Positions 1-64,000 of a stretch of DNA of 64,000 nucleotides are shown here, in pieces. The notes beneath the pieces were generated by a model, which saw nothing but the letters and a program-made list of their open reading frames with translations, searched no databases and had not been told where the DNA came from. Every line of letters starts with the position of its first letter. Positions within the stretch are counted from its first letter, which is position 1. The translations under genes and the position numbers were made by a program. Source of the DNA: an uncultured Muribaculaceae bacterium (GTDB lineage: Bacteria > Bacillota_I > Bacilli_A > RF39 > UBA660); the NCBI GenBank assembly GCA_964616485.1, contig CAZTRB010000005.1, positions 11,592-75,591 of the forward strand. Direction: 5' to 3'.

Positions 1-613
1 TTCTATATTTGGATCATAGCAATCATCAGATGTTGCAAAAAATAAGTCTGCTTTTGTAGTCCAAGGAACAACAAAATCGTAAAATCCATCTAATTGTCCT
101 AATCTAGTAAATAATCCCGTAGAAACTTCTAACTCTATTTTCTTCGTATCATTTTCTGTTTTGTAATTTATTATTCCAAGTAAACTCTTAGCAGTATCTA
201 AAGAATCAACTCCATCAAATTCTCTAACTTCTCCCCAAAGCGTTCCTTCATTAAGTACTTGTTTGTTAAAATCAGAATAAGCATAAATAACAAATCCCAT
301 CTCTTCATTAACCAATATAACCTCTTCTTCATTAAACAACTCTGGAATAACACTAGGTTGCTCTACCCTATATACAATTTCAAACCCGTGTATATCACAT
401 CTTTCTAAAAACAGATTCCAAGGCATTGACTCATATGTATCTCCAGCTGCTGTCAATAGTGGTAAGAGCATTTCATAAACCTTTGATTTGGATTTTATAT
501 ACATAAGTTGATCTTCTCTACTCCAATCAGATCTTTTTTTTCCTATTTTTCTTTCAAAAAACTCTTCATTATAAATATTTAGTAAATCTCTTATTTCTTT
601 ATCATCACCCATT
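1..613 (-). CDS. hypothetical cytoplasmic protein, C-terminal part outside window (N-terminus MGDDKEIRDLLNIYNEEFFERK...)
   Basis: Reverse-strand ATG at 611-613 with AGGAGA 6 nt upstream; open frame continues to position 1; not in ORF track because no stop in window; no recognisable family motif. Confidence 0.45.
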
Positions 614-749
614 TTATTCTCCTAAACTTCTCTATTATTCTCTTTAATTTAATATAATAGTATTGATAAAATTACAAAAACGATTAAGAGAATAAATATT
701 GCACTTTTTCTTTATTTTTTTATATATATTATACAACTATTTTAGATTT

Positions 750-784
750 TATAAATAAAAAAGATAGATACTTTAATCTATCTT
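750..784 (-). terminator. intrinsic terminator after 778..1974 gene
   Basis: Hairpin aagatagat-actttaa-tctatctt (761-784, includes stop codon) followed on minus strand by T-run (plus-strand ataaataaaa). Confidence 0.5.
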
Positions 785-1974
785 TGATCAGAACCATTAC
801 CTACTTGCGGTAATAGTTCTTTAGGTCCATCAATACCCGGAACTTTTGAATCCGTCATATTCTTAAGAGTTATTAATTTAGCCACATTAGTAGCCGTTTT
901 TAATCCTTGAATAATACGCTCTTTTTGTTCAGGAGTAATTGGTTCTTGTTTTGCTTCTCCATAAAAAGGATGATAAACATTTCCCGAGATTAAATCTACG
1001 GTTATACCAGCATCATAGTTTAAACCATCATTGTAACTGGTAGATAACCTTAAAACAGCTGAACCTTTTTTTGTTGAAACACTATAATTTATAGATTCTC
1101 TTGCCTCTGGAGCCGATTTATAACTTATACTATACTCTAATATCTTATCATCATCGTAAGATATTCTATTATATCCAACATCTCCATGTCCATTAAAAGC
1201 ATTCATAATCATCTCATCTTCTGAAGTAACGTGGATATCCCACCTAACATTATCACTAAAATCTTTTGGATCTCTTATGTTAGGATTAGCAAAAGGATTT
1301 ATAGCATCACAAAGATCTCTTAAATTAGGATATATTTCTAACGCTGCTTCACTAGTTCCAAAATCTACCATATTATGTTTATTAAGCCATTCATCAATCG
1401 TAATATTTGGTTTTCCTTGTTCAATCAATCTTCTGTAAACTTCAGCCAATAACTCTTCTTGTTTATCAGCATGTATACTTATATTCGGATTATTTAAATT
1501 TTTCCCTTTAAAAAAATCTTCAAATTCGGTAAAAAAGATTATAGGTCCTATTTTTTTATTCATATTATAAGACTCTATATACATACTTTCTAAGTCATCT
1601 TCAATTAATTGATTTCTTTTTGCCTTAATAATATCTGAATACTTATATGGATAAACAGGATAAATTTCTTTATCAACAAATTCTTTGAATTCTTCAAATC
1701 TAGCGCTAGTACAAAACTCATTTGGACTATGACTCTCAAGATCTCTGCCTATTCTAATACCAGATAGAACACTTTTCGGATGTTTAGCGTATATTCTTTG
1801 TGCTAACTCTAATGGTATTTTACCACTAACATTTATATTACCTTCACTATTAAGACTTATGCTTATACCATCCTTAGAATATTCATCTGTTTCTATTCCC
1901 TTATCATTGATAACAGTACCCTTACGTTCTATCTCCAAGACGTCCATTAAAACTTTTAATTCTAATTCACTCAT
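778..1974 (-). CDS. hypothetical protein, 398 aa, no signal peptide or TM
   Basis: Long ORF with typical local codon usage; no motif I can assign; sits next to NERD-domain gene. Confidence 0.55.
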   Translation of the reverse strand: MSELELKVLMDVLEIERKGTVINDKGIETDEYSKDGISISLNSEGNINVSGKIPLELAQRIYAKHPKSVLSGIRIGRDLESHSPNEFCTSARFEEFKEFVDKEIYPVYPYKYSDIIKAKRNQLIEDDLESMYIESYNMNKKIGPIIFFTEFEDFFKGKNLNNPNISIHADKQEELLAEVYRRLIEQGKPNITIDEWLNKHNMVDFGTSEAALEIYPNLRDLCDAINPFANPNIRDPKDFSDNVRWDIHVTSEDEMIMNAFNGHGDVGYNRISYDDDKILEYSISYKSAPEARESINYSVSTKKGSAVLRLSTSYNDGLNYDAGITVDLISGNVYHPFYGEAKQEPITPEQKERIIQGLKTATNVAKLITLKNMTDSKVPGIDGPKELLPQVGNGSDQR

Positions 1975-2063
1975 TTTATTCCCCCTTTATGAATTTGGCA
2001 TTTATTGTATACGACTTAACACTAAAAGTCAAGATTTAGAAAACAAACAAAAATAATTAAATA

Positions 2064-2771
2064 TTATTTTTTTATTTTCAATTTTTCTATATGTTCTTTT
2101 TTTTCTACATTAGTTTTTTTTCCGTATTGTTTCAATTTATTATAAATAGTGTCTATTTCATCAATAGTCAACTCTTTTACATGTTCACTAATTAATATTC
2201 TTTCTTTTAACTCTTGCCTCTGAATAACTACCTTTCTGTCTACGTTTAATTTTTTAAATTCACTTCGTTCACTAAACACTATTAAAGAGTAAATTTTATT
2301 ATTTGGTATCAATTTTTCTAGATATTTAATATGTTTATGATTTTGCCACAGGGGATTATAAAACTTATATTTTTTTCCATATATATTACTTAACCAGTCT
2401 TTTTGGTTATAAGAACCATATATCCATCCACTATAATTCTTACTTTCAATAACATAAATACCAGAAGTGGTAATGTACACTAAATCAATCTCAGTCGTAC
2501 CATCTTCAGTAGGTATATATAAATTTGTTAATATCTTTGAATAAACGGGTATTTTCTCTAACTTAATAAACGTTAATCCTTCACCAAAATAACCTGTATC
2601 AATTAAAAATCTTAATAAGCTTACTCCACTTTCTTTTCTATAATTAGATTTGTAATACATAATTATATAAGGAATTTCTCTAAATAAATTTATTAAAAAT
2701 AATATAAGCAATAACCATCTAAGAGTATATATTAATTCTATAAAATTTTTAATAAGTTCTAATATTATCAT
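2064..2771 (-). CDS. NERD (nuclease-related domain) protein with N-terminal transmembrane segment
   Basis: N-terminal hydrophobic helix then segment GEGLTFIKLEKI...TEIDLVYITTSGIYVIESKNYSGWIYGSYNQKDW...YKFYNPLWQNHKHIKYLEKL typical of NERD domains. Confidence 0.6.
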   Translation of the reverse strand: MIILELIKNFIELIYTLRWLLLILFLINLFREIPYIIMYYKSNYRKESGVSLLRFLIDTGYFGEGLTFIKLEKIPVYSKILTNLYIPTEDGTTEIDLVYITTSGIYVIESKNYSGWIYGSYNQKDWLSNIYGKKYKFYNPLWQNHKHIKYLEKLIPNNKIYSLIVFSERSEFKKLNVDRKVVIQRQELKERILISEHVKELTIDEIDTIYNKLKQYGKKTNVEKKEHIEKLKIKK

Positions 2772-2830
2772 AATATTTTCTCCTAACAGTAAGTTTGAAT
2801 TTTTTAGAAATAATTTCGTTTTAATTTTAT

Positions 2831-2860
2831 AAACAAAAATGAAGAACCTTTCGGTCCTTC
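2831..2860 (-). terminator. recG intrinsic terminator
   Basis: Hairpin gaagaacc-tttc-ggtccttc (2841-2860) with A-run 2831-2840 on plus strand = T-run on minus strand downstream of recG stop. Confidence 0.55.
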
Positions 2861-2998
2861 GTCAGGGGGTTTTTGGTTGAATACACTCTCACATTATTAT
2901 AACCGTAAGAGCGAAACAGCATAATGTATTATCATTATGCATATTTATAATAATATGTATTTAGATAATTGTCAATTAGTTAGTTGATTTTTCCATAA

Positions 2999-4993
2999 TT
3001 AATCGGTATTTATTTCCGATATTAATCTTATTCTTAATTTATCTTTTTCATATTGTTCATCTTTTAAAAATTCTTCTGAATCTTTCTTCGCTTGAACTAA
3101 GATTTTATAGTCTATTCTTAGGTTAGCTATCTTAAAGGCCATATCTCCACTTTGTTTAGTACCGAAAAGATCTCCTGACCCTCTTAGTTTAAAGTCTTCT
3201 TCGCTAATAACGAAACCATCATTTATCGTTTCCATGATCTCTAATCTCTTAGTATCACTATTACTTATTAGTAAGCATTTTGATTCGATAGCGTTTCTTC
3301 CCACTCTTCCTCTTAATTGGTGAAGAGTCGAGAGTCCGAATCTATTGGCATTAAAGATTACCATCATCGTCGCATTTGGAACGTCTACTCCGACTTCGAT
3401 AACTGTCGTACTTATTAAGATATTGATCTTATTTTGTTTAAACTCTGACATGATAAGGTCTTTTTCTTTGGTCTTCATCTTTCCATGAACGATGTCGATA
3501 TTATATTTATTACCGAATACTAAGTTCATCTTATCTCTAAGAGTATAGACATTTAATAGATCTAATTCCTCATTCTCTTCGATTAGAGGTGCTATTACAT
3601 AGATTTGATAGTTCTTCTCTAGTTCATTACTCATCTGTTGATAGACTTCTTTCATCTCTTTTTCTGAATAGACTTTAGTCTTAACAGGTAGTCTTCCTTT
3701 AGGCATCTCTTTTATCGTTGAAACATCCATATCACCGTATACTGTTAATGCAAAAGTTCTCGGTATAGGAGTAGCACTCATATATAAGACGTCTGGCTTA
3801 ATACCTTTGTTTTTCAAGTTTGATCTTTGGTTAACTCCGAAACGATGTTGTTCATCGGTTACGACTAATCCTAGATTCTTGTATTCTACCTCTTCTTGAA
3901 TAAGAGCGTGGGTACCGATAATAATATCGACTTCACCATTCTTTAAATCTTCATAAATTACTTGTTTATCTTTCTTTGAGATAGAACCGATTAATAATTC
4001 TACTTTTAAGTCTTCGCTCTTAAATAACTCTCTTATATTGTTATAATGCTGAATAGCTAGTATTTCTGTCGGTGCCATCAAAGCACTCTGATAACCACAA
4101 AGTTTATTATAATACATAGCCATAATAGCTACTATCGTCTTACCACTACCAACGTCTCCTTGTAATAGACGATTCATTCTTCTCGTACTACTCAAGTCTT
4201 TAATTATCTCATCGATCGCATTTACTTGATCACTTGTTAATTCGAATGGTAACTTCTTAACTAGTGTATTTATATCTTTATCAGTCTTTCTTTCAACACC
4301 GATATTGTTCTTATTATTTTCGGCTTTCAAATAGTTTATCTTAAACATAAACTCGAATAACTCTTCGTATTTAAGTCTCATACTAGCTTCTTTTAACTTA
4401 TCATAATTAGGCGGATTATGAACGATATTAAGAGCCGTCTTTTTATTTAGAAAATCATATTTCTCAATTAAATGCCTTGGTATTCCTTCGGTAATATCTC
4501 TTCCATATTGAATAAGAGCATTATTAATACTATTAGCGATTATCTTTTGTGATAATCCGCTAGTAGTATGATAGACTGACTCAATCTTTTCTTTATCATT
4601 TAACGAACCAAATTTAATATCCGAGGCGTTGATGATATTCTTACTCTTATCATACTTACCTAAGACGATTACTTTCTCTCCGATATTAAGACTCTTCTTT
4701 AAGAATGCTCTTCCAAAGATCGATATACCTACTACGCCATAGACTGTTAGTAATCTAAAGTTTAACTTATTTAGACCACCTCTAAATCTAATGACGATCG
4801 GAACACTCTCGACTTTTCCATCGATAACGATCTTTTGCTCGACATCATCGATCGCTCTTATATCAGTCCTTTTTAAGACTTCATATCTATAAGGATAGTG
4901 GGTTACTAAATCATCTATCGTTAAAATATTTAATTTATTAAACAACTCTTCTGTTTTCGGACCTATTCCTTTTACTCCAGACAACTTATCCAT
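2999..4993 (-). CDS. recG: ATP-dependent DNA helicase RecG
   Basis: Wedge-domain N-terminus MDKLSGVKGIGPKTEE...HYPYRYE; helicase motif I GDVGSGKT and DEQHRFGV; ORF-track start at 5083 is probably an upstream extension, MDKL start chosen by alignment to RecG N-termini. Confidence 0.9.
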   Translation of the reverse strand: MDKLSGVKGIGPKTEELFNKLNILTIDDLVTHYPYRYEVLKRTDIRAIDDVEQKIVIDGKVESVPIVIRFRGGLNKLNFRLLTVYGVVGISIFGRAFLKKSLNIGEKVIVLGKYDKSKNIINASDIKFGSLNDKEKIESVYHTTSGLSQKIIANSINNALIQYGRDITEGIPRHLIEKYDFLNKKTALNIVHNPPNYDKLKEASMRLKYEELFEFMFKINYLKAENNKNNIGVERKTDKDINTLVKKLPFELTSDQVNAIDEIIKDLSSTRRMNRLLQGDVGSGKTIVAIMAMYYNKLCGYQSALMAPTEILAIQHYNNIRELFKSEDLKVELLIGSISKKDKQVIYEDLKNGEVDIIIGTHALIQEEVEYKNLGLVVTDEQHRFGVNQRSNLKNKGIKPDVLYMSATPIPRTFALTVYGDMDVSTIKEMPKGRLPVKTKVYSEKEMKEVYQQMSNELEKNYQIYVIAPLIEENEELDLLNVYTLRDKMNLVFGNKYNIDIVHGKMKTKEKDLIMSEFKQNKINILISTTVIEVGVDVPNATMMVIFNANRFGLSTLHQLRGRVGRNAIESKCLLISNSDTKRLEIMETINDGFVISEEDFKLRGSGDLFGTKQSGDMAFKIANLRIDYKILVQAKKDSEEFLKDEQYEKDKLRIRLISEINTD

Positions 4994-5051
4994 ACTATCA
5001 CTTCCCTGCACTGTATTATAGCACATTTTAGGGAATATAAAAAGTGAAACC

Positions 5052-5495
5052 TTACATTTCGAATAAGGTTTCACTAAATACACATATTAGATCTTCGTCT
5101 AGTTTCAAGGATTTATTATTTATTATCGTAAATGATAATTCTTCGTTTTCATTTAAAGTATCATATTCACTAAAAGAGTTGGTATTTATTAATTTTAAGT
5201 TATCAGAAAATATCTCATATGTTCCTTCTAGCTTAATATGTCCTTCACAAGAACTAATACTGAGTTCATAAGTAAAATCATCTCTAAGTTTTAAATAAGT
5301 GTTCATATCGTCTTTTACTCTATAGTCACCGTGCAGCTTCGTATCTGAAAAAGATCTCTTATTAACTGTATTAACAGCATAAACGTAAACTTCAATAGGT
5401 GTTGGAACGACAATGTATACTAGGATAATACTAAAAACTGCTATAAGTAAAAAAGTAATATTGGCTATTTTATTAAAGTCTCTACTCTCTTTCAT
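5052..5495 (-). CDS. hypothetical membrane-anchored protein (N-terminal TM, 147 aa)
   Basis: AGGAGG RBS 8 nt upstream of ATG at 5495; single N-terminal hydrophobic helix; no family motif. Confidence 0.5.
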   Translation of the reverse strand: MKESRDFNKIANITFLLIAVFSIILVYIVVPTPIEVYVYAVNTVNKRSFSDTKLHGDYRVKDDMNTYLKLRDDFTYELSISSCEGHIKLEGTYEIFSDNLKLINTNSFSEYDTLNENEELSFTIINNKSLKLDEDLICVFSETLFEM

Positions 5496-5601
5496 ATTAA
5501 AAGCCTCCTCTAATTATAGGATAACTAACAACTTTATAAAAGTAAACTAACAAGAGAGTGAAACAATGTTAACTTTACAATAAAATTTCATCTTTTTGTG
5601 C

Positions 5602-5630
5602 TTGACAAACTAAACCCTTTCGATTATTAT
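5602..5630 (+). promoter_or_regulatory. candidate sigma-A promoter (TTGACA-17-TATTAT) with no downstream plus-strand ORF
   Basis: ttgaca at 5602-5607, 17-nt spacer, tattat at 5625-5630. Confidence 0.3.
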
Positions 5631-5636
5631 ATAAAT

Positions 5637-5700
5637 CACCAGTTCGTAATGGCGAATTGGTCGCTAGTATCACACTAGCCAACCCCTTTTTATTCTTTTT
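5637..5700 (+). ncRNA. candidate small RNA or structured element (unclassified)
   Basis: Begins downstream of the orphan promoter; imperfect hairpin aattggtcgctagt-atcaca-ctagccaacc followed by ccttttttattcttttttt; no ORF on either strand. Confidence 0.2.
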
Positions 5701-5742
5701 TGTGAAGGGCCTTTCTCAGGGGGAAGGCTCTTCCTATTTTAT

Positions 5743-5782
5743 AAGAAAAACAGAGTAACATAAGTTACTCTGTTATTTTTTT
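5743..5782. terminator. bidirectional intrinsic terminator at end of PFOR gene
   Basis: Perfect 9-bp stem cagagtaac-ataa-gttactctg (5751-5772) flanked by A-run (5743-5750) and T-run (5773-5782); stem overlaps PFOR stop codon. Confidence 0.65.
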
Positions 5783-8700
5783 GTCTTCTTTTAAAGACTC
5801 ATAATGTTCGTATACTCTAATAGCTTCTCTCTTATTTATATCATAGAAGTCATCTTTCTTTTCAGGATTGACTTTATTAAGAGCTGCATACCTATTCTCT
5901 CCGTCTAAGAACTCTTCATATTTATCGAAGTCGGCTTTACTATCTAGAGAAAACTCTTCAGTCGTTGGGTTATATCTAAATATTGGGAAGTAACCTGATT
6001 CAGTTGCTTTCTTCTCTTCTTCGATACTAGTTCCCATTCCGGCTTTTATTCCTTGAACGATACATGGTGAATAAGCGATAATAAGTGAAGGTCCTTTGTG
6101 GTTCTTCGCTTCGTTGAAAGCCTTGATCGTCTGCATCATATTGGCACCTAGTGAAACTGTTGCAACATAGACATGAGGATAAGTCATAGCCATCTTAGCT
6201 AGATTCTTCTTGTGTGTCTCTTTACCCGAAGCAGCGAACTTAGCGATACCACCATACTTACTAGATTTAGACGCTTGTCCTCCAGTATTAGAATACATCT
6301 CGGTATCTAATACTAAGATATTAACGTCTTCATTACTTGCTAAGACGTGATCTAGACCGTTGTAACCGATGTCATAAGCCCAACCATCTCCTCCGATTAT
6401 CCAGAATGATTTGGTCTTGATAAAGTCTTTCTCTTCTAATAACTCTGGGATATTAAGACTGTCTACTATTTCATAAAGTCTCTTACTGTTTTCTAGATTA
6501 GTATCTTCTAGGTAAGAATTTACTACTTCTAAGTCATTATCATTTATCTTAGATAGGTTATCTCTTAAGATCATCTTAATCTTATCTTTGTGAATTACTT
6601 CAGATACTCTCATACCGAAACCAAACTCAGCATTGTCTTCAAACAATGAGTTAGCCCATGGTACTGAATAAGGAGTACTCGGTACGCTTCCACCATAAAT
6701 TGAAGAACATCCTGTAGCGTTAGCTATTACTAACTCTTCTCCGAATAATTGTGTTAACAATTTTATATATGGAGTCTCTCCACATCCAGCACAAGCGCCA
6801 GAATACTCGAATTTTGGTGTAGCGAACTGACTTCCCTTAACGGTATTAAGAGTCATCACTTGTTTTTCTGTAACGACGTTAAATAAATAATCCGTCTCTC
6901 TTAAAGTCTCTTCATCATTTATCTGTTCGATAGCCGTCATAACTAGAGCTTTCTCACCCTTCTTACCTGGACAAATGTTAACACATAGACCACAACCAGT
7001 ACACTGCTCGATATTAACACCGATTGCATATTTTAAGTTTTGATCTTTTATATTAGCATCGATTAATTTAGCTTTTAATGATTCTGGTGCATTCTCTACT
7101 TCCTCTTCATTAAGTAGGAAAGGTCTGATTACTCCATGAGGACAAACGAAAGCACACATATTACACATAATACAATTCTCTTCATTATAGACAGGTACTG
7201 TATCGGTAATATTTCTCTTCTCTTCTTTTGATCTTCCACCGACAAAACTACCATCGACAATTTTCTCAAATTCACTAACGGGAATAGAGTATCCTCTACG
7301 CTCATTTATAAGGTCAAAGATCGACTTTCCAACGAATGAAGATTTATTATCTTCGATGTCATCAAAACCAGAGAAATCGACTATTGTAAGTGTTTCTAAA
7401 GCTCTATCTATTGCCCGATTATTCTTCTCGATTACTTCAGTTCCTTTATTTTTAAATAAAGTCTCTAAGGCTTTTTTAATCTCTTTAAAAGCGATTTCAA
7501 AATCAATTAATTTACTTACTTTAAAGATAGCCGTAGCCATAATCGTATTAATCTTATTTCCAAGACCCACTTCATTAGATATCTTATTAGCATTAAGAGA
7601 ATAAACTTTAATATTCCTATTCTTAATAATAGCTCTATCTTTATTACTTAAAGCCTTAAATAATTCTTTATCATCTTTAAAAGTATTGACGATAAAAGTG
7701 CCGTTCTCGACAATATCATCTAACATATCAAACTTAGATAAATAACTATCTTTAGTACACACTACTAGACAAGGTTTGTTAACATAATATGTCGACTTAA
7801 TCGGCTTACTTGCAAAACGCATGTGACTCTTAGTAACACTACCAGACTTCTTCGAATCATACTCGAAGTAACCTTGAACATAAGAATCCGTATTATTACC
7901 GACAATCTTGATTATGTCTTTCGAAACACTGACCATTCCATCAGATCCAAAACCATAGATAACCACTTCTTTAGTCTCATTATCTACTGTTAAAGTGATC
8001 GGATCTAGACTCAAGTTAGTTAAGTCATCTTTTATACCGATCGTAAACCCATTAAACTTATCTTTTCTATCTAAGAACTTATAGACGGCATTTATCAGGC
8101 TAGGATCAGTATCTTTACTAGAAAGACCATATCTTCCTCCGACTACTTTAATGTTCTTACCTGTTTCCCTAATTACATTAGATATATCTAAATATAAAGG
8201 TTCGCTAGTCCCATGTTCTTTAGTACGACTTAAGACTGCTATATCAGTAACTGTATCTGGTAAAACATCTAATAAATATTTACTGCTAAACGGACGATAT
8301 AAGTGTACTTCGATTAGTCCAATCTTCTCACCCTTTAAACTATTGATAGTCTCTTTAATCGTCTCACAAATAGAACCCATAGCAACGATAATCTTCGTCG
8401 CGTCTTTTGCTCCATAATAATTAAACGGCTTATAGTCTCTTCCCGTAATAGCATTAATCTTTTTCATATACTCATTAACGATATCGGGAAGATTATCATA
8501 ATACTTATTTCTAGCTTCCGATAACTGGAAATAAATATCATCATTAGTATTAGTTCCTCTCGTTAAGTTATTAATACTTAAAGCTCTAGACCTAAACTCT
8601 TTTAAAGCGTCTTCATTTATTAATTCCTTTACTTTTTGAAAATCGATCACTTCTATCTTTTGTAACTCATGACTAGTCCTGAAACCATCAAAAGTATTTA

Positions 8701-9196
8701 TAAAAGGAACTTTACCTTCCATCGTAGAAAGATAACTAACGTTACTTAAATCCATTACTTCTTGAACAGAAGAGGATTGTAATATAGCAAACCCCGTCGT
8801 TCTAGCAGCATAGATATCTTGATGATCTCCTAAAATAGAAAGCGAATGACTCGCTAAAGAACGAGAAGCTACATTTATAACACAAGGAAATAACTGCCCT
8901 GCAATCTTATACATATTAGGAATCATCAACAAGAGTCCTTGAGAAGCCGTAAATGTCGTAGCTAAGATACCATTTTGAAGAGCACCATGAACCATAGCGA
9001 TAGCACCGGCTTCACTCTCCATCTCGACTACTTTTATTTTCGATCCCCAATAATTCTTCTTCCCTTCAGCACTCCAACTATCGACATTCTCAGCCATAGG
9101 TGATGCGGGTGTTATCGGATATATACCGGCTAGTTCAGAAAAATTATAAGCGACTAAACTACACGCTTCATTACCATCCATTATCTTATACATCAA
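5765..9196 (-). CDS. nifJ: pyruvate:ferredoxin (flavodoxin) oxidoreductase, single-chain PFOR
   Basis: N-terminus MDGNEACSLVAYNFSELAGIYPITPASPMAE; two CxxCxxCxxxCP ferredoxin motifs (CIMCNMCAFVCP, CTGCGLCVNICP); TPP-binding GDGW region; 1143 aa. Confidence 0.92.
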   Translation of the reverse strand: MMYKIMDGNEACSLVAYNFSELAGIYPITPASPMAENVDSWSAEGKKNYWGSKIKVVEMESEAGAIAMVHGALQNGILATTFTASQGLLLMIPNMYKIAGQLFPCVINVASRSLASHSLSILGDHQDIYAARTTGFAILQSSSVQEVMDLSNVSYLSTMEGKVPFINTFDGFRTSHELQKIEVIDFQKVKELINEDALKEFRSRALSINNLTRGTNTNDDIYFQLSEARNKYYDNLPDIVNEYMKKINAITGRDYKPFNYYGAKDATKIIVAMGSICETIKETINSLKGEKIGLIEVHLYRPFSSKYLLDVLPDTVTDIAVLSRTKEHGTSEPLYLDISNVIRETGKNIKVVGGRYGLSSKDTDPSLINAVYKFLDRKDKFNGFTIGIKDDLTNLSLDPITLTVDNETKEVVIYGFGSDGMVSVSKDIIKIVGNNTDSYVQGYFEYDSKKSGSVTKSHMRFASKPIKSTYYVNKPCLVVCTKDSYLSKFDMLDDIVENGTFIVNTFKDDKELFKALSNKDRAIIKNRNIKVYSLNANKISNEVGLGNKINTIMATAIFKVSKLIDFEIAFKEIKKALETLFKNKGTEVIEKNNRAIDRALETLTIVDFSGFDDIEDNKSSFVGKSIFDLINERRGYSIPVSEFEKIVDGSFVGGRSKEEKRNITDTVPVYNEENCIMCNMCAFVCPHGVIRPFLLNEEEVENAPESLKAKLIDANIKDQNLKYAIGVNIEQCTGCGLCVNICPGKKGEKALVMTAIEQINDEETLRETDYLFNVVTEKQVMTLNTVKGSQFATPKFEYSGACAGCGETPYIKLLTQLFGEELVIANATGCSSIYGGSVPSTPYSVPWANSLFEDNAEFGFGMRVSEVIHKDKIKMILRDNLSKINDNDLEVVNSYLEDTNLENSKRLYEIVDSLNIPELLEEKDFIKTKSFWIIGGDGWAYDIGYNGLDHVLASNEDVNILVLDTEMYSNTGGQASKSSKYGGIAKFAASGKETHKKNLAKMAMTYPHVYVATVSLGANMMQTIKAFNEAKNHKGPSLIIAYSPCIVQGIKAGMGTSIEEEKKATESGYFPIFRYNPTTEEFSLDSKADFDKYEEFLDGENRYAALNKVNPEKKDDFYDINKREAIRVYEHYESLKEDKKITE

Positions 9197-10142
9197 TATT
9201 TCTCCTTTTTAATCCCTTACTCATCTCTTTAATAATGTATATAGGTCTTTTCTTTATCTCTGAATATACCTTCGATAAATAGGCTCCTATTATTCCTAAT
9301 GAGAATAGTTGAACTCCTCCGACGAAGAAGATTAACCAAAATACTAATAACACACTACTTATAGAGACATCTATTATTAAGTTTACCACAATTATAACGA
9401 ATAAGACAAACGCTACGAGAGAAAATAATAGACTCATTACAAAAGGAATCATCAAAGGAACTGTTGAAAAACCAATTATTCCCTCGAAAGCATACACTAA
9501 GAGATTCCAAAAACTCCACTTAGTATTACCTGCCACTCTCTCGACATTCTTATACTCTAACCACTTAGTCTTAAATCCAACGAAAGTAAACAGACCTTTA
9601 GAATAACGATTATACTCTCTCATCGTCAAGATTGAATCGACTACTTGTCTTCTCATCAATCTAAAGTCTCTAGCTCCATCGACCATCTCTGTCTTAGAAA
9701 TTTTATTTATCAACTTATAAAATCTTCTAGCAAAGAAACTCCTAATAGGTGGTTCTCCTTTTCTAGTCGTCCTCCTACAAGCTACGACATCGTAGTCCTC
9801 CTCTTTAATAAGACGATACATCTCTTCTAAAAGACTAGGTGGATCTTGTAAATCAGCATCAAGCGTCGCTACATAATCTCCAGTCGCATGTTCTAATCCC
9901 GCTAAAACAGCACCTTCTTTACCAAAGTTTCTAGAAAGAGAAATATACTCTACTCTCTTATCTTTCTTCTTTAATTCTTTAATATATTCTAAAGTATTAT
10001 CTTTAGAACAATCATTGACAAAGACAAATTCAAAATTAACTTTCTTTAAGTTTTCTGCTATCCTAGTTACTTCTTCATAAAAGTAAGGAAGCGACTCCTC
10101 TTCATTATAACAAGGAACGACTAACGATATTTTTTCTCTCAT
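9186..10142 (-). CDS. family 2 glycosyltransferase, GtrB/CsbB-like polyprenyl-phosphate sugar synthase with C-terminal TM helices
   Basis: LVVPCYNEEESL...NDCSKDNT...DADLQDPP (DxD region) and two C-terminal TM helices, typical of bactoprenol-P glycosyltransferases. Confidence 0.85.
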   Translation of the reverse strand: MREKISLVVPCYNEEESLPYFYEEVTRIAENLKKVNFEFVFVNDCSKDNTLEYIKELKKKDKRVEYISLSRNFGKEGAVLAGLEHATGDYVATLDADLQDPPSLLEEMYRLIKEEDYDVVACRRTTRKGEPPIRSFFARRFYKLINKISKTEMVDGARDFRLMRRQVVDSILTMREYNRYSKGLFTFVGFKTKWLEYKNVERVAGNTKWSFWNLLVYAFEGIIGFSTVPLMIPFVMSLLFSLVAFVLFVIIVVNLIIDVSISSVLLVFWLIFFVGGVQLFSLGIIGAYLSKVYSEIKKRPIYIIKEMSKGLKRRNIDV

Positions 10143-10143
10143 A

Positions 10144-11592
10144 CTATTCTTTAATCCTTCTTTCTATTTTTTCAAAGATTCCCATATACCTAACATAAGC
10201 GTCTTTTTCCAAAGGAATCTCATAATACTTTTTAAGTTCTTTTAACTCTTCACTATTTATCGGGTTAAACTTATAGACTAGTTTTAAAGGGTTAGCTTTT
10301 ATCTCGATAGTATTTTGATTAGATTCTAACTGTTCTTTAATGTATTCTCCCCTAGTCTTCTCAAAATAAGATATTAACAAGAAAGAAGAGATATAATAAA
10401 TTACTAACAAGCTCGTTAATAAGACGACTCTCTTACTAACATTAAATTCTTTATTACTAACAAATATTGCTAAGGAACTAATTAAAAATAAAGTAAAGGC
10501 ATAATTATTACCAAAGTCCCACTCCTGTGATATAAGACTAAAAAGACTAACTGCAATCGAGAAGATAAATAAGACATTTATTAATCTCTTACTCTTTAAA
10601 TCTTTACTATAATAGTGAAGACTTCTAATCAATAAATAAAAATATAATAAGTAATAAAAAGCATAATACCAATTCTCTACTGCAAAGAAACCGTTATAAC
10701 GATTAATTACTAAAGTTAAAGATACTGGCGAATAGAAAGAGAAATTATAAATAAAAGAAAAATACAAGATGATATTAAATAAGACGATAAGTATTCTAGA
10801 GTAAATCCCTTTAAGTCTTTCCCCTAAATAAAAGTTAATCGGTATCGTCGACAATATTATTAATAATATATTTCTAGAAAAAGTATTTTCGATAAAATCG
10901 GGAATACTATTAAAGACATAGTTTATATCGAGAATAAAAATACTCTCTTTAAAGAAACTAAAGACGAATAATAAAGTCAAGAGATGAAAGATTACTACTA
11001 AGAGATACTTTTTATTATAATTACATATTAAGTAAAATATATTTGCTATAACAAAAGAAATAGCGATGAAGATAGACGAGGTAATAACATAACTACCGAG
11101 AAGTATCATCATGACATAATCACGATAGTTTCTCTCTTTATCTCTTATACTAAATAGACTATAGAAATATATAAAACCTAGTAATATCGGTATCGTATAA
11201 CTAAAAGCACCACTTACAGAGACGTAATTATAAGCAAACATATCGACGCTGACTAAAAGCATTAATAAAAATGTTATCACATACATAAACTTGTTCTTTA
11301 CTATTCCTAATAGAGTGTTGGTCCTAAAGACAAACATCGAAGTAACTATCGCTATTATCAGATTAAACCAAACTTTATTATAAGAGAATATATTAATAAA
11401 AAAACCACTTATTACTCTTCCGTCTAAAATAGAAGAATTTTCTAAATTATAAGCGATCCCCTCTTTACCTAAAGAAAAAAAAGCCCAATCTATTCCACCT
11501 AATGGAGATAAAAAAGCCACTATCAAAAAGAAGAAAAAGACATATGTCGTTAACTTATATTTATAATCTATCGTTTTAATTCTATCATTCAT
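10144..11592 (-). CDS. polytopic membrane protein (~12 TM), candidate GT-C-type glycosyltransferase or oligosaccharyltransferase partner of the GtrB-like enzyme
   Basis: 482 aa almost entirely hydrophobic helices with short loops, immediately upstream of and 2 nt from the GtrB-like gene; family not assignable by eye. Confidence 0.45.
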   Translation of the reverse strand: MNDRIKTIDYKYKLTTYVFFFFLIVAFLSPLGGIDWAFFSLGKEGIAYNLENSSILDGRVISGFFINIFSYNKVWFNLIIAIVTSMFVFRTNTLLGIVKNKFMYVITFLLMLLVSVDMFAYNYVSVSGAFSYTIPILLGFIYFYSLFSIRDKERNYRDYVMMILLGSYVITSSIFIAISFVIANIFYLICNYNKKYLLVVIFHLLTLLFVFSFFKESIFILDINYVFNSIPDFIENTFSRNILLIILSTIPINFYLGERLKGIYSRILIVLFNIILYFSFIYNFSFYSPVSLTLVINRYNGFFAVENWYYAFYYLLYFYLLIRSLHYYSKDLKSKRLINVLFIFSIAVSLFSLISQEWDFGNNYAFTLFLISSLAIFVSNKEFNVSKRVVLLTSLLVIYYISSFLLISYFEKTRGEYIKEQLESNQNTIEIKANPLKLVYKFNPINSEELKELKKYYEIPLEKDAYVRYMGIFEKIERRIKE

Positions 11593-11600
11593 AAAGTCTC

Positions 11601-12092
11601 CTATAACTTATCTATGTAATCCTCTATTAATTTTACCATATTTTTAGTATTACTCTCATACTTTTTAGGTTTAAAAGTCTTAGCTTTTTCTAAAGTCTTA
11701 GAAAGTTTATTAAGATCTTTAAGAGGAAGTATATATTTCTTAGAACTTAATTGTTCGATAATCTCTAATTGATGATCGTTATCATGCTCTTTAAACTTCT
11801 TTAGTCTAGGAGCAGCTATTACAACTTTATTATATTCTAATCCCTGTAAGATAGAACCTACTCCACCATGAGTAATTAATAAACTACAATCTTTAATCAT
11901 CTTAGCAAACTCTTCACGAGAAATAAAATCAAAGATTTTCATATTAGGACTCTCATACTTAGTATGACCTGCTTGGACAATTACTTCTTCTTTAATAGTT
12001 CCTTTCTTTATCTCTCTATCTATTTGCTCTAATAAACGTTTAAACTCTTTATCTTGAGTTCCAAGAGTAACTAATATCATTAGTAAATCCAC
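11601..12092 (-). CDS. Alg13-like glycosyltransferase catalytic subunit (GT28 C-terminal domain, Cps14G/EpsF-like)
   Basis: LVTLGTQDKEFKRL...LITHGGVGSILQGLEYNKVVIAAPR matches the GT28 C-terminal fold; overlaps the Alg14-like gene by 13 nt. Confidence 0.75.
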   Translation of the reverse strand: MDLLMILVTLGTQDKEFKRLLEQIDREIKKGTIKEEVIVQAGHTKYESPNMKIFDFISREEFAKMIKDCSLLITHGGVGSILQGLEYNKVVIAAPRLKKFKEHDNDHQLEIIEQLSSKKYILPLKDLNKLSKTLEKAKTFKPKKYESNTKNMVKLIEDYIDKL

Positions 12093-12550
12093 CCCCCATA
12101 AACCGCTTTAGGATAAAGTTTTAACATACTCTCCCATTGAACGATAAATAAATCGGCAAAGAGATAGATTAACCTTCCCGTAATCGTCTTACTCTTACTA
12201 TTAGCAAGCGTCTCGATATAAATAATCTTACTACCGAATATTTTACCGACACAACACATTGGTCCTGCCGTATGAGCACCAGTAGTTATGATTACTTTAG
12301 GTCTAATCTTAAAGTAAAGAAAGAGACTCTTAAAAGAATTATATATTAACTTAAAGGGATAAGTTAATAAATGAGCCTTAGTTCCATAGACTAAATACTT
12401 TACTTTTCCCGGATATTTATCTTTTAAAGTCATATTAGATTTAGTCTTTTCTGTTATTATATAGTGATCATATTTCTCAAACATCGAAGACAACTTCATC
12501 ATCTCAGATAAATGACCACCAGTAGAAGATATAAATAAAACCTTTTTCAT
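12080..12550 (-). CDS. Alg14-like glycosyltransferase accessory subunit (Cps14F/PssD-like)
   Basis: MKKVLFISSTGGHLSEM...IITTGAHTAGPMC...IIYIETLANSKSKTITGRL typical of Alg14-like proteins. Confidence 0.75.
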   Translation of the reverse strand: MKKVLFISSTGGHLSEMMKLSSMFEKYDHYIITEKTKSNMTLKDKYPGKVKYLVYGTKAHLLTYPFKLIYNSFKSLFLYFKIRPKVIITTGAHTAGPMCCVGKIFGSKIIYIETLANSKSKTITGRLIYLFADLFIVQWESMLKLYPKAVYGGWIY

Positions 12551-12557
12551 AAACCAC

Positions 12558-13772
12558 CTATTTTAGTATTTTAAACCAATCTTTCTCTATATTTTTAGCT
12601 AAGTACTTTTGAGATATTTTAAGATTCTCTTTACTTAGTTTTTCTCTATACTTATTATCTTTTAAAATAAGAACGATTTTTTCTTTTAAAAGGCTTAAGT
12701 CTCTATTAGGTATCAAAACATCACTATTATCTTCTAAGACTTCACATATTCCCTTAGCACTATCGAAACCAATAACAGGAAGTCCATAACTAGCAGCTTC
12801 GATTACGACTAAACCGAAAGACTCCGAGAATGATGTAGTTACGAAAAGAGAACTATCTAACATATACTTTTCTATCTTATCTTTAGATAAAAATCCGAGT
12901 AATTCGACATTATCATTTAAAGATAATTTCTTAATTTGTTTCTCTAAATTACTTCTTTCAGACCCATCACCGATTAGGTAAAGCTTAATATTAGGTATAT
13001 TTTCTCTAACCAAAGATAATACTTCTAAAAGGTCAGAGTGTCCTTTTTCTAGAGATAATCTTCCGACATTGATTATGTTATTTGTCTTTAATAGAGATTT
13101 TTTCTTCGGCAATTCGTCTAAGACATTGGGTATATAAAGACACTCTACATTCGTCTTATCTTTATAAAAGTCTCTGAGTTCTCTAGATACTAAGATAAAA
13201 TAAGAAAATCCTTTAATAGAAGATACTAACTTTCTAACATATTTTTTATCGTTATTATGATAGTTGTGATCGGTAACAATTTTTACAATATGTCTATTAC
13301 CATAAGTAGATACTAATCTATTATGGAAGGTCCTAGTAGTAATTACATACTTGCTATTTATTTTAATAATAGCATTAATATTTAAAAGACTTTTTTTAAA
13401 TAAGAGAACAAGAGCTATATATGCTTGTTTTAATATACCAAAGATATTCTTATTAGTTAATTCTTTTTTAAACTCTTCTCTATTAGGTTTAGAATCAATT
13501 AAATATTTTATCTTAATCTTCTTATCAAAATAAAACGCGGGTTGTTCTAGCAACTTATAAGTAGTTATAATCTCTATCTCAAACTTTTTATCTAGCATCT
13601 TACAAAGAGAAGACAAGTACTTTTCGATACCACCATATCCTAAATGAAGAGCTAATATCGTTATCTTATTTTCTTTTAGTTTTCTCTTGTTATATTTTAA
13701 AATTAAAAACACTAAAAATAAGATAATAACAAAAGACAATAATACTAATAACAGTTGCAATATATCACACAC
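12558..13772 (-). CDS. family 4 glycosyltransferase (GT-B, glycosyl transferase group 1) with N-terminal TM
   Basis: C-terminal GT-B motif NVGRLSLEKGHSDLLEV...TSFSESFGLVVIEAASYGLPVIG (E-x7-E region). Confidence 0.8.
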   Translation of the reverse strand: MCDILQLLLVLLSFVIILFLVFLILKYNKRKLKENKITILALHLGYGGIEKYLSSLCKMLDKKFEIEIITTYKLLEQPAFYFDKKIKIKYLIDSKPNREEFKKELTNKNIFGILKQAYIALVLLFKKSLLNINAIIKINSKYVITTRTFHNRLVSTYGNRHIVKIVTDHNYHNNDKKYVRKLVSSIKGFSYFILVSRELRDFYKDKTNVECLYIPNVLDELPKKKSLLKTNNIINVGRLSLEKGHSDLLEVLSLVRENIPNIKLYLIGDGSERSNLEKQIKKLSLNDNVELLGFLSKDKIEKYMLDSSLFVTTSFSESFGLVVIEAASYGLPVIGFDSAKGICEVLEDNSDVLIPNRDLSLLKEKIVLILKDNKYREKLSKENLKISQKYLAKNIEKDWFKILK

Positions 13773-13813
13773 TTTCTAAGTATAGTTTATCACTTTTAGA
13801 AGAATAATAAAAT

Positions 13814-13847
13814 AGCAAGAAAAAAGATATCTTTTTCAAGATATCTT
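13814..13847 (-). terminator. intrinsic terminator after the giant pilin-like gene
   Basis: Two copies of the self-complementary decamer aagatatctt (13824-13833, 13838-13847) form a 10-bp stem with loop tttc; T-run on minus strand (plus agcaagaaaa); stem includes stop codon. Confidence 0.55.
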
Positions 13848-16800
13848 ATCCCCAATTTTCACAACCACAAGCTGCTGTTCTACAAGAATTATTTCCTCCT
13901 ACACAAGTACTATAAGTGTATAGACAATTATTCCATCCACATGCACTATGTTGACAATAATAGTATCCGGCACATCCACAGCAATCATTATAACAGGTTG
14001 CAGCTTCCTCACCAGAAACACAACATGTTGTCGAAGTTTTATACCATGTTTGGCCACCCGAACTAGGTTTGCTACTTGCACACTTAGTTCCGCACCCATA
14101 ACCTCCTGTGTTTTGGTAACATTCATAGATATTTCCTTTAGTTTTACAATATGTTCCGCAACAAGAGTAACTAGTACATCTTTTATTTCCAGTACATCCG
14201 CATCCGGCAGTATAACAAGAATTATATCCTCCAACACAAACGGACGGGTTACCTGTTAAACAAGAATTCCATCCACAATTAGCATGTTGACAACTCTTAT
14301 TGGTAACACAACTCGATGTTATAGAACAAGTTCCTGTATTACCCGCTCCATCTGTAACCGTGTATGTCTTTGTACCTTTAACATTTGAATCATTATATGT
14401 AGCTGGAGATACTCCACTTGCATTATCAGAAGTTGTAACTTTTACGGTTATTCCATTAGCTCCATTCGCTGTTTTAACAGCAGTACAAGTAGGATTAACT
14501 GTATCTCTTTTTATCGTAAATACATTAGATGCAGCAGATGCATTACCTGCATTGTCAATTGATCTTACATAGAAATTCCAATTCCCATCCCAGTTTATCG
14601 TCCATGGATTTGACATTGCTGTCCAATTTGCAGCATCATGACTATACTGATAACTAGCAATTCCAGAACCAGTTCCGTCCGAAGATGATGCAGTTATTAC
14701 AACATTAGATTTTGTCCAAGTGCCTGAAGTATAAGAACCTAGATTGATCGTTGGTTTTGAAGGTTTTGTTGCATCTCTCTTTATTGTTACGACATTTGAA
14801 TTATCACTTATGTTACCAGATTTATCTATAGCCCTTACATAAACGTTCGTAGATATATCTGAACTAATTGTCCATGGATTCGACATCGTCGTCCATCCCG
14901 ACGTCCCATTAGTACTATATTCATATCTATCTAAGTTAGTATCCGATGAACTCGCTGTTATGACAATATTTTGATTTGACCATGTATTAGATGTATATGT
15001 AGTACCATCTGCTTTTTTCAAGGTTAAAGTTGGTTTCGACGGTTTCGTCGCATCTCTTTTAACATTAAAGACGTTTGACACATCACTTATATTACCAGCA
15101 CCATCAGTAGACCTTACATAGTAATTACTTTCGACATCTGTACTAATTGTCCATGGATTTGCCATATTTGTCCATCCTGAAGTTCCATTAACACTATATT
15201 CATATTTACTTATTCCTGAAATATTATCAGTTGAACTTGCCGTTACGACTACATTGCCAGAGGTCCATGTCCCTGAAGTATAAGAACCTAAATTGATCGT
15301 CGGTTTCGATGGTTTAGTAGCATCCCTTTTGATAACTACGGCATTAGATACATCACTAACATTTCCTGAGGAATCGATTGCTCTTACATAGATGTTTGTC
15401 GAAGTATCCCAGTTAATCGTCCATGGATTTGTCATAGCCATCCATCCCGATGTTCCGGTCGTACTATATTGATATCCAGCTAAGTTATCATCAGTTGAAC
15501 TTGCTGTAATGATTATATTTTGATTTGACCATGTATTAGATGTATAAGTAGAATTGTCTGCTTTCTTCATTGTCAATGTTGGTTTTGATGGTTTCGTCGC
15601 ATCTCTTCTAACAATAAATGGATTTGAATTATCACTTACGTTACCAGCACCATCAGTCGATCTGACATAGTAAGTTTTATCGGTATCGAAGTTTATCGTC
15701 CATGGATTTGACATCGTCGTCCATCCTGAAGTTCCATTGTTACTATATTCGTATTTGCTTATTCCCGAAATATTATCAGTTGAACTTGCCGTTACGACGA
15801 CATTACCAGAAGTCCATGTACCAGAAGTATACGAACCTAGATTAATCGTCGGCTTCGATGGTTTAGTACCATCTATTTTTACCGTTTGGTTGTTCGGACA
15901 AGTAACACAGTTTCCTGCTCTATCACAAACCTCGCCCGGTCCAGCCGTCGTCGTATTTATATCACTAGTATAAGGTTTAGTAATTGTCGTATTTACACAA
16001 CCACTACCACTATCACTACAAGTACCAATTATATTTACAGTCGTCTTACTCCATGCAGAACTTCCACCACTACTTACACAAGTTGGTTTCGTCGTATCGA
16101 TCGTATCGACGACTACCGCTTTATTAGTAACATGTCCAGCTTGGTCCTTAACCCACACATAATATGTACCATTATCAGAAGCTATATTTGGAACACCAAT
16201 TCCAAAACTAGTTCTTGCCGATATAGCGGTAAATGTCGGTTGTGTCGTCGAACTCTTATTTATACCGTAACCGATTATTCCTGAATTAGTATCTGTTCCG
16301 GTAAATACTATCGTTCCGTTAAGTCCGTCTTGACCAGTATCGATTATCGTCGAGTACGCTACATCCCAACTTACTGAAGTACCAGAACCCGTCAAGTAAA
16401 CGTGTCCGAAAGTCGAGAACGTTCCCGAACTACCCGCTTTTTGAATATAGATATATTCTGCCCAATCTCCAGTTCCAGCTTGTGGAGTGATCCAGTAGAC
16501 GCTTGAACCTGTACCGGTAGAATTAGAAGCTCTTTGAATAGTATACCCAACTGGTATCTTTGCAATTATTCTATGAGCATATACAGCATTAGCTCTCGAA
16601 GTTACAGTTTGAACATAACCTCCTAATCCAGGAGAACTGACACCATTTGTCGTTATTCTCATAACGTATGAACCATATGGGTTAGATTGAGCTACTCTAG
16701 CGTGAGTAACAGTACCATTTCCACTATTATTATATACGCTAAAGTTATTTGTCCCAGAAGCAAACGTCGGATCTTTGAATAACGGAGTCCCTGATATTGC

Positions 16801-18897
16801 TTCTGATATAACCGGAGCATTTTTATCTATTCTTACGATTTGGTCAGCCTGGCAAGTAGTACAGTTTCCTGCATTATCACAAACTTGTCCAGGTGATTCA
16901 TTAGTCGAATTTATATTAGAAGTATATGTTTTCGTTACCGTCGAATTCACACAACCACTATCAGCGTCATTACACGTTCCAGTAATCGTGACATTCGTCG
17001 TTTTCCATGTAGCGCTTCCACCACTATTTATACATGTTGGTGGTTCGTTATCGGCAGTTATCGTTTGGTGATACCATCCGCCACTATTTGGCGATTGAGT
17101 TATGACGTTACCAGCATTATCAACTAGTCTCGTATAAACGGTATATACTCCTCCAGGTAAACTAACAACGTGTTTATTTTGTCCAGTAATAGATGTAATG
17201 CCACCTACAGCAACACCGTTTCTTTCCATCTTGACTTGGAACTCTTTAATACCACTCAAATTATCAGCAACCGTAATTGTCAACGTTTGATTAGCACTAT
17301 ATACTCCCGTTAATAAGCTATAACTTGCAGTAGGAGCCGTCTTGTCGATTCTAGAAATCGTTACTGATGAAGGATCAGATGATAAACCGACAACGTTTCT
17401 CGTACGAACTTGAGCATTCGTTACATTTGACGAATAAATATTATAATTTGTCGATTGCCAAGAAGCGCCATCATTAAACGAATACTCAGTCGTTCTAACT
17501 AATCCAGCTCTTGGAATCAAGTTAACTTTTACATTGTTCTTAGTCCAGATACCTGGAGAAGCAGCGACTAAATCAATTCTAGAAACATTGTAAGATACAC
17601 CACTTAGTGCTCCTAAAACTAATCTAAAGTTAGAGTATTGTCCAACCGAAGGTAAAATAAACTCTATGTCTCTAGTACCTTGAATCATTAATGCTGATAC
17701 TGAGAGTTCATTCCCATTTTGATCTTTAAAGTAGACTCTACCCGTCGTCGTCGTTGGAATATTAGTATTTAAAGTCACAGTTAATTTCTTAATACCATTA
17801 AATGTCGGATACGAAGCAGTACCAAACGTTATAACTGGGTTTGTCGTAGTCGTCGTTAGTATTGTACCCGCTAAATTTAACCCCGAAAGAGTATATTCAT
17901 ATTGGTTAGGGAACAATTGATATGCATACTCAACATCAAATTCTGGTTTTGGAACACCCACTCTTACGTCGATTGAACAAATCCCCTCATTACCCGCTTC
18001 GTCTTTAACATAACCTACGACTGTCGTAAGTCCCATATCTAATTTAAGACTATCTTTTTTATTATAATCAATATTCTTTATACTAGTACCAAGTCCATAA
18101 GTTAAAAGTCCACTATCAGCATCATCTTTAGTATCGAACTTAACATAAACGTCTCCCGAATACCACCCTAACGCTTCTAAGTTTCCGCCATCTCTAATAA
18201 GTGTACAAGTTGGAGGAGTCTTATCGACATATACTTTTACCGGACAACTAGTTTGATTTCCACTCTTATCAACTATATTAATAAAACTCTCAGTAGTAGT
18301 CGTACCAAATGTCTTAGAGAATCTAGCTAAACGACAACCACTAGTTTGGTCACTACAACCAACACTAATTGTTCTATTTTCCTTAGTCCATGTAGTAGAT
18401 TCACCTATGACACTACCACATACCGGATTATCATTATCAGATTCATACTTAGAACAAGCCGAACCTTCAGTAGAATAATTTTCACAATACAAACACGCTC
18501 TATATTCGTAGTCACCACTAACTTTGCTTACCTCAACATAACTAAGTAAACTATTACAAAATCCATCTGTTTCCGGATCTTTTAATTCATCAGAGTAACC
18601 TTTTTCAATAACATCACTCAAATAGACAATAGATCTATCTCCATCGCCTGGTAAATTACAAGTGTAATCATTATTAGCAATACAATCAACAACCATGTTA
18701 TTCGTAGCTGTTTGCATATTCTTTTCATAAGCTAAATAAGTATTATCCTTACTACTTCCAATATAATTAGAAATAGCCGGAACTGTAATGATTGCCAATA
18801 TAGCAATTATCACGATAACGGCGATTACTTCTATTAAAGTAAACCCTTTCTTTTTCTTGGCTTTTTCCAAAATTTTACTAACAGTTTTCTTTCGCAT
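13846..18897 (-). CDS. giant (1683 aa) modular type IV pilin-like / pseudopilin-like surface protein: class III prepilin signal, Cys-containing modules, 5 tandem Ig-like repeats, Cys-rich C-terminal module
   Basis: MRKKTVSKILEKAKKKKG then FTLIEVIAVIVIIAILAIITVPA (prepilin peptidase site G/F, Glu at +5, hydrophobic alpha1 helix); AAGGAG RBS 8 nt upstream of ATG 18895-18897; promoter TTGACT-17-TAAAAT at 18932-18960 lies inside the ORF-track N-terminal extension, so start at 18897 preferred. Confidence 0.8.
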   Translation of the reverse strand: MRKKTVSKILEKAKKKKGFTLIEVIAVIVIIAILAIITVPAISNYIGSSKDNTYLAYEKNMQTATNNMVVDCIANNDYTCNLPGDGDRSIVYLSDVIEKGYSDELKDPETDGFCNSLLSYVEVSKVSGDYEYRACLYCENYSTEGSACSKYESDNDNPVCGSVIGESTTWTKENRTISVGCSDQTSGCRLARFSKTFGTTTTESFINIVDKSGNQTSCPVKVYVDKTPPTCTLIRDGGNLEALGWYSGDVYVKFDTKDDADSGLLTYGLGTSIKNIDYNKKDSLKLDMGLTTVVGYVKDEAGNEGICSIDVRVGVPKPEFDVEYAYQLFPNQYEYTLSGLNLAGTILTTTTTNPVITFGTASYPTFNGIKKLTVTLNTNIPTTTTGRVYFKDQNGNELSVSALMIQGTRDIEFILPSVGQYSNFRLVLGALSGVSYNVSRIDLVAASPGIWTKNNVKVNLIPRAGLVRTTEYSFNDGASWQSTNYNIYSSNVTNAQVRTRNVVGLSSDPSSVTISRIDKTAPTASYSLLTGVYSANQTLTITVADNLSGIKEFQVKMERNGVAVGGITSITGQNKHVVSLPGGVYTVYTRLVDNAGNVITQSPNSGGWYHQTITADNEPPTCINSGGSATWKTTNVTITGTCNDADSGCVNSTVTKTYTSNINSTNESPGQVCDNAGNCTTCQADQIVRIDKNAPVISEAISGTPLFKDPTFASGTNNFSVYNNSGNGTVTHARVAQSNPYGSYVMRITTNGVSSPGLGGYVQTVTSRANAVYAHRIIAKIPVGYTIQRASNSTGTGSSVYWITPQAGTGDWAEYIYIQKAGSSGTFSTFGHVYLTGSGTSVSWDVAYSTIIDTGQDGLNGTIVFTGTDTNSGIIGYGINKSSTTQPTFTAISARTSFGIGVPNIASDNGTYYVWVKDQAGHVTNKAVVVDTIDTTKPTCVSSGGSSAWSKTTVNIIGTCSDSGSGCVNTTITKPYTSDINTTTAGPGEVCDRAGNCVTCPNNQTVKIDGTKPSKPTINLGSYTSGTWTSGNVVVTASSTDNISGISKYEYSNNGTSGWTTMSNPWTINFDTDKTYYVRSTDGAGNVSDNSNPFIVRRDATKPSKPTLTMKKADNSTYTSNTWSNQNIIITASSTDDNLAGYQYSTTGTSGWMAMTNPWTINWDTSTNIYVRAIDSSGNVSDVSNAVVIKRDATKPSKPTINLGSYTSGTWTSGNVVVTASSTDNISGISKYEYSVNGTSGWTNMANPWTISTDVESNYYVRSTDGAGNISDVSNVFNVKRDATKPSKPTLTLKKADGTTYTSNTWSNQNIVITASSSDTNLDRYEYSTNGTSGWTTMSNPWTISSDISTNVYVRAIDKSGNISDNSNVVTIKRDATKPSKPTINLGSYTSGTWTKSNVVITASSSDGTGSGIASYQYSHDAANWTAMSNPWTINWDGNWNFYVRSIDNAGNASAASNVFTIKRDTVNPTCTAVKTANGANGITVKVTTSDNASGVSPATYNDSNVKGTKTYTVTDGAGNTGTCSITSSCVTNKSCQHANCGWNSCLTGNPSVCVGGYNSCYTAGCGCTGNKRCTSYSCCGTYCKTKGNIYECYQNTGGYGCGTKCASSKPSSGGQTWYKTSTTCCVSGEEAATCYNDCCGCAGYYYCQHSACGWNNCLYTYSTCVGGNNSCRTAACGCENWG
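13849..14328 (-). other. Cys-rich C-terminal module (~160 aa, >30 Cys) with internal duplication
   Basis: CQHANCGWNSCLTGNPSVCVGGYNSCYTAGCGC ... CQHSACGWNNCLYTYSTCVGGNNSCRTAACGC; CC and CGC clusters. Confidence 0.7.
14506..15873 (-). repeat. five in-frame tandem coding repeats (~273 bp, 90-92 aa each) alternating two subtypes
   Basis: Protein units D[AG]TKPSKPT...TASS[ST]D...GTSGW...NPWTI...YVR[AS][IT]D.[AS]GN[VI]SD..N....[IV][KR]R repeated 5 times; DNA-level recurrence of gtccatggatttgacat near 14594, 14876, 15420, 15705. Confidence 0.85.
15862..16089 (-). repeat. 6-Cys module copy 2 (PTCVSSGGSSAWSKTTVNIIGTCSDSGSGCVNTTITKPYTSDINTTTAGPGEVCDRAGNCVTC)
   Basis: Same Cys spacing as copy 1; sits directly before the tandem Ig-like repeats. 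Confidence 0.7.
16813..17040 (-). repeat. 6-Cys module copy 1 (PTCINSGGSATWKTTNVTITGTCNDADSGCVNSTVTKTYTSNINSTNESPGQVCDNAGNCTTC)
   Basis: ~75-aa module repeated again at 15862-16089 with recognisable DNA similarity. Confidence 0.7.
18826..18897 (-). other. class III (prepilin-type) signal peptide and N-terminal pilin helix
   Basis: Basic 18-aa leader ending in Gly followed by FTLIE and 20 hydrophobic residues. Confidence 0.8.
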
Positions 18898-18931
18898 AAT
18901 AAAGCTCCTTGTATTATCTTTTATATATAAC

Positions 18932-18960
18932 ATTTTAATATCTTTATACATAATAGTCAA
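18932..18960 (-). promoter_or_regulatory. candidate promoter of giant pilin-like gene (TTGACT-17-TAAAAT)
   Basis: Minus-strand ttgact (plus agtcaa 18955-18960), 17-nt spacer, taaaat (plus atttta 18932-18937); about 30 nt upstream of RBS/ATG. Confidence 0.4.
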
Positions 18961-19043
18961 GAAAGATTTAGTCGTTAAATCTTTTAGTTTTTTGTAAAAA
19001 GTTGTCTAATTCCTTATAAATTATGTAAAACTTTCCTAGCAAG

Positions 19044-19072
19044 TAGACACTATATACAATATATTATATAAT
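19044..19072 (+). promoter_or_regulatory. candidate divergent promoter of dockerin-GH73 operon (TAGACA-17-TATAAT)
   Basis: tagaca 19044-19049, 17-nt spacer, tataat 19067-19072, then GGAGGTG RBS before ATG 19106. Confidence 0.4.
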
Positions 19073-19105
19073 TATATTACTAATAATGGCATGGAGGTGT
19101 AACAA

Positions 19106-21121
19106 ATGAAGAGATTTTTATTCGTGATTCTTTTGATATTGCTTCTTTTTAATAGTGGAACAGCACATGCAGAAATTATTAAGACTGGTCGGGCTATAGC
19201 CGATGTTGGGCTTAGAATTAGAGCTACTCCCTCTACTAGCGGAACACAATTAGGAACGATACCCTATGGAACGATAGTTAGAATCATCGGTGAAGCGAAT
19301 GGTTCGGGATGTAACGATCCTTGGTTTCAAGTAATTTACTCTACTGGTAATAGTAATATAAACGGTTATTCTTGTTCTACTTATATAACGGAAATTACGG
19401 AGTATGATACTGAAGAGAATACGCCTACAACACCACCAGTAAATAGCGAGGACTTCGAAGCCTACTTAACTTCACAAGGATTCCCAGAAAGCTACAAAGT
19501 CAAACTAAGAATTTTACACGAACAACATCCTAATTGGATATTTGTCGGTATAAAAGTAAGAGAGTCTTGGCAAACGTCTTTAAATCTTCAAGGCGAAGAT
19601 GGAAGAAGTACATTAAATGTTAATGCGGCAAGAAAGGCTTTGGGGCAAGAGGGATATTTATCGACTGCAGCGGGACACTATAACTATGAGACTGACACTT
19701 TTATTCCTAAAGATGGTACTTATTGGTTTCAAGCTAACTCAGATGCTATTGGATATTACCTTGACCCAAGAAACTTCATGGACGAGAAAAATGTTTTCAT
19801 GTTCGAAAGTCTTTTACAAAACGATGCTATTCATACTAAATCAGTAGTCGACGGGATCTTGTCGAGTGACTTCATGAAACAATATTCTAATCATTTCATG
19901 AAAGGTGCAAGAGACTACAACGTTTCTGCTACGCACTTAGCATCACTATCTAGACAAGAAGTAGGAATTACTAACGGTAACATTGTTACTAACGGAAAAG
20001 CCGGAGTATTATCAGACGGAGTTAACTATAACGGTTACTATAACTTTTTTAATATCGGAGCATCATCATCGGGAGATCCGAAGTTAAAATCGTTACAAAG
20101 CGCTAAAGCTCGCGGCTGGAATTCACCTGAGAAATCAATCGTTGGTGGAGCGGCTTTTATATCTAGTGGTTATATTAATGCCGGACAATACACGGCTTAT
20201 CTTCAAAAGTTTAACGTCGATCCTAATGCTACTAAAGGAATATGGCATCAGTATATGACTAACATAGCGGCATTATCTTCGCCGGCAATTACGACATATA
20301 ACTCATATAATAATCTCGGTTTCATAAACCATTCATTTATATTCTCGATTCCAATATTTACTAATATGCCAGAAAGCACTTCGTTACCTCCCTTAGGTAA
20401 CCCAAATAACTGGCTAAAAGAAATAAAGATAAATGGTATCGCTTTATCTAGTTTCTACGGTGGTACCACTAATTACACCATCGATATTCCTTACGAGGAA
20501 GAGATTACAGTAGAGGCTAAAAAAGTAAATAGTAACGCTACTGTATCAGGAACTGGAACAAAAGCCTTAACGGAAGACAAAACCACTTTAACGATTAAAG
20601 TCACTGCTCAAAACGGAAGCGTTAAAAACTATACGGTAACAGTTAATCGTGGGATAAAAGACGATCCTAACTTAGAGATAGATCTTCTATTAAAAGATGT
20701 CTTAACTGATAGCAAATACAAATACGATAGTAAAAATCTTTGGGGAATAACTCTAGGAACTAGCGTTAAGAGTCTTACTAGTAAAATAAAAGGAAAATAT
20801 AAAACAGTAAGTGTAAATATAAAAAATAAAGACGGCAATACTAAAACAGACGGTGTCATAGTTACAGGAGATAAAGTAACGATAACGACTAAACAAGAAT
20901 CTACTACTATCGAAGTAATAATCTTTGGTGATACTAATGGAGACGGATACATCTCGGCAATCGACATCTTAAGCGCTCAAAAACATATCCTTGGATATAC
21001 TACTCTTTTAGGAACTAGTTTCAAAGCGGCAGACATAAATAAAGACGGTGTCATATCAGCTTATGACTTACTACAATTTCAAAAACACGTCTTAGGTTAT
21101 ACTAATATAAGCCAATCATAG
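19106..21121 (+). CDS. secreted peptidoglycan hydrolase: signal peptide, SH3b, GH73 N-acetylglucosaminidase domain, cadherin-like beta-sandwich domain, C-terminal type-I dockerin
   Basis: Signal peptide MKRFLFVILLILLLFNSGTAHA; SH3b GRAIADVGLRIRATPSTSGTQLGTIPYGTIVRII; glucosaminidase-like core aa ~230-400; cadherin-like NNWLKEIKINGIALS...TIKVTAQNGSVKNYTVTVNR; dockerin FGDTNGDGYISAIDILSAQKHILGYT...AADINKDGVISAYDLLQFQKHVLGYT. Confidence 0.8.
   Translation: MKRFLFVILLILLLFNSGTAHAEIIKTGRAIADVGLRIRATPSTSGTQLGTIPYGTIVRIIGEANGSGCNDPWFQVIYSTGNSNINGYSCSTYITEITEYDTEENTPTTPPVNSEDFEAYLTSQGFPESYKVKLRILHEQHPNWIFVGIKVRESWQTSLNLQGEDGRSTLNVNAARKALGQEGYLSTAAGHYNYETDTFIPKDGTYWFQANSDAIGYYLDPRNFMDEKNVFMFESLLQNDAIHTKSVVDGILSSDFMKQYSNHFMKGARDYNVSATHLASLSRQEVGITNGNIVTNGKAGVLSDGVNYNGYYNFFNIGASSSGDPKLKSLQSAKARGWNSPEKSIVGGAAFISSGYINAGQYTAYLQKFNVDPNATKGIWHQYMTNIAALSSPAITTYNSYNNLGFINHSFIFSIPIFTNMPESTSLPPLGNPNNWLKEIKINGIALSSFYGGTTNYTIDIPYEEEITVEAKKVNSNATVSGTGTKALTEDKTTLTIKVTAQNGSVKNYTVTVNRGIKDDPNLEIDLLLKDVLTDSKYKYDSKNLWGITLGTSVKSLTSKIKGKYKTVSVNIKNKDGNTKTDGVIVTGDKVTITTKQESTTIEVIIFGDTNGDGYISAIDILSAQKHILGYTTLLGTSFKAADINKDGVISAYDLLQFQKHVLGYTNISQS
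20924..21103 (+). other. type-I dockerin module (two Ca-binding F-hand repeats)
   Basis: Duplicated D.N.DG.I.A.D...(K)H.LG segments matching dockerin consensus GDVNGDGKVNSTD...LKRYILK. Confidence 0.8.
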
Positions 21122-21130
21122 GAGGACTTT

Positions 21131-22546
21131 ATGAAAAAAATCTTTAAACCATTTACAATGGTTTTCCTTTTTACAGTGATGTTTTTGTTTAATAATAACG
21201 TCTTGGCAGCTAACTTAAATGTCTCGATAACCTCGAGTACTAGTAGAGCGGTAGTTGGTAACAATATTACTTATACGGTTAGAGTGTCTTCTAATGCTAA
21301 ATTTGGTAATATTCATTATAGATTAGAATATGACACTTCTAAGTTAACTCATGTAAGTGGAACACTAAATAATTTTGATTTAAATGTTATCGATAAATAT
21401 TCTGCTACTTACACTTTTACTTTTAGAGCAAAAGCAAGTGGTAATGCTAGAGTAACGTTCGTAATCAACGAAGCCTTAGAATTAAATAACAATTCTTTTA
21501 ATTATAATACTAGAACCAATAAAGATATAACGATCATAACTCAACAACAATTAGAAGCTAGCTATAGTAAAAACAACTACCTATCATCTTTAAAAATAGA
21601 TAATTTTGAAATGACACCGGCTTTTAATAAAGATACTTTAGAATACTCGATAGAATTAGAAAACGATGTTAAATCAATAAATATTAGCGGTACTAAAGCA
21701 GATTCAACAGCATCAGTCGAAGGTTTGGGTGCACATGAATTAATAGAAGGACCAAATAAAATAAATATAAAAGTTACTGCCCAAAACGGTGCCTCTAGAA
21801 CATATACGATAAATGCAACGGTAAAAGAATTAAATCCCATTATCGTAACTGTCGACGGCAAAGAATATAATGTCGTTAGAAAAAAAGACCTAATAAAAAA
21901 ACCTAATAGCAAATACGAAGAGACGATTATACAAATAAATGAAGAAGATGTCCCAGCTTTCATAAACGAGACGACTAAAGTAACATTAATCGGGCTTAGA
22001 GATGAAGAGGACAACATTTCTTTATTTAGTGTTAAAAATGATACGTATATTCCTTACCAAGAATTCGCTTTTAGTAGTATAATATTTACGGAAGAAAATT
22101 TAGACGATCTTCCTAAAGGTTATACTAAAACTAAATTAAAACTCGAAGAAGTAGAAATAGACGCTTATCAAGATAACTCTAACTTAAATTTCTACCTAAT
22201 AAAAGGAGTGAACATTGAAACGGGAATAACTTCCCTATATCAATATGATAGTAAAGAAAACACTCTTCAAATATATAATGATTCATTAGCTAAACAAAAT
22301 AAGGAATTAACTAATAAGAATAATATTTATCTTTATACTATAATTGGTCTAATAGCACTCATAGCTATATCTTCCGGAACGATATTAGTAAAGACTTTAA
22401 AAAATGAAAAACCTAAAATAAAAAAAGAAGAGAAGACCGACAAAAAAGTCAAAGAAAAAGTAGAGGAACCGAAAGAACCTATCATAGAAGAAGAGAGTCT
22501 AACAAAACAAATAAAGAAAATGAAAAAAAATAAAAAACAATCTTAA
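21131..22546 (+). CDS. type-I membrane protein with signal peptide, cohesin-like N-terminal module, cadherin-like domain, C-terminal TM helix and Lys/Glu-rich cytoplasmic tail
   Basis: Signal MKKIFKPFTMVFLFTVMFLFNNNVLA; NLNVSITSSTSRAVVGNNITYTVRVSSNAKFGNIHYRLEYDTSKLTHVSG resembles cohesin (..YDp.vLe.vsv..G); cadherin-like YLSSLKIDNFEMTPAFNKDTLEYS...INIKVTAQNGASRTYTINATV; TM IYLYTIIGLIALIAISSGTILV; 10-nt gap to upstream dockerin gene. Confidence 0.55.
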   Translation: MKKIFKPFTMVFLFTVMFLFNNNVLAANLNVSITSSTSRAVVGNNITYTVRVSSNAKFGNIHYRLEYDTSKLTHVSGTLNNFDLNVIDKYSATYTFTFRAKASGNARVTFVINEALELNNNSFNYNTRTNKDITIITQQQLEASYSKNNYLSSLKIDNFEMTPAFNKDTLEYSIELENDVKSINISGTKADSTASVEGLGAHELIEGPNKINIKVTAQNGASRTYTINATVKELNPIIVTVDGKEYNVVRKKDLIKKPNSKYEETIIQINEEDVPAFINETTKVTLIGLRDEEDNISLFSVKNDTYIPYQEFAFSSIIFTEENLDDLPKGYTKTKLKLEEVEIDAYQDNSNLNFYLIKGVNIETGITSLYQYDSKENTLQIYNDSLAKQNKELTNKNNIYLYTIIGLIALIAISSGTILVKTLKNEKPKIKKEEKTDKKVKEKVEEPKEPIIEEESLTKQIKKMKKNKKQS

Positions 22547-22561
22547 TATACTGGAGGAATT

Positions 22562-24667
22562 ATGAAAAAGAAAAAGATCAAATACCAAAATATATTCACA
22601 ATACTTTGTATCTTAAGCAGCTTATATCTAATCCAATCTATCTACTTATTTTCACAAATAGAAACAGTTATTAGATACTCTGTAATTGGTATTTTAGTTC
22701 TTTTCGACTTCTTTATATTAATTAAGATGTTTTTCTTAAAGACTAAAAAAACTATTATATATATTATAGTCTTAGTCTTTTTTAGTGGAATATATATATT
22801 CTTAGGATACAATTTAAATAGAATATACTCTTATTTTACTAACTTAAATAAGACGATTACTTATTCGACTAGTTTAGTTACCTTAAAAAGTACTAAAGAT
22901 GTCGATCTAATAACACTTAAGAATGCTAATATAGGTCTTATCGATGATCCGACTTCTGAAGATGGACACATCTTAGCACAAGAGATAATAAAGAAAGAGA
23001 GTTTATCTAAAAACAATAATATTATCTATAGGCATTCATATACTGAACTTATATTAGATTTATATGATAAAGACTTAGACTATATTTTTCTTCCTAGTTC
23101 TTATGTCGATATCTTTAGTACGATCGAAGGTCTTGAAGATATAGAAGATAAAATTAAGACTATTCTAACGACAGAGATGGAAAAGACTAAAGAAGAGGCA
23201 CAACTATTAGGAGATCCTAAGAATATAGATGAACCATTCACGATGTTATTAATAGGTATTGATTCAACGGCTGATGGTATTCAAAATGCCGACTCATTTA
23301 ATGGAGATTCTCTTATGGTACTTACTTTTAATCCTAAGACGATGACTGCTACGATGTTAAGTATACCTAGAGATACGTATGTTCCAATAGCATGCTTTCC
23401 AAATAAAATAGAAAATAAGATAACTCATTCTGCTTCTCGTGGTACAAGTTGTGTTATAAATACTATTCAAAACTTATTGGATATAAAAATAGACTATTAT
23501 ATGAAGATTAACTTTACTGGTCTAGTCGAACTAGTCGATGCCGTCGGTGGAGTCGAAGTCGATGTTCCTTATAGTTTTTGTGAACAAAATAGTAAGAGAA
23601 AATTCGGTAATAGTACTATCTATGTAAAAGAAGGTTTAAGGACACTTAATGGTGAAGAGGCCTTAGCATTATCTAGAAATAGAAAGAATAATTATGAATA
23701 TTGTTCTAAAGAATGGACTAAGGGAAATAGAAGTGACTTTGTAAGAGCAGAGAACCAACAAAAAGTAGTTCAAGGAATATTAAATAAAGTAAAAGGTTAT
23801 ACTTCTATTAACAAAATAGAAGAGTTATTAAAAATAGTCTCTAAAAACTTAGATACTAATATGAGTGAGAAGACGATTTTCTCATTCTATAATATTGCAA
23901 AGGATGTCATGATATCATCGTCTAATTCTGATATACTATCTATTCAAAGATTAGAGATAGTCGGATGGGGACAAACGATATACGATGAGACATCTAAGTT
24001 ACAGTTGTGGAATTATGTTCCAAATAAGAGAAGTACCGAAGATGTAAAAGAAGCTATTAAAATAAATTTAGGACTGAAAAAACATGAGTTAATCAAGACT
24101 TTCACTTATTCTTGGAAAGAAGAATATACTCAAAAGATTCCAGGTAAAGGGCCTTATAGTATATATACTACTTATGACTTGCTAAAAGACTTTACTAACA
24201 TGAATATAACGGATGTCGAGCTATGGGCTGAAAAAAACGACATTACTTTAGTCATAGAAGAAGTAGAAAAGGTCGGTTACAAAAATGGTACAGTCGTTAA
24301 TCAAGAGTATCCAGTTAATAAGAGATTAGATTTAATACCCGATAGAACATTAAAAATAGAAGTAGTCAAGAATAAAGATACTAAAATAGACTGTTTAAAA
24401 GACGAGGAAAACATTATTTGTCTAATACCTGACTTTATCGGTAAAACTAAGAAAGACGTAGCTCTTTGGGGAAATAAGTTCTCTAATCTAGTAGATGTTA
24501 AATATGTAGAAGTGGAGTCTGAAGAAGAAGAGAATACGATAATAGATCAAACGATTAAAGGTATTACGATAAAAGAATTACTTGAGAATAAAGAGAGTAT
24601 CACTTTTACTATCGTTAAGAAAAAAGAAATAATACCACCTATCGAAGAAGAAATGGAAGAAGAATAA
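22562..24667 (+). CDS. LytR-CpsA-Psr (LCP) family cell-wall glycopolymer transferase with extended C-terminal region (701 aa)
   Basis: N-terminal TM helices; LCP core LLIGIDSTADG...GDSLMVLTFNPKTMTATMLSIPRDTYVPIAC...HSASRG...YYMKINFTGLVELVDAVGGVEVDVPYSF; ~280-aa C-terminal extension. Confidence 0.8.
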   Translation: MKKKKIKYQNIFTILCILSSLYLIQSIYLFSQIETVIRYSVIGILVLFDFFILIKMFFLKTKKTIIYIIVLVFFSGIYIFLGYNLNRIYSYFTNLNKTITYSTSLVTLKSTKDVDLITLKNANIGLIDDPTSEDGHILAQEIIKKESLSKNNNIIYRHSYTELILDLYDKDLDYIFLPSSYVDIFSTIEGLEDIEDKIKTILTTEMEKTKEEAQLLGDPKNIDEPFTMLLIGIDSTADGIQNADSFNGDSLMVLTFNPKTMTATMLSIPRDTYVPIACFPNKIENKITHSASRGTSCVINTIQNLLDIKIDYYMKINFTGLVELVDAVGGVEVDVPYSFCEQNSKRKFGNSTIYVKEGLRTLNGEEALALSRNRKNNYEYCSKEWTKGNRSDFVRAENQQKVVQGILNKVKGYTSINKIEELLKIVSKNLDTNMSEKTIFSFYNIAKDVMISSSNSDILSIQRLEIVGWGQTIYDETSKLQLWNYVPNKRSTEDVKEAIKINLGLKKHELIKTFTYSWKEEYTQKIPGKGPYSIYTTYDLLKDFTNMNITDVELWAEKNDITLVIEEVEKVGYKNGTVVNQEYPVNKRLDLIPDRTLKIEVVKNKDTKIDCLKDEENIICLIPDFIGKTKKDVALWGNKFSNLVDVKYVEVESEEEENTIIDQTIKGITIKELLENKESITFTIVKKKEIIPPIEEEMEEE

Positions 24668-24729
24668 ATTTTTAGCAACTATAGAGAGCTAGAGATAGAT
24701 TCTCTTTTGTTTGTCATTAAAATATTACT

Positions 24730-24758
24730 TTGACAATTAATATACTATATAGTATAAT
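24730..24758 (+). promoter_or_regulatory. consensus sigma-A promoter for rnj (TTGACA-17-TATAAT)
   Basis: ttgaca 24730-24735, 17-nt spacer, tataat 24753-24758, then AGGAG RBS. Confidence 0.6.
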
Positions 24759-24796
24759 CACCTAGTTAGTTCTTTAAAAATATGAAAGGAGAAATT

Positions 24797-26470
24797 ATGA
24801 ATAAAGAAACAAACGATACTAAAATTATTATTTTAGGAGGTTTGGGAGAAGTCGGTAAGAACATGTATTGTGTAATGCATGGTGACGACATTATTATTAT
24901 TGATTCGGGTATCAGTTTTCCAGATGCAGGAATTTTGGGAATTGATTATATATTACCAGATTTTACTTTTTTAAAGCAAAATCAAGATAAGATTAAAGCC
25001 TTGATAATAACTCATGGTCACGAGGACCATATAGGAGCTATTCCTTTTTTGGTGCAATCAATAGATATACCAGCGATATATGCCCCTAACCAAGCTAAAG
25101 AGTTAATAAGTATGAAGCTACAAGATCGTAACGTTAGATATGATAATCTATTCGTCTACGATGACAAGACAATTTTAAAATTTAATAAGCTAGAAGTAGA
25201 GTTTTTTATAACGACTCACTCGATTCCCGATTCACATGGAGTCTTGATAAAGACACCTGATGGAAACATCGTAACGACTGGAGACTTTAAGTTCGACTTT
25301 ACTCCGATAGGTCCGATGGCTGATTTACACAAAATGGCAAGAATCGGAGAAAACGGAGTTGATGTTCTATTAAGTGACTCAACAAACGCATTAAATGAAG
25401 GTATAAGTATAAGTGAGACGAAAGTAGACAATGCTCTAAATGATATTTTTGATAAATATACACAACAGAGAATAATAATAGCCACTTTCGCTTCAAACAT
25501 CTATCGTCTTAAACACATTATCGAGACATGTTACAATCACGGAAGAAAAATATGTGTCTTCGGTAGAAGTATGGAGAATAATATCAAGATATCGATAAGT
25601 GGTGGTTATATAAACCATTCTGATATCTTAGTCACACCAGAAGAAGCTAATTCGTTAAAGCCTGGTGAAGTAACTATACTATCTACCGGTTCACAAGGAG
25701 AACCTTTGGCTGCTCTTTCGAGAATATCTAACGGTACTCATAAGCAAATTAAGCTTAGACCAGACGATGTCGTAGTATTGTCATCTTCACCGATACCGGG
25801 CAATGCTCAAGCTATCGGGAATACGATAAACAAATTATATTTACAAGGAGTAAAAGTATATACTAATAATACTTCTAATGAAATCCATACATCGGGTCAT
25901 GCCAATATGGAAGAGCTAAAACTGATGATTAGGTTGATGAAACCAAAATATCTAGTGCCTTTCCACGGTGACTATCGCATGTTAAAGAGTCATGCCAACT
26001 TAGGAATAGAGTGTGGGGTACCAAAAGAAAATACCTTCGTCTTAAAAAACGGAGATGTCTTGGTATTAAAAGATCGTGTTCTAACTAAAGGAACGCCAGT
26101 AATAGCCAGTGATATCTATGTCGATGGTAGTCGCTTAGAAGAAGTAAACAGTGCTGTTCTAAGAGATCGTAAAGTAATGGCAAGTGATGGTATACTAGTA
26201 GTCATTGCTAATATCGATATGAAAAACAAGAGTCTGCTTATTAAACCTAACGTTACTACTAGAGGTTTTGTCCTAGTAAATGAGAATGAGACTTTATTAA
26301 AACAAATTGTAAATAAAGCCGAAGAAATAATCTTAAATAAGTTAGAAGATCAAGCATCTAGTTTCATGGATATTAAAAATCAAATAACGGCTGATTTATT
26401 CCCTTATGTATACGAATTAACGGGAAGAAAGCCGATCATATTGCCAGTAATTTTAGATATTAAGAAATAA
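24797..26470 (+). CDS. rnj: ribonuclease J (metallo-beta-lactamase/beta-CASP RNase)
   Basis: ILGGLGEVGKNMY...IITHGHEDHIGAIPFL (HxHxDH motif); start at second ATG, which has AGGAG spacing. Confidence 0.9.
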   Translation: MNKETNDTKIIILGGLGEVGKNMYCVMHGDDIIIIDSGISFPDAGILGIDYILPDFTFLKQNQDKIKALIITHGHEDHIGAIPFLVQSIDIPAIYAPNQAKELISMKLQDRNVRYDNLFVYDDKTILKFNKLEVEFFITTHSIPDSHGVLIKTPDGNIVTTGDFKFDFTPIGPMADLHKMARIGENGVDVLLSDSTNALNEGISISETKVDNALNDIFDKYTQQRIIIATFASNIYRLKHIIETCYNHGRKICVFGRSMENNIKISISGGYINHSDILVTPEEANSLKPGEVTILSTGSQGEPLAALSRISNGTHKQIKLRPDDVVVLSSSPIPGNAQAIGNTINKLYLQGVKVYTNNTSNEIHTSGHANMEELKLMIRLMKPKYLVPFHGDYRMLKSHANLGIECGVPKENTFVLKNGDVLVLKDRVLTKGTPVIASDIYVDGSRLEEVNSAVLRDRKVMASDGILVVIANIDMKNKSLLIKPNVTTRGFVLVNENETLLKQIVNKAEEIILNKLEDQASSFMDIKNQITADLFPYVYELTGRKPIILPVILDIKK

Positions 26471-26495
26471 AAAAACAGTTTCCTGTTTTTTTTTT
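26471..26495. terminator. bidirectional terminator between rnj and rny
   Basis: aaacag-tttcc-ctgttt stem flanked by A-run and T-run. Confidence 0.6.
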
Positions 26496-26496
26496 A

Positions 26497-28047
26497 CTAT
26501 TTTGCTTCTTCTTGAGCTCTAGTTTCTCTTATAACTGTTACTTTAATAGTACCCGGATATTGCATAGTAGACTCAATCTTTTCTTTAACCTCTCGCGCAA
26601 TCTTGTGAGACGTTAAGTCGTCGATCTCTTCTGGTTTAACTATTACTCTAAGTTCTCTACCCGCTTGAACAGCAAAGGTCTTATCGATACCACTCATATC
26701 TTTAGTAATCGCTTCTAGTTGACCTAGACGTTTAATATAGTTTTCTAAAGAATCGTTTCTAGCTCCTGGACGCGATGCCGATAGAGCATCTGCTATAGCT
26801 ACTATTACCGAGATAATCGATGTAGCTTCTCTATCGCCATGGTGAGACTCGATCGAATTAATAACCGCTTCATGTTCATTAAACTTTTTAGCAAGCTCAA
26901 TTCCAATCTCAACGTGACTTCCTTCAGCTTCGTGATCAATCGCTTTACCAATATCATGTAACAACCCAGCTCTCTTAGCAAGCATTTGATTCTCACCAAG
27001 TTCTGCCGCTATTAAACCTGCTAGATGTGCAACTTCTTTAGAGTGATCTAAGGCATTTTGACCATAACTAGATCTAAAATGTAATTTACCTATTATCTCT
27101 ACTAGTTGAGCATCGACTTTAGTAATACCAAGTTCGAATAAGGCATCATTACCATGCTCGATTACTTTTTGTTTCATCTCTTTACTTACTTTATCATAAA
27201 TCTCTTCGATTCTAGTCGGATGAATACGACCATCTTTAAGTAGAGTCTCTAACATTACTCTAGCAGTCTCTCTTCTTAAAGGATCAAAACTTGAAAGGAC
27301 TACCGCTTCCGGAGTATCATCGATTATTAAATCTACTCCCGTTATAGCTTCAATAGTACGAATATTTCTTCCCTCTCGTCCTATAATTCTTCCTTTTAAT
27401 TCATCATCTGGAAGAGCGACGACAGTAACAGTCTGATCATTCGCTATATCAGCAGCATATCTTTGCATAGACATCGTAAGTAAGTTTTTAGCCTTCTTAT
27501 CTACTTCTAATTTAGCTTCGTCTTCTCTTTCTTTAATATACAAAGAAATCTCTTTATTCATCGTCTCTTCGACAATTTTCATGACTTCTTTTCTAGCCTG
27601 ATCTCGATTTAACTTTGCTACATTCATAAGTTGTTCTAATTGTTCTTGTTTCATTTCTTCTATTTTTGCGTATTCTGACTGAATATCTTTTTGAGATTCT
27701 AAAATTTTATTTTCTTTTTCCTCTAAAGAAAGTTCTCTTTTTTGGAACAATTCATCACGCTTATCTAGGTTACCCTCTCTTGCATGTAACCTATCTTCAG
27801 CCGCTTTAATTTCGTCTTTCTTTTCTTTAAAACCTTTTTCCGCTTCTAGTTTAGTCTTGTGAAGTTCTTCTTTTAACTCAAATAAAGAATCACGTTTATT
27901 TCTTTCCGCTTCTTTTTTAGCATTCTCAATAATCTCGTCGGCATTTTTAGCGGCTTTTTTCACTTTATTGTTAATAAAGTAATATCCCGCAAAAAAACCA
28001 GTAAATATTCCAGCAAGAACTAGCAAAACAGAGATTAGTGTTTCCAT
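26497..28047 (-). CDS. rny: ribonuclease Y (N-terminal TM, KH domain, HD domain)
   Basis: [26 protein letters not shown]; [28 protein letters not shown]; [10 protein letters not shown]...; GGAGG RBS before METL. Confidence 0.92.
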
Positions 28048-28116
28048 AATTTCCTCCATTTTCTAATTCAATATAATTTAACAGTTAATATTACATAAGT
28101 AAATATTACTATCTCT

Positions 28117-28145
28117 ATTGTATGTTTTTTTAATGATATTGTCAA
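28117..28145 (-). promoter_or_regulatory. candidate rny promoter (TTGACA-17-TACAAT on minus strand)
   Basis: minus-strand ttgacaatatcattaaaaaaacatacaat. Confidence 0.45.
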
Positions 28146-28156
28146 AGTAAATTTTG

Positions 28157-28191
28157 AAACAAATAAAAAGAGAAATTTATTTTTTCTCTTT
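28157..28191 (-). terminator. recA intrinsic terminator
   Basis: aaagagaaa-tttattt-tttctcttt stem (28167-28191, includes recA stop) followed by T-rich tract on minus strand. Confidence 0.55.
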
Positions 28192-29190
28192 CTTTACACT
28201 AATACCATAAAATTCTCTAGTCTTAGTCTCAATCTCATCGAATAAATCTCTTCTCTCTTTAAGTAGGATTTTCACATTTTCTTTTCCTTGACCTAGTTTT
28301 TCACCGTTATAAGAGAACCAAGCTCCACCTTTTTCCACGATGTTTGCACTGACGGCTAGATCGATTAACTCTCCTTCTTTAGAAACCCCTTCTCCATACA
28401 TAATATCGACTGCTGCGACTTTGAATGGTGGAGCCACCTTGTTTTTAACGACTTTAACATTCGTCTTATTACCGATAATAGCGTCTCCTATCTTTATTTG
28501 TTCGCTTCTCCTAATCTCTAAACGAATCGTCGAATAGAATTTTAAAGCTCTACCACCAGGAGTCGTCTCTGGGTTACCAAACATGATTCCTACTTTTTCA
28601 CGCAATTGATTTATAAAGACAGCAATAGTGTTTGTTTTATTGATAACACCTGATAACTTTCTTAGAGCTTGACTCATAAGCCTAGCTTGTAATCCGACAT
28701 GTGAATCACCCATTTCACCAGCAATCTCTGCTTGTGGAACGAGTGCAGCCACCGAGTCGATAACGACGATACTAACGGCTTCACTTCTAACTAAAGCCTC
28801 ACATATTTCTAAAGCTTGTTCACCAGTATCTGGTTGAGCTAATAATAAATCGTTAATATTAACTCCTAAGTTTTTAGCATACGTCGGATCAAGAGCATGC
28901 TCAGCATCGATAAACGCCGCCTTACCACCTTGCTTTTGAACCTCGGCTATTGCATGTAATGCAAATGTCGTCTTACCACTTGATTCCGGACCATATATCT
29001 CGATAATCCTTCCTTTAGGATAACCACCGACACCTAATGCTATATCTAACGAAAGGGAACCACTTGGTACGGTATCGACTTCCATATGTCTGCTTTCTCC
29101 AAGCTTCATTATCGCACCTTTACCAAATTGTTTTTCTATATCTAATAATACTTGTTCTAATGTTTTTTCCTTGTCTGTACTTTTGTTCAT
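28177..29190 (-). CDS. recA: recombinase RecA
   Basis: [16 protein letters not shown] Walker [14 protein letters not shown], full-length collinearity with RecA. Confidence 0.97.
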
Positions 29191-29257
29191 AAATTACCTC
29201 CACTTATTACTCACAAAATTATAATACAATAGATTAAATAAAAAAGCAACTGTTTTT

Positions 29258-29271
29258 CGAACAATTGTTTG
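29258..29271. promoter_or_regulatory. candidate LexA (Cheo/SOS) box upstream of recA
   Basis: CGAACAATTGTTTG resembles Gram-positive SOS box CGAAC-N4-GTTCG (one half-site mismatch); ~8 bp upstream of putative -35 TTGCTT-17-TATTAT of recA. Confidence 0.4.
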
Positions 29272-29329
29272 TATTTAATGTTTTGTTGACACTTTGTATT
29301 AAAAAAATAAAATTTCTATAAAAGAAATT

Positions 29330-29938
29330 CTATTTTTCACGATCTTTATTAACAAAAATTATCTTTTTATTAATACTATAGTATTCAAACATAGACGTTA
29401 TAGATAATACTGTAGCAAAATATAATAAGAATTCAGCGGCTCTTATACCGATAAGTTCAAATGGTAAATTACCGAAAAATACTAACGAAATACCGATCAT
29501 TAACATTACTGTCTTCAATTTCCCGCTTCCTATTGCCGCTACTACCTTACCCTTAGCCGCAGCTTCCATCTTAATCGCATTAACGATTATATCTCTTAAT
29601 ACGATGACTATCGGTATTATAGCATCTATCTCATTTAATGAAGCTAAAATAATTAAAACTGAGTTAACTAAGATCTTATCAGCGATAGCATCTAACATCT
29701 TTCCCGTGTTAGTAATCAAACCTTTTTTTCTAGCGATATAACCGTCATAAAAATCAGTAAAAGACGCTATTAAAAAGATTACTCCACTAATAAGATATTT
29801 AGAATCTAAAACGACACTATCTGTTATCTTAATTATAGGAAAAACTATTCCTACTTCGTAAAATGGAAAAAGTAAGAGGATAATTAAAACAACAGCTAAT
29901 ACTATACGGGATAATGTTAATTTAATTGGTAAATTCAT
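29330..29938 (-). CDS. pgsA: CDP-diacylglycerol--glycerol-3-phosphate 3-phosphatidyltransferase
   Basis: CDP-alcohol phosphatidyltransferase motif DGYIARKKGLITNTGKMLDAIADK; multiple TM. Confidence 0.9.
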   Translation of the reverse strand: MNLPIKLTLSRIVLAVVLIILLLFPFYEVGIVFPIIKITDSVVLDSKYLISGVIFLIASFTDFYDGYIARKKGLITNTGKMLDAIADKILVNSVLIILASLNEIDAIIPIVIVLRDIIVNAIKMEAAAKGKVVAAIGSGKLKTVMLMIGISLVFFGNLPFELIGIRAAEFLLYFATVLSITSMFEYYSINKKIIFVNKDREK

Positions 29939-30416
29939 AATATAAACTCGCCCCCTTCTCGCTAAGAAGCTCTTCCGTTATCTTTCCTTTTTTAGGAAGT
30001 TTAATTAAGATTATTAAATATATTAATATTAAAAAAAATACTATAACACCCAAAGAAAAATAGACATATTTCTTATTTATTTTCTTTGCTTTTACCAATG
30101 TATATGGAGATACGACTTTCTTTTCTTTAGTATCTTTCTTTTGTGCTTCTAATATATCATCTAAAGATATTTTAGAAGTATGTTCAAATAAGAAATCATT
30201 AAACTCATCCAAGACATCTTCAGAATCAAGCCCCAGATATTTAGCATAGTAAGCAACAATTTCTTTCATCGATAAGACATCTTTAAAAGCTCTTACATTA
30301 CCGGCTTCTAAACTCTCTAGATCAAAACTATCTATCTTTAAATCATCAGCGGCTTCTTCGACACTAACACCGTTTCTCTCTCTCGTTTCTCTTAAATATT
30401 CACCAAGTTCTTTCAA
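29922..30416 (-). CDS. RodZ/YmfM-like membrane-anchored HTH (XRE-family) protein
   Basis: N-terminal HTH LGEYLRETRERNGVSVEEAADDLKI then single TM YFSLGVIVFFLILIYLIILI; conserved position upstream of pgsA as in Bacilli. Confidence 0.65.
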   Translation of the reverse strand: MKELGEYLRETRERNGVSVEEAADDLKIDSFDLESLEAGNVRAFKDVLSMKEIVAYYAKYLGLDSEDVLDEFNDFLFEHTSKISLDDILEAQKKDTKEKKVVSPYTLVKAKKINKKYVYFSLGVIVFFLILIYLIILIKLPKKGKITEELLSEKGASLYYEFTN

Positions 30417-30436
30417 CTGATCACCTCAATAAAAAA

Positions 30437-30788
30437 AATAATATTAATAAGCCATGTTCTGTTCCTATTTCTAGGCGACAAACATTTATCTACCGAATTA
30501 CTTCAGTCCTTAACTCCGTTTGATTCCTTCGTTAAAGTTCCTCTACCGAAATTTGAGTTTCTCGCTTGCGGGGTTTATCACGTTCCACTTCCATCGTTTC
30601 CAACTTGTTCGTCACTATGACACTTTATAGCTAATCTAGTCATATCCGAAGACTTAGACTATTTCGCCGCCGTTAGTTACCTACCTAGAGTTATTTTTTC
30701 CTCTAGCACAAACACTACAGACATCTCAGCCTGTGCGAGCATGGACTTTCCTCTATATTATTAAAAATACAGCGTTTGTCTTAATATT
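30437..30788 (-). ncRNA. rnpB: RNase P RNA, type B (Firmicutes)
   Basis: Reverse complement reads AGAGGAAAGTCCATGCTCGCACAGGCTGAGATG...GTGGAACG(T)GATAAACCCC...GCAAGCGAGAAACTCAAATTTCGGTAGAGGAAC...ACAGAACATGGCTTA, near-identical in conserved P4/P15/P18 regions to Bacillus subtilis RNase P RNA; ORF-free, GC-elevated 350-nt gap; gpsB-rnpB synteny as in B. subtilis. Confidence 0.92.
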
Positions 30789-31137
30789 ATTCATCTTTTC
30801 CATAAACAATTTTTTCAAGTTGTGATAACCTTCTAATGACATCAAGATTAGATAGATTCTTATTAGTATCGTCACACTCTGCTTCTTTAGCAATTTCTAG
30901 ACTAACTTTCAAATTTCTTATCTCTTGTTTTAAAGACATTATTTCATCGAGCAAAGACTCTTTCTCTTTCTCATAATCTTTTAACACCTTAAAAAATTGT
31001 TCATAATCTCCGATAATAAGATCTAAGTATTGATCAACTTCTTTTAATCGATACCCTCTAGTATCGATTTTAAATTCTTTTTCTAATATATCTTTCGAAG
31101 ACAGATTAAATTGTTCTTGATACATACTTTTCACCAA
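30787..31137 (-). CDS. gpsB: cell-cycle protein GpsB (DivIVA-domain)
   Basis: KDILEKEFKIDTRGYRLKEVDQYLDLIIGDYEQF DivIVA-like N-domain; C-terminal LDVIRRLSQLEKIVYGK GpsB tail. Confidence 0.8.
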   Translation of the reverse strand: MVKSMYQEQFNLSSKDILEKEFKIDTRGYRLKEVDQYLDLIIGDYEQFFKVLKDYEKEKESLLDEIMSLKQEIRNLKVSLEIAKEAECDDTNKNLSNLDVIRRLSQLEKIVYGKDE

Positions 31138-31291
31138 TCCCTTACGTTAACATTATCTAATATAATACGTTTTTTGTCAATGAAACATATTAGCTAATAT
31201 AAGGTTTATCATTATTTTTCTAATATAGTAGAATTTTTCTATAAAATATAGTATAATTTATGAGTATAATTATGTTATACAAGGAGATTAA

Positions 31292-31864
31292 ATGAATTAT
31301 CCAAAAGGCGTAAAAGTAATAGAAAATAAAAACTATAGATACGATAATAGAGGTATGATCTTAGAAGAAGACATAAACCTCTCTAATCAATATTATATAA
31401 ATAAGAAGATAGCCTATATATATAAGAGACCCACTCCAATACAAGCTACTAAGACGGAATATCGGAACAATAAAAAGATTATTAAAGAGGCTTTTTTTAA
31501 GGAGTCCTCTACTACCGATTATAACGGTCTTTATAAAGGAATATATATAGATTTTGAGGCTAAGGAGACGAGAAGTAAGACTTCTTTTCCATTAAGTAAC
31601 ATTCATAACCATCAAATAGAACATTTAACAAATGTCTTAGATAATGGTGGGTTGGCTTTCTTTATAATTAGATTTACTACTTTGGATAAGACTTTTTTAT
31701 TAACAGCAAAAGACTTTATAGAATATTTTCAGACTAGTAAAAGAAAATCTATTCCTTTAGATTATTTTAATGAAAGAGCATATCTTATCAAAGAGGGCTA
31801 CAATATTAGATTAGACTATATTAAAATAGTAGATATACTATTGGGAGGTACAAATGAGTGCTAA
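31292..31864 (+). CDS. recU: Holliday junction resolvase RecU
   Basis: GMILEEDINLSNQYY...YKGIYIDFEAKET...HQIEHL core; upstream of ponA as in Bacilli. Confidence 0.85.
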   Translation: MNYPKGVKVIENKNYRYDNRGMILEEDINLSNQYYINKKIAYIYKRPTPIQATKTEYRNNKKIIKEAFFKESSTTDYNGLYKGIYIDFEAKETRSKTSFPLSNIHNHQIEHLTNVLDNGGLAFFIIRFTTLDKTFLLTAKDFIEYFQTSKRKSIPLDYFNERAYLIKEGYNIRLDYIKIVDILLGGTNEC

Positions 31865-34652
31865 AAAGAGAAACAATAAAAAGAAATTATCGATAAAAAG
31901 AAATGTTAGGGATTTGATAATATTTACAATAATCGCTACTATTTTAGGATTAGTATTTATGAACTTAGTTTTTACTCTTCTTATGTTAGTAGGTATTTTC
32001 ATAATATTAAAACTATCTATATACTTAAGTAAAAAGAAAAAGAAGAAATCTTTTAGAATAATCTTAAATACTTTGGTTGCTATTATCTTAATTGGTTCAA
32101 TTGCAGTAGTCATCGGTGGTGCGTGGTTCTTAAATCGCGTCGTTAAAAATTCGCCAGAATTTAATGAAGAGGTATTATCGATGTCACAAACGACAAAGAT
32201 ATTCGATATGAATGGTGTTGAAATTACCGAATTAGGTACGGAAAAAAGAGAGATAATAAAGTTCGAAGACATGAGCGAAGTCTTAATAGACGCTCTAGTC
32301 GCTACTGAGGATTCTAGATTCTTTCAACATAACGGATTTGATGCTCCTCGTTTCTTAGCCGCTTCTGTCAAACAAATTTTAGGACAAAAAGATGCCGGTG
32401 GTGCTTCGACTATTACGATGCAAGTAGCTAAAAACAGTTATAACAAAGATAGATCTAATGTAGCATCTGGTACTGAAGGTATCGAACGTAAATTTAGTGA
32501 TATTTACTTAGCCGTATTTAAAATAGAAAAAAACTATTCTAAACAAGAGATCTTAGAGTTCTATATAAACAACCACTTCTTGGCAAACAATGCTTATGGA
32601 GTAGAACAAGCTAGTAAAATATATTTTAATAAGAAAGCTAGTCAATTAACGTTGTCTGAAGCGGCTCTTATAGTAGGAATGTTCCAAGCACCTAGTGCTA
32701 CTGATCCTTTTAAGTATCCAGAAACGGCTACTAAAAGAAGAGCCGAAGTATTATATTTAATGCAGACTCACGGATACATAACTAAAGAAGAAAGAGATAT
32801 TGCAAATGCAATACCCGTAAAATCACTTTTATTTTCGACAGCCGAAGAACAAAAATTTTATTCTTATTTAAATACTGTCGTTGAAGAAGCAATCAAGAAG
32901 TATGACGTTAATCCACATACTAGTTCTTTATTAGTATATACGAATATGAATAGATCATATCAAACTATAATCGATGATGTCTTTAGTGGAGCTACCTTTA
33001 ACTGGGAAAACCCTGTCGTTCAAGCGGGAGTCACACTTATGGACGTAAATACTGGTAAAATATTAGCTATCGGAGCCGGTAGAAACCAAACGGGTAATAG
33101 AAACCATAACTATGCTACTAGTTCAAAAAGACAAATCGGATCTGTAGCAAAACCGTTATTCGACTATGGTCCTGGTTTTGAATATAACAACTGGTCTACT
33201 TATACATTGTTCGATGATTCACGTTATTATTACTCGACTGGACAAGAATTAAGAAACTCAGATCGTGGTTATATGGGAACGATTACACTTAGAACCGCTC
33301 TTGCACAATCAAGAAATATACCAGCATTAAAAGCCTTCCAACAAGTAAATAAAAAACAAGTCTTTGACTTCGTCGATTCTCTTGGTGTAAGCATGGAACC
33401 TGACGCTTATAAGTCTAAATATCTACATGAAGCATATTCGATTGGTGCTTACACTGGATCTAATCCATTAGAGATGGCTGGAGCTTTTGCAGCTTTTGCT
33501 AACGGAGGGTTCTATTACGAACCGTATACTATTAACAAGATTGTCTTTAGAGATACGGGAGAAGTTCTAACAAACGAGTCTACGAAACAAAAAGTCATGA
33601 GTAGTTCAACTGCTTTCATGATGAACGACGTCTTAAAGACTGCAGTTAATAGTGGGCTAAGTGGTGCTGCTAAAATAAACGGTGTTAACATCGCTGCAAA
33701 GACGGGGACGACGAACCATACACCAGCTACATTACAAACTTTCGGATTACCAGGTAGTGCTTTAAACGATGCTTGGGTAGTCGGTTATGATACTAAGTTA
33801 GTCCTTTCTATCTGGTACGGATACGAACCTATAAGTCGACAATATTATACGACTAGTAATTCCGCTTATGTACAAAGAAAAGCACTATTCTCGGCTATTG
33901 GAGGAAAGATATTCCAAAGAGATGGATCGGACTTTCCAATGCCAAACACTGTCGTAAAAGTAGCTATCGAGATGGGAACTAACCCTGCTAAATTAGCTAG
34001 TCAATATACCCCTTCCGATAAAATAGTCTATGAATATTTTAAGAAAGGAACAGAGCCCACCGAAGAGTCGACAGTATACAAGAAGATGAATGCTCCTAGC
34101 AATCTCTCCTTGAGTTATGAACCTTCTACTAAAAACTTAATCTTAAATTGGAACTCAGCAGGTAACAAAGCAGATGACGATCTCGGTCTCGGTGCGCTAG
34201 GATATAAGATATATAAGAATGATGCTTATATAGACTTTACAACGAGTACTTCCTATACGATTAAAAACACTAGTAACCCAAATGGTATCTATTCAATTAG
34301 AGCCGGTTACCAACATAGTGATCAAAACAATAGTGGTGCTATATCTAAAGAGTTCTCTTTAGATAATATGAGTACTTATGATGCCACTTTAAACGTTCCA
34401 GCTAATAAGACTTATAGAGTAGGAGATTCTTTAGAAGCATATGATTTAAATCCAGGTGCTGGCGACGTAAAACTTCTTAAAGATGGAGTAGTTACCGTTG
34501 GAACTGTAGCAATATCAATTAAAAATAAAGACGGAGACACCGTCTCTGGTATCGATACAATAGATGTTGACAAATATACGATAACATATGTAGTAAGCTA
34601 TAAGAGTGCTTATACAAAAACATTAACGAGAACCGTTACTATAGATCCATAA
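31854..34652 (+). CDS. ponA: class A penicillin-binding protein 1A (transglycosylase + transpeptidase) with C-terminal extension
   Basis: GT51 motifs EDSRFFQHNGFD, ITMQVAKN; transpeptidase SVAKP (SxxK), SRN, KTGT; ~250-aa Ser/Thr-rich C-terminal extension. Confidence 0.92.
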   Translation: MSAKKRNNKKKLSIKRNVRDLIIFTIIATILGLVFMNLVFTLLMLVGIFIILKLSIYLSKKKKKKSFRIILNTLVAIILIGSIAVVIGGAWFLNRVVKNSPEFNEEVLSMSQTTKIFDMNGVEITELGTEKREIIKFEDMSEVLIDALVATEDSRFFQHNGFDAPRFLAASVKQILGQKDAGGASTITMQVAKNSYNKDRSNVASGTEGIERKFSDIYLAVFKIEKNYSKQEILEFYINNHFLANNAYGVEQASKIYFNKKASQLTLSEAALIVGMFQAPSATDPFKYPETATKRRAEVLYLMQTHGYITKEERDIANAIPVKSLLFSTAEEQKFYSYLNTVVEEAIKKYDVNPHTSSLLVYTNMNRSYQTIIDDVFSGATFNWENPVVQAGVTLMDVNTGKILAIGAGRNQTGNRNHNYATSSKRQIGSVAKPLFDYGPGFEYNNWSTYTLFDDSRYYYSTGQELRNSDRGYMGTITLRTALAQSRNIPALKAFQQVNKKQVFDFVDSLGVSMEPDAYKSKYLHEAYSIGAYTGSNPLEMAGAFAAFANGGFYYEPYTINKIVFRDTGEVLTNESTKQKVMSSSTAFMMNDVLKTAVNSGLSGAAKINGVNIAAKTGTTNHTPATLQTFGLPGSALNDAWVVGYDTKLVLSIWYGYEPISRQYYTTSNSAYVQRKALFSAIGGKIFQRDGSDFPMPNTVVKVAIEMGTNPAKLASQYTPSDKIVYEYFKKGTEPTEESTVYKKMNAPSNLSLSYEPSTKNLILNWNSAGNKADDDLGLGALGYKIYKNDAYIDFTTSTSYTIKNTSNPNGIYSIRAGYQHSDQNNSGAISKEFSLDNMSTYDATLNVPANKTYRVGDSLEAYDLNPGAGDVKLLKDGVVTVGTVAISIKNKDGDTVSGIDTIDVDKYTITYVVSYKSAYTKTLTRTVTIDP

Positions 34653-34657
34653 ATTAA

Positions 34658-34682
34658 AGTAGAGAATACTCTACTTTTTTTA
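34658..34682. terminator. terminator between ponA and nth
   Basis: agtagag-aata-ctctact stem followed by T7. Confidence 0.6.
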
Positions 34683-34694
34683 ATAAAAAAAAGC

Positions 34695-35333
34695 CTATTT
34701 AAGACTTTGTTTATAATACTTGCATATCTCTTGTAATTTACAAGAAGAACATTCTGGTTTTATAGCTTTACAATTATATCTTCCAAATAAGACTAATTGA
34801 TGATGAAGCTTACACCAGTTTTTCTTTGCAAATTTTTTCATTAACTTCTGTTCGATAACTTCTACCGAATCTTCTTCTTTGACTAAGTTTAATCTCTTAC
34901 TAACTCTAGCTACATGAGTATCAACAGCAATTGCTGGATAATCAAATAGATTACTTAAAACGACATTAGCAGTCTTTCTTCCTACTCCAGGAAGAACTTC
35001 TAAGTCTTCTCTGTTATTAGGAACAACACTACTATGTTTATCTATTAATATTTTAGCGATATCTTTGATGAAAATACTCTTCTTATTAAAAGTACCTATC
35101 GGTTTAATTATATTAGCAATATCTTCTACTGAACCTTCACTTAACTTAAATAAAGTGTCATATTTAGAAAAAAGTTCTGGAGTAACACTATTTACCCTCT
35201 TATCCGTCGTCTGAGCACTAAGAACTACTGCAATTAACAACTCATAGTCTTTATTATAATTAAGTTCACATCTAGGATTAGGATACTTTTCATCTAAATA
35301 ATCTTCTATTTTTTTAATTTTCACGCTCTTCAT
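34695..35333 (-). CDS. nth: endonuclease III
   Basis: HhH-GPD LPGVGRKTANVV, catalytic AVDTHV, 4Fe-4S cluster CKAIKPECSSCKLQEIC; start set at MKSVKIKK by alignment (ORF track extends to 35360). Confidence 0.9.
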   Translation of the reverse strand: MKSVKIKKIEDYLDEKYPNPRCELNYNKDYELLIAVVLSAQTTDKRVNSVTPELFSKYDTLFKLSEGSVEDIANIIKPIGTFNKKSIFIKDIAKILIDKHSSVVPNNREDLEVLPGVGRKTANVVLSNLFDYPAIAVDTHVARVSKRLNLVKEEDSVEVIEQKLMKKFAKKNWCKLHHQLVLFGRYNCKAIKPECSSCKLQEICKYYKQSLK

Positions 35334-35979
35334 CCATCCAGTCATAATCGAAGATATCAATCTTTTCTACCTCTTTTTTATTTTGATACTCTTTCTTGTT
35401 CTTTACTACATCTTCTCTAGTCTTAATACCTTTCTTACCCCACTCATAAAGAATCTTGTCGATATAACGAAGTTCTGGAACACCATTAAATACCGCTTCT
35501 TTAACAGCTTCTTTGACCATCTCTTCACTATAATTCATATCTTGCCATGCTTTTACTATCTCATATTGCATAGGCGATAAGGGCTTACCTAATTCACTCT
35601 CTAATAAACTATAAACGTTATATTCCTTAGTAATTTCATTATTAATATCCTCTATAAAGTAAGTCGCTATCTTTTCAAAGAAACGATCGAGAGATATATA
35701 CTCTTCAGTGACATTTTTCTCATTTTTAACGACTTTAATATTAATTAAATCCTTTTCTTTTAACAAAGAAACATATCTTAAGACTTCTTTAGGAGTAGTA
35801 CCAAAGTCTGCAGAGAACTTATTAATATCGAATAATAATTCCGTACTTAAACCATTTAAATACATCAAAAAGATAAATGTCTCTGAATCGATACCTAACT
35901 TTTTATAAAACTTATATAAATTAAGCGGTATAACGACATTCTTTCCTTTCATAATATCCAAGATCTTTTCTTGTTTCAT
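35314..35979 (-). CDS. dnaD: DnaD-domain replication initiation/membrane attachment protein
   Basis: C-terminal DnaD/DnaB domain YEIVKAWQDMNYSEEMVKEAVKEAVFNGVPELRYIDKILYEWGKKGIKTRED; dnaD-nth synteny. Confidence 0.75.
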   Translation of the reverse strand: MKQEKILDIMKGKNVVIPLNLYKFYKKLGIDSETFIFLMYLNGLSTELLFDINKFSADFGTTPKEVLRYVSLLKEKDLINIKVVKNEKNVTEEYISLDRFFEKIATYFIEDINNEITKEYNVYSLLESELGKPLSPMQYEIVKAWQDMNYSEEMVKEAVKEAVFNGVPELRYIDKILYEWGKKGIKTREDVVKNKKEYQNKKEVEKIDIFDYDWMDEEREN

Positions 35980-35987
35980 AAATCCCC

Positions 35988-37067
35988 CTAATAGTTTTTC
36001 TTAATATAGTCAATTATTACTCTATTGTCATTTTCTAAATTACCCTTTAATATTTTATCTTCAATATCTGTGAATATCATCGCTATTTTTAATTTGGAAT
36101 CGACCACTTCTAAGATCTCATTTCCTTTGATGTTAATATCTCTTTTAGAATATATAGGTAAAGAGCTATATTTCTCCGTTATAGCAAGACGATCTTTACC
36201 TAAGATATCTGCCGCTACTTGATTAATATAAAGACCATACTTATATAGTGTCTTTCTACTTATACCAGTCTTAACGACACTCTTAATATTTTTAATAATC
36301 TCTTTCTCATGCTTAGTAAAATTATATCTATCGGAGACATCGATCGATGACCATGCTCCTAAAAGATCGCTTTTAAAGACTATTTTCTCTAGATTATATA
36401 GTTCCAATTCCTTATCTAAACCTAATTCTAAAAGAAGAGATACTCCATAAGAAGCGTTCGGATTAGAAAATATTTTATCTAACTCTTGTCTCTTTCTCTC
36501 ATAAGATAAACCTACTAAATTTTGTTTAGTATCTATTATAGCTTTTTTTACTTCATCACACAACTTAAAATTTAGTGAAGTAGCAAATCTCACAGCCCTT
36601 AATATTCTAAGAGAGTCTTGCTCAAACTTATCATAAGCATTACCCACCGTCTTTATAATCTTGTTGTCGATGTCTTCCATACCATTTAGAAGATCTAGTA
36701 TACTTCCTTTGCTATCGATACATAGAGTATTTATCGTAAAGTCTCTTCTTTTTAAGTCCTCTACTAAATCATCGATATATTCTATCTCGACAGGTATTCT
36801 ATTATTATGATATTTTATCTCTCTACGGAAGGTCGTTATCTCAAATCTTTTACCATGAGAATAAACGGTAATTGCACCATAATTTTCATTTGGTAACAAT
36901 CCTTCTTCAAAAATCTTTAACAACTCCTGTGGTTTAGCATTAGTCGTTATATCGACGTCTAAAGAAGACATACCTAAAATATAATCTCTTACGAATCCTC
37001 CTACTATGTAAGCCTGAAAACCTGAACTCTCTAATTTTTTTAATAATTTTAATGAAGTCTTTAACAT
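35988..37067 (-). CDS. cca: CCA-adding tRNA nucleotidyltransferase
   Basis: GGFVRDYILGMSSLDVDITT polymerase-beta nucleotidyltransferase motif; 359 aa. Confidence 0.85.
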   Translation of the reverse strand: MLKTSLKLLKKLESSGFQAYIVGGFVRDYILGMSSLDVDITTNAKPQELLKIFEEGLLPNENYGAITVYSHGKRFEITTFRREIKYHNNRIPVEIEYIDDLVEDLKRRDFTINTLCIDSKGSILDLLNGMEDIDNKIIKTVGNAYDKFEQDSLRILRAVRFATSLNFKLCDEVKKAIIDTKQNLVGLSYERKRQELDKIFSNPNASYGVSLLLELGLDKELELYNLEKIVFKSDLLGAWSSIDVSDRYNFTKHEKEIIKNIKSVVKTGISRKTLYKYGLYINQVAADILGKDRLAITEKYSSLPIYSKRDINIKGNEILEVVDSKLKIAMIFTDIEDKILKGNLENDNRVIIDYIKKNY

Positions 37068-37080
37068 CGCATCTCCTCTG

Positions 37081-37560
37081 TTAATAATTATTATCTAAAT
37101 AAGTTATAATCTCTTTAATATCTTTTTCAAATAAAGTACCGAAAGCTAAGTCGATATACCATTCTTTCGTTTCTTTAATATATTTATCGATAAAATTTTT
37201 ATTAGCAAGGACAACCTCTTTAAGATTACAAAGACGATCCGCTAATTTAACGGTCTTGGCAGCTTCATTTAAAGAGATTCTCTCTATATAGTTAGACATA
37301 TCATAATTATCTTCTTTAGTAAGTAAAACGACTATATTAGCTATCTCAACACTCGTTAAAGAAGATAACTCTTCATAAGTAGTATCCGTATCTTCTAAAA
37401 GATCATGACATAGAGCAATGACCTGATATTTTTCATCAAAGCCTTTTTCTTTTAAAAGAAGAGATACAGAAAAAGGATGTAAATAATAAGGTGTCCCTTG
37501 AATTCTCTTTTGATCGGCATGTTTTAGTTTAACGAATTCTCTTATATTATCTATATTCAT
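37081..37560 (-). CDS. small HD-domain protein, RelA/SpoT-type hydrolase fold (possible small alarmone hydrolase)
   Basis: HPFSVSLLL...IALCHDLLEDTDTTYEEL (HD...HDxxED) in a 159-aa protein. Confidence 0.55.
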   Translation of the reverse strand: MNIDNIREFVKLKHADQKRIQGTPYYLHPFSVSLLLKEKGFDEKYQVIALCHDLLEDTDTTYEELSSLTSVEIANIVVLLTKEDNYDMSNYIERISLNEAAKTVKLADRLCNLKEVVLANKNFIDKYIKETKEWYIDLAFGTLFEKDIKEIITYLDNNY

Positions 37561-37607
37561 ATAGCCCTCTATTAATATTATATCATGTATTATAATGACA
37601 GCAAAAC

Positions 37608-37642
37608 ACTAAAACAAAAAAAAAGAAAAGTAAACCTTTTCT
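37608..37642 (-). terminator. hup intrinsic terminator
   Basis: gaaaag-taaac-cttttc stem then T-run of 8+ on minus strand. Confidence 0.6.
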
Positions 37643-37648
37643 TTCTTA

Positions 37649-37921
37649 CTAGTTAACTGCTTCTTTTAATGCTGTACCAGCTTTAAAAGTAACGGCTTTT
37701 CTCGCAGCAATTTTAACTTTTGCTCCTGTTTGTGGGTTACGTCCCTCTCTTGCTTTTCTATGTGAAACTCCGAAAGTTCCAAATCCAGCAACTGGTACCT
37801 TGTTCCCCTTTGCTAATGCATTAGAAATAGTATTAAATACTGCGTCTAAAGCACGTGTTGCATCAGCTTTTGTAAGTCCCGTTTCTTTTGCAACTGCTTC
37901 TACTAAATCTGCCTTTTTCAT
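37649..37921 (-). CDS. hup: DNA-binding protein HU
   Basis: MKKADLVEAVAKETGLTKADATRALDAVF...GFGTFGVSHRKAREGRNPQTGAKVKIAA; GC-richer codons typical of a highly expressed gene. Confidence 0.97.
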   Translation of the reverse strand: MKKADLVEAVAKETGLTKADATRALDAVFNTISNALAKGNKVPVAGFGTFGVSHRKAREGRNPQTGAKVKIAARKAVTFKAGTALKEAVN

Positions 37922-38018
37922 TATATTACCTCCTCCTTTTAAGCATAATATGCTTACATATACAAAATATCACAAATTATTTGTAAAATCAACATATTAT
38001 ACGTATTTTTCAATATAT

Positions 38019-39059
38019 TTACATAATTAACGCTTTTTCATTCAAAACATAGCGATAAGCCTTATTTTCATGGATAATAATAAACGTACTTTCTCTTTTC
38101 CTCTTACTCTCAAAAAACAAGATAGGTATCCTTAATTCATCTTCGATATCGATTAGATCTTTAACGTTAGTTATATCCATTACATTAAATTTACTTAAGT
38201 CTGGTTTTTTAGCCACTTCAGCGATAACATTGGCATAAGTAGTTAAGATCCTATCTCTTTCTTTAGTGTAAGGGTCAGCGTTTTTAAGGTGTAGTACTCT
38301 CTTTAAATAATAGAAGAATAAGACAAATGACACCATTACTAAGAATATTCCAATAGTAAGACCGTACTGATTAACGATGTTATCTTTACTAAAAACATTT
38401 TTATTCTCATTGAAAGATCCCGTTTTATCGACACTTACTACCGTATCCAAAAGAGGAATTTTAGCTGTCATAGTGTGAAGATCAGCGACTTTCTTAGCCG
38501 TTTCTTTAGTCGTAATAAGATTGTTTATTTCAAAGACAACTTTTATATAAGCCTCTGTTAAGATAGAACTTTCTTTTCTAAACTCCAAAGCTTCTTCTTG
38601 ATATTCTTTATAATCGATAGTCGTTTTATAATCAAAGAACACGACTCCTGTCTCTTGTTTTATGACTTTATTTTTAGGAAACAAAACGTCTTCTCTCTTC
38701 CATAATTCTTCCGTTTGAAGGCCGTCTTTATAAGTGTTAACTAAAAACAAAGATATAGAATATTCCGCTTCAGAATCAATTAGATTAATAGACGTAAGGT
38801 CATAAGTAAATTTTAAATCGATATAGTCGATATATTTAGCTAGAATCTTATTCTTATTAATATATTCATCTTTATATAAAAAGTTATCTTTTAGTCTAAA
38901 ATTATACTCGATATCACCGAAAGATTTATAATCGACAACGATATTATTTTTGTTATTTTCTATACTCGTACTATCATAAGTTATAATTGATCCGGCAAAA
39001 AAGAGTAATACCCCTAGTAATAATAATACTATACTTTCCTTTTCTTTAGTTCTTTTCAT
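38019..39059 (-). CDS. bitopic membrane protein (N-terminal TM, ~220-aa extracytoplasmic domain, second TM, ~100-aa cytoplasmic tail), last gene of der-hup island
   Basis: TM1 IVLLLLGVLLFFAGSII, TM2 GLTIGIFLVMVSFVLFFYYL; 14-nt gap to SipW-like gene; no assignable motif. Confidence 0.5.
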   Translation of the reverse strand: MKRTKEKESIVLLLLGVLLFFAGSIITYDSTSIENNKNNIVVDYKSFGDIEYNFRLKDNFLYKDEYINKNKILAKYIDYIDLKFTYDLTSINLIDSEAEYSISLFLVNTYKDGLQTEELWKREDVLFPKNKVIKQETGVVFFDYKTTIDYKEYQEEALEFRKESSILTEAYIKVVFEINNLITTKETAKKVADLHTMTAKIPLLDTVVSVDKTGSFNENKNVFSKDNIVNQYGLTIGIFLVMVSFVLFFYYLKRVLHLKNADPYTKERDRILTTYANVIAEVAKKPDLSKFNVMDITNVKDLIDIEDELRIPILFFESKRKRESTFIIIHENKAYRYVLNEKALIM

Positions 39060-39073
39060 CTTGACCTCCTATT

Positions 39074-40213
39074 TTAATTATTTAAAAGTTCATTAAACCA
39101 TACTGTAGGATATCCAAAATATGGTAGAGAAACATTATATTTTGCAACTATGTCTTCCGGATAAACTCTCCAGTTATCTTCTGACGAATTATTATCTCCT
39201 TTTGTTATGAGATAATCTATATCACCATTAGATAATCTACTTATATAATTAATCCTGTGAACGACATAGGTATTATCGTATCTATAATAGATTATATCAT
39301 ATTGAACTAAATTATTAATATCTTTATCACTTAATTTTTCTAAAATTAATAAATCTCCTCTTTTAAAAGTATCTTTCATACTATCGGATAAAACGGCCAT
39401 CGGATAATAATTAAATACTCTTAAGATAAACATTATTAATACCGATACGACGATGGCAAGAATAGTTATACCACCATTCTTTTCATCGATAAACCTTCTC
39501 GTTCTAGAATCGCTATTATTAACCAAGGTACTTATATTAAAATAGACGAACATCGGTAGCAACAAACCGAATAGAGTCGTTACAATCCAGGGATGGCTAG
39601 GTAAAATAGGTAAGATGATTAGTAATAGTCTCGTCCATACCAAGTAGATTATAGTCGTCTTATACTTCATATTTCTTTGTAAATAAGTCATGACATAACT
39701 AGTTATAATAAGCGGAAGGACTAATGAAGAAAACATCTTAAAAAGATAACTAAACTCACTTACAGAGAAAATATATAAGACATTCATACTACTGAAAGCC
39801 AATAAAAATGAAATGATACTATTATTAATTAAAGTATCTTTGGAGTTGGTAATTAACTTATATCTTATATACTCGTTTACCGTTATCGTTCCAATAGTAG
39901 TAAAAACAACTTTTAAAAGAGTAATTAAAGACCTATTATATATCGATTTCTCATAACCAAAGAAAAGACCAGACATAAAATATATTAAAGAATATATTAT
40001 TAAGATTATTATTATGTTTTGAGTCTTATCGTAGTTATCTTTGCTCTTAGTATATTTAGTATCGAATAAAAAGAAGAAAGTAACTGCTATTATCGATAAA
40101 ATTATCATATTCATTATTCCTGCATACACAGAGAAGATAGAAGTAACTAGATAATTTTGAAATATTATATATAAAAACAGTATTATATATGTTAAATATA
40201 TTTTCTTCATCAT
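39074..40213 (-). CDS. SipW-type (ER/archaeal-type S26B) signal peptidase I fused to a Cys-free ~8-TM N-terminal domain
   Basis: C-terminal peptidase MAVLSDSMKDTFKRGDLLILEK (Ser box; SipW VVLSGSMEPEFNTGDLILV) and ITKGDNNSSEDNW (GDNN box); ~280 aa of TM helices with no Cys precede it; AGGAGG RBS before MMKK. Confidence 0.6.
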   Translation of the reverse strand: MMKKIYLTYIILFLYIIFQNYLVTSIFSVYAGIMNMIILSIIAVTFFFLFDTKYTKSKDNYDKTQNIIIILIIYSLIYFMSGLFFGYEKSIYNRSLITLLKVVFTTIGTITVNEYIRYKLITNSKDTLINNSIISFLLAFSSMNVLYIFSVSEFSYLFKMFSSLVLPLIITSYVMTYLQRNMKYKTTIIYLVWTRLLLIILPILPSHPWIVTTLFGLLLPMFVYFNISTLVNNSDSRTRRFIDEKNGGITILAIVVSVLIMFILRVFNYYPMAVLSDSMKDTFKRGDLLILEKLSDKDINNLVQYDIIYYRYDNTYVVHRINYISRLSNGDIDYLITKGDNNSSEDNWRVYPEDIVAKYNVSLPYFGYPTVWFNELLNN

Positions 40214-40310
40214 GGTCCTCCTATTATAAATATTATATACTACAACAAAGAAAAAAAACAACTTTTACAGTCTTTTGTACTGTTTAATTGTTTTTTTGTA
40301 AACTTATCTT

Positions 40311-40826
40311 TTAACGAACTACATAGTCAAGTGTCAGCCTCAAGTCTTTTGTTAAGTCTTCAGCGGTAACTTCTTCAGTCATATCTGGATTATAATAAGC
40401 TATAACTTCAAATAATTTGCTTTGTCCGACTTGTAATACTTCACCGGCTTCTATTCCGTTTATTGTATAAATAATAAATCCTTCTCCATAGTCTTTAGGA
40501 TTTAATTCAATGGCATTTAATTTAGCATCTAGGTTTCCTTGATTTCTAACATTAACAACATATTTAACGGTATCACCAGGATCGACAAAAGTAGCGCTAA
40601 ATATAGCGGTCTTAGAATCTAAAACGGTCGATTCTAAACTTTTTCCACTTCCCTCAGTCTCTGTGCTATTAATTGCCGTTATCGCGACGTCAAAGTCAGG
40701 GTTAACGATCGTAGCACTTCCTTTTATTTCTAACTGCGTAGATAAAAGAGCATACCCTACTGACACAAAAACAAGTGCAACTAGTAAAGCTCCAATCATC
40801 GTATTTTTCTTATCTTTATTGCTCAT
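40311..40826 (-). CDS. secreted/anchored protein, possible TasA/camelysin-like SipW substrate (alternatively an effector immunity protein)
   Basis: Signal/anchor MSNKDKKNTMIGALLVALVFVSVGYALLSTQLEIKGSA; VDPGDTVKYVVNVRNQGNLDAKL resembles TasA LKPGDKLTKDFQFENNGSLAIK; position directly upstream of SipW-like peptidase. Confidence 0.4.
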   Translation of the reverse strand: MSNKDKKNTMIGALLVALVFVSVGYALLSTQLEIKGSATIVNPDFDVAITAINSTETEGSGKSLESTVLDSKTAIFSATFVDPGDTVKYVVNVRNQGNLDAKLNAIELNPKDYGEGFIIYTINGIEAGEVLQVGQSKLFEVIAYYNPDMTEEVTAEDLTKDLRLTLDYVVR

Positions 40827-40880
40827 ATAATCCTCCTATAATAAATTTTAATATATATGGCTTTTATTGTCAATTATTCG

Positions 40881-41948
40881 CTATGAATCTACTACTTTTA
40901 ATTTAAGACGAATCATACTCTTAACCTGATTAAATTGTTCAGTAGAATGAAACATTGTCTGTGAAATTGTCGTTGAACCTACTTTATCACCAGTTACGAC
41001 CCATTCGTAATAGTTTGTTCTTAAGAATGTACTAGGGTCTTTTCTATTTACATAAGGTTCAGAAACAGCTGTCGCATAGTTTTGCCAACCTTTAGCACCA
41101 TCAGCCGTCGTCCTTTGAAGCTGTTTTATTTTACCAGCACTAACTGGAAGTTTTACGATTATTCTAATAGTCTCTCCCTTTTTTACGACTATTTCATCAT
41201 CTCTTTTATATTCTTTTCCGTTATACCAAAGAGTAGGAGTTTGGGCTACTTTACCTATTTTAGGTGAGATATAATAATCATCATTATCAATATCTCCGAC
41301 AAAAGCCCTAGCTTCTTCATCGAGACTAAGATTAGTACTAGTTATTTGACTATTGACTATCTTTTTAACTTCTTCTTCCTTTATTTTAATCTCTTCTATT
41401 TTAGTAGTAGTAACTCCTTTAATAGAGGCTATCTCTTTATCAATACTCTCTTTTAAAATCGTCAAAGTTCTAAAGTCACTATCGACATTCGTCGTTAATT
41501 CATCTTTAGTAGATTGATAAGTCTTATAAGCACTAGTTAAAGTAGTCGTCTCTTCATTATTACTATCTAACTCGTATTTAGGTGAAGGTTCTCTTAGTTT
41601 ATCAAGAGTCTCTTTATTTTTCTCATACTGTAAATCTAAATCTTTAAAAGTCTCTAACATCGATACTAGATTGTTTACTATGCGTTCTGAAACTGGAATC
41701 AATGCTTGTTCGACATTTTTATTAAGATTTTTAATAGCTTCTATTATCTGTGGTAAAAACTCGGACTTTAAATACTCTTGTCCCGCTTCTTTCCAATTCT
41801 CACCGCTCATCGAATCTAATAGATTTGTGTCTATATCAACTATTTTAGTAACATCTTCAAGCACCCTTTTCGCTTTGTTAACAAGTTCTTTTTCACTTTT
41901 GAGTTTTTCATAATAATTATCGTAAGGATTAATATAAAAAATTGCCAT
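40881..41948 (-). CDS. LXG-like N-terminal domain protein with unassigned beta-rich C-terminal domain (T7SSb effector-like)
   Basis: No signal peptide; IVDIDTNLLDSMSGENWKEAGQEYLKSEF parallels LXG segment IVDLDNAFQGKGADAIKAFF at the same position (~aa 35-60); long predicted helical N-half; preceded by two WXG100-like genes. Confidence 0.5.
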   Translation of the reverse strand: MAIFYINPYDNYYEKLKSEKELVNKAKRVLEDVTKIVDIDTNLLDSMSGENWKEAGQEYLKSEFLPQIIEAIKNLNKNVEQALIPVSERIVNNLVSMLETFKDLDLQYEKNKETLDKLREPSPKYELDSNNEETTTLTSAYKTYQSTKDELTTNVDSDFRTLTILKESIDKEIASIKGVTTTKIEEIKIKEEEVKKIVNSQITSTNLSLDEEARAFVGDIDNDDYYISPKIGKVAQTPTLWYNGKEYKRDDEIVVKKGETIRIIVKLPVSAGKIKQLQRTTADGAKGWQNYATAVSEPYVNRKDPSTFLRTNYYEWVVTGDKVGSTTISQTMFHSTEQFNQVKSMIRLKLKVVDS

Positions 41949-41964
41949 TTAATCACATCCTTTA

Positions 41965-42288
41965 TTAATTTATATCTAATTTGCTAGTATTGTCTTCTAA
42001 AAATTGAATTCGATTTCTTTCATCGGTATTATAAGCTTCGATTGCTTCTTCTAAAAACAAAATCAAACTCTCTAATTCTTTTATTTCTAAAGGAAAGTTT
42101 TCACTTATCTTTAAATACTTGTCATACATAATTTGTTGAGTCTTACCAACCCAAACATCAGTTTCTCCATTTATTTGCTTTAGATTATGATCTAATTCAT
42201 CGAATTTACTTTCAAGACTAAACTTTTTTTGTTTTAAAAGAGCTACTACTTTTTCAAGTTCTTTAGTATTAATATCTAAATTCATCAT
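41965..42288 (-). CDS. WXG100-family small helical protein (EsxA/Lap-like)
   Basis: 107 aa; central DVWVGKTQQIMYDKYLKISENFPLEIKELESLILFLEEAI aligns with EsxA [32 protein letters not shown]. Confidence 0.6.
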   Translation of the reverse strand: MMNLDINTKELEKVVALLKQKKFSLESKFDELDHNLKQINGETDVWVGKTQQIMYDKYLKISENFPLEIKELESLILFLEEAIEAYNTDERNRIQFLEDNTSKLDIN

Positions 42289-42587
42289 AGCTTATCACCG
42301 TCTTTTCTCATTTCAGCAACAAACTCATTATTTCTCTTAGTGTATACCCCCATACAATAGTCTATCTTTTCATAGATTCTTTTCAACCTATGATTCTCAT
42401 ATTTACTTTTTGAAATAAATCCACGATACTTATCACAAAAAGCATCACTATCGACGCCTTTCCAATTTTGTTCGATTATCGGAAGTAAGTCTTCTATTTC
42501 TTTAATTACTTTTTCTATCTCTTCATACTTAGTCTCAATAGATAACGAAACACTATCCATTTCTTGAAATTTAACTTTTAGTTTCAT
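42285..42587 (-). CDS. WXG100-like small protein (second helper)
   Basis: 100 aa; IEQNWKGVDSDAFCDKYRGF contains W-x-G followed by AF as in WXG100 proteins; 4-nt overlap with next gene. Confidence 0.45.
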   Translation of the reverse strand: MKLKVKFQEMDSVSLSIETKYEEIEKVIKEIEDLLPIIEQNWKGVDSDAFCDKYRGFISKSKYENHRLKRIYEKIDYCMGVYTKRNNEFVAEMRKDGDKL

Positions 42588-42588
42588 A

Positions 42589-43482
42589 TTAAACTCCTTG
42601 CTTCAATACATCGATATATATTTCGTTAGTCAATAGGGTTTCAACGGTAATATCTAACTTTTTAGCGATGTTATTGATATAGTTTTTATATATACTCATC
42701 TCTTTATTAGTTAAGCCATCCGGTATTTCAGGAGCATAATAAAGAGAGTGAAAAGTTTTAAACAAAAGAGTCTTATTTTTATCCTCGATTAATAGTTCGG
42801 AAAAAGTAATATTACTTGATTCTGCTACTTTTTCTAGATGTTCTTTAGTTATTAAAAAAGTCAGGCTTTGTTCAAAAATATTAAAATCTTTGTTTTTTGC
42901 TAACAATTCTAAAAGTTGTTTTTGAATGACAAAATTATCTTCTGTAGAAAAAACTAAATTTGGTGCGAATCTTTTTAAGTAGAAGATTAAGGCCTTAGTG
43001 TTTTGGCCTCCAAATAAAAGACGATTTAAATTAAATGGGTCTTTTTCGTTAACGTTTTGAACTAGCAAACTTTGTCCAAACGAATCGAAATCAGCAAGGT
43101 CCGTAATCTGGCTATTAGGAAGCATGCTTGGTCCACCTACAGTCTCTCCAATTACACCACTAAATCCACCACCTCCAGTATAGCCACTATAACCACTACC
43201 ATTATTAGTATCATCTTCGACAATCTTACCAAGATTCTCTTCACTAGTTATCATGTCTTCACTATGTCCTCTAAGTCTTCTAATTAATTGTGTTTTATTT
43301 GTAGCAAGACTATCTACGTCTTTTTTAATATCTTCGGCAACAGTCGATAGTTCTAATTCTTTAAATACAGCAAAATCAGTAGCCACCGAAGTAGCGACTG
43401 CTTCCAAAAGGGCCGAAGTCTCTGATAACTTACTAATTACTTCTTCTAATTCTGCAGAGTTATAAATTATTTCATTTGTCAT
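42589..43482 (-). CDS. hypothetical bipartite protein: helical N-domain, Gly-rich linker, ~170-aa C-domain
   Basis: No signal/TM; GSGYSGYTGGGGFSGVIGETVGGP linker; begins 18 nt after der stop with AGGTG RBS. Confidence 0.5.
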   Translation of the reverse strand: MTNEIIYNSAELEEVISKLSETSALLEAVATSVATDFAVFKELELSTVAEDIKKDVDSLATNKTQLIRRLRGHSEDMITSEENLGKIVEDDTNNGSGYSGYTGGGGFSGVIGETVGGPSMLPNSQITDLADFDSFGQSLLVQNVNEKDPFNLNRLLFGGQNTKALIFYLKRFAPNLVFSTEDNFVIQKQLLELLAKNKDFNIFEQSLTFLITKEHLEKVAESSNITFSELLIEDKNKTLLFKTFHSLYYAPEIPDGLTNKEMSIYKNYINNIAKKLDITVETLLTNEIYIDVLKQGV

Positions 43483-43500
43483 ATAATCACCTACTTATTA

Positions 43501-44805
43501 TTAATCACTTCTATTTTTAAACTGTAATACTATCGGAGTACCACTTAATTCAAAATTTTCTCTTAATTTATTTTCTAAATATCTCTCGTATGAAAAGTGA
43601 ACGAGATTTTTATTATTAACATGAAATGTATATTTAGGAGGTTTCTTTCCCGTTTGATTGACAAAATATATCTTAAGTCTCTTACCTTTATAAGATGGTG
43701 GTGGATTTAATGTGTATGCTTCAATCATAACTTCAGATAAAAGACTACTCGCTATTTCTCTACTTATATTTTCTTTTACTTTAAGTATCTCAGGCATAAT
43801 AGTATGAATTCTCTTTTTAGTTAAAGCCGATGTAAATACGATCGGTACATAACTTAAAAATTGAAACTCTGATCTTACTTTCTTAGTATATTCTCTTATA
43901 TCCATATCTTTAACAGTATCCCATTTGTTAACGACGATTATTAATCCTTTACCACTTTCCAAGACATATCCGGCAATATGTTTATCATGCTCGATAATTC
44001 CTTCTTCCGCATTAATTACTAAGAGACAAATATCGCTACGATCAATCGCCTTCATACTTCTAAGAGCACTATACTTCTCAATATTTTCAAATATTCGTCC
44101 CTTTTTTCTTAATCCAGCTGTGTCGATAGCTACAAACTCTTCATCGTTATATCTGAACACCGTATCAACGGCATCTCTAGTCGTTCCAGGAACATCACTA
44201 ACAATTAAACGGTCTTCATTTAAAAGAGCATTTATAATACTACTCTTACCGACATTGGGCCTTCCAACGACGGAAAACTTTAAACGATTATCTTCTATTG
44301 AATAATCTCTCTTCGGTAAATGCGATACTATTTCATCGAAAAGTTCGATGAAACCGATATTATGCTCTCCACTTACTTGAACATAACTATCGAATCCAAG
44401 CTCATAAAAATCATAGATATTATCGATACTCTTTTTACTATCTACCTTGTTAATAACGACTATTACTTCCTTGTTACTTTTTCTTAACATATCTCTTACT
44501 AAATAGTCGTTACTAGTCAAGCCCTCTTTACCATCGACGATAAATAACACGACATCGGCTTGTTCGATAGCAATTTCCGCTTGCATTTTTATTACGTCAT
44601 TAAATTTTATCTCTTCACTATCGATACCACCGGTATCAATAACATTGAACTTATAATCTCCGTAAGTAGTATCACTATATATCCTGTCTCTAGTAACTCC
44701 AGGAGTATCTTCGATAATAGATATTCTTGAACCGACCATACGATTGAAGATTGTGCTTTTTCCAACATTAGGCGTTCCGACTAATGCGATAATTGGAAGG
44801 TTCAT
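43501..44805 (-). CDS. der: ribosome biogenesis GTPase Der (EngA), tandem GTPase domains + KH-like domain
   Basis: Two G-domains: GTPNVGKST...DTPG and GRPNVGKSS...DTAG. Confidence 0.96.
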   Translation of the reverse strand: MNLPIIALVGTPNVGKSTIFNRMVGSRISIIEDTPGVTRDRIYSDTTYGDYKFNVIDTGGIDSEEIKFNDVIKMQAEIAIEQADVVLFIVDGKEGLTSNDYLVRDMLRKSNKEVIVVINKVDSKKSIDNIYDFYELGFDSYVQVSGEHNIGFIELFDEIVSHLPKRDYSIEDNRLKFSVVGRPNVGKSSIINALLNEDRLIVSDVPGTTRDAVDTVFRYNDEEFVAIDTAGLRKKGRIFENIEKYSALRSMKAIDRSDICLLVINAEEGIIEHDKHIAGYVLESGKGLIIVVNKWDTVKDMDIREYTKKVRSEFQFLSYVPIVFTSALTKKRIHTIMPEILKVKENISREIASSLLSEVMIEAYTLNPPPSYKGKRLKIYFVNQTGKKPPKYTFHVNNKNLVHFSYERYLENKLRENFELSGTPIVLQFKNRSD

Positions 44806-44871
44806 ATAATCACCTCGATTTTCTTAATTATAGCAAATTTTCTCATCTTTGTTAACAAAAAAAGAAATAAA

Positions 44872-45462
44872 CTATTTCTCTTTTACTATTTGTTCTATTT
44901 GATTGACAATCTCTTCGCGTCCTAATTTAGTAACACTTGAAAAAAGAACGATATTGTCTCCGACAATTATATCTAAAGTATCTTTAAGTTGTTTTAAATT
45001 CTTCTCTTTTTCTCTAGAACTAACTTTATCTGTCTTTGTAGCAACGATCGTTACCGGTATTTGATAATGCTTTAAATAATTATACATTAAGACATCATCA
45101 CTACTAGGTTTATGACGAAAATCGACTAATAGAAAGACTCTCTTTAACTCGTCTCTTTTCTCCAAATACTCTTCTACCATAAGACCAAACTTCTTAATTT
45201 CCTCTTTACTAGTATCAGCATAACCGTAACCGGGCACATCGACTAAATAAAAGCTATTATCGACATTAAAGAAATTTAAAGTACTAGTCTTTCCAGGCTT
45301 AGAAGAAATACGAGCCATGTTTCTTCTATTGACAATCGTATTTAAGAAACTACTCTTACCGACATTACTGCGTCCTAACATAATGAATTCTTTCATGCCA
45401 TCTTCCGGATATTGACTTCTTCTAACGGCACTTATAAATAAATCGACATTATTAAAATTCAT
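44872..45462 (-). CDS. engB: ribosome biogenesis GTP-binding protein EngB/YsxC
   Basis: ISAVRRSQYPEDGMKEFIMLGRSNVGKSSFLN...DVPGYGYA; start set at MNFNN by alignment to YsxC. Confidence 0.9.
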   Translation of the reverse strand: MNFNNVDLFISAVRRSQYPEDGMKEFIMLGRSNVGKSSFLNTIVNRRNMARISSKPGKTSTLNFFNVDNSFYLVDVPGYGYADTSKEEIKKFGLMVEEYLEKRDELKRVFLLVDFRHKPSSDDVLMYNYLKHYQIPVTIVATKTDKVSSREKEKNLKQLKDTLDIIVGDNIVLFSSVTKLGREEIVNQIEQIVKEK

Positions 45463-46426
45463 CTCTCTCACCTTGACTTTCAATATACTCTTTACAAGTA
45501 TTGTCTAAATCTCTAATAAAAGGCATGACTTCATCCATACTAGAAAGTCTAGCACCAGAAGCAAATTGATGACCTCCACCCCTATATTTTTCAGCTACAG
45601 TATTTATTATCGGACCACGTGATCTAATATTAAACTTGATTATATTATTTTTAATATCTTCTGATACCGTAACCCATACCAAGATTTCTTCGATATTATT
45701 AAAGTTATTTATTAAGTTTCCAGCACTACTAGCATCTACTCCATACTCGGTCATTATATCGTTAGTAATGATTGTATAAGCAAGCTTATTGTCAGTAACA
45801 ATCATGTTTTGAGATATATAACCTTGTAATTTTATCTCATTTAAAGGCCTTAAATATAACTTTTGATATAAGTCTTCGACATCTAAGTGATACTTCTCAA
45901 TAAGCTCGGCAACAATTCTCAAAGTATTGTGATTACTATTGAAAAGGAATCTGTTAGTGTCCGATATTATACCTAAAAACAAATACTTAGCTACCTCTTC
46001 ATCAAGTTGTAAGTTGTTTTCTTTTATAAAACGATAGACTAATTCTGAGGCACTACTTGCCGTAGTATCTACATACTCTAAAGGGCCGAAAACATCGATT
46101 GCTGGATGATGGTCTATCTTGCATATCTCTTTATACAAATCGACATTAGAAGCTTCAATTCTCTTCATATCGGGCGTATCGACGACGATAAGTAAAGCTT
46201 CTTTATCTTTAGGATCAAACTTATCTAATTTAGGAAAATAGTTATACTTAGCACTCTTAGCTCCGACTGCATATATTTCTTTATCTTTAAAGGCTAACTT
46301 TAAAGATTCTTTTAAAGCTAGTTGTGCTCCCAAGGCATCGGGATCAACTCCGATATGCCTAGCGATTACTATTATCTTATATTCTTTTACTTTTTTATAT
46401 ATTTTTTTTAACATTGGTACATCCAT
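45452..46426 (-). CDS. nrnA: DHH/DHHA1 phosphoesterase NrnA (bifunctional oligoribonuclease / pAp phosphatase)
   Basis: IIVIARHIGVDPDALGAQLAL (DHH motif I), DHHP motif IV, C-terminal GGGH. Confidence 0.8.
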   Translation of the reverse strand: MDVPMLKKIYKKVKEYKIIVIARHIGVDPDALGAQLALKESLKLAFKDKEIYAVGAKSAKYNYFPKLDKFDPKDKEALLIVVDTPDMKRIEASNVDLYKEICKIDHHPAIDVFGPLEYVDTTASSASELVYRFIKENNLQLDEEVAKYLFLGIISDTNRFLFNSNHNTLRIVAELIEKYHLDVEDLYQKLYLRPLNEIKLQGYISQNMIVTDNKLAYTIITNDIMTEYGVDASSAGNLINNFNNIEEILVWVTVSEDIKNNIIKFNIRSRGPIINTVAEKYRGGGHQFASGARLSSMDEVMPFIRDLDNTCKEYIESQGERDEF

Positions 46427-46427
46427 T

Positions 46428-47609
46428 CTATTTGTTAATTATTTCCACCGTATCTCTTGCAATCATTAACTCTTCGTCCGTCGGTACAGTATATACTAAG
46501 ACACTAGAGTCTTCACTACTAATTTTAGCAAAAGTACCACGAGCTTTATTAGCTTCATTGTCTATCTTAATTCCAAGACAATTTAGTTTCTCGATTATTT
46601 CTGCACGAGATTCAGGACTTCGCTCACCTATTCCCGCCGTAAAGCAAATAGCGTCTACTTTACCTAACTGAACATAATACTGAGCTATATATTTAACGAT
46701 CGAGTTAACGAACATCTCTTGAGCGAGAATACAGTTTTCATCTCCTCTTTTAATACCTTCTTCGATATCGCGAGAATCACTACTTACGCGGCTTACTCCT
46801 AAAAGACCAGATTTCTTATTTAAGTCATTCATTACCTCGGTAGCACTCTTTCCTTCTTTTTCCATAACATAAGGAATAATAGATACGTCGATATCACCAC
46901 TTCTTGTTCCCATTACGACACCGGCATGAGGAGTAAATCCCATCGAAGTATCGATACATTTACCGTCTCTAACAGCAGTTATACTAGAACCGTTACCTAA
47001 GTGACAAGAGATAATATTAATATCTTCTCTTCCTAATTCTTCCATCATACGAAGAGTAATAAACCTGTGAGAAGTACCGTGAGCCCCATATTTTCTAACC
47101 GAATAATCTTCATACCAAGTATGTGGTACCGGATACAAGTATCTCTCTCTTGTCATCGTTTGATGAAACGCTGTATCAAAAACAGCTACCATCGGAGTCT
47201 TTGGTAAAACTTCTCTAAAAGCCTCGATACACGTGACATTTGCCGGATTATGAAGTGGAGCAAATTCATTGAAACTAATTATATCTGCTAATACTTCATC
47301 AGTTATCATGATCGAAGAGACATACTTGTCTTTACCATGAACGACACGATGACCAACTCCCTCTATCTCTTCATAATTAGAGATTACTTGGAGTTCTATT
47401 AATTTATCTAATAAGAGTTTAACGGCTACTGCATGATTTTCTAATTCATTTTCAACAACGATCTTATCACCCTTATACTTTAGAGCATAACGTCCTCCCT
47501 CAATTCCTATTCTTTCAAATAGTCCTGATATTAAAACTTCTTCACTATTAATATCAAATAAAGAAAATTTTAAAGAACTACTTCCTGCATTAATCGACAT
47601 TATTTTCAT
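46428..47609 (-). CDS. ackA: acetate kinase
   Basis: MKIMSINAGSSSLKFSLFD N-terminus, HLGNGSS, full-length collinearity. Confidence 0.95.
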   Translation of the reverse strand: MKIMSINAGSSSLKFSLFDINSEEVLISGLFERIGIEGGRYALKYKGDKIVVENELENHAVAVKLLLDKLIELQVISNYEEIEGVGHRVVHGKDKYVSSIMITDEVLADIISFNEFAPLHNPANVTCIEAFREVLPKTPMVAVFDTAFHQTMTRERYLYPVPHTWYEDYSVRKYGAHGTSHRFITLRMMEELGREDINIISCHLGNGSSITAVRDGKCIDTSMGFTPHAGVVMGTRSGDIDVSIIPYVMEKEGKSATEVMNDLNKKSGLLGVSRVSSDSRDIEEGIKRGDENCILAQEMFVNSIVKYIAQYYVQLGKVDAICFTAGIGERSPESRAEIIEKLNCLGIKIDNEANKARGTFAKISSEDSSVLVYTVPTDEELMIARDTVEIINK

Positions 47610-47665
47610 AAATTTACCTCTTTCAATAAGACTATTTTAACAAAGATTACCTTATTTGTGAACAC

Positions 47666-48853
47666 TTACAACAAATATTCAAAATTATCTTCTTCTTTTT
47701 CGGTAATGGTAATAGTCTCTATCTTACTTATCGTCTCATCAATCTTCGTTTCATAATCGATCTTTTTCTCTTCTTCTAGACACTCACTTAAGTAAGGATG
47801 AATAACGGGATGCTCTGGTACAAAGATCGTACAACAGTCTTCGAAAGGAAGAATGCTCGTATTATATGTATCTATTTCCTCAGCTATCTTAATTATATCT
47901 AATTTATCCATGCAAGCGACGGGTCTTATAACGGGCATATTAGTAACTTCGTTTATAACCGACATACTCCTAAGAGTCTGACTAGCTACTTGACCTATTG
48001 ATTCACCATTTATTAACACTTGGCACTTTCTTCTCTTAGCATATTTATCAGCTATCCTATACATCATACGACGCATGATCGTAATCATATAATCTTTACT
48101 CATATTTTGATAAATCGCTTCTTGTATATCGGTAAAAGGAACGATATGTAATTTAATTTCTTTGGTATAAGCAGCTAATTTTCTAGTAAGAGTAATGACT
48201 TTCTTTCTAGCATCTAAACTAGTATGAGGAAGTGCTTCAAAATATAACATCTCGGCATTAATTCCTCTTCTCATCGAAAGATAAGCGGCTACTGGCGAAT
48301 CGATACCACCACTTAACATGACTAACCCCTTACCCATACTATTAAGTGGATAACCACCTAAACCATTATAACTATCTGTATATATATAGACATATTCATT
48401 TCTAATCTCGATACTTACTAATAATTCTGGATTAGTAACATTAACCTTTTTATCTTTAGTATTCTTAAGTATAAGCCCACCCATTTGTCTAGAAAACTCA
48501 AGACTAGAGACGGGAAAAGTCTTATCACTACGTTTCGTTTCTACTTTAAACGTAGAAAAACTTTTATCTTTGATTATAGATAAAAGTGTCTTTTCGATAG
48601 TTTCAATATCTTTACTTATCTTATAAGCTAAAACATACTTATGAATTCCAAAAGTCTTATTAATTACTTTTAAAATCTCTTCTTTATCTTTAATATCAAA
48701 CTCTATATACATACGAGCAAGATCTTTTCTTATTTTAACATTATAATTAAGTAGTTTTTCATCTAAATCTCTATAAAGTAGACCTATAAAGAAATTACGA
48801 TTATTCTTTTTAGTATTAAGTTCACCATACTTAATCATTATAACTAGATTCAT
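47666..48853 (-). CDS. thiI: tRNA 4-thiouridine(8) synthase ThiI
   Basis: THUMP N-half, PP-loop SGGIDSPVAAY; ATG at 48853 has AAAGAGG RBS (ORF-track start is GTG 6 nt upstream). Confidence 0.9.
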   Translation of the reverse strand: MNLVIMIKYGELNTKKNNRNFFIGLLYRDLDEKLLNYNVKIRKDLARMYIEFDIKDKEEILKVINKTFGIHKYVLAYKISKDIETIEKTLLSIIKDKSFSTFKVETKRSDKTFPVSSLEFSRQMGGLILKNTKDKKVNVTNPELLVSIEIRNEYVYIYTDSYNGLGGYPLNSMGKGLVMLSGGIDSPVAAYLSMRRGINAEMLYFEALPHTSLDARKKVITLTRKLAAYTKEIKLHIVPFTDIQEAIYQNMSKDYMITIMRRMMYRIADKYAKRRKCQVLINGESIGQVASQTLRSMSVINEVTNMPVIRPVACMDKLDIIKIAEEIDTYNTSILPFEDCCTIFVPEHPVIHPYLSECLEEEKKIDYETKIDETISKIETITITEKEEDNFEYLL

Positions 48854-48867
48854 AAGCACCTCTTTTG

Positions 48868-49482
48868 TTATTTTACTTCGGTAATATAGAGTTTTTCCTC
48901 TACATGGACAATGACTAAATCTACTTTAGTTGGATAAGATAAATTTTCGACATAAGTTATATCTACTGTCGTTTTAAAACACTTATCATCCTTTAAATCG
49001 TCTTTGATATAAGAACACTTACCTTCAACTAATTTAGAAGTAGCTTCTTTTACTATTGGAAGCTTTTGCTTTCTATCTCCATAAACATTATTCTCAACAT
49101 ATTTATAGATCGTATCTTTAGCTGCTAAAGAGAAATTATCTTTTGCCGGAACATAGATAAACTCTATTCCACCAATATCTGAATTAGTTACTTTGCTGTT
49201 TAAATCGTAAAAATCTGCTGCAAATAATTCACTTATAATCAAGGCATAATCTTCTTCGACAATAGTTTCATTATTTAAGACTTCTTTTAATTTCTCAAAT
49301 TTTTCTTTATATAAATCAGTCTTATTTTCGTATAAGACATAACCATATTTCTCAATAGTCTCTAAGACCTTAACTTCTTCTATTACTTCTGGAGAAGATT
49401 TGAAAAAATAATACCATACTCCTACAAAAGCGACTAATAAGACGATTAAAAATACTAAAAACCACATTACTTTTCTCTTCAT
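48868..49482 (-). CDS. hypothetical membrane-anchored extracytoplasmic protein (204 aa)
   Basis: N-terminal TM MWFLVFLIVLLVAFVGVWYYFF; no assignable motif. Confidence 0.5.
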   Translation of the reverse strand: MKRKVMWFLVFLIVLLVAFVGVWYYFFKSSPEVIEEVKVLETIEKYGYVLYENKTDLYKEKFEKLKEVLNNETIVEEDYALIISELFAADFYDLNSKVTNSDIGGIEFIYVPAKDNFSLAAKDTIYKYVENNVYGDRKQKLPIVKEATSKLVEGKCSYIKDDLKDDKCFKTTVDITYVENLSYPTKVDLVIVHVEEKLYITEVK

Positions 49483-49483
49483 A

Positions 49484-51568
49484 TTAACTCCCTTTAATAA
49501 TATCTTCTTCGTTTACTACCGTTAATCTAGAATTCTTTATCAAGTCATATATTAGAATGTCATTAGATACTCTTAGTAACTTATCTACAAATTCCGTATT
49601 CTTAACGACTTCTTCTTGATTGACAATAGCGTTACCAAATACATAAGTCTCTTTTTTTCTACTGTTATAATACATATCTTTATTTAACCAACTACCATTT
49701 GGAAAAGGTACGAGGTTATTCTCCTTAACGCTGAATATATCTCTACCCAATGCATAATTATTATAAAAACCAAACATGTTTCCTAAAGTCGGCATTACGT
49801 TATACATAGCCATCGGATAACTAATTACTTCTGGTTTAACATCAGAGTCTTTAGACCATATTATTAATGGGACTCTCTTGATAAGTTCATAATCATACTC
49901 ATTGAAAGGTACATAATCAGGATCTTCTTCATCTAAAACAGCATCGTTTTCTTTATCATAGTTATAGAAACGTACATAGTTATCAAATGGTAATTTAGCA
50001 TCGTGATCACCATAGAGTACAATGACTGTGTTTTCTAACAATCCTTTGTCTTCTAATTCTTCTAATAATACTCCTAAAGCATAATCGGCATAATGAGCAG
50101 ACTTAATATAATTACCAAACTTAGTTCCTTCCATATAAGGATAAACGATCTCTTCAGTCTCACCAATTTCCTCATTATAAACTAATTCTTTTATATCGAC
50201 GGCAAACTCACCGTATTTATCTACTTGATTAAAAGGAGTATGATTGGTAAGCATGATAAGTGTCGCATAATAATTATCGTGCTCTTTCGCTATCTCTTCT
50301 ATTTTTAATACCGATTGTTTAAAGAAAGAAACATCGGATAAACCAAGGCCGATTATTTCATCGATCTCGTAATCAGTCTTTCCATATAAACGGTCATACC
50401 CCAAACTTTTATGCATAACTCTTCTGTTCCAATAGTCAGCATTATTACCATGCATCGAAAAGGCATAATATTCTTTTTCTTTTAATAATTTTGGTATAGA
50501 AATATACTCTTTATCGGCATAATTGCCAAAAGCCGTACCGACATTAGCCGGCATTAACGAAGTGTTAAAAGTAAACTCCGTATCACTACTATTACCTACG
50601 TTAACATGGGCAAAAAAGTTATCGAAATAAAGCCCAGAAGACGCTAATTTGTTTAAATTAGGAGTTACTTCTTCGCCATTAAATTTTAATCCGATTAAGA
50701 AAGATTGAAGACTTTCACCGTGTATAGATATTATATTCTTACCCTCATATACATTGGTATATTTATTACTCTTTTCTTTTATTGGAGTTTCAAAATATTC
50801 ATTAAAGTTTTTAAGGGCATTATCAAATCCAAAAAGAGAAGCAAATTTAGGTTCAAGGCTTTTCACCATATCATTTAAATGATATGGAAAGATACCAAAT
50901 CTCATAACGATGTTTTCCCTATTCCACTGTCTCATTAAAGTACCATAATCATTATCTCTTAATTGTAATAAGAAAAATATCGTAGAAAAAACTGCAAAAG
51001 CAAAAGTAGCTTTAGCTAATTTTTTAGAAGTCTTTAAAAACCCCGTATTTTTATAATAATCGTTTTTTAAATAATGACGATGAAAATAATATAAAATTAT
51101 CGGTGCTAATAGATATAGAAGATCTTTGATTTCAAAGACATTTTCTATAACGGCATCTCCGACAGCAACGATAAACTTCATCGTCGAAAGTTGAGATATA
51201 GAAGCGAAAGAAGTATAGTTCGTATAATAAGAAGAGTTAATTAAACAAATAAGAGATAAGATAAAAGTAATTGAAAACATATAAGTAAACTTATATTTAT
51301 CTTTTAATAGATAAGAGATTGAACCGATCAATAATATAAAGGAAAAGTCTCCTAATAGAGGAGAATAGTCTAATAGATTATCAATCGAATTTATCGTTAA
51401 ATATCTAAGTAACCAAGCATTAAAAACATTTAAAAAAACAAACAATACAAATAATTTATTGTTCTTTAAATATGTTACAAAAGAATTTTTAAAATTTAAA
51501 AGACTTCCTTTCGGATTATTTTTAAATGTATTATAATTTTTTTTAATCTTTCTAAATAACTTCTTCAT
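49484..51568 (-). CDS. ltaS: LtaS-family polyglycerolphosphate (lipoteichoic acid) synthase / sulfatase-like membrane enzyme
   Basis: Five N-terminal TM helices then extracellular alkaline-phosphatase-superfamily domain (IHGESLQSF, FSMHGNNADYWNR, LTNHTPF, YGDHD). Confidence 0.8.
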   Translation of the reverse strand: MKKLFRKIKKNYNTFKNNPKGSLLNFKNSFVTYLKNNKLFVLFVFLNVFNAWLLRYLTINSIDNLLDYSPLLGDFSFILLIGSISYLLKDKYKFTYMFSITFILSLICLINSSYYTNYTSFASISQLSTMKFIVAVGDAVIENVFEIKDLLYLLAPIILYYFHRHYLKNDYYKNTGFLKTSKKLAKATFAFAVFSTIFFLLQLRDNDYGTLMRQWNRENIVMRFGIFPYHLNDMVKSLEPKFASLFGFDNALKNFNEYFETPIKEKSNKYTNVYEGKNIISIHGESLQSFLIGLKFNGEEVTPNLNKLASSGLYFDNFFAHVNVGNSSDTEFTFNTSLMPANVGTAFGNYADKEYISIPKLLKEKEYYAFSMHGNNADYWNRRVMHKSLGYDRLYGKTDYEIDEIIGLGLSDVSFFKQSVLKIEEIAKEHDNYYATLIMLTNHTPFNQVDKYGEFAVDIKELVYNEEIGETEEIVYPYMEGTKFGNYIKSAHYADYALGVLLEELEDKGLLENTVIVLYGDHDAKLPFDNYVRFYNYDKENDAVLDEEDPDYVPFNEYDYELIKRVPLIIWSKDSDVKPEVISYPMAMYNVMPTLGNMFGFYNNYALGRDIFSVKENNLVPFPNGSWLNKDMYYNSRKKETYVFGNAIVNQEEVVKNTEFVDKLLRVSNDILIYDLIKNSRLTVVNEEDIIKGS

Positions 51569-51613
51569 CCGTATACCTCGCGATTATATTATAGCAAAAA
51601 CAAACACTTCTTT

Positions 51614-52450
51614 CTAGTTTTTATTTCTCTCTTCTTTGTTTTTTAAATGGTTATATGAGTTTAAAATCATTCCTAAAACAAAGATATAAGATAAGACATA
51701 AAGCCATAGCATTAAGAATAAGAGACTAGACATGCTACCATAGAAAGTCTCATATCCAGTGTAAAAATCAATATAATATGAGTATAAAAAAGTACTTATT
51801 ACCCACATAATAGAAGTAAATAAAGTCCCAGCATTTAACTCTTTACTATTTAATCTAATACTAGGAGCGATATAATATAAAAATTTGACTGCTAAATAAA
51901 TAAAGAGAAAAGAGATTGGGTATTTAAATAAATTAAATACTAAATAATAAATACTATCAGTTATATTCGTATTAGTTACGATTGATCCGATTATTCTAAA
52001 TATTAAGTTACCAAAAGCAGGCACCAACAATAAGAAAACGAATAGTATAATAAGAACGATAAACATGAAAAAAGACTTTATCTTTTTCTTTAAATAGTTT
52101 TTATCGTCGACTTTATATATAGAATTAGAGGCAATTATTATCGAGTATGTCCCATTAGATGCTAACAAAACGGTCGGTATTAAAACTATCCATAAACTTA
52201 GACTCGAAATATCACTCTTAGATACTCCTATGATTAGATTAGCGACATTAGTAGGTAAGTTATTATGAATAATAGTCGTCATACTCTCCGAAGAGATACT
52301 AAATTTTGTCAAAACAGCACCGAGTAACACCAGTAAAGGGACTAACATCATCATTAAATAAAAAGCCAGGTGAGCAGGTAAAACACTCATCTCTGGCCTT
52401 TTTATAAGATTATATATTTCCTTGAAAAAGGCTGTTACTTTTCTCTTCAT
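51614..52450 (-). CDS. YihY/BrkB-family polytopic membrane protein
   Basis: LPAHLAFYLMMMLVPLLVLL and six TM helices characteristic of YihY/virulence factor BrkB family. Confidence 0.7.
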   Translation of the reverse strand: MKRKVTAFFKEIYNLIKRPEMSVLPAHLAFYLMMMLVPLLVLLGAVLTKFSISSESMTTIIHNNLPTNVANLIIGVSKSDISSLSLWIVLIPTVLLASNGTYSIIIASNSIYKVDDKNYLKKKIKSFFMFIVLIILFVFLLLVPAFGNLIFRIIGSIVTNTNITDSIYYLVFNLFKYPISFLFIYLAVKFLYYIAPSIRLNSKELNAGTLFTSIMWVISTFLYSYYIDFYTGYETFYGSMSSLLFLMLWLYVLSYIFVLGMILNSYNHLKNKEERNKN

Positions 52451-52462
52451 TTTAAGACCTTC

Positions 52463-54514
52463 TTACTTATATTCCTCTTTATCTTTACGCATTTCTAAAG
52501 TAGCTTCATTTATAGCATCATCAATCGTCTTTATCTCATCGATAATCATACTAAAACCAATAGCAGCACCAAATCCATAAGGAAGAGTCTTTAACTCTTT
52601 AGAAATCTTTTTAGCATAAGTAGTAACTTGTTGTTCACTGTATCCGACCAAATAAATTAAGAATTCATTTCCATCAGTTCTTATAATCTCAGTCTTTTCA
52701 AGCTGAGTATTAACTAAAATACTAGCAGCACCAATAATAAGCTTATCACCTTGATCATAACCATAATTGTCATTTACATATTTAACATTATTTAAGTCGA
52801 TTACGATTATACCTTGTGGATACTTATCACTATCATTCCATAGTTTTTTACTAAAGTTTAAGTAATTTCTATTCTTAAGAGAAGTTAACATATCAGTATA
52901 TTTACGACGCTCTTCTTTCTTAACATATTTTTTCTCTTTAAAACTTCTTAATATTAGAATAACGACTAAGATAGCTATGATAGGAATGATTAAGATAACA
53001 AAAAGTATTACATATAATTCTTCAAAAGAACTCTTTTCTAAAAGTGTTAGATTAAGACTGCTTAGACCTTCGTTACGATAATTATAATAAGAGTTAGTAC
53101 TTATTATATAGTCGAATATTTTATGTAAGACTTTATTGCTATCATCATTTTTAACCATAAAATTATAGTCTTTAGTAATCGTCGATTCAAATAAAATCTC
53201 ATAATCAGAAAACTTATTATTTTTGTAATAGTTATATACTTCTTTATCGACGACGACTAAGTTACCATTAGAACTCTTAAGTAGACTGTCTAGAGTTTGT
53301 GCTGGTACGAGAGCAGCTTTGCTACTATCTTTAAAATAATTATAAATAGCATTGTTTTCTAATAAGTATACTTTTCTACCTTTAGTCGACTCAAAAGTAT
53401 TAACGACAAACTTATCTTTAGCTTTTCCTAAGACGACATATTTCTCGATAAACGGAGAAATAGTAGGTACGTAATTACTATGTTCAAAATCATAGTAATT
53501 AAAGTAAATATCAACTTCCCCCTTATTAATAGCTTCTTTTAAAGCTTCAAGGGTATCGTATTTATTAAAAGTTATTACCTTATCACTCATTAATCTTTGC
53601 ATCCTACCAATGTATTCAGCAGCTATTCCCGACAATTCCTTCTTGTCTTTTACTTCGTAAGGATAGTTTTCTACATAACCATAAATATAGTTTTTAGTTA
53701 AAAATTCTGTCTTTTCCTTATCGTTTATATTAGCGGCATTAATATAATAATCTAAAAGCATCTTATTATATACCGAGACGTAATTGTTCTTCTTCCAAGT
53801 CTTAAAATATTTAGTAACGATCTCGTTCATTCTCGAATCATTCTCTTTATCACTTAAAGAGAGAACGATACTTCTACTAAAATCGGTAAATATGTATTTA
53901 ATATGAAAATCTTCTTTTAAAATAGTCTCATTCAGATACATCGTATTAGGAATAATAATCATATCGATAGCGTCTTTTTCATAATCTTCAAAAAGTTTAT
54001 CGGCTTCTTCATAAGTCTTATATTTGACTTGACCATAACTCTTTAAATAATAAATTATCTCATCAGAATCGTTAGCTAAAATTCCAAAAGTCTTACTTCC
54101 CACCTCATTAATTGAGTCATATCTACCTTTTTCTTTACCAATCAAAGCATAGACTTCTTCTTGTAAGAATAAGTCTTTTTCACTTAATACTTCTTTATTA
54201 GTTAAAATTCTAAATCTATAGCCTTTAGAATCGATAACACTTTCTTTTAAAAAAGGAACAACATTAAATTCAAAACCAGTATCTTTACTAAAATCATCGA
54301 TAAATCTTCTAAAAACACCGCCGTTACCAAAAACAGGATAATCACTAAGAATACTAAAATCGACGACTGTCGCTTGATTCTCCTTAATCCATTTATTATC
54401 CGCTACCGTAAACGAATTTTGGTCTTCCTTATTAAAATAATAATATAACGATAAGAATGTCACTATCGCTATTATTAAAGGTATTATAAATAACCATTTC
54501 TTCTTAATTTTCAT
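52463..54514 (-). CDS. membrane sensor with large extracytoplasmic domain and degenerate GGDEF domain (DGNEF)
   Basis: TM1 aa 8-25, ~465-aa extracytoplasmic region, TM2 LYVILFVILIIPIIAILVVILIL, then GGDEF fold LTSLKNRNYL...IDLNNVKYVNDNYGYDQGDKLI...IIRTDGNEFLIYL where canonical R-x-GG[DE]EF reads R-T-DGNEF. Confidence 0.75.
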   Translation of the reverse strand: MKIKKKWLFIIPLIIAIVTFLSLYYYFNKEDQNSFTVADNKWIKENQATVVDFSILSDYPVFGNGGVFRRFIDDFSKDTGFEFNVVPFLKESVIDSKGYRFRILTNKEVLSEKDLFLQEEVYALIGKEKGRYDSINEVGSKTFGILANDSDEIIYYLKSYGQVKYKTYEEADKLFEDYEKDAIDMIIIPNTMYLNETILKEDFHIKYIFTDFSRSIVLSLSDKENDSRMNEIVTKYFKTWKKNNYVSVYNKMLLDYYINAANINDKEKTEFLTKNYIYGYVENYPYEVKDKKELSGIAAEYIGRMQRLMSDKVITFNKYDTLEALKEAINKGEVDIYFNYYDFEHSNYVPTISPFIEKYVVLGKAKDKFVVNTFESTKGRKVYLLENNAIYNYFKDSSKAALVPAQTLDSLLKSSNGNLVVVDKEVYNYYKNNKFSDYEILFESTITKDYNFMVKNDDSNKVLHKIFDYIISTNSYYNYRNEGLSSLNLTLLEKSSFEELYVILFVILIIPIIAILVVILILRSFKEKKYVKKEERRKYTDMLTSLKNRNYLNFSKKLWNDSDKYPQGIIVIDLNNVKYVNDNYGYDQGDKLIIGAASILVNTQLEKTEIIRTDGNEFLIYLVGYSEQQVTTYAKKISKELKTLPYGFGAAIGFSMIIDEIKTIDDAINEATLEMRKDKEEYK

Positions 54515-54525
54515 AATTCACCACT

Positions 54526-55269
54526 TTATTGAACATTCGTCCAAACAAACTTTGTCGCTCCTCTTCTTAAATAACCGATCATTGGAAATCTACTACCTTG
54601 TCGGCTTTTTATAGTATCGACACTAGCATCTATATCGCTAGCTTTCTTCGTGACTTTAAGACTACAAGTACCTTCGGTAGTTCCGTCTTTAACGAAACCA
54701 TATATCGTATGAGTACCATCTTCTTTTAAATCATACGTTTGTTTTTGATTATAGACTACTTCTTTTGCACTAGATAATCCATAAGATAATCCGGTTACAC
54801 GAGATAAGTCATTAACGAACCTAATCTCTATCTTATCGACAAAGTTACCATCTTCATCCATTTTACCCGTGGCCATTATCGTACAGTTATAGTCTTTATT
54901 CAAGAAAAACTCGATATCATAAAACTTTTTTTGTTCATCATTTAATACTTCCGTTACTTTAGAAGCCAAAGCCTTACCTGGCGCCATATCTGCAGAATCT
55001 TTAATCGTGACTATTACTTTTACTATTTTCCCACTAACATACGGTTTAGTAACTCTTACGACAATATCTTCTTTCTCAATTTCTGTCTTAATACTATCTA
55101 ATTGTTCTTTTGATATAAGCACACTCTCGATTCCATCAAGTCGCTCACCATAAACTGGCATCCCACTACTTCCGATAAATAAATTATATATAAAGTAGCC
55201 AAAAGCAATGACTACTATGTAAACTAAAATAATAAATACTGTTAATTTATGTTTTTTTATAAAATTCAT
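54526..55269 (-). CDS. hypothetical membrane-anchored protein (247 aa)
   Basis: N-terminal TM LTVFIILVYIVVIAFGYFIYNLFI; no assignable motif. Confidence 0.5.
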   Translation of the reverse strand: MNFIKKHKLTVFIILVYIVVIAFGYFIYNLFIGSSGMPVYGERLDGIESVLISKEQLDSIKTEIEKEDIVVRVTKPYVSGKIVKVIVTIKDSADMAPGKALASKVTEVLNDEQKKFYDIEFFLNKDYNCTIMATGKMDEDGNFVDKIEIRFVNDLSRVTGLSYGLSSAKEVVYNQKQTYDLKEDGTHTIYGFVKDGTTEGTCSLKVTKKASDIDASVDTIKSRQGSRFPMIGYLRRGATKFVWTNVQ

Positions 55270-55351
55270 ACTTCACACTCCAGTACACTAATTATATACC
55301 AATTTAAGTCAATAATCAAATCTAAGAAGAAAAAAAAGCAATATTTTTTTA

Positions 55352-56767
55352 CTACTTTTCTAACTCTTCTTTTATTTTTGCCATCAACGTCGCTGGGTTA
55401 ACATTTCCCTTTGTTTCTTTCATGATTTGACCCATTATATATTTAAGCGCTCTCTCATTACCACTCTTGTAATCGATGACACTTTGTTCATTGGCCAACA
55501 ACACTTCTTTAATCATATTATCGACGACATCATTGTCTATTTCTCTTACACCGTGATCATCTAATATTTTATCAACAGAATCTGTTGATAAAAGTAATTC
55601 GTCCAATATATCTTTAAATAATTTACTATTTATCTTACCACTATCTAAGTAATCGACCGTTTGTTTAAATTTTTCTCTCGTTAAATTTGTCTTTTCGATA
55701 GTCATATCGTTTTTATTTAAAAATGCTGCAATATCTCCTAAAAGAAGATTACTAGCAATGACAAGATTGATGTCTTCGTCTAAAAACTGATTTAAATAGT
55801 CAGAGACAACTCTATTTTGAAGAATCTTGGCACTATTAATTTCACTTATTCCAAAAGCCAAATATTTTTCTCTTCTCTCTTCTAATGACATAGGCATCTC
55901 TTTTTTCGTCTTAGCAATATATTCATCAGTTAAGATGACGAAAGGAATATCCGGTTCTGGGAAATAACGATAATCATTACCCGTCTCTTTTTTACGCATA
56001 AGTATCGTCGTATCAGTCTTATCATCGTATCTTCTCGTCTCTTCTGTTAAGACTTCACCTTTTTCTAATAAGGAAGACTGTCTCTTTTCTTCATACTCGA
56101 TAGCTAATCCGACATTACTAATCGAACCAATATTCTTTATCTCTATTTTAGTTCCTAACTTTTCAGTCTTACTAATCGAGACATTACAATCACATCTCAT
56201 GCTTCCTTCTTCGATTTTACAATTGGAAACATCGGCATATATTAAAAGATTTCTAAGTTTATCGACATATTTAACAGCTTCTTCTGCCGAGGAAATATCG
56301 GCTTCAGTAACTATTTCTACTAAAGGAACTCCAGATCTGTTGAAATCTAATAAAGATCTATTATCGGAATGAATACTCTTGCTAGTATCTTCTTCTATGT
56401 GAATATCATGAATCCTTATTTTCTTTAAACCGTTATCCGTGTCTATTTCGACATAACCATCTACTCCGATAGGTGTTCTGTTTTGTGTAATTTGATAACT
56501 CTTCGGATTATCGGGATAAAAGTAATTCTTTCTATCGAAATGCATTCTCTTATTTATCTTACAATTAAGTACTAAAGCCGCTCTTAAAGCGAGAGCAACG
56601 GCTTCTTTATTTACTAAAGGCAACGTTCCAGGATAACCCCAATCGATAAGAGTAGTACTAGTATTAGCCATTTTCCCATAATTGTTAGCACTAGCCGAGA
56701 ACATCTTCGTCTTTGTCTTTAATTCGACGTGTACTTCGATACCTACAGTCGTCTTATAACTACTCAT
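55352..56767 (-). CDS. gatB: Asp/Glu-tRNA(Asn/Gln) amidotransferase subunit B
   Basis: TTVGIEVHVELKTKTKMF N-terminus, full-length GatB collinearity; start at MSSYKT by alignment. Confidence 0.95.
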   Translation of the reverse strand: MSSYKTTVGIEVHVELKTKTKMFSASANNYGKMANTSTTLIDWGYPGTLPLVNKEAVALALRAALVLNCKINKRMHFDRKNYFYPDNPKSYQITQNRTPIGVDGYVEIDTDNGLKKIRIHDIHIEEDTSKSIHSDNRSLLDFNRSGVPLVEIVTEADISSAEEAVKYVDKLRNLLIYADVSNCKIEEGSMRCDCNVSISKTEKLGTKIEIKNIGSISNVGLAIEYEEKRQSSLLEKGEVLTEETRRYDDKTDTTILMRKKETGNDYRYFPEPDIPFVILTDEYIAKTKKEMPMSLEERREKYLAFGISEINSAKILQNRVVSDYLNQFLDEDINLVIASNLLLGDIAAFLNKNDMTIEKTNLTREKFKQTVDYLDSGKINSKLFKDILDELLLSTDSVDKILDDHGVREIDNDVVDNMIKEVLLANEQSVIDYKSGNERALKYIMGQIMKETKGNVNPATLMAKIKEELEK

Positions 56768-58214
56768 TAGAAGCACCTCCTTTAGGATTTAAATCTAACT
56801 TTAGTTCTTTCTCGATAAAAGATGCCAATTTATAAATGGTCGCTTCATCGAAATCTTTTCCTATTATTTGCATTCCAATTGGAAGATTTTCTATGAAACC
56901 AATAGGAAGATTTAATGCAGGTATTCCCGCCATGTTAGCCGGCATAACTAAAACATCATCAAGAAACGACTTATTAGGGTCTTTCTGTTCAGAATCTATA
57001 TCATAAGCAGTAGTCGTCGTAGTCGGACCAATTATCAAATCATAATCTTTAAAGATATTTAAAAAATTCTTTCTAATATCATCTCTTATCTTTAAAGCTT
57101 TATCATAATATTTTCTAGCATTATCTCCACTCAATACTAAAGAACCAATCATAATTCTTCTCTTTACTTCATCTCCAAATCCTTCTCCTCTAGTCTTAGC
57201 ATAAAGCTCTTCTAAATCAGAAGGGTTATTATGAGAATAGCCGTATTTAATACCATCAAATCTGGCTAGATTACTGCTAGCTTCTCCCATAGCAATAATC
57301 TGATAAAGAGTGACGATCTCTTTTAAATGTTCAATCTCGACAAAGTCGATAAGACATCCTTTTTCTCTTAAAAGACTAACGATATCATTAAATTTATCGA
57401 GCACGTTTTTATCGACTATATCAGTAACAAAATAACTAGGAATAGCGATTTTCATTCCCTTTATATCTTCACCTATTAATCTAGTGAAATCATCTAAATT
57501 ATCTGAACTAGTCATATCGTTTTCGTCTAATCCCGCTATTACATTTAAAAAAGCCGCATTGTCATAGACATTTTTACTAAAGTGACCTATTTGATCTAAA
57601 CTAGAAGCAAATGCTACCAACCCATATCTAGATACCCTTCCATAAGTAGGTTTAATTCCGACTAAACCGCAGTAACTAGCTGGTTGTCTAATCGAACCTC
57701 CCGTGTCACTTCCTAATGAGAGTGGAACTATTCCAGCACCTACACAAGAAGCGGAACCACCACTACTACCACCAGTTATCTTCTTAATATTCCAAGGGTT
57801 TTTAGGTTCTTTAAAATAACTCGTCTTACTAGTAGAACCCATAGCAAACTCATCCATATTAGTCTTACCGATAATGATCATATTATTTTCTTTTATCTTT
57901 TTAACGACTGTCGCATCATAAATCGGTACGAAGTTTTCTAACATCTTCGAAGCACAAGTAGTTCTTAGATTCTCTGTACAAATATTATCTTTTATAGCGA
58001 TAGGTATACCGAAAAAAAGTGTGTCTACTTCTTTATTTTCTAGTTCAATAGCACGTTTTAAAGCCTCTTCCTTATTTAAAGTTATAAAACTATTCAAGAT
58101 AGCATTATCTTCAATGTTTTTAAAAGCTTCTTCGACTAAGTCTTTAGGAGTAATGATTTTTTCTCTTAACAATTTATTTATCTCTCTTATTTCAAGATTT
58201 AAATACTTACTCAC
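56760..58214 (-). CDS. gatA: Asp/Glu-tRNA(Asn/Gln) amidotransferase subunit A (amidase)
   Basis: Amidase signature GGSSGGSASCVGAG..SLGSDTGGSIRQPAS. Confidence 0.95.
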   Translation of the reverse strand: MSKYLNLEIREINKLLREKIITPKDLVEEAFKNIEDNAILNSFITLNKEEALKRAIELENKEVDTLFFGIPIAIKDNICTENLRTTCASKMLENFVPIYDATVVKKIKENNMIIIGKTNMDEFAMGSTSKTSYFKEPKNPWNIKKITGGSSGGSASCVGAGIVPLSLGSDTGGSIRQPASYCGLVGIKPTYGRVSRYGLVAFASSLDQIGHFSKNVYDNAAFLNVIAGLDENDMTSSDNLDDFTRLIGEDIKGMKIAIPSYFVTDIVDKNVLDKFNDIVSLLREKGCLIDFVEIEHLKEIVTLYQIIAMGEASSNLARFDGIKYGYSHNNPSDLEELYAKTRGEGFGDEVKRRIMIGSLVLSGDNARKYYDKALKIRDDIRKNFLNIFKDYDLIIGPTTTTTAYDIDSEQKDPNKSFLDDVLVMPANMAGIPALNLPIGFIENLPIGMQIIGKDFDEATIYKLASFIEKELKLDLNPKGGASNE

Positions 58215-58509
58215 TTAACATCACCGGAACTTCCACAAAGTTACCACTAGCTCTAGGTACACTAATAATTACCTTTTTATAATCCAGCATATCTTTTACT
58301 TCATCTTCTCTCAAAGTAGAATCTTTAGAAAAAGGGCTAATCAATATATCTTCATCAGTCGCTTTAATATCTTCTATTTTAGAGACACTATCCATTATCA
58401 TCTTTAACTGAACTCTAAATTTTTCTATCTCTTCTTCAGTTAAATATATTTTAGCTAAGTTAGCTACTCTTAAAACTTCTTCTCTCGATAATTTTTCCAA
58501 AAAAATCAC
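58207..58509 (-). CDS. gatC: Asp/Glu-tRNA(Asn/Gln) amidotransferase subunit C
   Basis: 100 aa; VLRVANLAKIYLTEEEIEKF; 8-nt overlap with gatA. Confidence 0.88.
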   Translation of the reverse strand: MIFLEKLSREEVLRVANLAKIYLTEEEIEKFRVQLKMIMDSVSKIEDIKATDEDILISPFSKDSTLREDEVKDMLDYKKVIISVPRASGNFVEVPVMLSE

Positions 58510-58542
58510 TCGCTTTCATTTAAATAATATATCATAAAATCT

Positions 58543-58570
58543 AACAAATAAAAAGAGAGTAGTCTCTCTT
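58543..58570 (-). terminator. intrinsic terminator after 58585..59001 gene
   Basis: aagagag-tagt-ctctctt stem followed on minus strand by TTTTATTTG. Confidence 0.55.
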
Positions 58571-58584
58571 TCGAATAGTTATTA

Positions 58585-59001
58585 CTAATTATTAGCATCA
58601 GAATATAAATTTATAAACCTATTAACATTTTCCCTATGCTTTTTAATAGCCATGTTCCTTTTCGTTACTTTAAAAGCTATCTTCTCAGATGTTTTTAAAG
58701 TAATCATAATTTTCTTATACCAAAAAAGACCTCCACTTTTAAAAGTAACGCTTTCTATATTATCATCGCTTATAAATTGAATCTTATCTGGTTCTGGCCT
58801 ACCACTAAATTGATTAAGAGGTATTATACCAATCCCTTTTTCCATTTTATTAATTAACATAGATTTTAACTTAGCGTTTGCAAAAACACCTAAAAGCAGG
58901 TGCTGAGTAGCAGTCGGCAAAATCATTCCTAAAAAGTAAATATTATCATTACCCCAAAAATTAGCATCTCTAAAAGCCTTTTCTATTTTTCCATCGTTCA
59001 T
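58585..59001 (-). CDS. hypothetical small protein (138 aa), possible bacterial PH-like domain
   Basis: No signal/TM; no assignable motif. Confidence 0.45.
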   Translation of the reverse strand: MNDGKIEKAFRDANFWGNDNIYFLGMILPTATQHLLLGVFANAKLKSMLINKMEKGIGIIPLNQFSGRPEPDKIQFISDDNIESVTFKSGGLFWYKKIMITLKTSEKIAFKVTKRNMAIKKHRENVNRFINLYSDANN

Positions 59002-59145
59002 ATATAACCTCTTTCTCTTTTAATTAATAATAGCACATGTTTAGTTTATTTAAATAGTAATTAACATTTTTTACATCTTTTAAATAACATATATGTTGTT
59101 AAAATATCGATATTGTTGTATATTTAATCTATACTAGGAGGTATT

Positions 59146-60228
59146 ATGAATAGAAAAATAAAAGTAGTCCAATATGGTGTTGGTAAAATGTCGCAATATA
59201 CGATGCGTTATGCTATCGAAAAAGGTTGTGAAATAGTCGGAGCAGTCGATTTAAATCCAGAAATTGTTGGAAAAGATATTTCTGTTATTTTAGGTGGTAA
59301 CGCTACTGGAGTATTAGTATCTTCGATTGCAGATGCAGAGAAAATGCTTTTAGAAACGAGACCCGATGTTTGCTTAGTAACTACTATGAGTCTACTAAAT
59401 GATGTCTATTCTGCTCTTGAATTATGTGCTAAGTTAGGAATAAACGCTATTACTATTTGTGAAGAGACTTTCTTCTCGCTTAACTCTAATCCTATTTCTA
59501 CTAAAGCGATAAATGCTATTGCTACAGAAACGGGAGCAACGATATTAGGTACCGGTTACCAAGACGTTTATTGGGCTTATCTAGTATCTACCATTGCTGG
59601 TTCTACTCAAAGAATATCTAAAATCAAAGGGTCTTCTTCATATAATGTAGAAGAGTATGGAATAGCTTTAGCTAAGGCTCATGGAGCTGGATTAACGATA
59701 GATGAGTTTAATAAGACGATAGCGGCAGCCGATGATATAAGTGAAGAAGAGAGACAACAATTAATCGATAAATGTGAATTTCTTCCATCTTATATGTGGA
59801 ATGTAAATGGTTGGTTAGCTTCTAAATTAGGACTTAAAGTAATCTCACAAACACAAAAATGTGTTCCACAGATTGCAGAAGAAGACATAGAATCTAGTAC
59901 TTTAGGTTTAACTATTTCTAAAGGAAATGCTACTGGTATGAGTGCCGTCGTTATAACAGAGACGGAAGAAGGAATAACGATCGAATCAGAATGTATCGGT
60001 AAAGTTTATGGAGACGAAGATTTCGATAAAAATGAATGGACTGTCTACGGTGAACCAGACACGACTTTTGTCGTAAATAGACCATCTACTGTAGAGTTAA
60101 CTTGTGCTACGATGATTAACAGAATACCAGACGTAATAGATGCTCCCGGAGGATTTATAACTTCTGATAAACTAAGAGAGCCAACATATAAGTCAAAAGC
60201 TTTAAATGAATATGTTGAAAACTATTAA
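59146..60228 (+). CDS. NAD(P)-dependent oxidoreductase of the DapB-N-like amine dehydrogenase family (2,4-diaminopentanoate dehydrogenase-like)
   Basis: Rossmann N-terminus IKVVQYGVGKMSQY, IVGAVDLNPEIVGKD, ILGTGYQD, NRIPDVIDAPGGFI resemble IVGVCD..VGKD / VLGTGINPG / NMIPHVINAEPG of diaminopentanoate dehydrogenases. Confidence 0.5.
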   Translation: MNRKIKVVQYGVGKMSQYTMRYAIEKGCEIVGAVDLNPEIVGKDISVILGGNATGVLVSSIADAEKMLLETRPDVCLVTTMSLLNDVYSALELCAKLGINAITICEETFFSLNSNPISTKAINAIATETGATILGTGYQDVYWAYLVSTIAGSTQRISKIKGSSSYNVEEYGIALAKAHGAGLTIDEFNKTIAAADDISEEERQQLIDKCEFLPSYMWNVNGWLASKLGLKVISQTQKCVPQIAEEDIESSTLGLTISKGNATGMSAVVITETEEGITIESECIGKVYGDEDFDKNEWTVYGEPDTTFVVNRPSTVELTCATMINRIPDVIDAPGGFITSDKLREPTYKSKALNEYVENY

Positions 60229-60235
60229 GTATTAA

Positions 60236-60259
60236 AAAAACACACATAAGTGTGTTTTT
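60236..60259. terminator. bidirectional terminator between amine-dehydrogenase-like gene and fhs
   Basis: aaacacac-ataa-gtgtgttt perfect 8-bp stem with flanking A/T runs. Confidence 0.65.
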
Positions 60260-61877
60260 AAATGCCTATAATTTCTCCTGAGTTATCTAAATAAATTTTC
60301 TCGTAATTAGGCGTTTTAGATAGGCCGGGCATGGTTAAGATTTCACCTAAGAAAACCGTTATAAAACCCGCACCAGTACGTAGTTCTATATCTCTTACTA
60401 AGACATCAAAGTCTTTAGGATAACCCAACTTTTTAGGATCATCACTTATAGAATATTGAGTCTTAGCAATACATATAGGTAATTCGTCTTCTTTGATATT
60501 ATTAATGTATTCGATTTTCCTTAAAGCTTTCTCACTATATGAAATAGAACTCGCTCTATAAATTTCTTTACATACTTTTTCTATCTTAGTAGTTATAGAT
60601 TCTGAAAAATCATATAGGGGTTTAAAATCATTTTCTAAATCACTTATCTCAACTATTTTATTAGCAAGAGCAACGGTCGATAATCCTCCCTTTAAATAAG
60701 CTTCACTGGTAGCAAATTTGACTAATTTATCGTTACAATAATTTTTTACTACACCTATCTCTTCATCGGTATCATCTGAGAATTCGTTTAGACAAACGAT
60801 AACATTAGAAGTAAATTTTTTCATATTTTCGATATGGACTCCTAGATTAGGTAACCCAGCTATTAACGATTCTCTCTCGTCTTCTAAGTTACCATTGTGT
60901 TTTAAAGCTCTAATGGTAGCGACGATAACGATACAATCTGGTTTTAAGTTAGCTTTTTGGCACTTGATATTTAAAAACTTTTCTGCACCGAGGTCAGCTC
61001 CAAATCCCGCTTCCGTTATAACATAATCAGCGAGTTGTAACGCTAAATTAGTAGACACTATCGAACTACAACCATGAGATACGTTAGCAAAAGGGCCACC
61101 ATGAACTAAGACAGGATTATTTTCTAATGTCTGTACTAAATTAGGATTAAAAGCATCTTTTAAAAGAGCCATTAGGGAACCACTAATATTTAAATCTCTT
61201 ACATATAAAGGATTACCATTTAAATCTTTAGCAATAAAAATGTTTTCTAAATTAGTCTTTAAATCATCGTAGTCGGTAGACAAACAAAAGATACTCATGA
61301 CTTCACTCGCTGCCGTAATATCGAAAGAAGTCTCATATGAAACTTTACTATTTATCGTCAAATCTCTTAAAGACCTATCATTTACATCGAGACATCTTTT
61401 AAATACTATCTCGTTTGGATCTATATTTAATTTATTACCATGAAATACGATATTATCGATAGCGGCAGAAATAAGGTTGTTAGCACTAGTTATAGCATGA
61501 AAATCTCCGGTAAAGTGAAGATTAATATCTTCTCTAGGAATCAATTGACTATAACCGTCTCCTGTCGCTCCGCCTTTAATACCAAAGATAGGTCCTAAAG
61601 ACGGTTCTCGAAGAGCGCCGATTGCATCTTTACCTAGGTGTTTAAAAGCATCGACTAAACCTATAGCAACGGTAGTCTTTCCTTCTCCATAAGGAGTAGG
61701 ATTTATTCCCGTTACTAAGATAAGTTTACCTTTTTTTCTCTTCATGACATCATTAAAATAAATCTTTGCTTTATCTTTACCATAATAACTTAATAAGTTA
61801 TCATCTAAATCTAACTTTTCAGCTATTTCTCTAATCTCTTTTTTAACCACTCTTTTAGCAATCTCTTCACTATTCAT
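60258..61877 (-). CDS. fhs: formate--tetrahydrofolate ligase
   Basis: TPYGEGKTTVAIGL, PSLGPIFGIKGGATGDGYSQ, full-length collinearity. Confidence 0.96.
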   Translation of the reverse strand: MNSEEIAKRVVKKEIREIAEKLDLDDNLLSYYGKDKAKIYFNDVMKRKKGKLILVTGINPTPYGEGKTTVAIGLVDAFKHLGKDAIGALREPSLGPIFGIKGGATGDGYSQLIPREDINLHFTGDFHAITSANNLISAAIDNIVFHGNKLNIDPNEIVFKRCLDVNDRSLRDLTINSKVSYETSFDITAASEVMSIFCLSTDYDDLKTNLENIFIAKDLNGNPLYVRDLNISGSLMALLKDAFNPNLVQTLENNPVLVHGGPFANVSHGCSSIVSTNLALQLADYVITEAGFGADLGAEKFLNIKCQKANLKPDCIVIVATIRALKHNGNLEDERESLIAGLPNLGVHIENMKKFTSNVIVCLNEFSDDTDEEIGVVKNYCNDKLVKFATSEAYLKGGLSTVALANKIVEISDLENDFKPLYDFSESITTKIEKVCKEIYRASSISYSEKALRKIEYINNIKEDELPICIAKTQYSISDDPKKLGYPKDFDVLVRDIELRTGAGFITVFLGEILTMPGLSKTPNYEKIYLDNSGEIIGI

Positions 61878-61912
61878 ATTATCACCTACCTTGATTATAC
61901 TATATTTTTAGA

Positions 61913-63751
61913 CTATTTATTTAATTTATTTATTACCGAAACAATTGCATCGACACTTAGGTTTTCACTTTCATATAACTCTTCGATACTACCTTGCTCA
62001 ATAAATTTATCTTTATATCCTAGTGAGACTATCTTTTTAGAGAAACCTATCTCATTTAAATACATTTGTACTTTAGAACCTAAACCACCATTTAACAAAT
62101 TATCTTCAATCGTAATTATGTTATACTTTTTGTCTTTTAGATACATTAACAGTTCCTTGTCCACCGGCTTTACAAAAGTAACACTTACCACCATGACATT
62201 CTTTCTACTCTTTTCTACTGCCTCTAATGCTTTTTGAGACATCTTTCCAACAGCTAAAACAGCTGTTTTTTCTCCTTCTCTAAGCACTTCCCATTTACCA
62301 AGTTCCACCTTTTTTAATTTATCCATAGCAAAATAGTCCTTTCCTCTAGGATATCTAATCGCTATCGGAAAACCTTGTTTTAGCGACCATTTTAAAATAG
62401 TCTCTAAATCAGTCGCATGCTTAGGAGCTATAATTACTAAGTTAGGTATCATCGATAAATAAGATAAATCGAATATTCCTTGATGTGTCTCACCGTCGTC
62501 TCCGACTATTCCCGCACGATCAATAGCAAATATTACCGGTAATTTTTGCATACTAACATCGTGAATAACTTGATCTATTCCTCTTTGTAAGAAAGTCGAA
62601 TAAATAGCTAATACAGGACGCATACCCTCGTTTGCTAAGCCGGCTGCTAAAGTAACTGAGTGTTCTTCGCATATACCCACGTCAAAACTTCTCTCTGGAT
62701 AATCTTTAAAAAATTTGCTTAGTCCCACTCCTTCTTTCATAGCTGCCGTTATAACGACTATCTTCGGATCTTTTTTAGCTAAATTTAATAACGCTTTACC
62801 AAATTCTTCCGAATATGTTGCACCTACTTGCTTAAGTACTCCTAGATTCTTATCAAAAGACTTTACTCCATGATATGATTCCGGATCAATCAAAGCCTTC
62901 TCATAACCTTTTCCTTTAGTAGTAACGACATGTAAAAGAACTGGTTCATCTTTATTCTTTATCCTATTCAATACTTTTATTAAGAGATTTATATCGTGGC
63001 CATCGATCGGTCCGACATATGTAAGTCCCATAGCTTCAAAGTATTTAGAAGGTACTAAGAAACCTTTAACACGATGTTTAACTGCCGATGTAACTCGAAT
63101 AAACTTATCTCCTAAATATGTTCCATCGACACTATGTTTAACTTTGTTTTTTAGATTAATATATTTTTTGTTTATACTAATTCTACTCAAATAACTAGAT
63201 AAACCACCGACGTTAGAAGATATACTCATTCCGTTATCATTTAATATTACAAGCATTTTGGTCTTTCTATAACCTAAATCATTTATAGCTTCAAGACTCA
63301 TTCCATTGCTAATAGCGGCATCTCCAACTAAAGAAATGACATTAAAATCCTCTTTCTTTAAGTCTCTTGCCCTAGCAATACCAAGAGAAGCCGAGATAGA
63401 AGTACTACTATGACCAGTTTCAAAAAAATCATATTTACTCTCGCTCCTATAAGGGAAACCCCTTAATCCTTTATACATTCTAAGTCGATCAAACTGTTCT
63501 TTTCTTCCCGTTAAAATCTTATAAACATAACTTTGATGACCAACATCAAAGATTATCTTATCCTTATCAAAATCAAAGACTGAAACAAGAGCGATAGTAA
63601 GCTCTACTACTCCTAAATTAGAAGCTAAATGACCTCCCGTCTTAGAGACTTTATCAATCAAAAACTCTCTAATTTCATTAGCTAATTTTTTCTTCTCTTT
63701 TATATTTAATTTCTTTACATCATCTATACTATTAACTTTGTCTAAAACCAC
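61913..63751 (-). CDS. dxs: 1-deoxy-D-xylulose-5-phosphate synthase
   Basis: GGHLASNLGVVELTIAL...DVGHQSYVYKILTGR TPP-binding N-terminus; transketolase-like central and C-terminal domains. Confidence 0.96.
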   Translation of the reverse strand: MVLDKVNSIDDVKKLNIKEKKKLANEIREFLIDKVSKTGGHLASNLGVVELTIALVSVFDFDKDKIIFDVGHQSYVYKILTGRKEQFDRLRMYKGLRGFPYRSESKYDFFETGHSSTSISASLGIARARDLKKEDFNVISLVGDAAISNGMSLEAINDLGYRKTKMLVILNDNGMSISSNVGGLSSYLSRISINKKYINLKNKVKHSVDGTYLGDKFIRVTSAVKHRVKGFLVPSKYFEAMGLTYVGPIDGHDINLLIKVLNRIKNKDEPVLLHVVTTKGKGYEKALIDPESYHGVKSFDKNLGVLKQVGATYSEEFGKALLNLAKKDPKIVVITAAMKEGVGLSKFFKDYPERSFDVGICEEHSVTLAAGLANEGMRPVLAIYSTFLQRGIDQVIHDVSMQKLPVIFAIDRAGIVGDDGETHQGIFDLSYLSMIPNLVIIAPKHATDLETILKWSLKQGFPIAIRYPRGKDYFAMDKLKKVELGKWEVLREGEKTAVLAVGKMSQKALEAVEKSRKNVMVVSVTFVKPVDKELLMYLKDKKYNIITIEDNLLNGGLGSKVQMYLNEIGFSKKIVSLGYKDKFIEQGSIEELYESENLSVDAIVSVINKLNK

Positions 63752-63759
63752 TGTTTACC

Positions 63760-64000
63760 TCACTTAAATAACATATACTGAACTTTCTCTTTCAACACAT
63801 GAATATATTTCATTTCACCCTTTAACTCTCTAGTATAATACTTATTACCGCTTATATCGACACTTACAACTTGATTAGAAGACGGCAATACGTCTTTAGT
63901 AGTATATAGCCATCTATAAAACGAAGATAATTCGATATCCATATTATTTAATATATAAGTAAATAATAAATCAGGACCCAAGTACTTGATATATTCATAC
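63760..64000 (-). CDS. hypothetical protein, N-terminal part outside window (C-terminus ...YEYIKYLGPDLLFTYILNN...KVQYMLFK)
   Basis: Reading frame continues open to position 64000 (ORF-track M is a TTG inside a longer frame); 8-nt gap to dxs. Confidence 0.4.
   Translation of the reverse strand, partial: YEYIKYLGPDLLFTYILNNMDIELSSFYRWLYTTKDVLPSSNQVVSVDISGNKYYTRELKGEMKYIHVLKEKVQYMLFK

Follow-up and report, generated by a model that had tools for sequence, protein, structure and literature searches.

The five minus-strand genes packed between a giant pilin-like gene and PFOR in the window (the whole 64-kb stretch of DNA analysed) are a genuine operon for sugar assembly, and among them is an enzyme pair of a known kind that adds sugars outside the membrane. 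They probably constitute a compact operon for a lipid-linked cell-envelope glycan with Gtr-type extracytoplasmic decoration, forming part of the lineage's conserved chromosomal backbone, rather than an accessory of the pilin-like gene.

Gene content and enzyme families

All five genes were confirmed as tightly packed open reading frames on the minus strand, and the family calls of the first-pass annotation held for each, with Pfam and NCBIfam profiles supporting the assignments of the GT4, Alg14-like, Alg13-like and GtrB-like proteins.

13772..12558, minus strand: GT4 glycosyltransferase, 404 aa
12550..12080, minus strand: Alg14-like protein (PssD/Cps14F family), subunit of a split GT28-type glycosyltransferase, 156 aa
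12092..11601, minus strand: Alg13-like catalytic subunit (PssE/Cps14G family), 163 aa
11592..10144, minus strand: 12-TM polytopic protein, GT-C-like, 482 aa
10142..9186, minus strand: GtrB/ArnC-type polyprenyl-phosphate sugar synthase, 318 aa

As read from the sequence, the GT4 and Alg14-like genes are separated by 7 nt, the Alg13-like and 12-TM genes by 8 nt with an AGGAG ribosome-binding site, and the 12-TM and GtrB-like genes by 1 nt, correcting the 2 nt given previously. Two overlaps depend on the choice of start codon. The previously described 13-nt overlap of the Alg14-like and Alg13-like genes exists only if the latter starts at GTG 12092, whereas the likelier start, ATG 12080, leaves a 1-nt TAATG overlap with the Alg14-like stop codon; an independent gene call on an identical contig gives the corresponding 159-aa product. 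Similarly, the GtrB-like stop overlaps the start of PFOR by 11 nt, as reported earlier, if PFOR begins at TTG 9196, but by 8 nt if it begins at ATG 9193.

The GT4 (Pfam Glycos_transf_1, E 3.5e-40) is a retaining enzyme of GT-B fold with a single N-terminal membrane anchor, for which only generic GT4 matches were obtained and no NCBIfam equivalog cut-off was passed. Its start codon is either GTG or TTG, preceded by a weak ribosome-binding site, and the protein is N-terminally truncated relative to its orthologues, ten of which are 680-719 aa long and carry an extra polytopic N-terminal domain of ~290 aa; no remnant of that domain was found within the window. The Alg14-like protein (Pfam Alg14, E 3.5e-18; NCBIfam PssD, 171.4 bits against a cut-off of 110) is 74-83% identical to its orthologues in all 15 related loci, and the Alg13-like protein matched Pfam Glyco_tran_28_C (E 1.4e-13) and NCBIfam PssE (151.5 bits, cut-off 120). 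Characterised PssD/PssE members act on lipid-PP-sugar in the second step of polysaccharide repeat-unit assembly, and the pair points to a lipid-linked glycan. The GtrB-like protein (Pfam Glycos_transf_2, E 1.5e-40) carries its GT2 domain at the N-terminus and transmembrane helices at the C-terminus, with hydrophobic segments at 214-257, and aligned over its full length with the solved Synechocystis GtrB structure 5EKP (E 2e-71) and with ArnC structures (E 1e-42 to 1e-44). Its best NCBIfam match was PgfS, at 313.9 bits (E 1e-93) and under the cut-off of 500.

The 12-TM protein is confidently modelled by AF2 (pLDDT 88, pTM 0.89) as a membrane glycosyltransferase whose roughly 12 helices adopt a GT-C-like fold. 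The best PDB fold matches were STT3 (STT3A/B and yeast STT3), PglB, ArnT, AftA and AftB, all weak (TM ~0.4, E 0.01-0.2); a review (PMC8035078) lists this same set as the best matches that wall-polymer GT-C enzymes generically give. Only ~55 residues follow the last helix, without the large C-terminal soluble domain of oligosaccharyltransferases. By family, the protein is a divergent, distant member of PF19528 (DUF6056), a GtrC-type family displayed as GT_STM0557_N, i.e. named for Salmonella GtrC; STM0557 is gtrC of the LT2 gtr cluster, which glucosylates O-antigen (PMC2909390, PMC3688519). The window's protein does not itself reach the PF19528 model, even at E <= 1; the model matched 18 of its 47 close relatives and, among more distant ones sampled from the 1089 cluster representatives retrieved by the subfamily profile, 89 of 90. 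Asp35, in the first extracytoplasmic loop, is invariant. The GDDW motif of the family has lost its first Asp in this subfamily, and the window's protein reads G-I-D-W. In Pfam it matched neither YfhO, even at E <= 1, nor PMT_2.

A Pfam scan of nearly all larger open reading frames of the window found no priming phosphoglycosyltransferase, Wzx-like flippase (the two already noted as missing), GtrA-like flippase or polymerase, and the pathway is therefore incomplete as seen. The only polytopic proteins in the window are the 12-TM protein, PgsA, an S26-peptidase fusion, an LtaS-like protein and BrkB. Two other envelope genes bear on the interpretation:

22562..24667, plus strand: LCP (LytR-CpsA-Psr) protein with PASTA domains (Pfam LytR_cpsA_psr, E 1.7e-38; PASTA)
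49484..51568: LtaS-like gene

Together with a class A PBP also encoded in the window, these indicate that the organism has peptidoglycan and, probably, LTA.

Synteny and the pilin-like neighbour

The host lineage comprises uncultured, small-genome gut and rumen Bacilli. An Alg14-Alg13-12TM core was present at the same chromosomal position in all 15 related species genomes, flanked by an SH3-dockerin/cadherin-like/LCP-PASTA block and by PFOR-RecG, and these three genes, always adjacent and in the same order, were the only invariant trio. The GT4 and GtrB genes vary independently of this core: GT4 is absent or replaced in some species, and GtrB was found in 7 related loci (8 including the window), L017 having a soluble GT2 in its place and L004 and L013 lacking it. 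At least 5 loci with an intact 12-TM gene have GtrB absent or replaced, so the two genes need not be paired at the locus. Such species-to-species variation in glycosyltransferase content is typical of surface-glycan loci.

Directly upstream of the cassette, a giant prepilin-like gene occurs in just two related genomes (L003 and L006), and a third (L014) has one nearby, representing three separate lineages when the window is counted. Upstream sequence could be read in 13 genomes, and in 10 of these the gene directly upstream is SH3-dockerin and not pilin-like. The N-terminus of the window's giant protein is of prepilin type (N_methyl, 29.3 bits; TIGR02532, 27.8 bits), and, in keeping with the Ser/Thr-rich extracellular part first described, the protein is rich in Ser and Thr (24.8%, against a window mean of 13.6%); it contains folded repeat domains and no poly-Ser/Thr tract, the densest 30 aa being 43% Ser/Thr. 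The hairpin previously placed between this gene and the cassette was recovered:

13818..13847, minus strand: AT-rich hairpin with U-run, immediately following the giant pilin-like gene's stop codon

Its 10-bp stem at 13847-13824, followed by UUUUUUCUU, has a folding energy of -10.2 kcal/mol (z = -3.8 against shuffled sequences), making it a moderate candidate for an intrinsic terminator upstream of the cassette. A consensus terminator scan did not call it because the scan demands at least 3 G-C pairs in the stem and the AT-rich stem has fewer.

These observations make it unlikely that the cassette serves protein O-glycosylation, in which a GtrB-made Und-P-sugar would be transferred by the GT-C-like protein to Ser/Thr residues of surface proteins including the giant adhesin, in the manner of streptococcal Pgf or GtrB/PgtC2 or of TfpW-type pilin glycosylation. 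The neighbouring protein is suitably Ser/Thr-rich and exported via a prepilin-type signal, but it is built of folded repeats with no disordered poly-Ser/Thr tract, and the hairpin lies between the two transcription units. Giant prepilin-like genes do recur at the locus in relatives, and GtrB is present in 4/4 pilin-bearing loci against 3/7 others; however, this association is not significant (hypergeometric p ~0.11) and the loci are not phylogenetically independent, and the core is conserved in all 15 genomes even though most informative loci have no adjacent pilin-like gene. Pairs of GtrB and GT-C enzymes glycosylate Ser/Thr-rich protein regions in streptococci, and PgfS is the closest NCBIfam profile to the GtrB-like protein, but at a sub-threshold score, and the known Gram-positive protein-glycosylating GT-C enzymes PgfM1, PgfM2 and PgtC2 belong to the YfhO family (PMC12041528), outside which the 12-TM protein falls, its own family being named for an O-antigen glucosyltransferase. 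The first-pass annotation had suggested that the cassette may glycosylate the pilin-like protein, naming a cell-wall polymer as the alternative target. Given the invariant core, the SH3-dockerin gene upstream in most relatives, the non-YfhO 12-TM protein and the PssD/PssE-type pair, the former suggestion is disfavoured and a cell-wall polymer, as putative acceptor, is the better reading. Since related gut bacteria keep the operon without the giant neighbour, its most likely role is that of an ordinary glycan system of the cell envelope rather than a device dedicated to modifying that protein.

Partners of the 12-TM protein and the proposed pathway

The earlier interpretation of the last two genes as a GtrB with a polytopic partner is supported by the GT-C-like fold, by membership of the PF19528/GtrC family and by Oenococcus phage phiS13 (KF183315.1), in which a polytopic 445-aa hypothetical protein directly precedes a 'bactoprenol glucosyl transferase' in the same order. 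The former matches the 12-TM protein in structure (TM 0.61/0.66) and is confirmed as its homologue by hhalign (99.1% probability, E 8e-19), and the latter is 42% identical to the GtrB-like protein. The two genes thus look like a Gtr-type extracytoplasmic glycosylation pair.

It is improbable that the 12-TM protein is instead the partner of Alg14/Alg13, acting as an en-bloc transferase, ligase or polymerase of an Und-PP-oligosaccharide (with or without GT4) with GtrB as an optional addition. The invariance of the trio, the 8-nt gap within it in the window and the loci lacking GtrB would suit such a role, but GtrB, where present, is translationally coupled to the 12-TM gene (the window has a 1-nt gap, L003 and L006 a 4-nt overlap), and Salmonella and Shigella offer precedents for GtrB supplied in trans (PMC3688519). 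A DUF6056 relative 27% identical to the 12-TM protein lies in what is clearly a polysaccharide locus, alongside genes for an O-antigen-ligase-like protein, Alg14, Alg13, GT2, GT4, UDP-glucose dehydrogenase and 2-epimerase and with no membrane-anchored GtrB nearby; conversely, the phage homologue is paired with GtrB alone and the family exemplar is a GtrC using Und-P-glucose. Oligosaccharyltransferases head the fold matches, but these matches are weak and generic for any GT-C, and the protein lacks the soluble domain of those enzymes. Very unlikely is a split into two unrelated side-by-side modules, with GT4 and Alg14/Alg13 making one glycoconjugate, such as a glycolipid or linkage unit, and GtrB and the 12-TM protein decorating a different polymer such as LTA, as CsbB/YfhO or GtlA/GtlB do: although GT4 and GtrB vary independently of the core, an LtaS-like gene is present, LTA glycosylation by GT-A and GT-C pairs is well documented in Firmicutes (PMC8035078) and the GT4 weakly matches glycolipid-anchor synthases (Mgs 3e-17, IagA/BgsA 3e-9), those matches are far under the cut-offs and weaker than its matches to other GT4 enzymes, the 12-TM gene invariably follows Alg13 immediately within a single tight array, and Alg14/Alg13 and DUF6056 also co-occur in the distant polysaccharide locus.

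The favoured pathway, that of a lipid-linked envelope glycan with Gtr-type decoration, builds on the observed gene identities, 12-TM fold, family relationships and synteny, while its donor, acceptor and sugars are inferred. A priming enzyme encoded elsewhere would place the first sugar on undecaprenyl phosphate, the Alg14/Alg13-type heterodimer (PssD/PssE, Cps14F/G family) would add the second on the cytoplasmic face, and the membrane-anchored GT4 would lengthen the glycan, which may then be moved across the membrane by a flippase encoded away from the cassette, for attachment to the wall or another envelope polymer. A candidate ligase for wall attachment is the LCP protein, whose gene lies in a conserved, divergently transcribed block beside the cassette in 11 related loci; this possible role is drawn solely from the conserved neighbourhood and, because synteny extends over the entire region in these small genomes, proximity says little about shared function. 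Alongside this, the GtrB-type enzyme would make an undecaprenyl-phosphate monosaccharide that, once flipped, the GT-C-like GtrC-type protein would transfer onto an envelope glycopolymer outside the membrane, which could be the cassette's own glycan or lipoteichoic acid.

Comparison with known systems

The protein O-glycosylation systems Streptococcus mutans Pgf (PgfS/PgfM1/PgfE/PgfM2) and GtrB/PgtC2 combine a GtrB-type synthase with a GT-C enzyme, as in the window; in S. mutans, adhesin genes likewise lie beside the glycosylation genes (PMC12041528), and PgfS is the best NCBIfam match of the GtrB-like protein, albeit below its cut-off. However, the GT-C partners there are of the YfhO family, against DUF6056 here, the targets there are disordered poly-Ser/Thr regions, which the giant protein lacks, and at the cassette locus the linkage to an adhesin gene is not conserved in relatives.

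Among polysaccharide loci, Cps14F/Cps14G, PssD/PssE and WelK are split or fused Alg14/Alg13-type beta-1,4 glycosyltransferases of repeat-unit synthesis. The window's two subunits are likewise adjacent, translationally coupled and above the NCBIfam cut-offs for both, but, unlike cps and eps loci, the window has no CpsE/WbaP-type priming transferase, Wzx, Wzy or chain-length regulators. The phiS13 pair, a functionally uncharacterised comparator, differs in standing alone in a lysogenic-conversion region next to attR, with neither Alg14/Alg13 nor GT4.

Salmonella Typhimurium STM0557-0559 (gtrC-A) likewise sets a GtrB-type Und-P-sugar synthase beside a polytopic serotype-specific transferase, the latter giving its name to the Pfam family to which the 12-TM protein distantly belongs. 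GtrC sequences diverge strongly whereas GtrB is conserved (PMC3688519), and the cassette diverges in a similar manner, with 40-45% identity between species for the 12-TM protein against 63-67% for GtrB. Unlike the GtrA/GtrB/GtrC arrangement, neither cassette nor window contains a GtrA flippase, the 12-TM protein lacks the first Asp of the DD motif, the pair lies inside a chromosomal operon with cytoplasmic glycan-building enzymes and not on a prophage, and the host is of Gram-positive type, so the acceptor cannot be O-antigen.

The Gram-positive multi-component systems CsbB/YfhO/GtcA, GtlA/GtlB, CsdAB and GacI/J/K/L use a membrane GT-A Und-P-sugar synthase, a flippase and a GT-C to decorate LTA, WTA or wall polysaccharide, with the flippase and sometimes other partners encoded elsewhere (PMC8035078). 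Although the window's GT-C is neither YfhO nor PMT_2 by Pfam, its pairing with GtrB follows the same logic.

Gene array, junctions and conservation of the cassette

Between the giant gene, which encodes a pilin-like (prepilin-type) surface protein, and the PFOR gene, five consecutive minus-strand ORFs were found, forming the tight same-strand array described in the first-pass annotation.

Genes of the cassette (window positions)
13772..12558, minus strand: GT4, ORF of 404 aa
12550..12080, minus strand: Alg14-like, ORF of 156 aa
12092..11601, minus strand: Alg13-like, ORF of 163 aa
11592..10144, minus strand: polytopic protein (12TM), ORF of 482 aa
10142..9186, minus strand: GtrB-like, ORF of 318 aa

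The tightness of the junctions was borne out, with corrections of detail: the gap between the 12TM and GtrB-like genes is 1 nt and not 2, and the reported 13-nt overlap of Alg14 and Alg13 requires a GTG start for Alg13. The ATG at 12080, which yields a TAATG overlap, is the likelier start, and an independent gene call on an identical contig gives a 159-aa Alg13 product that matches it. GT4 and Alg14 are separated by 7 nt, and Alg13 and 12TM by 8 nt with an AGGAG ribosome-binding site. The overlap between the GtrB stop and the start of PFOR is 11 nt, as originally given, if the TTG at 9196 is used, and 8 nt with the ATG at 9193; a central-metabolism gene thereby overlaps the glycosylation operon (9186-9196), to which it appears translationally coupled because of this overlap, and the same junction in relatives is a gap of 100-200 nt. 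The hairpin said to separate the giant gene from the cassette is real, with a 10-bp AT-rich stem at 13847-13824 (-10.2 kcal/mol, z = -3.8) followed by a U-run, and was not called by a consensus terminator scan, for which the stem is too AT-rich.

To examine conservation, one genome per species was scanned, giving 15 loci from MAGs of uncultured gut or rumen Bacilli, including the closed 1.31-Mb chromosome OZ006981.1, which carries locus L008. The Alg14-Alg13-12TM core was present in the same order at all 15 loci within a single conserved backbone, in which genes for RNase J, LCP-PASTA, cadherin-like and SH3-dockerin proteins diverge from (GT4), Alg14, Alg13, 12TM, (GtrB) and PFOR, with RecG further along. 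The suggested link between the cassette and the neighbouring pilin-like protein is not supported by this comparison, since among the 13 loci with a readable upstream side the direct neighbour is the SH3-dockerin gene in 10 and a giant prepilin-like gene in only two, L003 and L006, which are 92% identical over the core. One further locus, L014, carries a prepilin-like gene within 10 kb, beyond the LCP block. In a core-protein tree the window lineage falls outside all 15 loci, at 52-57% identity, and the distribution of both the pilin-like gene and GtrB across it is patchy. For the closest relative (82% identical), the contig does not extend far enough to reveal the upstream region.

GtrB adjoins 12TM at seven related loci (L003, L006, L008, L009, L011, L014 and L015) and is absent or replaced at six others: it is absent from L004 and L013, a soluble GT2 takes its place in L017, L012 and L016 have unrelated genes at that position, and L010 shows a rearrangement. 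The unrelated cargo after 12TM (L012 7053-9137 and L016 11466-13163) encodes a HopA1-effector-like protein in one case and a serpin-domain protein in the other. An association between GtrB and the pilin gene was considered and rejected, as the difference (4/4 loci with the pilin gene against 3/7 without; p ~0.11) is not significant and is confounded by relatedness of the loci.

For the giant protein, the probable start codon is the ATG near 18896, which an AAGGAG ribosome-binding site precedes. The protein begins with a prepilin-type N-terminus, and Ser+Thr make up 24.8% of it, against a window mean of 13.6%, with no poly-Ser/Thr tract; type IV pilus machinery was not found among the ORFs scanned in the window. 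What lies between the SH3-dockerin gene and the cassette is variable, and this slot takes giant prepilin-type surface proteins with differing repeat domains, namely OmpL47-type barrels in the window and Listeria-Bacteroides repeats with ephrin-receptor-like Cys-rich repeats in L003 and L006; in most relatives it is empty.

Giant prepilin-type genes in the window and in related loci
13846-18960, minus strand: window
2-6289: locus L003
1042-6870: locus L006
1-1812: locus L014

The divergent block at 19106-24667 (plus strand) is kept beside the cassette in 11 related genomes and encodes three proteins, of 671, 471 and 701 aa: the first is SH3_3/dockerin/cadherin-like, the second cadherin-like, and the third an LCP protein carrying PASTA domains at its C-terminus, which is an unusual fusion.

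The polytopic protein and its GtrB-like partner

The window 12TM protein has no Pfam or NCBIfam match of its own. It has 47 relatives in a large protein collection, most of them 40-46% identical, and in an AlphaFold2 model built on their sequences (pLDDT 88, pTM 0.89) approximately 12 helices lie in the membrane, the first loop holds two short ones, and a small alpha/beta domain forms the C-terminus. Foldseek comparison of this model with the PDB returned, with weak scores, STT3, PglB, ArnT, AftA and AftB (E 0.01-0.2, TM ~0.4, probability up to 1.0), while matches outside GT-C stayed below a probability of 0.25 and transporters scored far lower. The model thus identifies 12TM as a polytopic protein with a predicted GT-C fold. 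The same structures are the generic top hits of GT-C transferases in a review of Gram-positive wall-polymer glycosylation (PMC8035078), and the oligosaccharyltransferase matches are therefore informative of fold and not of function.

A profile of the family found nothing among PDB sequences, and the window protein itself does not match PF19528 (DUF6056) even at E <= 1. PF19528 is, however, matched by 18 of the 47 subfamily members (best E 9e-39), and a search of 1.84 billion proteins with the subfamily profile recovered 1089 cluster representatives, 89 of 90 sampled relatives from which match it. Through these intermediates, window 12TM is a putative member of PF19528 by transitive homology. 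One tool labels this family 'GT_STM0557_N'; STM0557 is gtrC of the Salmonella LT2 gtr cluster STM0557-0559, which glucosylates O-antigen galactose (PMC2909390, PMC3688519). The wider family has a near-invariant G-D-D-W just after helix 1, where window 12TM has G-I-D-W, the first Asp being lost and the second (Asp35) being invariant in the subfamily. Loop 1 should face outward in the predicted topology, given the Lys/Arg-rich N-terminus. A role as Wzx flippase, Wzy polymerase or WaaL-type ligase was rejected, as support from fold and family is absent: no Wzy_C (O-antigen-ligase) match was obtained for the window protein, and only one of the 47 relatives gave a weak one (E 0.0029). Likewise, neither the window protein nor any of the 47 matched Pfam YfhO, the family that supplies GT-C partners for LTA/WTA and streptococcal protein glycosylation, at E <= 1.

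The GtrB-like protein is, by homology, a predicted polyprenyl-phosphate sugar synthase, since residues 4-307 align with the solved Synechocystis GtrB (5EKP, E 2.3e-71) over its full length, membrane helices included, and with ArnC (E 1e-42 to 1e-44). The catalytic domain at its N-terminus is of the GT2 (GT-A) kind (PF00535 at residues 6-171, with 139.4 bits where the cut-off is 23.3), and hydrophobic segments follow at 214-232 and 239-257. The best NCBIfam model was PgfS (NF047588), the Und-P-sugar synthase of S. mutans protein glycosylation, with 313.9 bits, under its cut-off of 500.

Among viral structures the 12TM model had one good match, a 445-aa hypothetical protein of Oenococcus phage phiS13 (TM 0.61/0.66, E 6e-7), which profile comparison confirmed as homologous (99.1% probability, E 8e-19). 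Its gene lies immediately 5' of an annotated 'bactoprenol glucosyl transferase', 42% identical to the window GtrB-like protein, in the lysogenic-conversion region beside attR, so that the gene order is that of the window. This stretch of phiS13 (KF183315.1, 39615-41921), in which the polytopic DUF6056 homologue is unannotated, appears to be a Gtr-type pair for lysogenic conversion that has gone unrecognised, in a phage with a Gram-positive host. A tblastn search of phage genomes with a typical DUF6056 protein gave two weak partial matches only. The proposal that GtrB and its polytopic partner act in extracytoplasmic glycosylation is supported by the GT-C fold, the kinship with PF19528 and this phage pair.

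Cytoplasmic enzymes and the probable acceptor

The family assigned to each glycosyltransferase at first pass was correct. The Alg14-like and Alg13-like proteins, encoded by side-by-side, overlapping genes, pass the NCBIfam equivalog cut-offs for PssD/Cps14F (171.4 against 110 bits) and PssE/Cps14G (151.5 against 120 bits). PssD and PssE are the two halves of a beta-1,4 glycosyltransferase which, during synthesis of polysaccharide repeat units, attaches sugar two to a lipid-PP-linked first sugar. GT4 is a generic family-4 enzyme (Glycos_transf_1, E 3.5e-40) that passes no equivalog cut-off. Its best solved relatives are SdgB, GtfA and TarM, with the match confined to the C-terminal nucleotide-sugar (Rossmann) domain (residues 230-402), and its scores against the NCBIfam SdgA and GtfA models (92.4 and 78.3 bits) fall below the respective cut-offs of 800 and 574.6; an identity as an SdgB/GtfA-like cytoplasmic protein O-GlcNAc transferase was rejected on these grounds. 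When the window gene (12558-13772, minus strand) was compared with L003-L012 and L015, orthologues at 10 loci were 680-719 aa in length owing to an extra polytopic N-terminal domain (~290 aa, ~9 helices), of which the window GT4 retains the last helix only; at other loci GT4 is replaced or absent. This extra domain matches no Pfam family and is poorly conserved (19-28% identity from species to species); tblastn and HMM searches found no remnant of the missing part across the 64-kb window.

The window also encodes DivIVA and the following envelope proteins:

31854..34652: class A PBP
22562..24667, plus strand: LCP-PASTA, 701 aa
49484..51568, minus strand: LtaS-like protein, 694 aa, membrane segments and a sulfatase-type domain

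By these four genes the organism makes peptidoglycan and probably lipoteichoic acid (LTA). The LtaS-like gene suggests LTA synthesis in the lineage, and LTA is a possible acceptor for a Gtr-type pair. Elsewhere, a minus-strand cluster (38019-43482) encodes a 395-aa protein in which an S26 signal-peptidase domain is joined to ~8 membrane segments, along with a DUF5305 protein, a WXG100-like protein of 100 aa and several proteins without a family match, and may be a secretion or surface-fibre module.

The most economical scheme divides the work by side of the membrane: Alg14/Alg13 and GT4 would extend, on the cytoplasmic face, a polyprenyl-PP-linked glycan primed by an unlinked enzyme and, outside, a sugar would then be added by the pair of GtrB-type synthase and GtrC-type GT-C protein, as in Gtr and Gram-positive multi-component systems. 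We infer the acceptor, as we do the donor and the sugar, and a non-protein envelope polymer is the likeliest. This is argued by family precedent, the exemplar acting on O-antigen and the phiS13 homologue lying in a phage conversion module, by the presence of the LCP and LtaS-like genes, by the fact that the cassette is conserved where the pilin-like gene is lacking, and by the position of a distant (27% identical) DUF6056 relative in a clear polysaccharide locus with an O-antigen-ligase-like gene, Alg14, Alg13, two GT2, GT4, UDP-glucose dehydrogenase, a deacetylase and a 2-epimerase.

An alternative is protein O-glycosylation, the giant adhesin included. In a more novel version, the Alg14-Alg13-DUF6056 trio of this reduced-genome lineage would be a minimal lipid-linked pathway whose GT-C enzyme glycosylates exported proteins, among them the giant prepilin-type adhesins that recur in the upstream slot; we regard this as improbable, and if true, a new GT-C family would join those that glycosylate proteins in Gram-positive-type bacteria. 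Another alternative is that 12TM transfers the Alg14/Alg13 product en bloc, as suggested by the invariance of the trio and the dispensability of GtrB. Finally, the cassette could comprise two independent modules that are adjacent by chance.

An unannotated membrane protein hereby gains a predicted function class, that of a GtrC-type GT-C transferase from a divergent DUF6056 branch, in a poorly known lineage of uncultured gut and rumen Bacilli with genomes of ~1.3 Mb. The surface-glycan operon kept by this lineage is small and conserved, with a set of glycosyltransferases that differs by species, and surface-glycan loci of variable content usually set the structure of surface antigens and phage receptors. 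Further, the operon is separable from the variable giant adhesin genes inserted beside it, and glycosylation of the adhesin by the cassette should not be assumed.

Comparison with known systems

What is new here is incremental, consisting of the placement of an unannotated 12TM subfamily within DUF6056/GtrC, the conservation of an Alg14-Alg13-GT-C trio in an uncultured lineage with reduced genomes, and a variable slot for giant prepilin-like genes beside that trio. Relative to a Wzx/Wzy-dependent polysaccharide locus, the priming phosphoglycosyltransferase, Wzx and Wzy are missing, none having been found among the scanned ORFs of the 64-kb window (the first-pass annotation had noted the lack of the first two from the cassette), and the sole part present is the candidate LCP ligase at 22562..24667. 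Dedicated pilin glycosylation of the TfpO/PglL or TfpW type differs in its Wzy_C-type oligosaccharyltransferase, a domain for which window 12TM has no match, and in a conserved linkage of transferase and pilin, which was not found here (directly upstream in 2/13). The remaining comparison is with three-component Gtr-type systems. No GtrA-type or Wzx-type flippase was found among the scanned ORFs, nor any small 3-4-helix ORF, in the 64-kb window; in Listeria and Bacillus systems the flippase is encoded elsewhere (PMC8035078), and by analogy the same may apply to this cassette. The adjacent GtrB-type gene and polytopic transferase of such systems are present in the window, 1 nt apart, and with all components drawn from known families, the architecture matches that of known three-component glycosylation systems.

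Follow-up and report, generated by a model that had tools for sequence, protein, structure and literature searches.

The window (the whole stretch of DNA analysed, 64,000 nucleotides) carries on its minus strand a gene for a protein of 1683 amino acids with a type IV prepilin signal at its N-terminus. An earlier sequence-only reading had placed the open reading frame at 13846-18897; the frame and the length of its product are real, but the strand, which is the minus one, was omitted. The gene and its parts are listed below from the 5' end.

18932..18960, minus strand: promoter-like element TTGACT-17 nt-TAAAAT, 10 of 12 positions matching (consensus match only)
18905..18910, minus strand: Shine-Dalgarno sequence AAGGAG, 7 nt ahead of the ATG (direct reading)
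13846..18897, minus strand: coding sequence of the giant prepilin-type protein, 1683 aa, ATG at 18897-18895, stop at 13848-13846
18844..18897, minus strand: leader peptide MRKKTVSKILEKAKKKKG, residues 1-18, basic, Gly at -1
18778..18843, minus strand: hydrophobic segment alpha1N, residues 19-40 (F+1, E+5, A+14, P+22; Pfam N_methyl, TIGR02532)
18448..18843, minus strand: pilin module, residues 19-150, helix 21-74 and a small beta-sheet, six conserved Cys
16810..18429, minus strand: conserved beta-sandwich stem, residues 157-696 (AF2, Foldseek, homologue alignment)
16093..16809, minus strand: central module of about 240 aa, residues 697-935, candidate effector
15868..16092, minus strand: third 6-Cys module, residues 936-1010, 55% identical to module 617-696
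14506..15867, minus strand: five tandem Ig-like repeats in ABABA order, about 90 aa each, residues 1011-1464 (NF047446, Big_7)
14317..14505, minus strand: last Ig-like module, residues 1465-1527 (DGAGNTGTCS motif, direct reading)
13849..14316, minus strand: C-terminal Cys/Gly-rich module of 156 aa, residues 1528-1683, 28 Cys, 23 Gly
13817..13847, minus strand: intrinsic terminator, a perfect 10-bp hairpin AAGAUAUCUU-GAAA-AAGAUAUCUU followed by UUUUUCUU (reading and folding)

The public annotation of the gene (P0001, 1701 aa) begins 18 codons upstream, at an ATG (18951) that has no Shine-Dalgarno sequence, so the start at ATG 18897, taken in the sequence-only reading, is preferable; it is also favoured by the promoter-like element, which lies downstream of the alternative ATG. 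The gene had been credited with a promoter, a ribosome binding site and a terminator of its own. Of these, the binding site (AAGGAG) and the terminator (hairpin and U tract) hold, but the promoter is a consensus match at chance level: promoter-like matches in the region are as numerous as expected from shuffled sequence, with no excess. A simple terminator scan was negative at the gene, and the hairpin was recognised by reading and folding the sequence; it is A/U-rich (13847-13824), is followed by the U tract, and folding gives z = -2.5 for the region.

The protein begins with MRKKTVSKILEKAKKKKG and continues with FTLIEVIAVIVIIAILAIITVPA, the junction being KKKKG/FTLIEVIAVIVIIAILAIITVPA. The class III signal described earlier (Gly at -1, Phe at +1, Glu at +5, a hydrophobic helix) is present, and the HMM check then proposed supports it: Pfam PF07963 (N_methyl) scores 29.3 bits against a gathering threshold of 21.2, and TIGR02532 scores 27.8 bits against a cut-off of 16.3. 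Of the 64 large homologues with the motif, 56 have G at position -1 and the other 8 have A; prepilin peptidases cleave after G or A (PMC10191384). Alignment A1 (25 sequences), which was made without requiring E23 (+5), has F19, E23 and P40 invariant and G32 and Y45 nearly so. Among 171 large family members the frequencies are 97% for F+1, 87% for G+14, 65% for P+22 and 61% for Y+27.

These figures bear on the reading of the N-terminus as an uncleaved signal-anchor, i.e., a type II membrane anchor that resembles a pilin by chance and involves no peptidase. It would agree with the lack of a peptidase gene in the window or near it (about 10 kb on each side) and with the relative P0003, which contains the central module but begins with another hydrophobic segment that has no Glu5. 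We nevertheless consider it most improbable, because none of the 64 homologues with the motif has a residue other than G or A at -1, F+1 is nearly constant in the 171 large members, E23 does not vary in the alignment, the motif exceeds the curated cut-offs, and A24 peptidases are abundant in the lineage.

The first 150 residues or so of the giant protein are a genuine type IV pilin module. The structure prediction that the sequence-only reading had suggested as a check on the pilin fold gave confident AF2 models of the N-terminus with an alpha1 helix of 54 residues and a beta-sheet, which is the pilin arrangement of an extended helix of about 50 residues on an antiparallel sheet. A profile built from residues 1-155 finds type IV pilins of solved structure (best E 5.5e-10). 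In the related genome L018, four pilins of about 165 aa are encoded in tandem beside a gene for a PilB-like ATPase, and one of the four shares 36% identity with the pilin head (E 2e-15). Considering the domains behind N_methyl (Big_7, OmpL47-type barrel repeats, a DUF7743-like module and further beta-sandwich modules), the protein is a modular pilin sensu Raynaud et al. 2021 (N_methyl/IPR012902 and at least one non-pilus domain). It belongs to none of the named pilin equivalogs ComGC (NF040999), GspG (TIGR01710), PpdD (NF007862) and ComGE (NF041013): these profiles match at the common N-terminal helix only and score 17.9-31 bits against cut-offs of 49-138. The residues conserved at the N-terminus are ones needed for packing in the filament and not just for anchoring, and the conservation of E+5, G+14, P+22 and Y+27 points indirectly to polymerisation into a type IV filament.

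The mature protein comprises 1665 aa (177 kDa, pI 5.6). Some 15 beta-sandwich modules follow the pilin module, along with a shuffled module of 240 aa and a knob with 28 Cys; the 6-Cys modules, the Thr-rich region, the five Ig-like repeats and the Cys-dense C-terminus noted previously were all found again. The Cys modules of about 75 aa are three (residues 157-232, 617-696 and 936-1010), and two of them have the pattern C-x19-C-x6-C-x23-C-x5-C-x2-C. The stem contains the first two of these modules and the DUF7743-like one (517-600); the Thr-rich beta region falls inside residues 318-450. The AF2 model of residues 1-520 has a pLDDT of 86.4, and its best Foldseek matches are the stalks of the giant adhesins GhpA, SiiE and an ice-binding adhesin. 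About 36 homologues have the stem in common, at 35-48% identity. The central module (697-935) has no match in Pfam, NCBIfam or PDB sequences; P0003 (2718 aa) has two copies of it in tandem, and P0047 has one.

The A copies of the Ig-like repeats are 84% identical as protein and 83% as DNA and carry xDxxGNxS motifs. Six stretches match the OmpL47-type barrel profile NF047446 of NCBIfam (147.8 bits, cut-off 40), and Pfam Big_7 matches too; the sixth stretch probably sits in residues 1465-1527. This repeat domain is all that the giant protein has in common with OmpL47, and the Leptospira OmpL47 equivalog NF047441 gives 79.8 bits where 250 are required. Tandem Repeats Finder reports no DNA arrays within the gene, since the repeats have diverged (59-83% nucleotide identity) and their true period of about 550 nt (an AB pair) is above its limit; the repeats were measured by hand instead. 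The C-terminal module (1528-1683) has an internal repeat, CQH..CGWN.C...C.GG.NSC.TA.CGC, at either end; it has no match in Pfam, NCBIfam or PDB sequences and no counterpart among the 219 proteins compared. The protein ends in ...AACGCENWG and lacks the LPXTG of sortase-anchored adhesins.

To the sequence-only reading, a pilin-like protein of this size with these modules appeared undescribed. As regards size this stands in the literature, since a survey from 2021, covering over 1,200 modular pilins, gives an 860-residue protein as the extreme (PMC8179133), and ours is about twice the largest one noted; but the protein is no one-off, for hundreds of clusters resemble it and lengths reach 3792 aa. 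Its N-terminal 520-aa module is matched by 778 representative clusters (E<=1e-30). The 68 representatives with the full module range from 503 to 3792 aa (45 have at least 1000 aa); 67 of the 68 have the class III motif, and none has LPXTG in the last 60 residues. Such proteins are already in public databases, nameless or automatically named. Uncultured gut Bacilli thus have a large family of giant "pilins", as yet uncharacterised, to which the giant protein belongs.

Conserved stem and variable cargo are directly visible among the family members. Paralogues occur in tandem arrays, up to five per locus; P0004 and P0005, from the same locus, are 92% identical over about 1086 residues and differ in repeat content and at the C-terminus. 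The N-terminal 520 residues, which are conserved, would serve as carrier and stem, and the C-terminal parts are swapped among paralogues and alleles.

The genes downstream encode a GT4 glycosyltransferase, an Alg14/Alg13-like protein, a polytopic membrane protein and a GT2 glycosyltransferase; those upstream encode an SH3-dockerin protein, a cadherin-like protein and an LCP-PASTA protein. Since this neighbourhood is entirely concerned with the cell envelope, the product could be a structural envelope protein (a wall-spanning spacer or S-layer-like) tied to the nearby glycan and wall genes and no adhesin, and its Thr/Ser content of 25% would allow O-glycosylation. We find this improbable. The gene is missing at the syntenic site of the close relative L091/L092, which retains the envelope genes on its flanks; it must therefore be accessory and no part of the core envelope. 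It comes with a promoter region and a terminator of its own, and allelic variation in C-terminal modules and repeat numbers is typical of ligand-binding surface proteins. A polytopic membrane protein encoded beside the pilin in L054 was compared with the one downstream of the giant gene as a possible pilin glycosylase, and the idea was rejected (E 0.57, no similarity).

As the sequence-only reading had stated, no prepilin peptidase is encoded in the 64-kb window. Nor does the window have a gene for an ATPase or a platform protein, or a second prepilin motif in any frame, and the 10 kb or so past either end likewise lacks genes for a peptidase, an ATPase or a platform protein. Pilus genes are hardly ever linked to the giant gene or to its relatives, which form arrays with as many as five members. 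The related gut MAGs L027, L054 and L089/L090 have genes for T2SSF, for a small pilin and for an A24 peptidase, and PilB- or CpaF-like ATPases are found in others (L018, L069). The peptidase genes have the domains A24_N_bact and Peptidase_A24, and the enzymes of L054 and L027 have at least 6,870 close homologues in the lineage. In L027 and L089/L090 the T2SSF is an extended one, and besides the A24 peptidase and a single small pilin there is a HerA-like (DUF87) ATPase, whereas a canonical PilB is missing from the vicinity.

We presume, giving it about an even chance, that this gene of a small-genome gut Bacilli bacterium encodes a giant and modular minor pilin of type IV, processed by PilD and bearing a long adhesive stalk. 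The protein would be inserted into the membrane by the hydrophobic alpha1N segment. An A24 peptidase encoded elsewhere in the genome (such enzymes were demonstrated in the related MAGs only) would, as the motif suggests, cut after Gly18 and methylate Phe19. The pilin module 19-150 would then serve as the carrier, its alpha1 docking with the ordinary pilins (120-170 aa) of the organism, most probably in the priming complex at the tip of a type IV filament, since a subunit as large as 177 kDa could not pack along the shaft. The other residues, about 1500, would be drawn out into a chain of some 15 beta-sandwich modules, for which 3.5-4.5 nm per module gives an estimated 50-70 nm, long enough to traverse the wall and stick out; the variable distal modules (the shuffled 240-aa one and the Cys-rich knob) may bind a ligand of the host, the diet or other microbes. 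Cleavage by a prepilin peptidase, location at the pilus tip and the role of an adhesin are thus proposed rather than observed, and the word "adhesin" refers to the architecture alone, as the protein yielded no domain with a known binding specificity. Against the giant-pilin reading count the lack of pilus machinery in the 64-kb window and about 10 kb on either side and the tandem arrays without pilus genes, which are unusual for the minor pilins of one filament. No type IV machinery is known to handle a pilin of 177 kDa. In known tip complexes the subunit that forms the cap has no Glu5 (PMC10191384); the giant protein retains this residue and so, even when placed at the tip, would not be the cap.

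Streptococcus sanguinis PilB (vWA) and PilC (lectin) are similar in coming from a monoderm, in having a class III signal with Glu5 and non-pilus modules grafted on a small pilin module, and in their proposed adhesive role exposed at the tip (PMC8179133, PMC9934059, PMC10191384). They differ in being encoded in a pil locus, with one grafted module and about 50 kDa, whereas the giant protein (177 kDa, about 15 modules) is solitary and has many paralogues in its family; searches detected neither a vWA nor a lectin signature in it. The minor (pseudo)pilins CofB/TcpB (type IVb) and GspK are encoded, unlike it, inside machinery operons and have 30-55 kDa, and GspK has no Glu5. The PilY1/PilC tip adhesins likewise exceed 100 kDa and place variable modules on a conserved carrier at the pilus tip (PMC8179133); however, PilY1 is no pilin, and its carrier is a C-terminal beta-propeller where the giant protein has a pilin module at the N-terminus. 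Pfam matches no PilY1-type domain in the giant protein, which is thus outside that group. SiiE, the Marinomonas ice-binding adhesin and Aureispira GhpA have the same long rod of tandem Ig-like beta-sandwiches with distal ligand-binding modules, but they use type I secretion or other routes and different anchoring, and none has a prepilin N-terminus.

It can also be supposed that PilD processes the protein into a surface fibre that does not polymerise, the class III signal and alpha1N being only an export signal and a membrane anchor; the beta-sandwich stalk would cross the wall unaided, and the pilin module would be the lineage's general anchor for giant surface proteins. The scattering of the genes beside housekeeping genes and in arrays of 2-5 paralogues without machinery fits this, as do the size and diversity of the family (778 clusters at E<=1e-30) and the lack of LPXTG in all 68 full-module members, which requires some other anchoring route. 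The stalk length estimated from the model may by itself suffice for a Gram-positive wall. There is an archaeal precedent in the non-filament class III substrates (such as Sulfolobus sugar-binding proteins), large functional surface proteins which have a pilin-type signal and genes away from those of assembly (PMC6098224), although they belong to another domain of life and another peptidase branch (PibD) and have no giant multi-module stalks. The family-wide E+5, G+14, P+22 and Y+27 together with a folded head are hard to explain without pilin packing, and the head is homologous to the ordinary small pilins of the lineage; we therefore regard the fibre as possible, though somewhat doubtful. It is tempting to propose further that the pilin module has turned into a general carrier for giant, fast-diversifying surface fibres processed and displayed by a reduced machinery, whose conserved core would be the set of proteins seen in L027 and L089/L090. 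This is unlikely in our opinion; if true, it would be a new filament-derived surface-display system in monoderms rather than a regular pilus that has one unusual minor pilin.

Modular pilins explain many functions of simple type IV filaments, and those characterised have about 50 kDa. A family of 100-400 kDa with a well-conserved pilin carrier raises the questions of whether Gram-positive type IV machinery can handle a 177-kDa subunit, whether such a protein is located at the tip or stays anchored in the membrane, and whether the pilin signal is now a general route of surface display in these bacteria. The hosts are abundant, uncultured gut Bacilli with small genomes, and the variable, strain-specific giant proteins are likely their main interface with the host, the diet or other microbes. 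In another uncultured gut clade, pilin-like proteins have already been linked to immune effects on the host (PMC11680825).

The GC content of the gene is raised (37-39% vs about 30%), and recent horizontal transfer was considered for this reason. It was rejected: GC3 of the gene (0.235) equals that of its neighbours (0.22-0.29), from which we conclude that its codon usage is native.

The best-supported reading of the 1683-aa giant protein is a modular minor pilin processed by a prepilin peptidase; its processing, its location and its function as an adhesin are what we infer. The gene and its signals are the following.

13846..18897, minus strand: open reading frame, from ATG 18897 to TAA 13848-13846
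7-nt spacer to ATG 18897, minus strand: Shine-Dalgarno AAGGAG, read upstream of the start
13847-13824, minus strand: terminator hairpin (perfect, 10 bp, A/U-rich) with a U tract, directly after the stop, from sequence reading and folding
18960-18932, minus strand: promoter-like TTGACT-17-TAAAAT, a consensus match

Judging from the sequence, we consider ATG 18897, the start chosen in the sequence-only reading, better than ATG 18951 (18949-18951), at which the public gene call P0001 (1701 aa) begins; the latter has no Shine-Dalgarno, would imply a leader of 36 residues and is probably a start-codon miscall. The predicted mature protein has 1665 aa, 177 kDa and a pI of 5.6. The gene had also been credited with its own promoter, ribosome-binding site and terminator. 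The last two stand (a simple scan did not pick up the hairpin because it demands G-C pairs), whereas the promoter is only plausible, since shuffled sequence yields promoter-like matches just as often. The GC3 of the gene (0.235) is that of its neighbours, so the locally raised GC is attributed to amino-acid composition, and recent transfer as its source is ruled out.

The canonical type IV prepilin signal noticed in the sequence is recognised above cut-off by Pfam N_methyl (29.3 bits, GA 21.2) and TIGR02532 (27.8 bits, cut-off 16.3). Scores against the named equivalogs ComGC, GspG, PpdD and ComGE fall far under their cut-offs, hence the protein is none of these. In type IVa pilins the conserved positions -1, +1, +5, +14, +22 and +27 serve cleavage and the packing of alpha1 in the filament core. 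In our alignment of 25 sequences F19 (+1), E23 (+5) and P40 (+22) never vary, while G32 (+14) and Y45 (+27) are almost invariant; among 171 large relatives the frequencies are 97% for F+1, 87% for G+14, 65% for P+22 and 61% for Y+27, and position -1 is Gly in 56 and Ala in 8 homologues. A plain membrane anchor would have no need of such positions, and we regard an uncleaved N-terminal anchor as less likely.

A profile of the head (residues 1-155), built on 25 members of the family, aligns over about 100 residues with type IV pilins of solved structure: the Geobacter pilin (5.5e-10), S. sanguinis PilE1 (7e-9), and also PilA, MshA and D. nodosus FimA. Two AlphaFold models, one of residues 1-520 (pLDDT 86.4) and one of residues 1-155 (pLDDT 86.9), predict a helix of 54 residues (21-74) and, after it, a small beta-sheet; Foldseek with the isolated head returned no match. 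In L018, a related MAG, four tandem pilins of about 165 aa adjoin a PilB-like ATPase, and one of them shares 36% identity (E 2e-15) with the head.

The modules described from the sequence are all present: three Cys modules of about 75 aa, a Thr-rich beta region, five Ig-like repeats in the order ABABA and a C-terminal module with 28 cysteines in 156 residues. Residues 157-696 are predicted to form a chain of beta-sandwiches; Foldseek matches them best to the stalks of very large adhesins of the fibre type, namely Aureispira GhpA, Salmonella SiiE and the Marinomonas ice-binding adhesin. Residues 1011-1464 are five OmpL47-type/Big_7 repeats; an OmpL47 orthologue was rejected, as the score is 79.8 bits and the cut-off 250 bits. 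Neither Pfam nor PDB sequences gave a match to the central module (697-935); it recurs as two tandem copies in a 2718-aa protein and as one copy in another prepilin-type protein, and is thus a shuffled module. The Cys-rich C-terminus had no counterpart among the proteins fetched up to that stage, and the giant protein carries no LPXTG signal.

We propose that a small pilin module would carry a very long stalk (about 15 modules, an estimated 50-70 nm), the end of which would present variable binding modules. A subunit this bulky would fit a type IV filament only in the tip complex; with Glu5 kept, it would not be the tip cap. The 'grafted module' design is that shown for S. sanguinis PilB and PilC (PMC8179133, PMC10191384), extended here to about 3.5 times their size.

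The protein is not a singleton. A protein search gave 79 large homologues, at least 64 with a class III motif; about 36 have the first 500-700 residues in common at 35-48% identity and diverge beyond. When the N-terminal module of 520 residues was used as a profile in an exhaustive search, 55,735 proteins matched at E<=1e-3, a large share of them presumably through just the generic pilin helix or Ig-like parts; at E<=1e-10 there were 5,607, and at E<=1e-30 the matches formed 778 representative clusters. The motif opens 67 of the 68 best whole-module representatives, the exception being a truncated gene call. These representatives have a median of 1105 aa; 45 reach 1000 aa, five are as long as the giant protein or longer, and the largest has 3792 aa. 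With hundreds of clusters and whole-module relatives, it belongs to a sizeable family, unnamed or automatically named. Five members (P0002, P0030, P0013, P0026, P0046) have lysine-rich leaders of 43-85 aa (38-49% K+R) before a G/A|FTLIE site; to our knowledge, leaders of known type IVa/IVb pilins are far shorter. The claim that a pilin-like protein of this size is undescribed holds insofar as our literature search found no paper on the family and the largest modular pilin noted has 860 residues (PMC8179133), but the protein is not unique, and it is the biology of the family as a whole, more than this gene alone, that is of interest.

Loci of related MAGs that bear on variability and machinery are listed below.

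L095 10001-13459 and L096 10001-14188: locus of the closest homologues, P0004 (1152 aa) and P0005 (1395 aa)
L004 1222-22100, one strand: five consecutive N_methyl proteins (933, 1738, 1614, 1200 and 1165 aa), the densest array seen
L027 4725-9606 and L089/L090 8033-13978: conserved machinery locus in related gut Bacilli

P0004 and P0005 come from one locus in two metagenomes, i.e., they are alleles. They are 92% identical over about 1086 residues, differ in repeat length, and then pass into different C-termini (Cys-rich ephrin-receptor/TNFR-like versus Flg_new repeats) and different downstream genes. As sequences, they fit a carrier that is conserved and a cargo that can be exchanged; a purely structural envelope role appears less likely. 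In a close relative (RecA 86% identical; L091/L092) the order PBP1 to recA, RNase Y/J, LCP, cadherin-like, SH3-dockerin is kept, and about 200 bp (L091 20571-20768, compared with 13846-19105 of the window) separate the SH3-dockerin gene from the next gene, a GT4 of 686 aa; the giant gene is missing there. The gene is therefore accessory at this site, recently gained or lost.

As had been noted, the window encodes no prepilin peptidase; this extends to the roughly 10 kb reachable beyond each end, as does the absence of T2SSE and T2SSF. The window also lacks a second prepilin motif. Homologues are stand-alone genes adjoining housekeeping genes (rpoBC, rpsL, mraZ), and arrays are frequent (three in L002, five in a row in L004, where a sixth, small N_methyl gene starts at 24413). 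That the genes are scattered, that they form tandem arrays and that the family is so large speak for the main rival, in which the protein would be processed, never polymerised, and would form a wall-spanning fibre anchored by alpha1N, comparable to the archaeal proteins that have class III signals but build no filament (PMC6098224). Against this rival stand the folded head and the conservation of the packing residues.

Machinery exists in the lineage. In L027, L054 and L089/L090 a conserved place after dnaG-sigA-trmK holds genes for T2SSF, for a pilin of 120-130 aa and for an A24_N_bact/Peptidase_A24 peptidase; close homologues of these peptidases number at least 6,870. In L027 and L089/L090, T2SSF (643-651 aa) has an N-terminal extension of about 250 aa and the pilin 128-129 aa; a DUF87/HerA-like ATPase (593-595 aa), which may be an unrelated neighbour or part of unusual machinery, is also present, and a DUF2207_C protein in L089 only. 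These 16-21-kb loci contain no canonical T2SSE (PilB); ATPases of the lineage include the PilB-like one in L018 and a CpaF-like one in L069.

Three neighbouring loci in the window deserve mention.

9186-13772, minus strand: glycan-synthesis cluster directly downstream of the giant gene
19106-24667, plus strand, divergent from the giant gene: SH3_3 + cadherin-like + dockerin protein (671 aa), cadherin-like protein, LCP with PASTA
38019-43482, minus strand: WXG100-like/SipW-like cluster

The first encodes GT4, Alg14-like and Alg13/GT28_C-like proteins, a GT2 with C-terminal membrane segments and a polytopic membrane protein of 482 aa that matches no Pfam family; kinship of the last with the membrane protein beside the L054 pilin was rejected. 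O-glycosylation of the giant protein is conceivable because 25% of it is Thr+Ser. Synteny of the second is conserved in relatives (L091-L094); in gut Bacilli with small genomes one would not expect a type I dockerin, and no cohesin is evident in its vicinity. The third comprises two small WXG100-like proteins (Pfam 24 bits, below cut-off), unassigned proteins of 297 and 355 aa, a 171-aa protein whose N-terminus resembles a TasA/camelysin-type signal, a DUF5305 protein and a SipW-like fusion, in which a polytopic protein of 395 aa ends in a signal-peptidase S26 domain. The cluster may represent a second locus for a fibre or for secretion, of a TasA-like kind.

The gene content of the window (recA, RNase Y and J, PBP1, LCP, LtaS, gatCAB, PFOR) is that of a chromosome from a low-GC Firmicute. 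Its RecA is 84-88% identical to those of uncultured MAGs; the single match with an informative name, at 87%, is 'Bacilli bacterium', and contigs of some relatives measure 0.8-1.3 Mb. Among the matches listed, relatives of the giant protein are almost all from gut MAGs (uncultured Bacilli, Tenericutes and Erysipelotrichaceae, also 'Mycoplasma sp. CAG:956' and 'Clostridium sp. CAG:524'). NCBI taxonomy puts 'uncultured Muribaculaceae' and 'Candidatus Scybalousia' in Bacteroidales; such labels are probably unreliable for these MAGs, given the Firmicute-like ribosomal, sigA, dnaG and pilin genes of L027. Firmicute-type pilin genes occur in L010, L015, L017, L027, L036 and L052, which were deposited under these two names.

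Follow-up and report, generated by a model that had tools for sequence, protein, structure and literature searches.

Cys-rich terminal module with two matching arms on a giant type IV pilin-like protein of an uncultured bacterium

The many functions that simple filaments acquire are attributed to modular type IV pilins, most of whose grafted modules are uncharacterized, and one well-known Firmicute type IV pseudopilin, the BdbDC-dependent ComGC, relies on a disulfide. Described modular pilins include Streptococcus sanguinis PilB, with a vWA module, and PilC, with a lectin module, as well as CofB, ComZ, and GspK (PMC8179133, PMC9934059). The extra modules of these proteins are thought to be shown at the filament tip for adhesion (PMC8179133, PMC9934059), and a survey revealed hundreds of modular pilin architectures, in many of which the modules have no known function (PMC8179133). 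In the exported proteins of Firmicutes, Cys is excluded (PMC2823432). The window, which is the whole 64-kb stretch of DNA analyzed here, contains a gene for a giant pilin-like protein of 1683 amino acids (aa), a modular pilin of the type IV kind, that ends in a Cys-rich module.

The gene extends from 13846 to 18897 on the minus strand, stop codon included, as determined from the open reading frame (ORF) list and its translation, and is enclosed in an ORF spanning 13846 to 18960 on the same strand. The ATG at 18897 is likely the start codon, with an AAGGAG ribosome-binding site 8 nt upstream. A promoter-like TTGACT-17-TAAAAT sequence (18960 to 18932, minus strand) lies ahead of the gene. Immediately 3' of the stop codon, sequence and RNA folding revealed a hairpin with a U-run (13815 to 13845, minus strand; -13.2 kcal/mol; z = -4.6 versus shuffles), a probable intrinsic terminator that was overlooked by a consensus scan because its stem is A+T rich. 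The next gene lies 73 nt beyond the stop codon. With these three signals, the gene looks expressible as judged from its sequence. P0001, a protein in public data, is identical to the 1683-aa protein; PF26420 is among the precomputed matches of P0001 and was missing from the Pfam scan run here. The gene neighbors in the window are housekeeping and glycosyltransferase genes, with no pilus operon around the gene, and neither a prepilin peptidase gene nor genes for pilus assembly (ATPase and platform protein) were found in the 64-kb window or beside the homologs examined. RNase P class B, together with the gene content, assigns the organism to Bacillota, where it is probably Bacilli-like.

The protein begins as a prepilin. 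The class III (prepilin) leader (18844 to 18897, minus strand) has Pfam and NCBIfam matches and a predicted cleavage site after G18, and at the leader/mature junction, MRKKTVSKILEKAKKKKG/FTLIE, the leader is short and basic with Gly as its last residue, followed by Phe at +1 and Glu at +5. The protein scored 29.3 bits with Pfam N_methyl (cutoff, 21.2) and 27.8 bits with TIGR02532 (cutoff, 16.3). The mature N-terminus, FTLIEVIAVIVIIAILAIITVPAISN (18766 to 18843, minus strand), which carries Phe+1 and Glu+5, contains the sole hydrophobic helix of the protein, with aa 19 to 44 including the only 19-residue Kyte-Doolittle segment above 1.6 in the whole sequence. In phmmer comparisons, it matches the alpha1-N of solved mature pilins, residue 1 of which aligns with F19; the matches aligned at F19 are Geobacter PilA-N, PilA, MshA, S. 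sanguinis PilE1, and PpdD.

About 1400 residues lie between the pilin helix and the terminal module, and they consist largely of beta-sandwich-type modules, with domain matches covering only part of this length. Five ~90-aa beta-sandwich repeats of the OmpL47-type/Big_7 kind (14506 to 15891, minus strand), each containing KPSKPT (at aa 1012, 1102, 1195, 1285, and 1378), form part of this stalk; NCBIfam NF047446 matches the repeat block in 6 stretches (E = 9e-44), and Pfam Big_7 also matches. The last Ig-like domain (DTVNPTC...GNTGTC; 14326 to 14505, minus strand), with an AlphaFold pLDDT of ~76 to 94, directly precedes the Cys-rich module. The combination of N_methyl with Big_7 and OmpL47-type beta-barrel repeats agrees with the definition of a modular pilin (PMC8179133). 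The preliminary description of this DNA suggested that the module is a tip domain at the distal end of an adhesin. The module is indeed predicted to be extracellular and farthest from the anchor, but the protein is not a typical Gram-positive wall-anchored one, having a prepilin N-terminus, no LPx[TSA]G motif, no hydrophobic segment past residue 60, and a C-terminus reading ...CGCENWG. A sortase-anchored Gram-positive adhesin was ruled out because LPXTG and a C-terminal membrane segment are both absent.

The whole protein contains 54 Cys, 28 of which are located within the 159 residues of the C-terminal module (aa 1525 to 1683; 13849 to 14325, minus strand). The Cys-dense region noticed earlier, 13849 to 14328, is encoded by the minus strand, on which the translation matches the peptides quoted at that time, and the plus strand has stops. 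The density noted then is real, with 29 Cys in 160 residues (18%), although the count of more than 30 was slightly overstated. The module itself is assigned 28 Cys and not 29 because C1524 is the "GNTGTC" position that closes the preceding Ig-like domain throughout the family. The CC and CGC-type clusters described previously were confirmed, with CC at three places. The other exported proteins in the window have 0 to 2 Cys in 346 to 932 residues, and therefore ~1 Cys would be expected per 160 residues; the composition, which had been called rare, is exceptional among the exported proteins of this organism seen here and among those of Firmicutes generally (PMC2823432).

The module has an arm-head-arm layout with a Cys tally of 8 + 12 + 8 = 28. 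Arm 1, CVTNKSCQHANCGWNSCLTGNPSVCVGGYNSCYTAGCGC (14194 to 14310, minus strand), and arm 2, CAGYYYCQHSACGWNNCLYTYSTCVGGNNSCRTAACGC (13861 to 13974, minus strand), which is followed by the ENWG end, were delimited by the internal repeat and the family consensus and each correspond to one copy of an 8-Cys unit with the spacing C-5-C-4-C-4-C-6/7-C-6-C-4-C-1-C. They flank the head, a variable 73-aa middle containing 12 Cys (13975 to 14193, minus strand), which was delimited by Cys positions and differs in sequence among relatives and tandem paralogs. The internal duplication proposed in the preliminary description was confirmed by a half-to-half alignment score of 129, compared with 60 ± 9.7 for 2000 composition-preserving shuffles (z = 7; maximum, 118), the repeat copies being located at 14292 to 14194 and 13956 to 13861 on the minus strand. 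An assembly or frame artifact is disfavored because the copies show synonymous differences and the unit is conserved in relatives.

The module was compared with Pfam, NCBIfam, and the PDB sequences, and the earlier statement that no named domain could be matched holds for all three. At E values of ≤10, Pfam yielded only a 12-bit Zap1_zf1 fragment (E = 0.13), with no profile match to granulin, knottin, EGF, TNFR, GCC2_GCC3, TSP1, metallothionein, or zinc ribbons; NCBIfam yielded zero matches, and phmmer against the PDB yielded nothing below an E value of 0.7. AlphaFold2 models were built for the last 221 aa of the protein with 8 aligned sequences and for the relative P0089 with 9 sequences. In both models, the arms and head have pLDDT values of ~25 to 40, with no confident fold, disulfide map, or arm pairing. 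In the P0089 model, the entry strands together with those at the C-terminus form a base (pLDDT, 75 to 94), and in the window model, the final 10 residues reach 69 to 83 and short strands occur at both ends of the module. Foldseek searches of the PDB with both models gave no match at an E value of ≤0.001; the weak matches obtained were Ig/PKD-like and fell only in the domain before the module. The knottin-, granulin-, or lectin-like fold suggested previously therefore finds no support in Pfam, in Foldseek, or in the AlphaFold models (pLDDT, ~30). A radical-SAM-modified Cys-rich peptide is unlikely, since such an enzyme is not encoded nearby. The literature searched contained nothing relevant on Cys-rich pilin modules.

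Relatives of the module are few. When only the module was used as the query, a word-indexed homolog search returned zero matches and missed even the query protein itself, so that its negative outcome is uninformative, and phmmer with the module against 79 full-length matches recovered only the module itself. A HMMER search of 1.84 billion (1.84e9) proteins identified three true relatives, P0080, P0081, and P0084, with E values of 3.5e-15, 3.3e-10, and 2e-5, respectively. P0085 to P0091 were gained by profile search and L005 and L006 by a metagenome scan, and a single-protein scan of genome contigs gave L001 only. The family roster comprises P0080, P0081, P0084 to P0091, P0053, and L005 to L007; the looser likeness of the module to the Cys-rich C-termini of P0053, P0011, P0013, and others is one of motifs and spacing, not of E values. 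The consensus of the unit is CQ[HN]xxCGW[ND]xCLTGSxTC[VK]GGxxxCxxxxCGC, which is present in the window module, and both of its units are 44 to 64% identical to units of P0080, P0081, and P0084. Wherever the N-terminus of a member is intact, it carries the prepilin motif (GFTLIE or something close to it) at its start, and the same Ig-like domain ("PTC ... GNTG(T/S)C") always precedes the module, including in the relatives. On this sequence evidence, the module belongs to a small, undescribed family in uncultured anaerobic Firmicutes, and its members occur exclusively in very large pilin-like proteins from little-known anaerobes of the gut and of digesters. In most relatives, the arms are also preceded by a base strand, (Q/E)x(R)xxxC, and followed by a WGxWSxWS...C...CxxRTxY(N/Y) tail. 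Both elements are absent from the window protein, in which GNTGTC runs directly into the arm and the end is CGCENWG; the protein is a trimmed form of the kind also seen in L007_1165 and P0013.

This trimming, the very few sequence relatives, the lack of a confident AlphaFold fold, and a fairly high dN/dS of ~0.5 between two close relatives would all agree with a fast-evolving, largely structureless or decaying tail that has no specific role and owes its repeats and Cys to slippage or duplication in a low-complexity region. However, each Cys of the 8-Cys unit is kept across proteins that are <50% identical elsewhere, and L005 and P0084 differ by 24 substitutions, yet all Cys are kept. In addition, Tandem Repeats Finder detected no DNA-level tandem array in the gene, and neutral decay is not expected to yield the even Cys counts and arm symmetry seen in the family. 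A decaying tail is thus very improbable.

All 20 family modules counted (13 of 13 and then 7 of 7) have an even number of Cys, which is congruent to 2 modulo 4 in 7 of them. An even-count bias is an accepted mark of disulfide use (PMC2823432), and for counts that are always even and often not a multiple of four, a disulfide-rich fold is the best reading. Of the two possibilities raised in the preliminary description, the disulfide-based one is therefore favored, and metal binding is the weaker option. Under the latter, reduced Cys in an anoxic habitat would chelate metals (Zn, Fe, Cu, Ni, or mineral or sulfide surfaces) or exchange thiols with host or partner disulfides. The window encodes PFOR, acetate kinase, and FTHFS, from which the organism looks like a fermenting, apparently strict anaerobe, and the conditions in which it lives may be too reducing for disulfides to be stable. 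The dedicated thiol-disulfide oxidoreductase that the preliminary description proposed to look for was not found: the 64-kb window contains no Dsb-type gene, and no DsbA/BdbD-, VKOR-, or thioredoxin-like protein is encoded there or beside the homologs examined. Moreover, the module has Cys-Gly-Cys and CC clusters as well as CQH motifs, which are reminiscent of metal-binding peptides, and the 28 Cys of the window module are a multiple of four. However, 7 of the 20 even-numbered modules are not multiples of four, and zinc-ribbon, metallothionein, and Fe-S families remained unmatched even at E values of ≤10. The His of CQH is an unlikely metal ligand because it alternates with Asn, which replaces it in many relatives, and regular C-x4-C ladders in two equal arms fit structural cross-links better than discrete metal sites. 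A metal- or thiol-based role is accordingly unlikely, and if it were correct, the protein would represent an unusual extracellular metal-binding appendage.

The two arms of a module change together. As delimited by an automatic rule, the Cys counts of the N- and C-terminal arms co-vary from 4/4 to ~29/30 (r = 0.96), as do their spans (r = 0.93). In our reading of the spacings, the arms of P0081 are nearly mirror images. The head of P0081 is inserted within one 8-Cys unit, between CLT and VCVGG; the arms of P0086 are direct repeats and are not mirrored. At L007, five tandem giant paralogs have the same arms and differing heads. Equal arm lengths in some members could come from recent duplication instead of physical pairing. 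The disulfides might also link copies of the protein to each other or to other Cys-rich surface proteins, forming a covalently joined fiber mat or cell aggregate, as in mucin/vWF terminal domains or keratin-associated proteins, instead of a monomeric binding head. The very high Cys density with CC pairs, the position of the module far out on a long stalk, at its distal end, and the tandem arrays of such proteins in some genomes, which could co-assemble, are consistent with such intermolecular cross-linking. The even number of Cys in every module nevertheless suggests that all can be paired within one chain, the co-variation of arm lengths within each protein points to intramolecular pairing, and there is no direct sign of multimers. 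We consider an intermolecular cross-linker quite unlikely.

The explanation that we favor, and hold to be probably correct, is a disulfide-stapled arm-head-arm module that terminates a giant modular type IV pilin-like protein and presents a variable binding head. As known for the pilin family, a prepilin peptidase would cut after G18, and the single N-terminal pilin helix would anchor the protein in the membrane or in a type IV filament, where the tip is its most likely place. The ~1400 residues of largely beta-sandwich-type modules would form a long stalk, beyond which the duplicated 8-Cys arms would be stapled by disulfides (up to 14 bonds from 28 Cys) that would confer rigidity and protease resistance. 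The chain probably exits and re-enters at one base, and the 73-residue head would therefore be located at the far end and serve as a ligand-binding or contact surface; this hairpin arrangement is partly borrowed from the relatives because the base strands and the tail are missing from the window protein. The architecture, the family membership, the even Cys counts, and the co-varying arm lengths are observed here; from there on, we infer the existence of the disulfides, the Cys pairing, the pilus assembly, and the ligand binding by the head. A more far-reaching version, which we put forward tentatively and with some doubt, is that uncultured anaerobic Bacillota possess a two-armed cystine-ladder stalk, with arms extendable in register (4 to ~30 Cys each), that raises a hypervariable head on giant pilin-like proteins, sometimes in tandem paralog arrays resembling variant surface protein families. 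If so, cysteine-excluding anaerobes would own a dedicated extracellular oxidative-folding route tied to pilin export.

The module is defined here by its Cys pattern and layout only. If the disulfide ladder is right, it would be a clear exception to the Cys exclusion in Firmicute exoproteins, which would make a search for the oxidase worthwhile. It would also be a compact, length-tunable, cross-linked scaffold for variable heads, which may interest protein engineers, and would offer a handle on the adhesins of uncultured Bacillota.

Among the eukaryote-type disulfide-rich repeats, granulin beta-hairpin stacks and TNFR, furin-like/GCC2_GCC3, and TSP1 repeats resemble the module in their periodic, close Cys, their extracellular location, and the rod-like, cross-linked design proposed for it. 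The module differs from them in its spacing (5-4-4-6-6-4-1), its arm-head-arm layout, and the absence of a Pfam match at E values of ≤10. Other giant pilins retrieved alongside have precomputed matches to PF07699, PF00020, PF07562, and PF00090 and contain CxxCPxG and WxxCSxxCGGG repeats. The RxR and WxxWxxW motifs in the base of the relatives presumably recall the Trp/Arg ladder of TSP1 repeats. A 24-residue segment in the beta-wing (residues 70 to 93) of cobra group I secreted phospholipase A2 (PLA2) matches the 8-Cys-unit profile (E = 1.3e-3), with an identical Cys spacing (6-6-4-1) and G-T-x-T-C-K-G-G core. In PLA2, most beta-wing Cys pair with residues elsewhere in the enzyme. The rest of the 119-residue chain, which carries the Ca-binding loop and catalytic residues, was unmatched apart from two nonsignificant fragments of a few residues, and PLA2 family membership was rejected, the match being a local one of 24 residues that is most likely a coincidence or a case of local convergence toward a beta-hairpin flanked by Cys.

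The closest described systems are the modular pilins, whose architecture the window protein shares and by analogy with which it may be incorporated into a pilus (PMC8179133). At 1683 aa, it is about twice the 860-residue extreme of multidomain pilins in the survey (PMC8179133). Unlike known modular pilins, its helix and terminal module are parted by ~1400 residues, the terminal module belongs to a Cys-rich family that has no database signature, and its gene stands alone, outside any pilus operon. The protein also breaks the Firmicute exclusion of Cys on a large scale, with 54 Cys versus 0 to 2 in its exported neighbors.

The cysteine-dense stretch at 13849-14328 forms the C-terminus of an open reading frame (ORF) at 13846-18960 on the minus strand. 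Its minus-strand translation (CSITSSCVTNKSCQHANCGWNSC...CGCENWG) contains both peptides quoted in the preliminary description, which confirms that location with minus as the coding strand; the plus strand of 13849-14328 is interrupted by stop codons. The likely start is the ATG at 18897, preceded 8 nt upstream by AAGGAG and giving a product of 1683 aa, and a promoter-like site (TTGACT-17-TAAAAT) lies upstream of the gene at 18960-18932 on the minus strand. The gene appears to be a stand-alone transcription unit, since a terminator-like hairpin with a U-run (-13.2 kcal/mol, z=-4.6) directly follows the stop codon. The N-terminus of the product, MRKKTVSKILEKAKKKKG followed by FTLIEVIAVIVIIAILAIITVPAISN, scores above the curated Pfam N_methyl and TIGR02532 cut-offs, and F19 is aligned with residue 1 of the solved mature pilins Geobacter PilA-N, PilA, MshA, S. 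sanguinis PilE1, and PpdD. This prepilin segment is the sole hydrophobic segment of the protein, in which no LPXTG motif was found. These features together indicate that the carrier is type IV pilin-like, and a sortase-anchored adhesin was rejected on the last two. Between the helix and the Cys-rich module are 6-Cys Ig-like domains, one block of five ~90-aa OmpL47-type/Big_7 repeats (NF047446, E=9e-44), and a last Ig-like domain (AlphaFold pLDDT ~90) that precedes the module. Two near-identical 6-Cys Ig-like segments (PPTC...TGTCxDxxSGC...VCDxAGNCxTC; 15020-16910, minus strand, aa ~663-1293) flank a ~250-aa Cys-free segment (NNFSVYNNSGNG...HVYLTGSG) without a Pfam match, which may be a separate binding module.

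The stretch was initially thought to hold more than 30 cysteines, and the actual count is 29 in 160 residues (18%). One of these, C1524, occupies the GNTGTC position that closes the preceding Ig-like domain family-wide, leaving 28 in the module. The entire protein contains 54 cysteines, and the remaining exported proteins of the window contain 0 to 2 per 346 to 932 residues, in agreement with the cysteine exclusion known for Firmicute exoproteins (PMC2823432). The internal duplication also noticed earlier is significant, as the halves align with a score of 129 versus 60 ± 9.7 in composition-preserving shuffles (z=7).

As the preliminary description had found no named domain, so the module had no match in Pfam (E<=10), NCBIfam, or PDB sequences. 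The carrier type is already known, and no prior description of the module was found in the libraries and papers searched. When 1.84 billion representative proteins were searched exhaustively with HMMER, the hits were the query itself, three true relatives (P0080, 3.5e-15; P0081, 3.3e-10; P0084, 2e-5), and two spurious repeat proteins. P0085 to P0091 were gained by profile search, a JGI metagenome scan added two further loci, and looking up the homolog P0053 led to a locus with five tandem paralogs (L007). In total, sequence searches yielded roughly 20 relatives, with biogas-fermenter and other metagenomes among the source samples. In all members whose N-terminus is intact, the protein opens with a prepilin motif, either GFTLIE or a near variant of it. 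The duplicated pattern is conserved in the relatives as a unit with 8 Cys, CQ[HN]xxCGW[ND]xCLTGSxTC[VK]GGxxxCxxxxCGC, of which both window repeats are copies. The L007 paralogs (1222-22100; 933, 1738, 1614, 1200, and 1165 aa) are giant and prepilin-like, and all five end in a similar Cys-rich module, which in one of them is reduced to the inner layer; also among them is a small ORF without a Pfam match that is S26 peptidase-like by eye. Their differing heads on otherwise similar proteins suggest contact-surface diversification. The pilin gene of another locus, L001 (CAZSDG010000001.1), is interrupted by an assembly gap (Ns). This contig is titled "uncultured Muribaculaceae bacterium" yet has 26 to 34% G+C and a Bacilli-like gene run (RuvX, YceG/MltG, U32 peptidases, GreA, trigger factor, and Lon), and its taxonomic label is doubtful. 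Four other giant GFTLIE proteins (P0030, P0004, P0008, and P0015) carry C-terminal eukaryote-like Cys-rich repeats of other kinds, with thrombospondin-type WxxCSxxCGGG or CxxCPxGTY (GCC2_GCC3/ephrin-receptor-like) units, and tips rich in Cys seem to be a general feature of this clade.

The members share a plan of six parts, namely, the last Ig-like domain (PTC...GNTGxC), a base strand ((Q/E)xRxxxC), an N-arm of CxxxxC(G) repeats, a variable head, a C-arm, and a tail (CGCxxWGxWSxWS...C...CxxRTxY(N/Y)). In the window protein this plan is trimmed: the base strand is absent and the chain ends at CGCENWG. Comparable trimming is seen in P0013 and the 1165-aa L007 paralog. The number of cysteines after the Ig-closing one (range, 12 to 72) was even in 13 of 13 and then in 7 of 7 modules, of which some are closely related and ~15 independent, and in seven it was not a multiple of four. 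An even bias is a classical indicator of disulfide use (PMC2823432). A module for metal or thiol chemistry in a reducing habitat is unlikely, since these counts argue against Zn(Cys)4-type sites, which are also disfavored because the His of CQH alternates with Asn in relatives. That the cysteines make the module an intermolecular cross-linker is a reading to which we give slightly less credence.

Arms were delimited automatically as runs of Cys spacings <=9 from either end; by this rule, N-arm and C-arm cysteine counts correlate at r=0.96 and spans at r=0.93. The counts are 4/4 in locus L006, 8/8 in P0084, ~18/20 in P0085, 22/24 in P0081, and 29/30 in P0080, and by eye the matched arm boundaries are exact in most members. 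The P0081 arm spacings are near mirror images (N-arm, ...6 6 ... 7 4 4 4 7 on the head side; C-arm, 7 4 4 4 7 ... 6 6 ...), the pattern expected of an antiparallel up-and-down hairpin. Recent duplication contributes too, since the P0086 arms are direct repeats with ~85% identity. The P0081 head lies inside one 8-Cys unit (CGWDSCLT-[head]-VCVGGNKTC), and arm 1 of the window module is one residue longer at this position (LTGNPSV versus LTGSxT), which indicates that LTGSxT is a loop or turn. The modules of locus L005 and P0084 are 89% identical, with all cysteines kept, a dN/dS of ~0.5, and changes concentrated in the N-arm; it is very improbable that the module is a decaying low-complexity tail.

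In the AlphaFold model of P0089, entry strands (67-82) and C-terminal strands (185-189 and 205-214) form the module base with pLDDT of 75 to 94, and the window model has short strands at both module ends and pLDDT of 69 to 83 over its last 10 residues. The base geometry was read from the strands and pLDDT of these models, so strand pairing is putative. Arms and head have pLDDT of 25 to 40 in both models, and Foldseek searches with both gave no significant match. Even counts, co-varying arms, arm orientation, head insertion, and base geometry together support an arrangement in which the chain would exit and re-enter one base with the head at the far end. Each 8-Cys unit may be its own four-rung hairpin, or both arms may ladder together, and the patterns fit either. 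The base of P0081, P0084, P0087, P0088, and P0089 consists of an (R)x(R)-containing entry strand, a WGxWSxWS exit segment, and then CxxRTxYN, which we take to recall the Trp/Arg ladder of thrombospondin type 1 repeats. The 8-Cys unit profile gave a marginal local match (E=1.3e-3) to the cobra PLA2 beta-wing, whose residues 70-93 have Cys spacing identical to the second half of the unit (13861-13900 and 14194-14240 in the window). This match is probably chance or local convergence and is at most compatible with CxxGSxTC as a tight Cys-flanked beta-hairpin.

We favor, with moderate confidence based on sequence patterns and predicted models, a giant modular pilin that would be processed by prepilin peptidase and held by its alpha1-N helix, either within a type IV filament or in the membrane. 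Its distal module would be a stalk stapled by predicted disulfides, presenting a variable head for putative binding. More tentatively, such modules may constitute a family of length-tunable cystine-ladder stalks, which would imply that cysteine-excluding anaerobes possess a hidden route for oxidative folding. The window is chromosomal DNA (31.6% G+C) whose genes for RecA, RNase J/Y, RecU, DnaD, PBP, PFOR, acetate kinase, and FTHFS, together with a class B RNase P RNA (30444-30787, minus strand, 296 bits), which is of the Bacillota type, indicate an anaerobic, walled Bacillota bacterium. Within the 64-kb window, no pilus-assembly genes or prepilin peptidase are encoded, and a search for a thiol-disulfide oxidoreductase found no Dsb/thioredoxin-like gene.

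Directly downstream of the pilin gene is a glycosyltransferase cluster (9186-13772, minus strand) encoding GT4, a split Alg14-like/Alg13-like pair, a 482-aa protein without a Pfam match, and GT2. Since the adjoining pilin contains 25% Ser+Thr, its glycosylation by this cluster is conceivable, and a wall-polysaccharide role is equally possible. Three genes divergent from the pilin gene (19106-24667, plus strand) encode an SH3_3, cadherin-like, and dockerin protein, a cadherin-like protein, and a LytR_cpsA_psr and PASTA protein; the dockerin points tentatively to surface assemblies of the cohesin-dockerin type in this organism. A further group (38019-43482, minus strand) encodes a DUF5305 protein, an S26 signal peptidase of unusual length (395 aa), a WXG100-like protein, and several small secreted proteins without Pfam matches, an arrangement that may resemble SipW/TasA-type fiber loci. 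In architecture, the carrier itself agrees with the modular pilins surveyed by Raynaud et al. (PMC8179133); the multi-domain extreme highlighted there has 860 residues, about half the length of the window protein.
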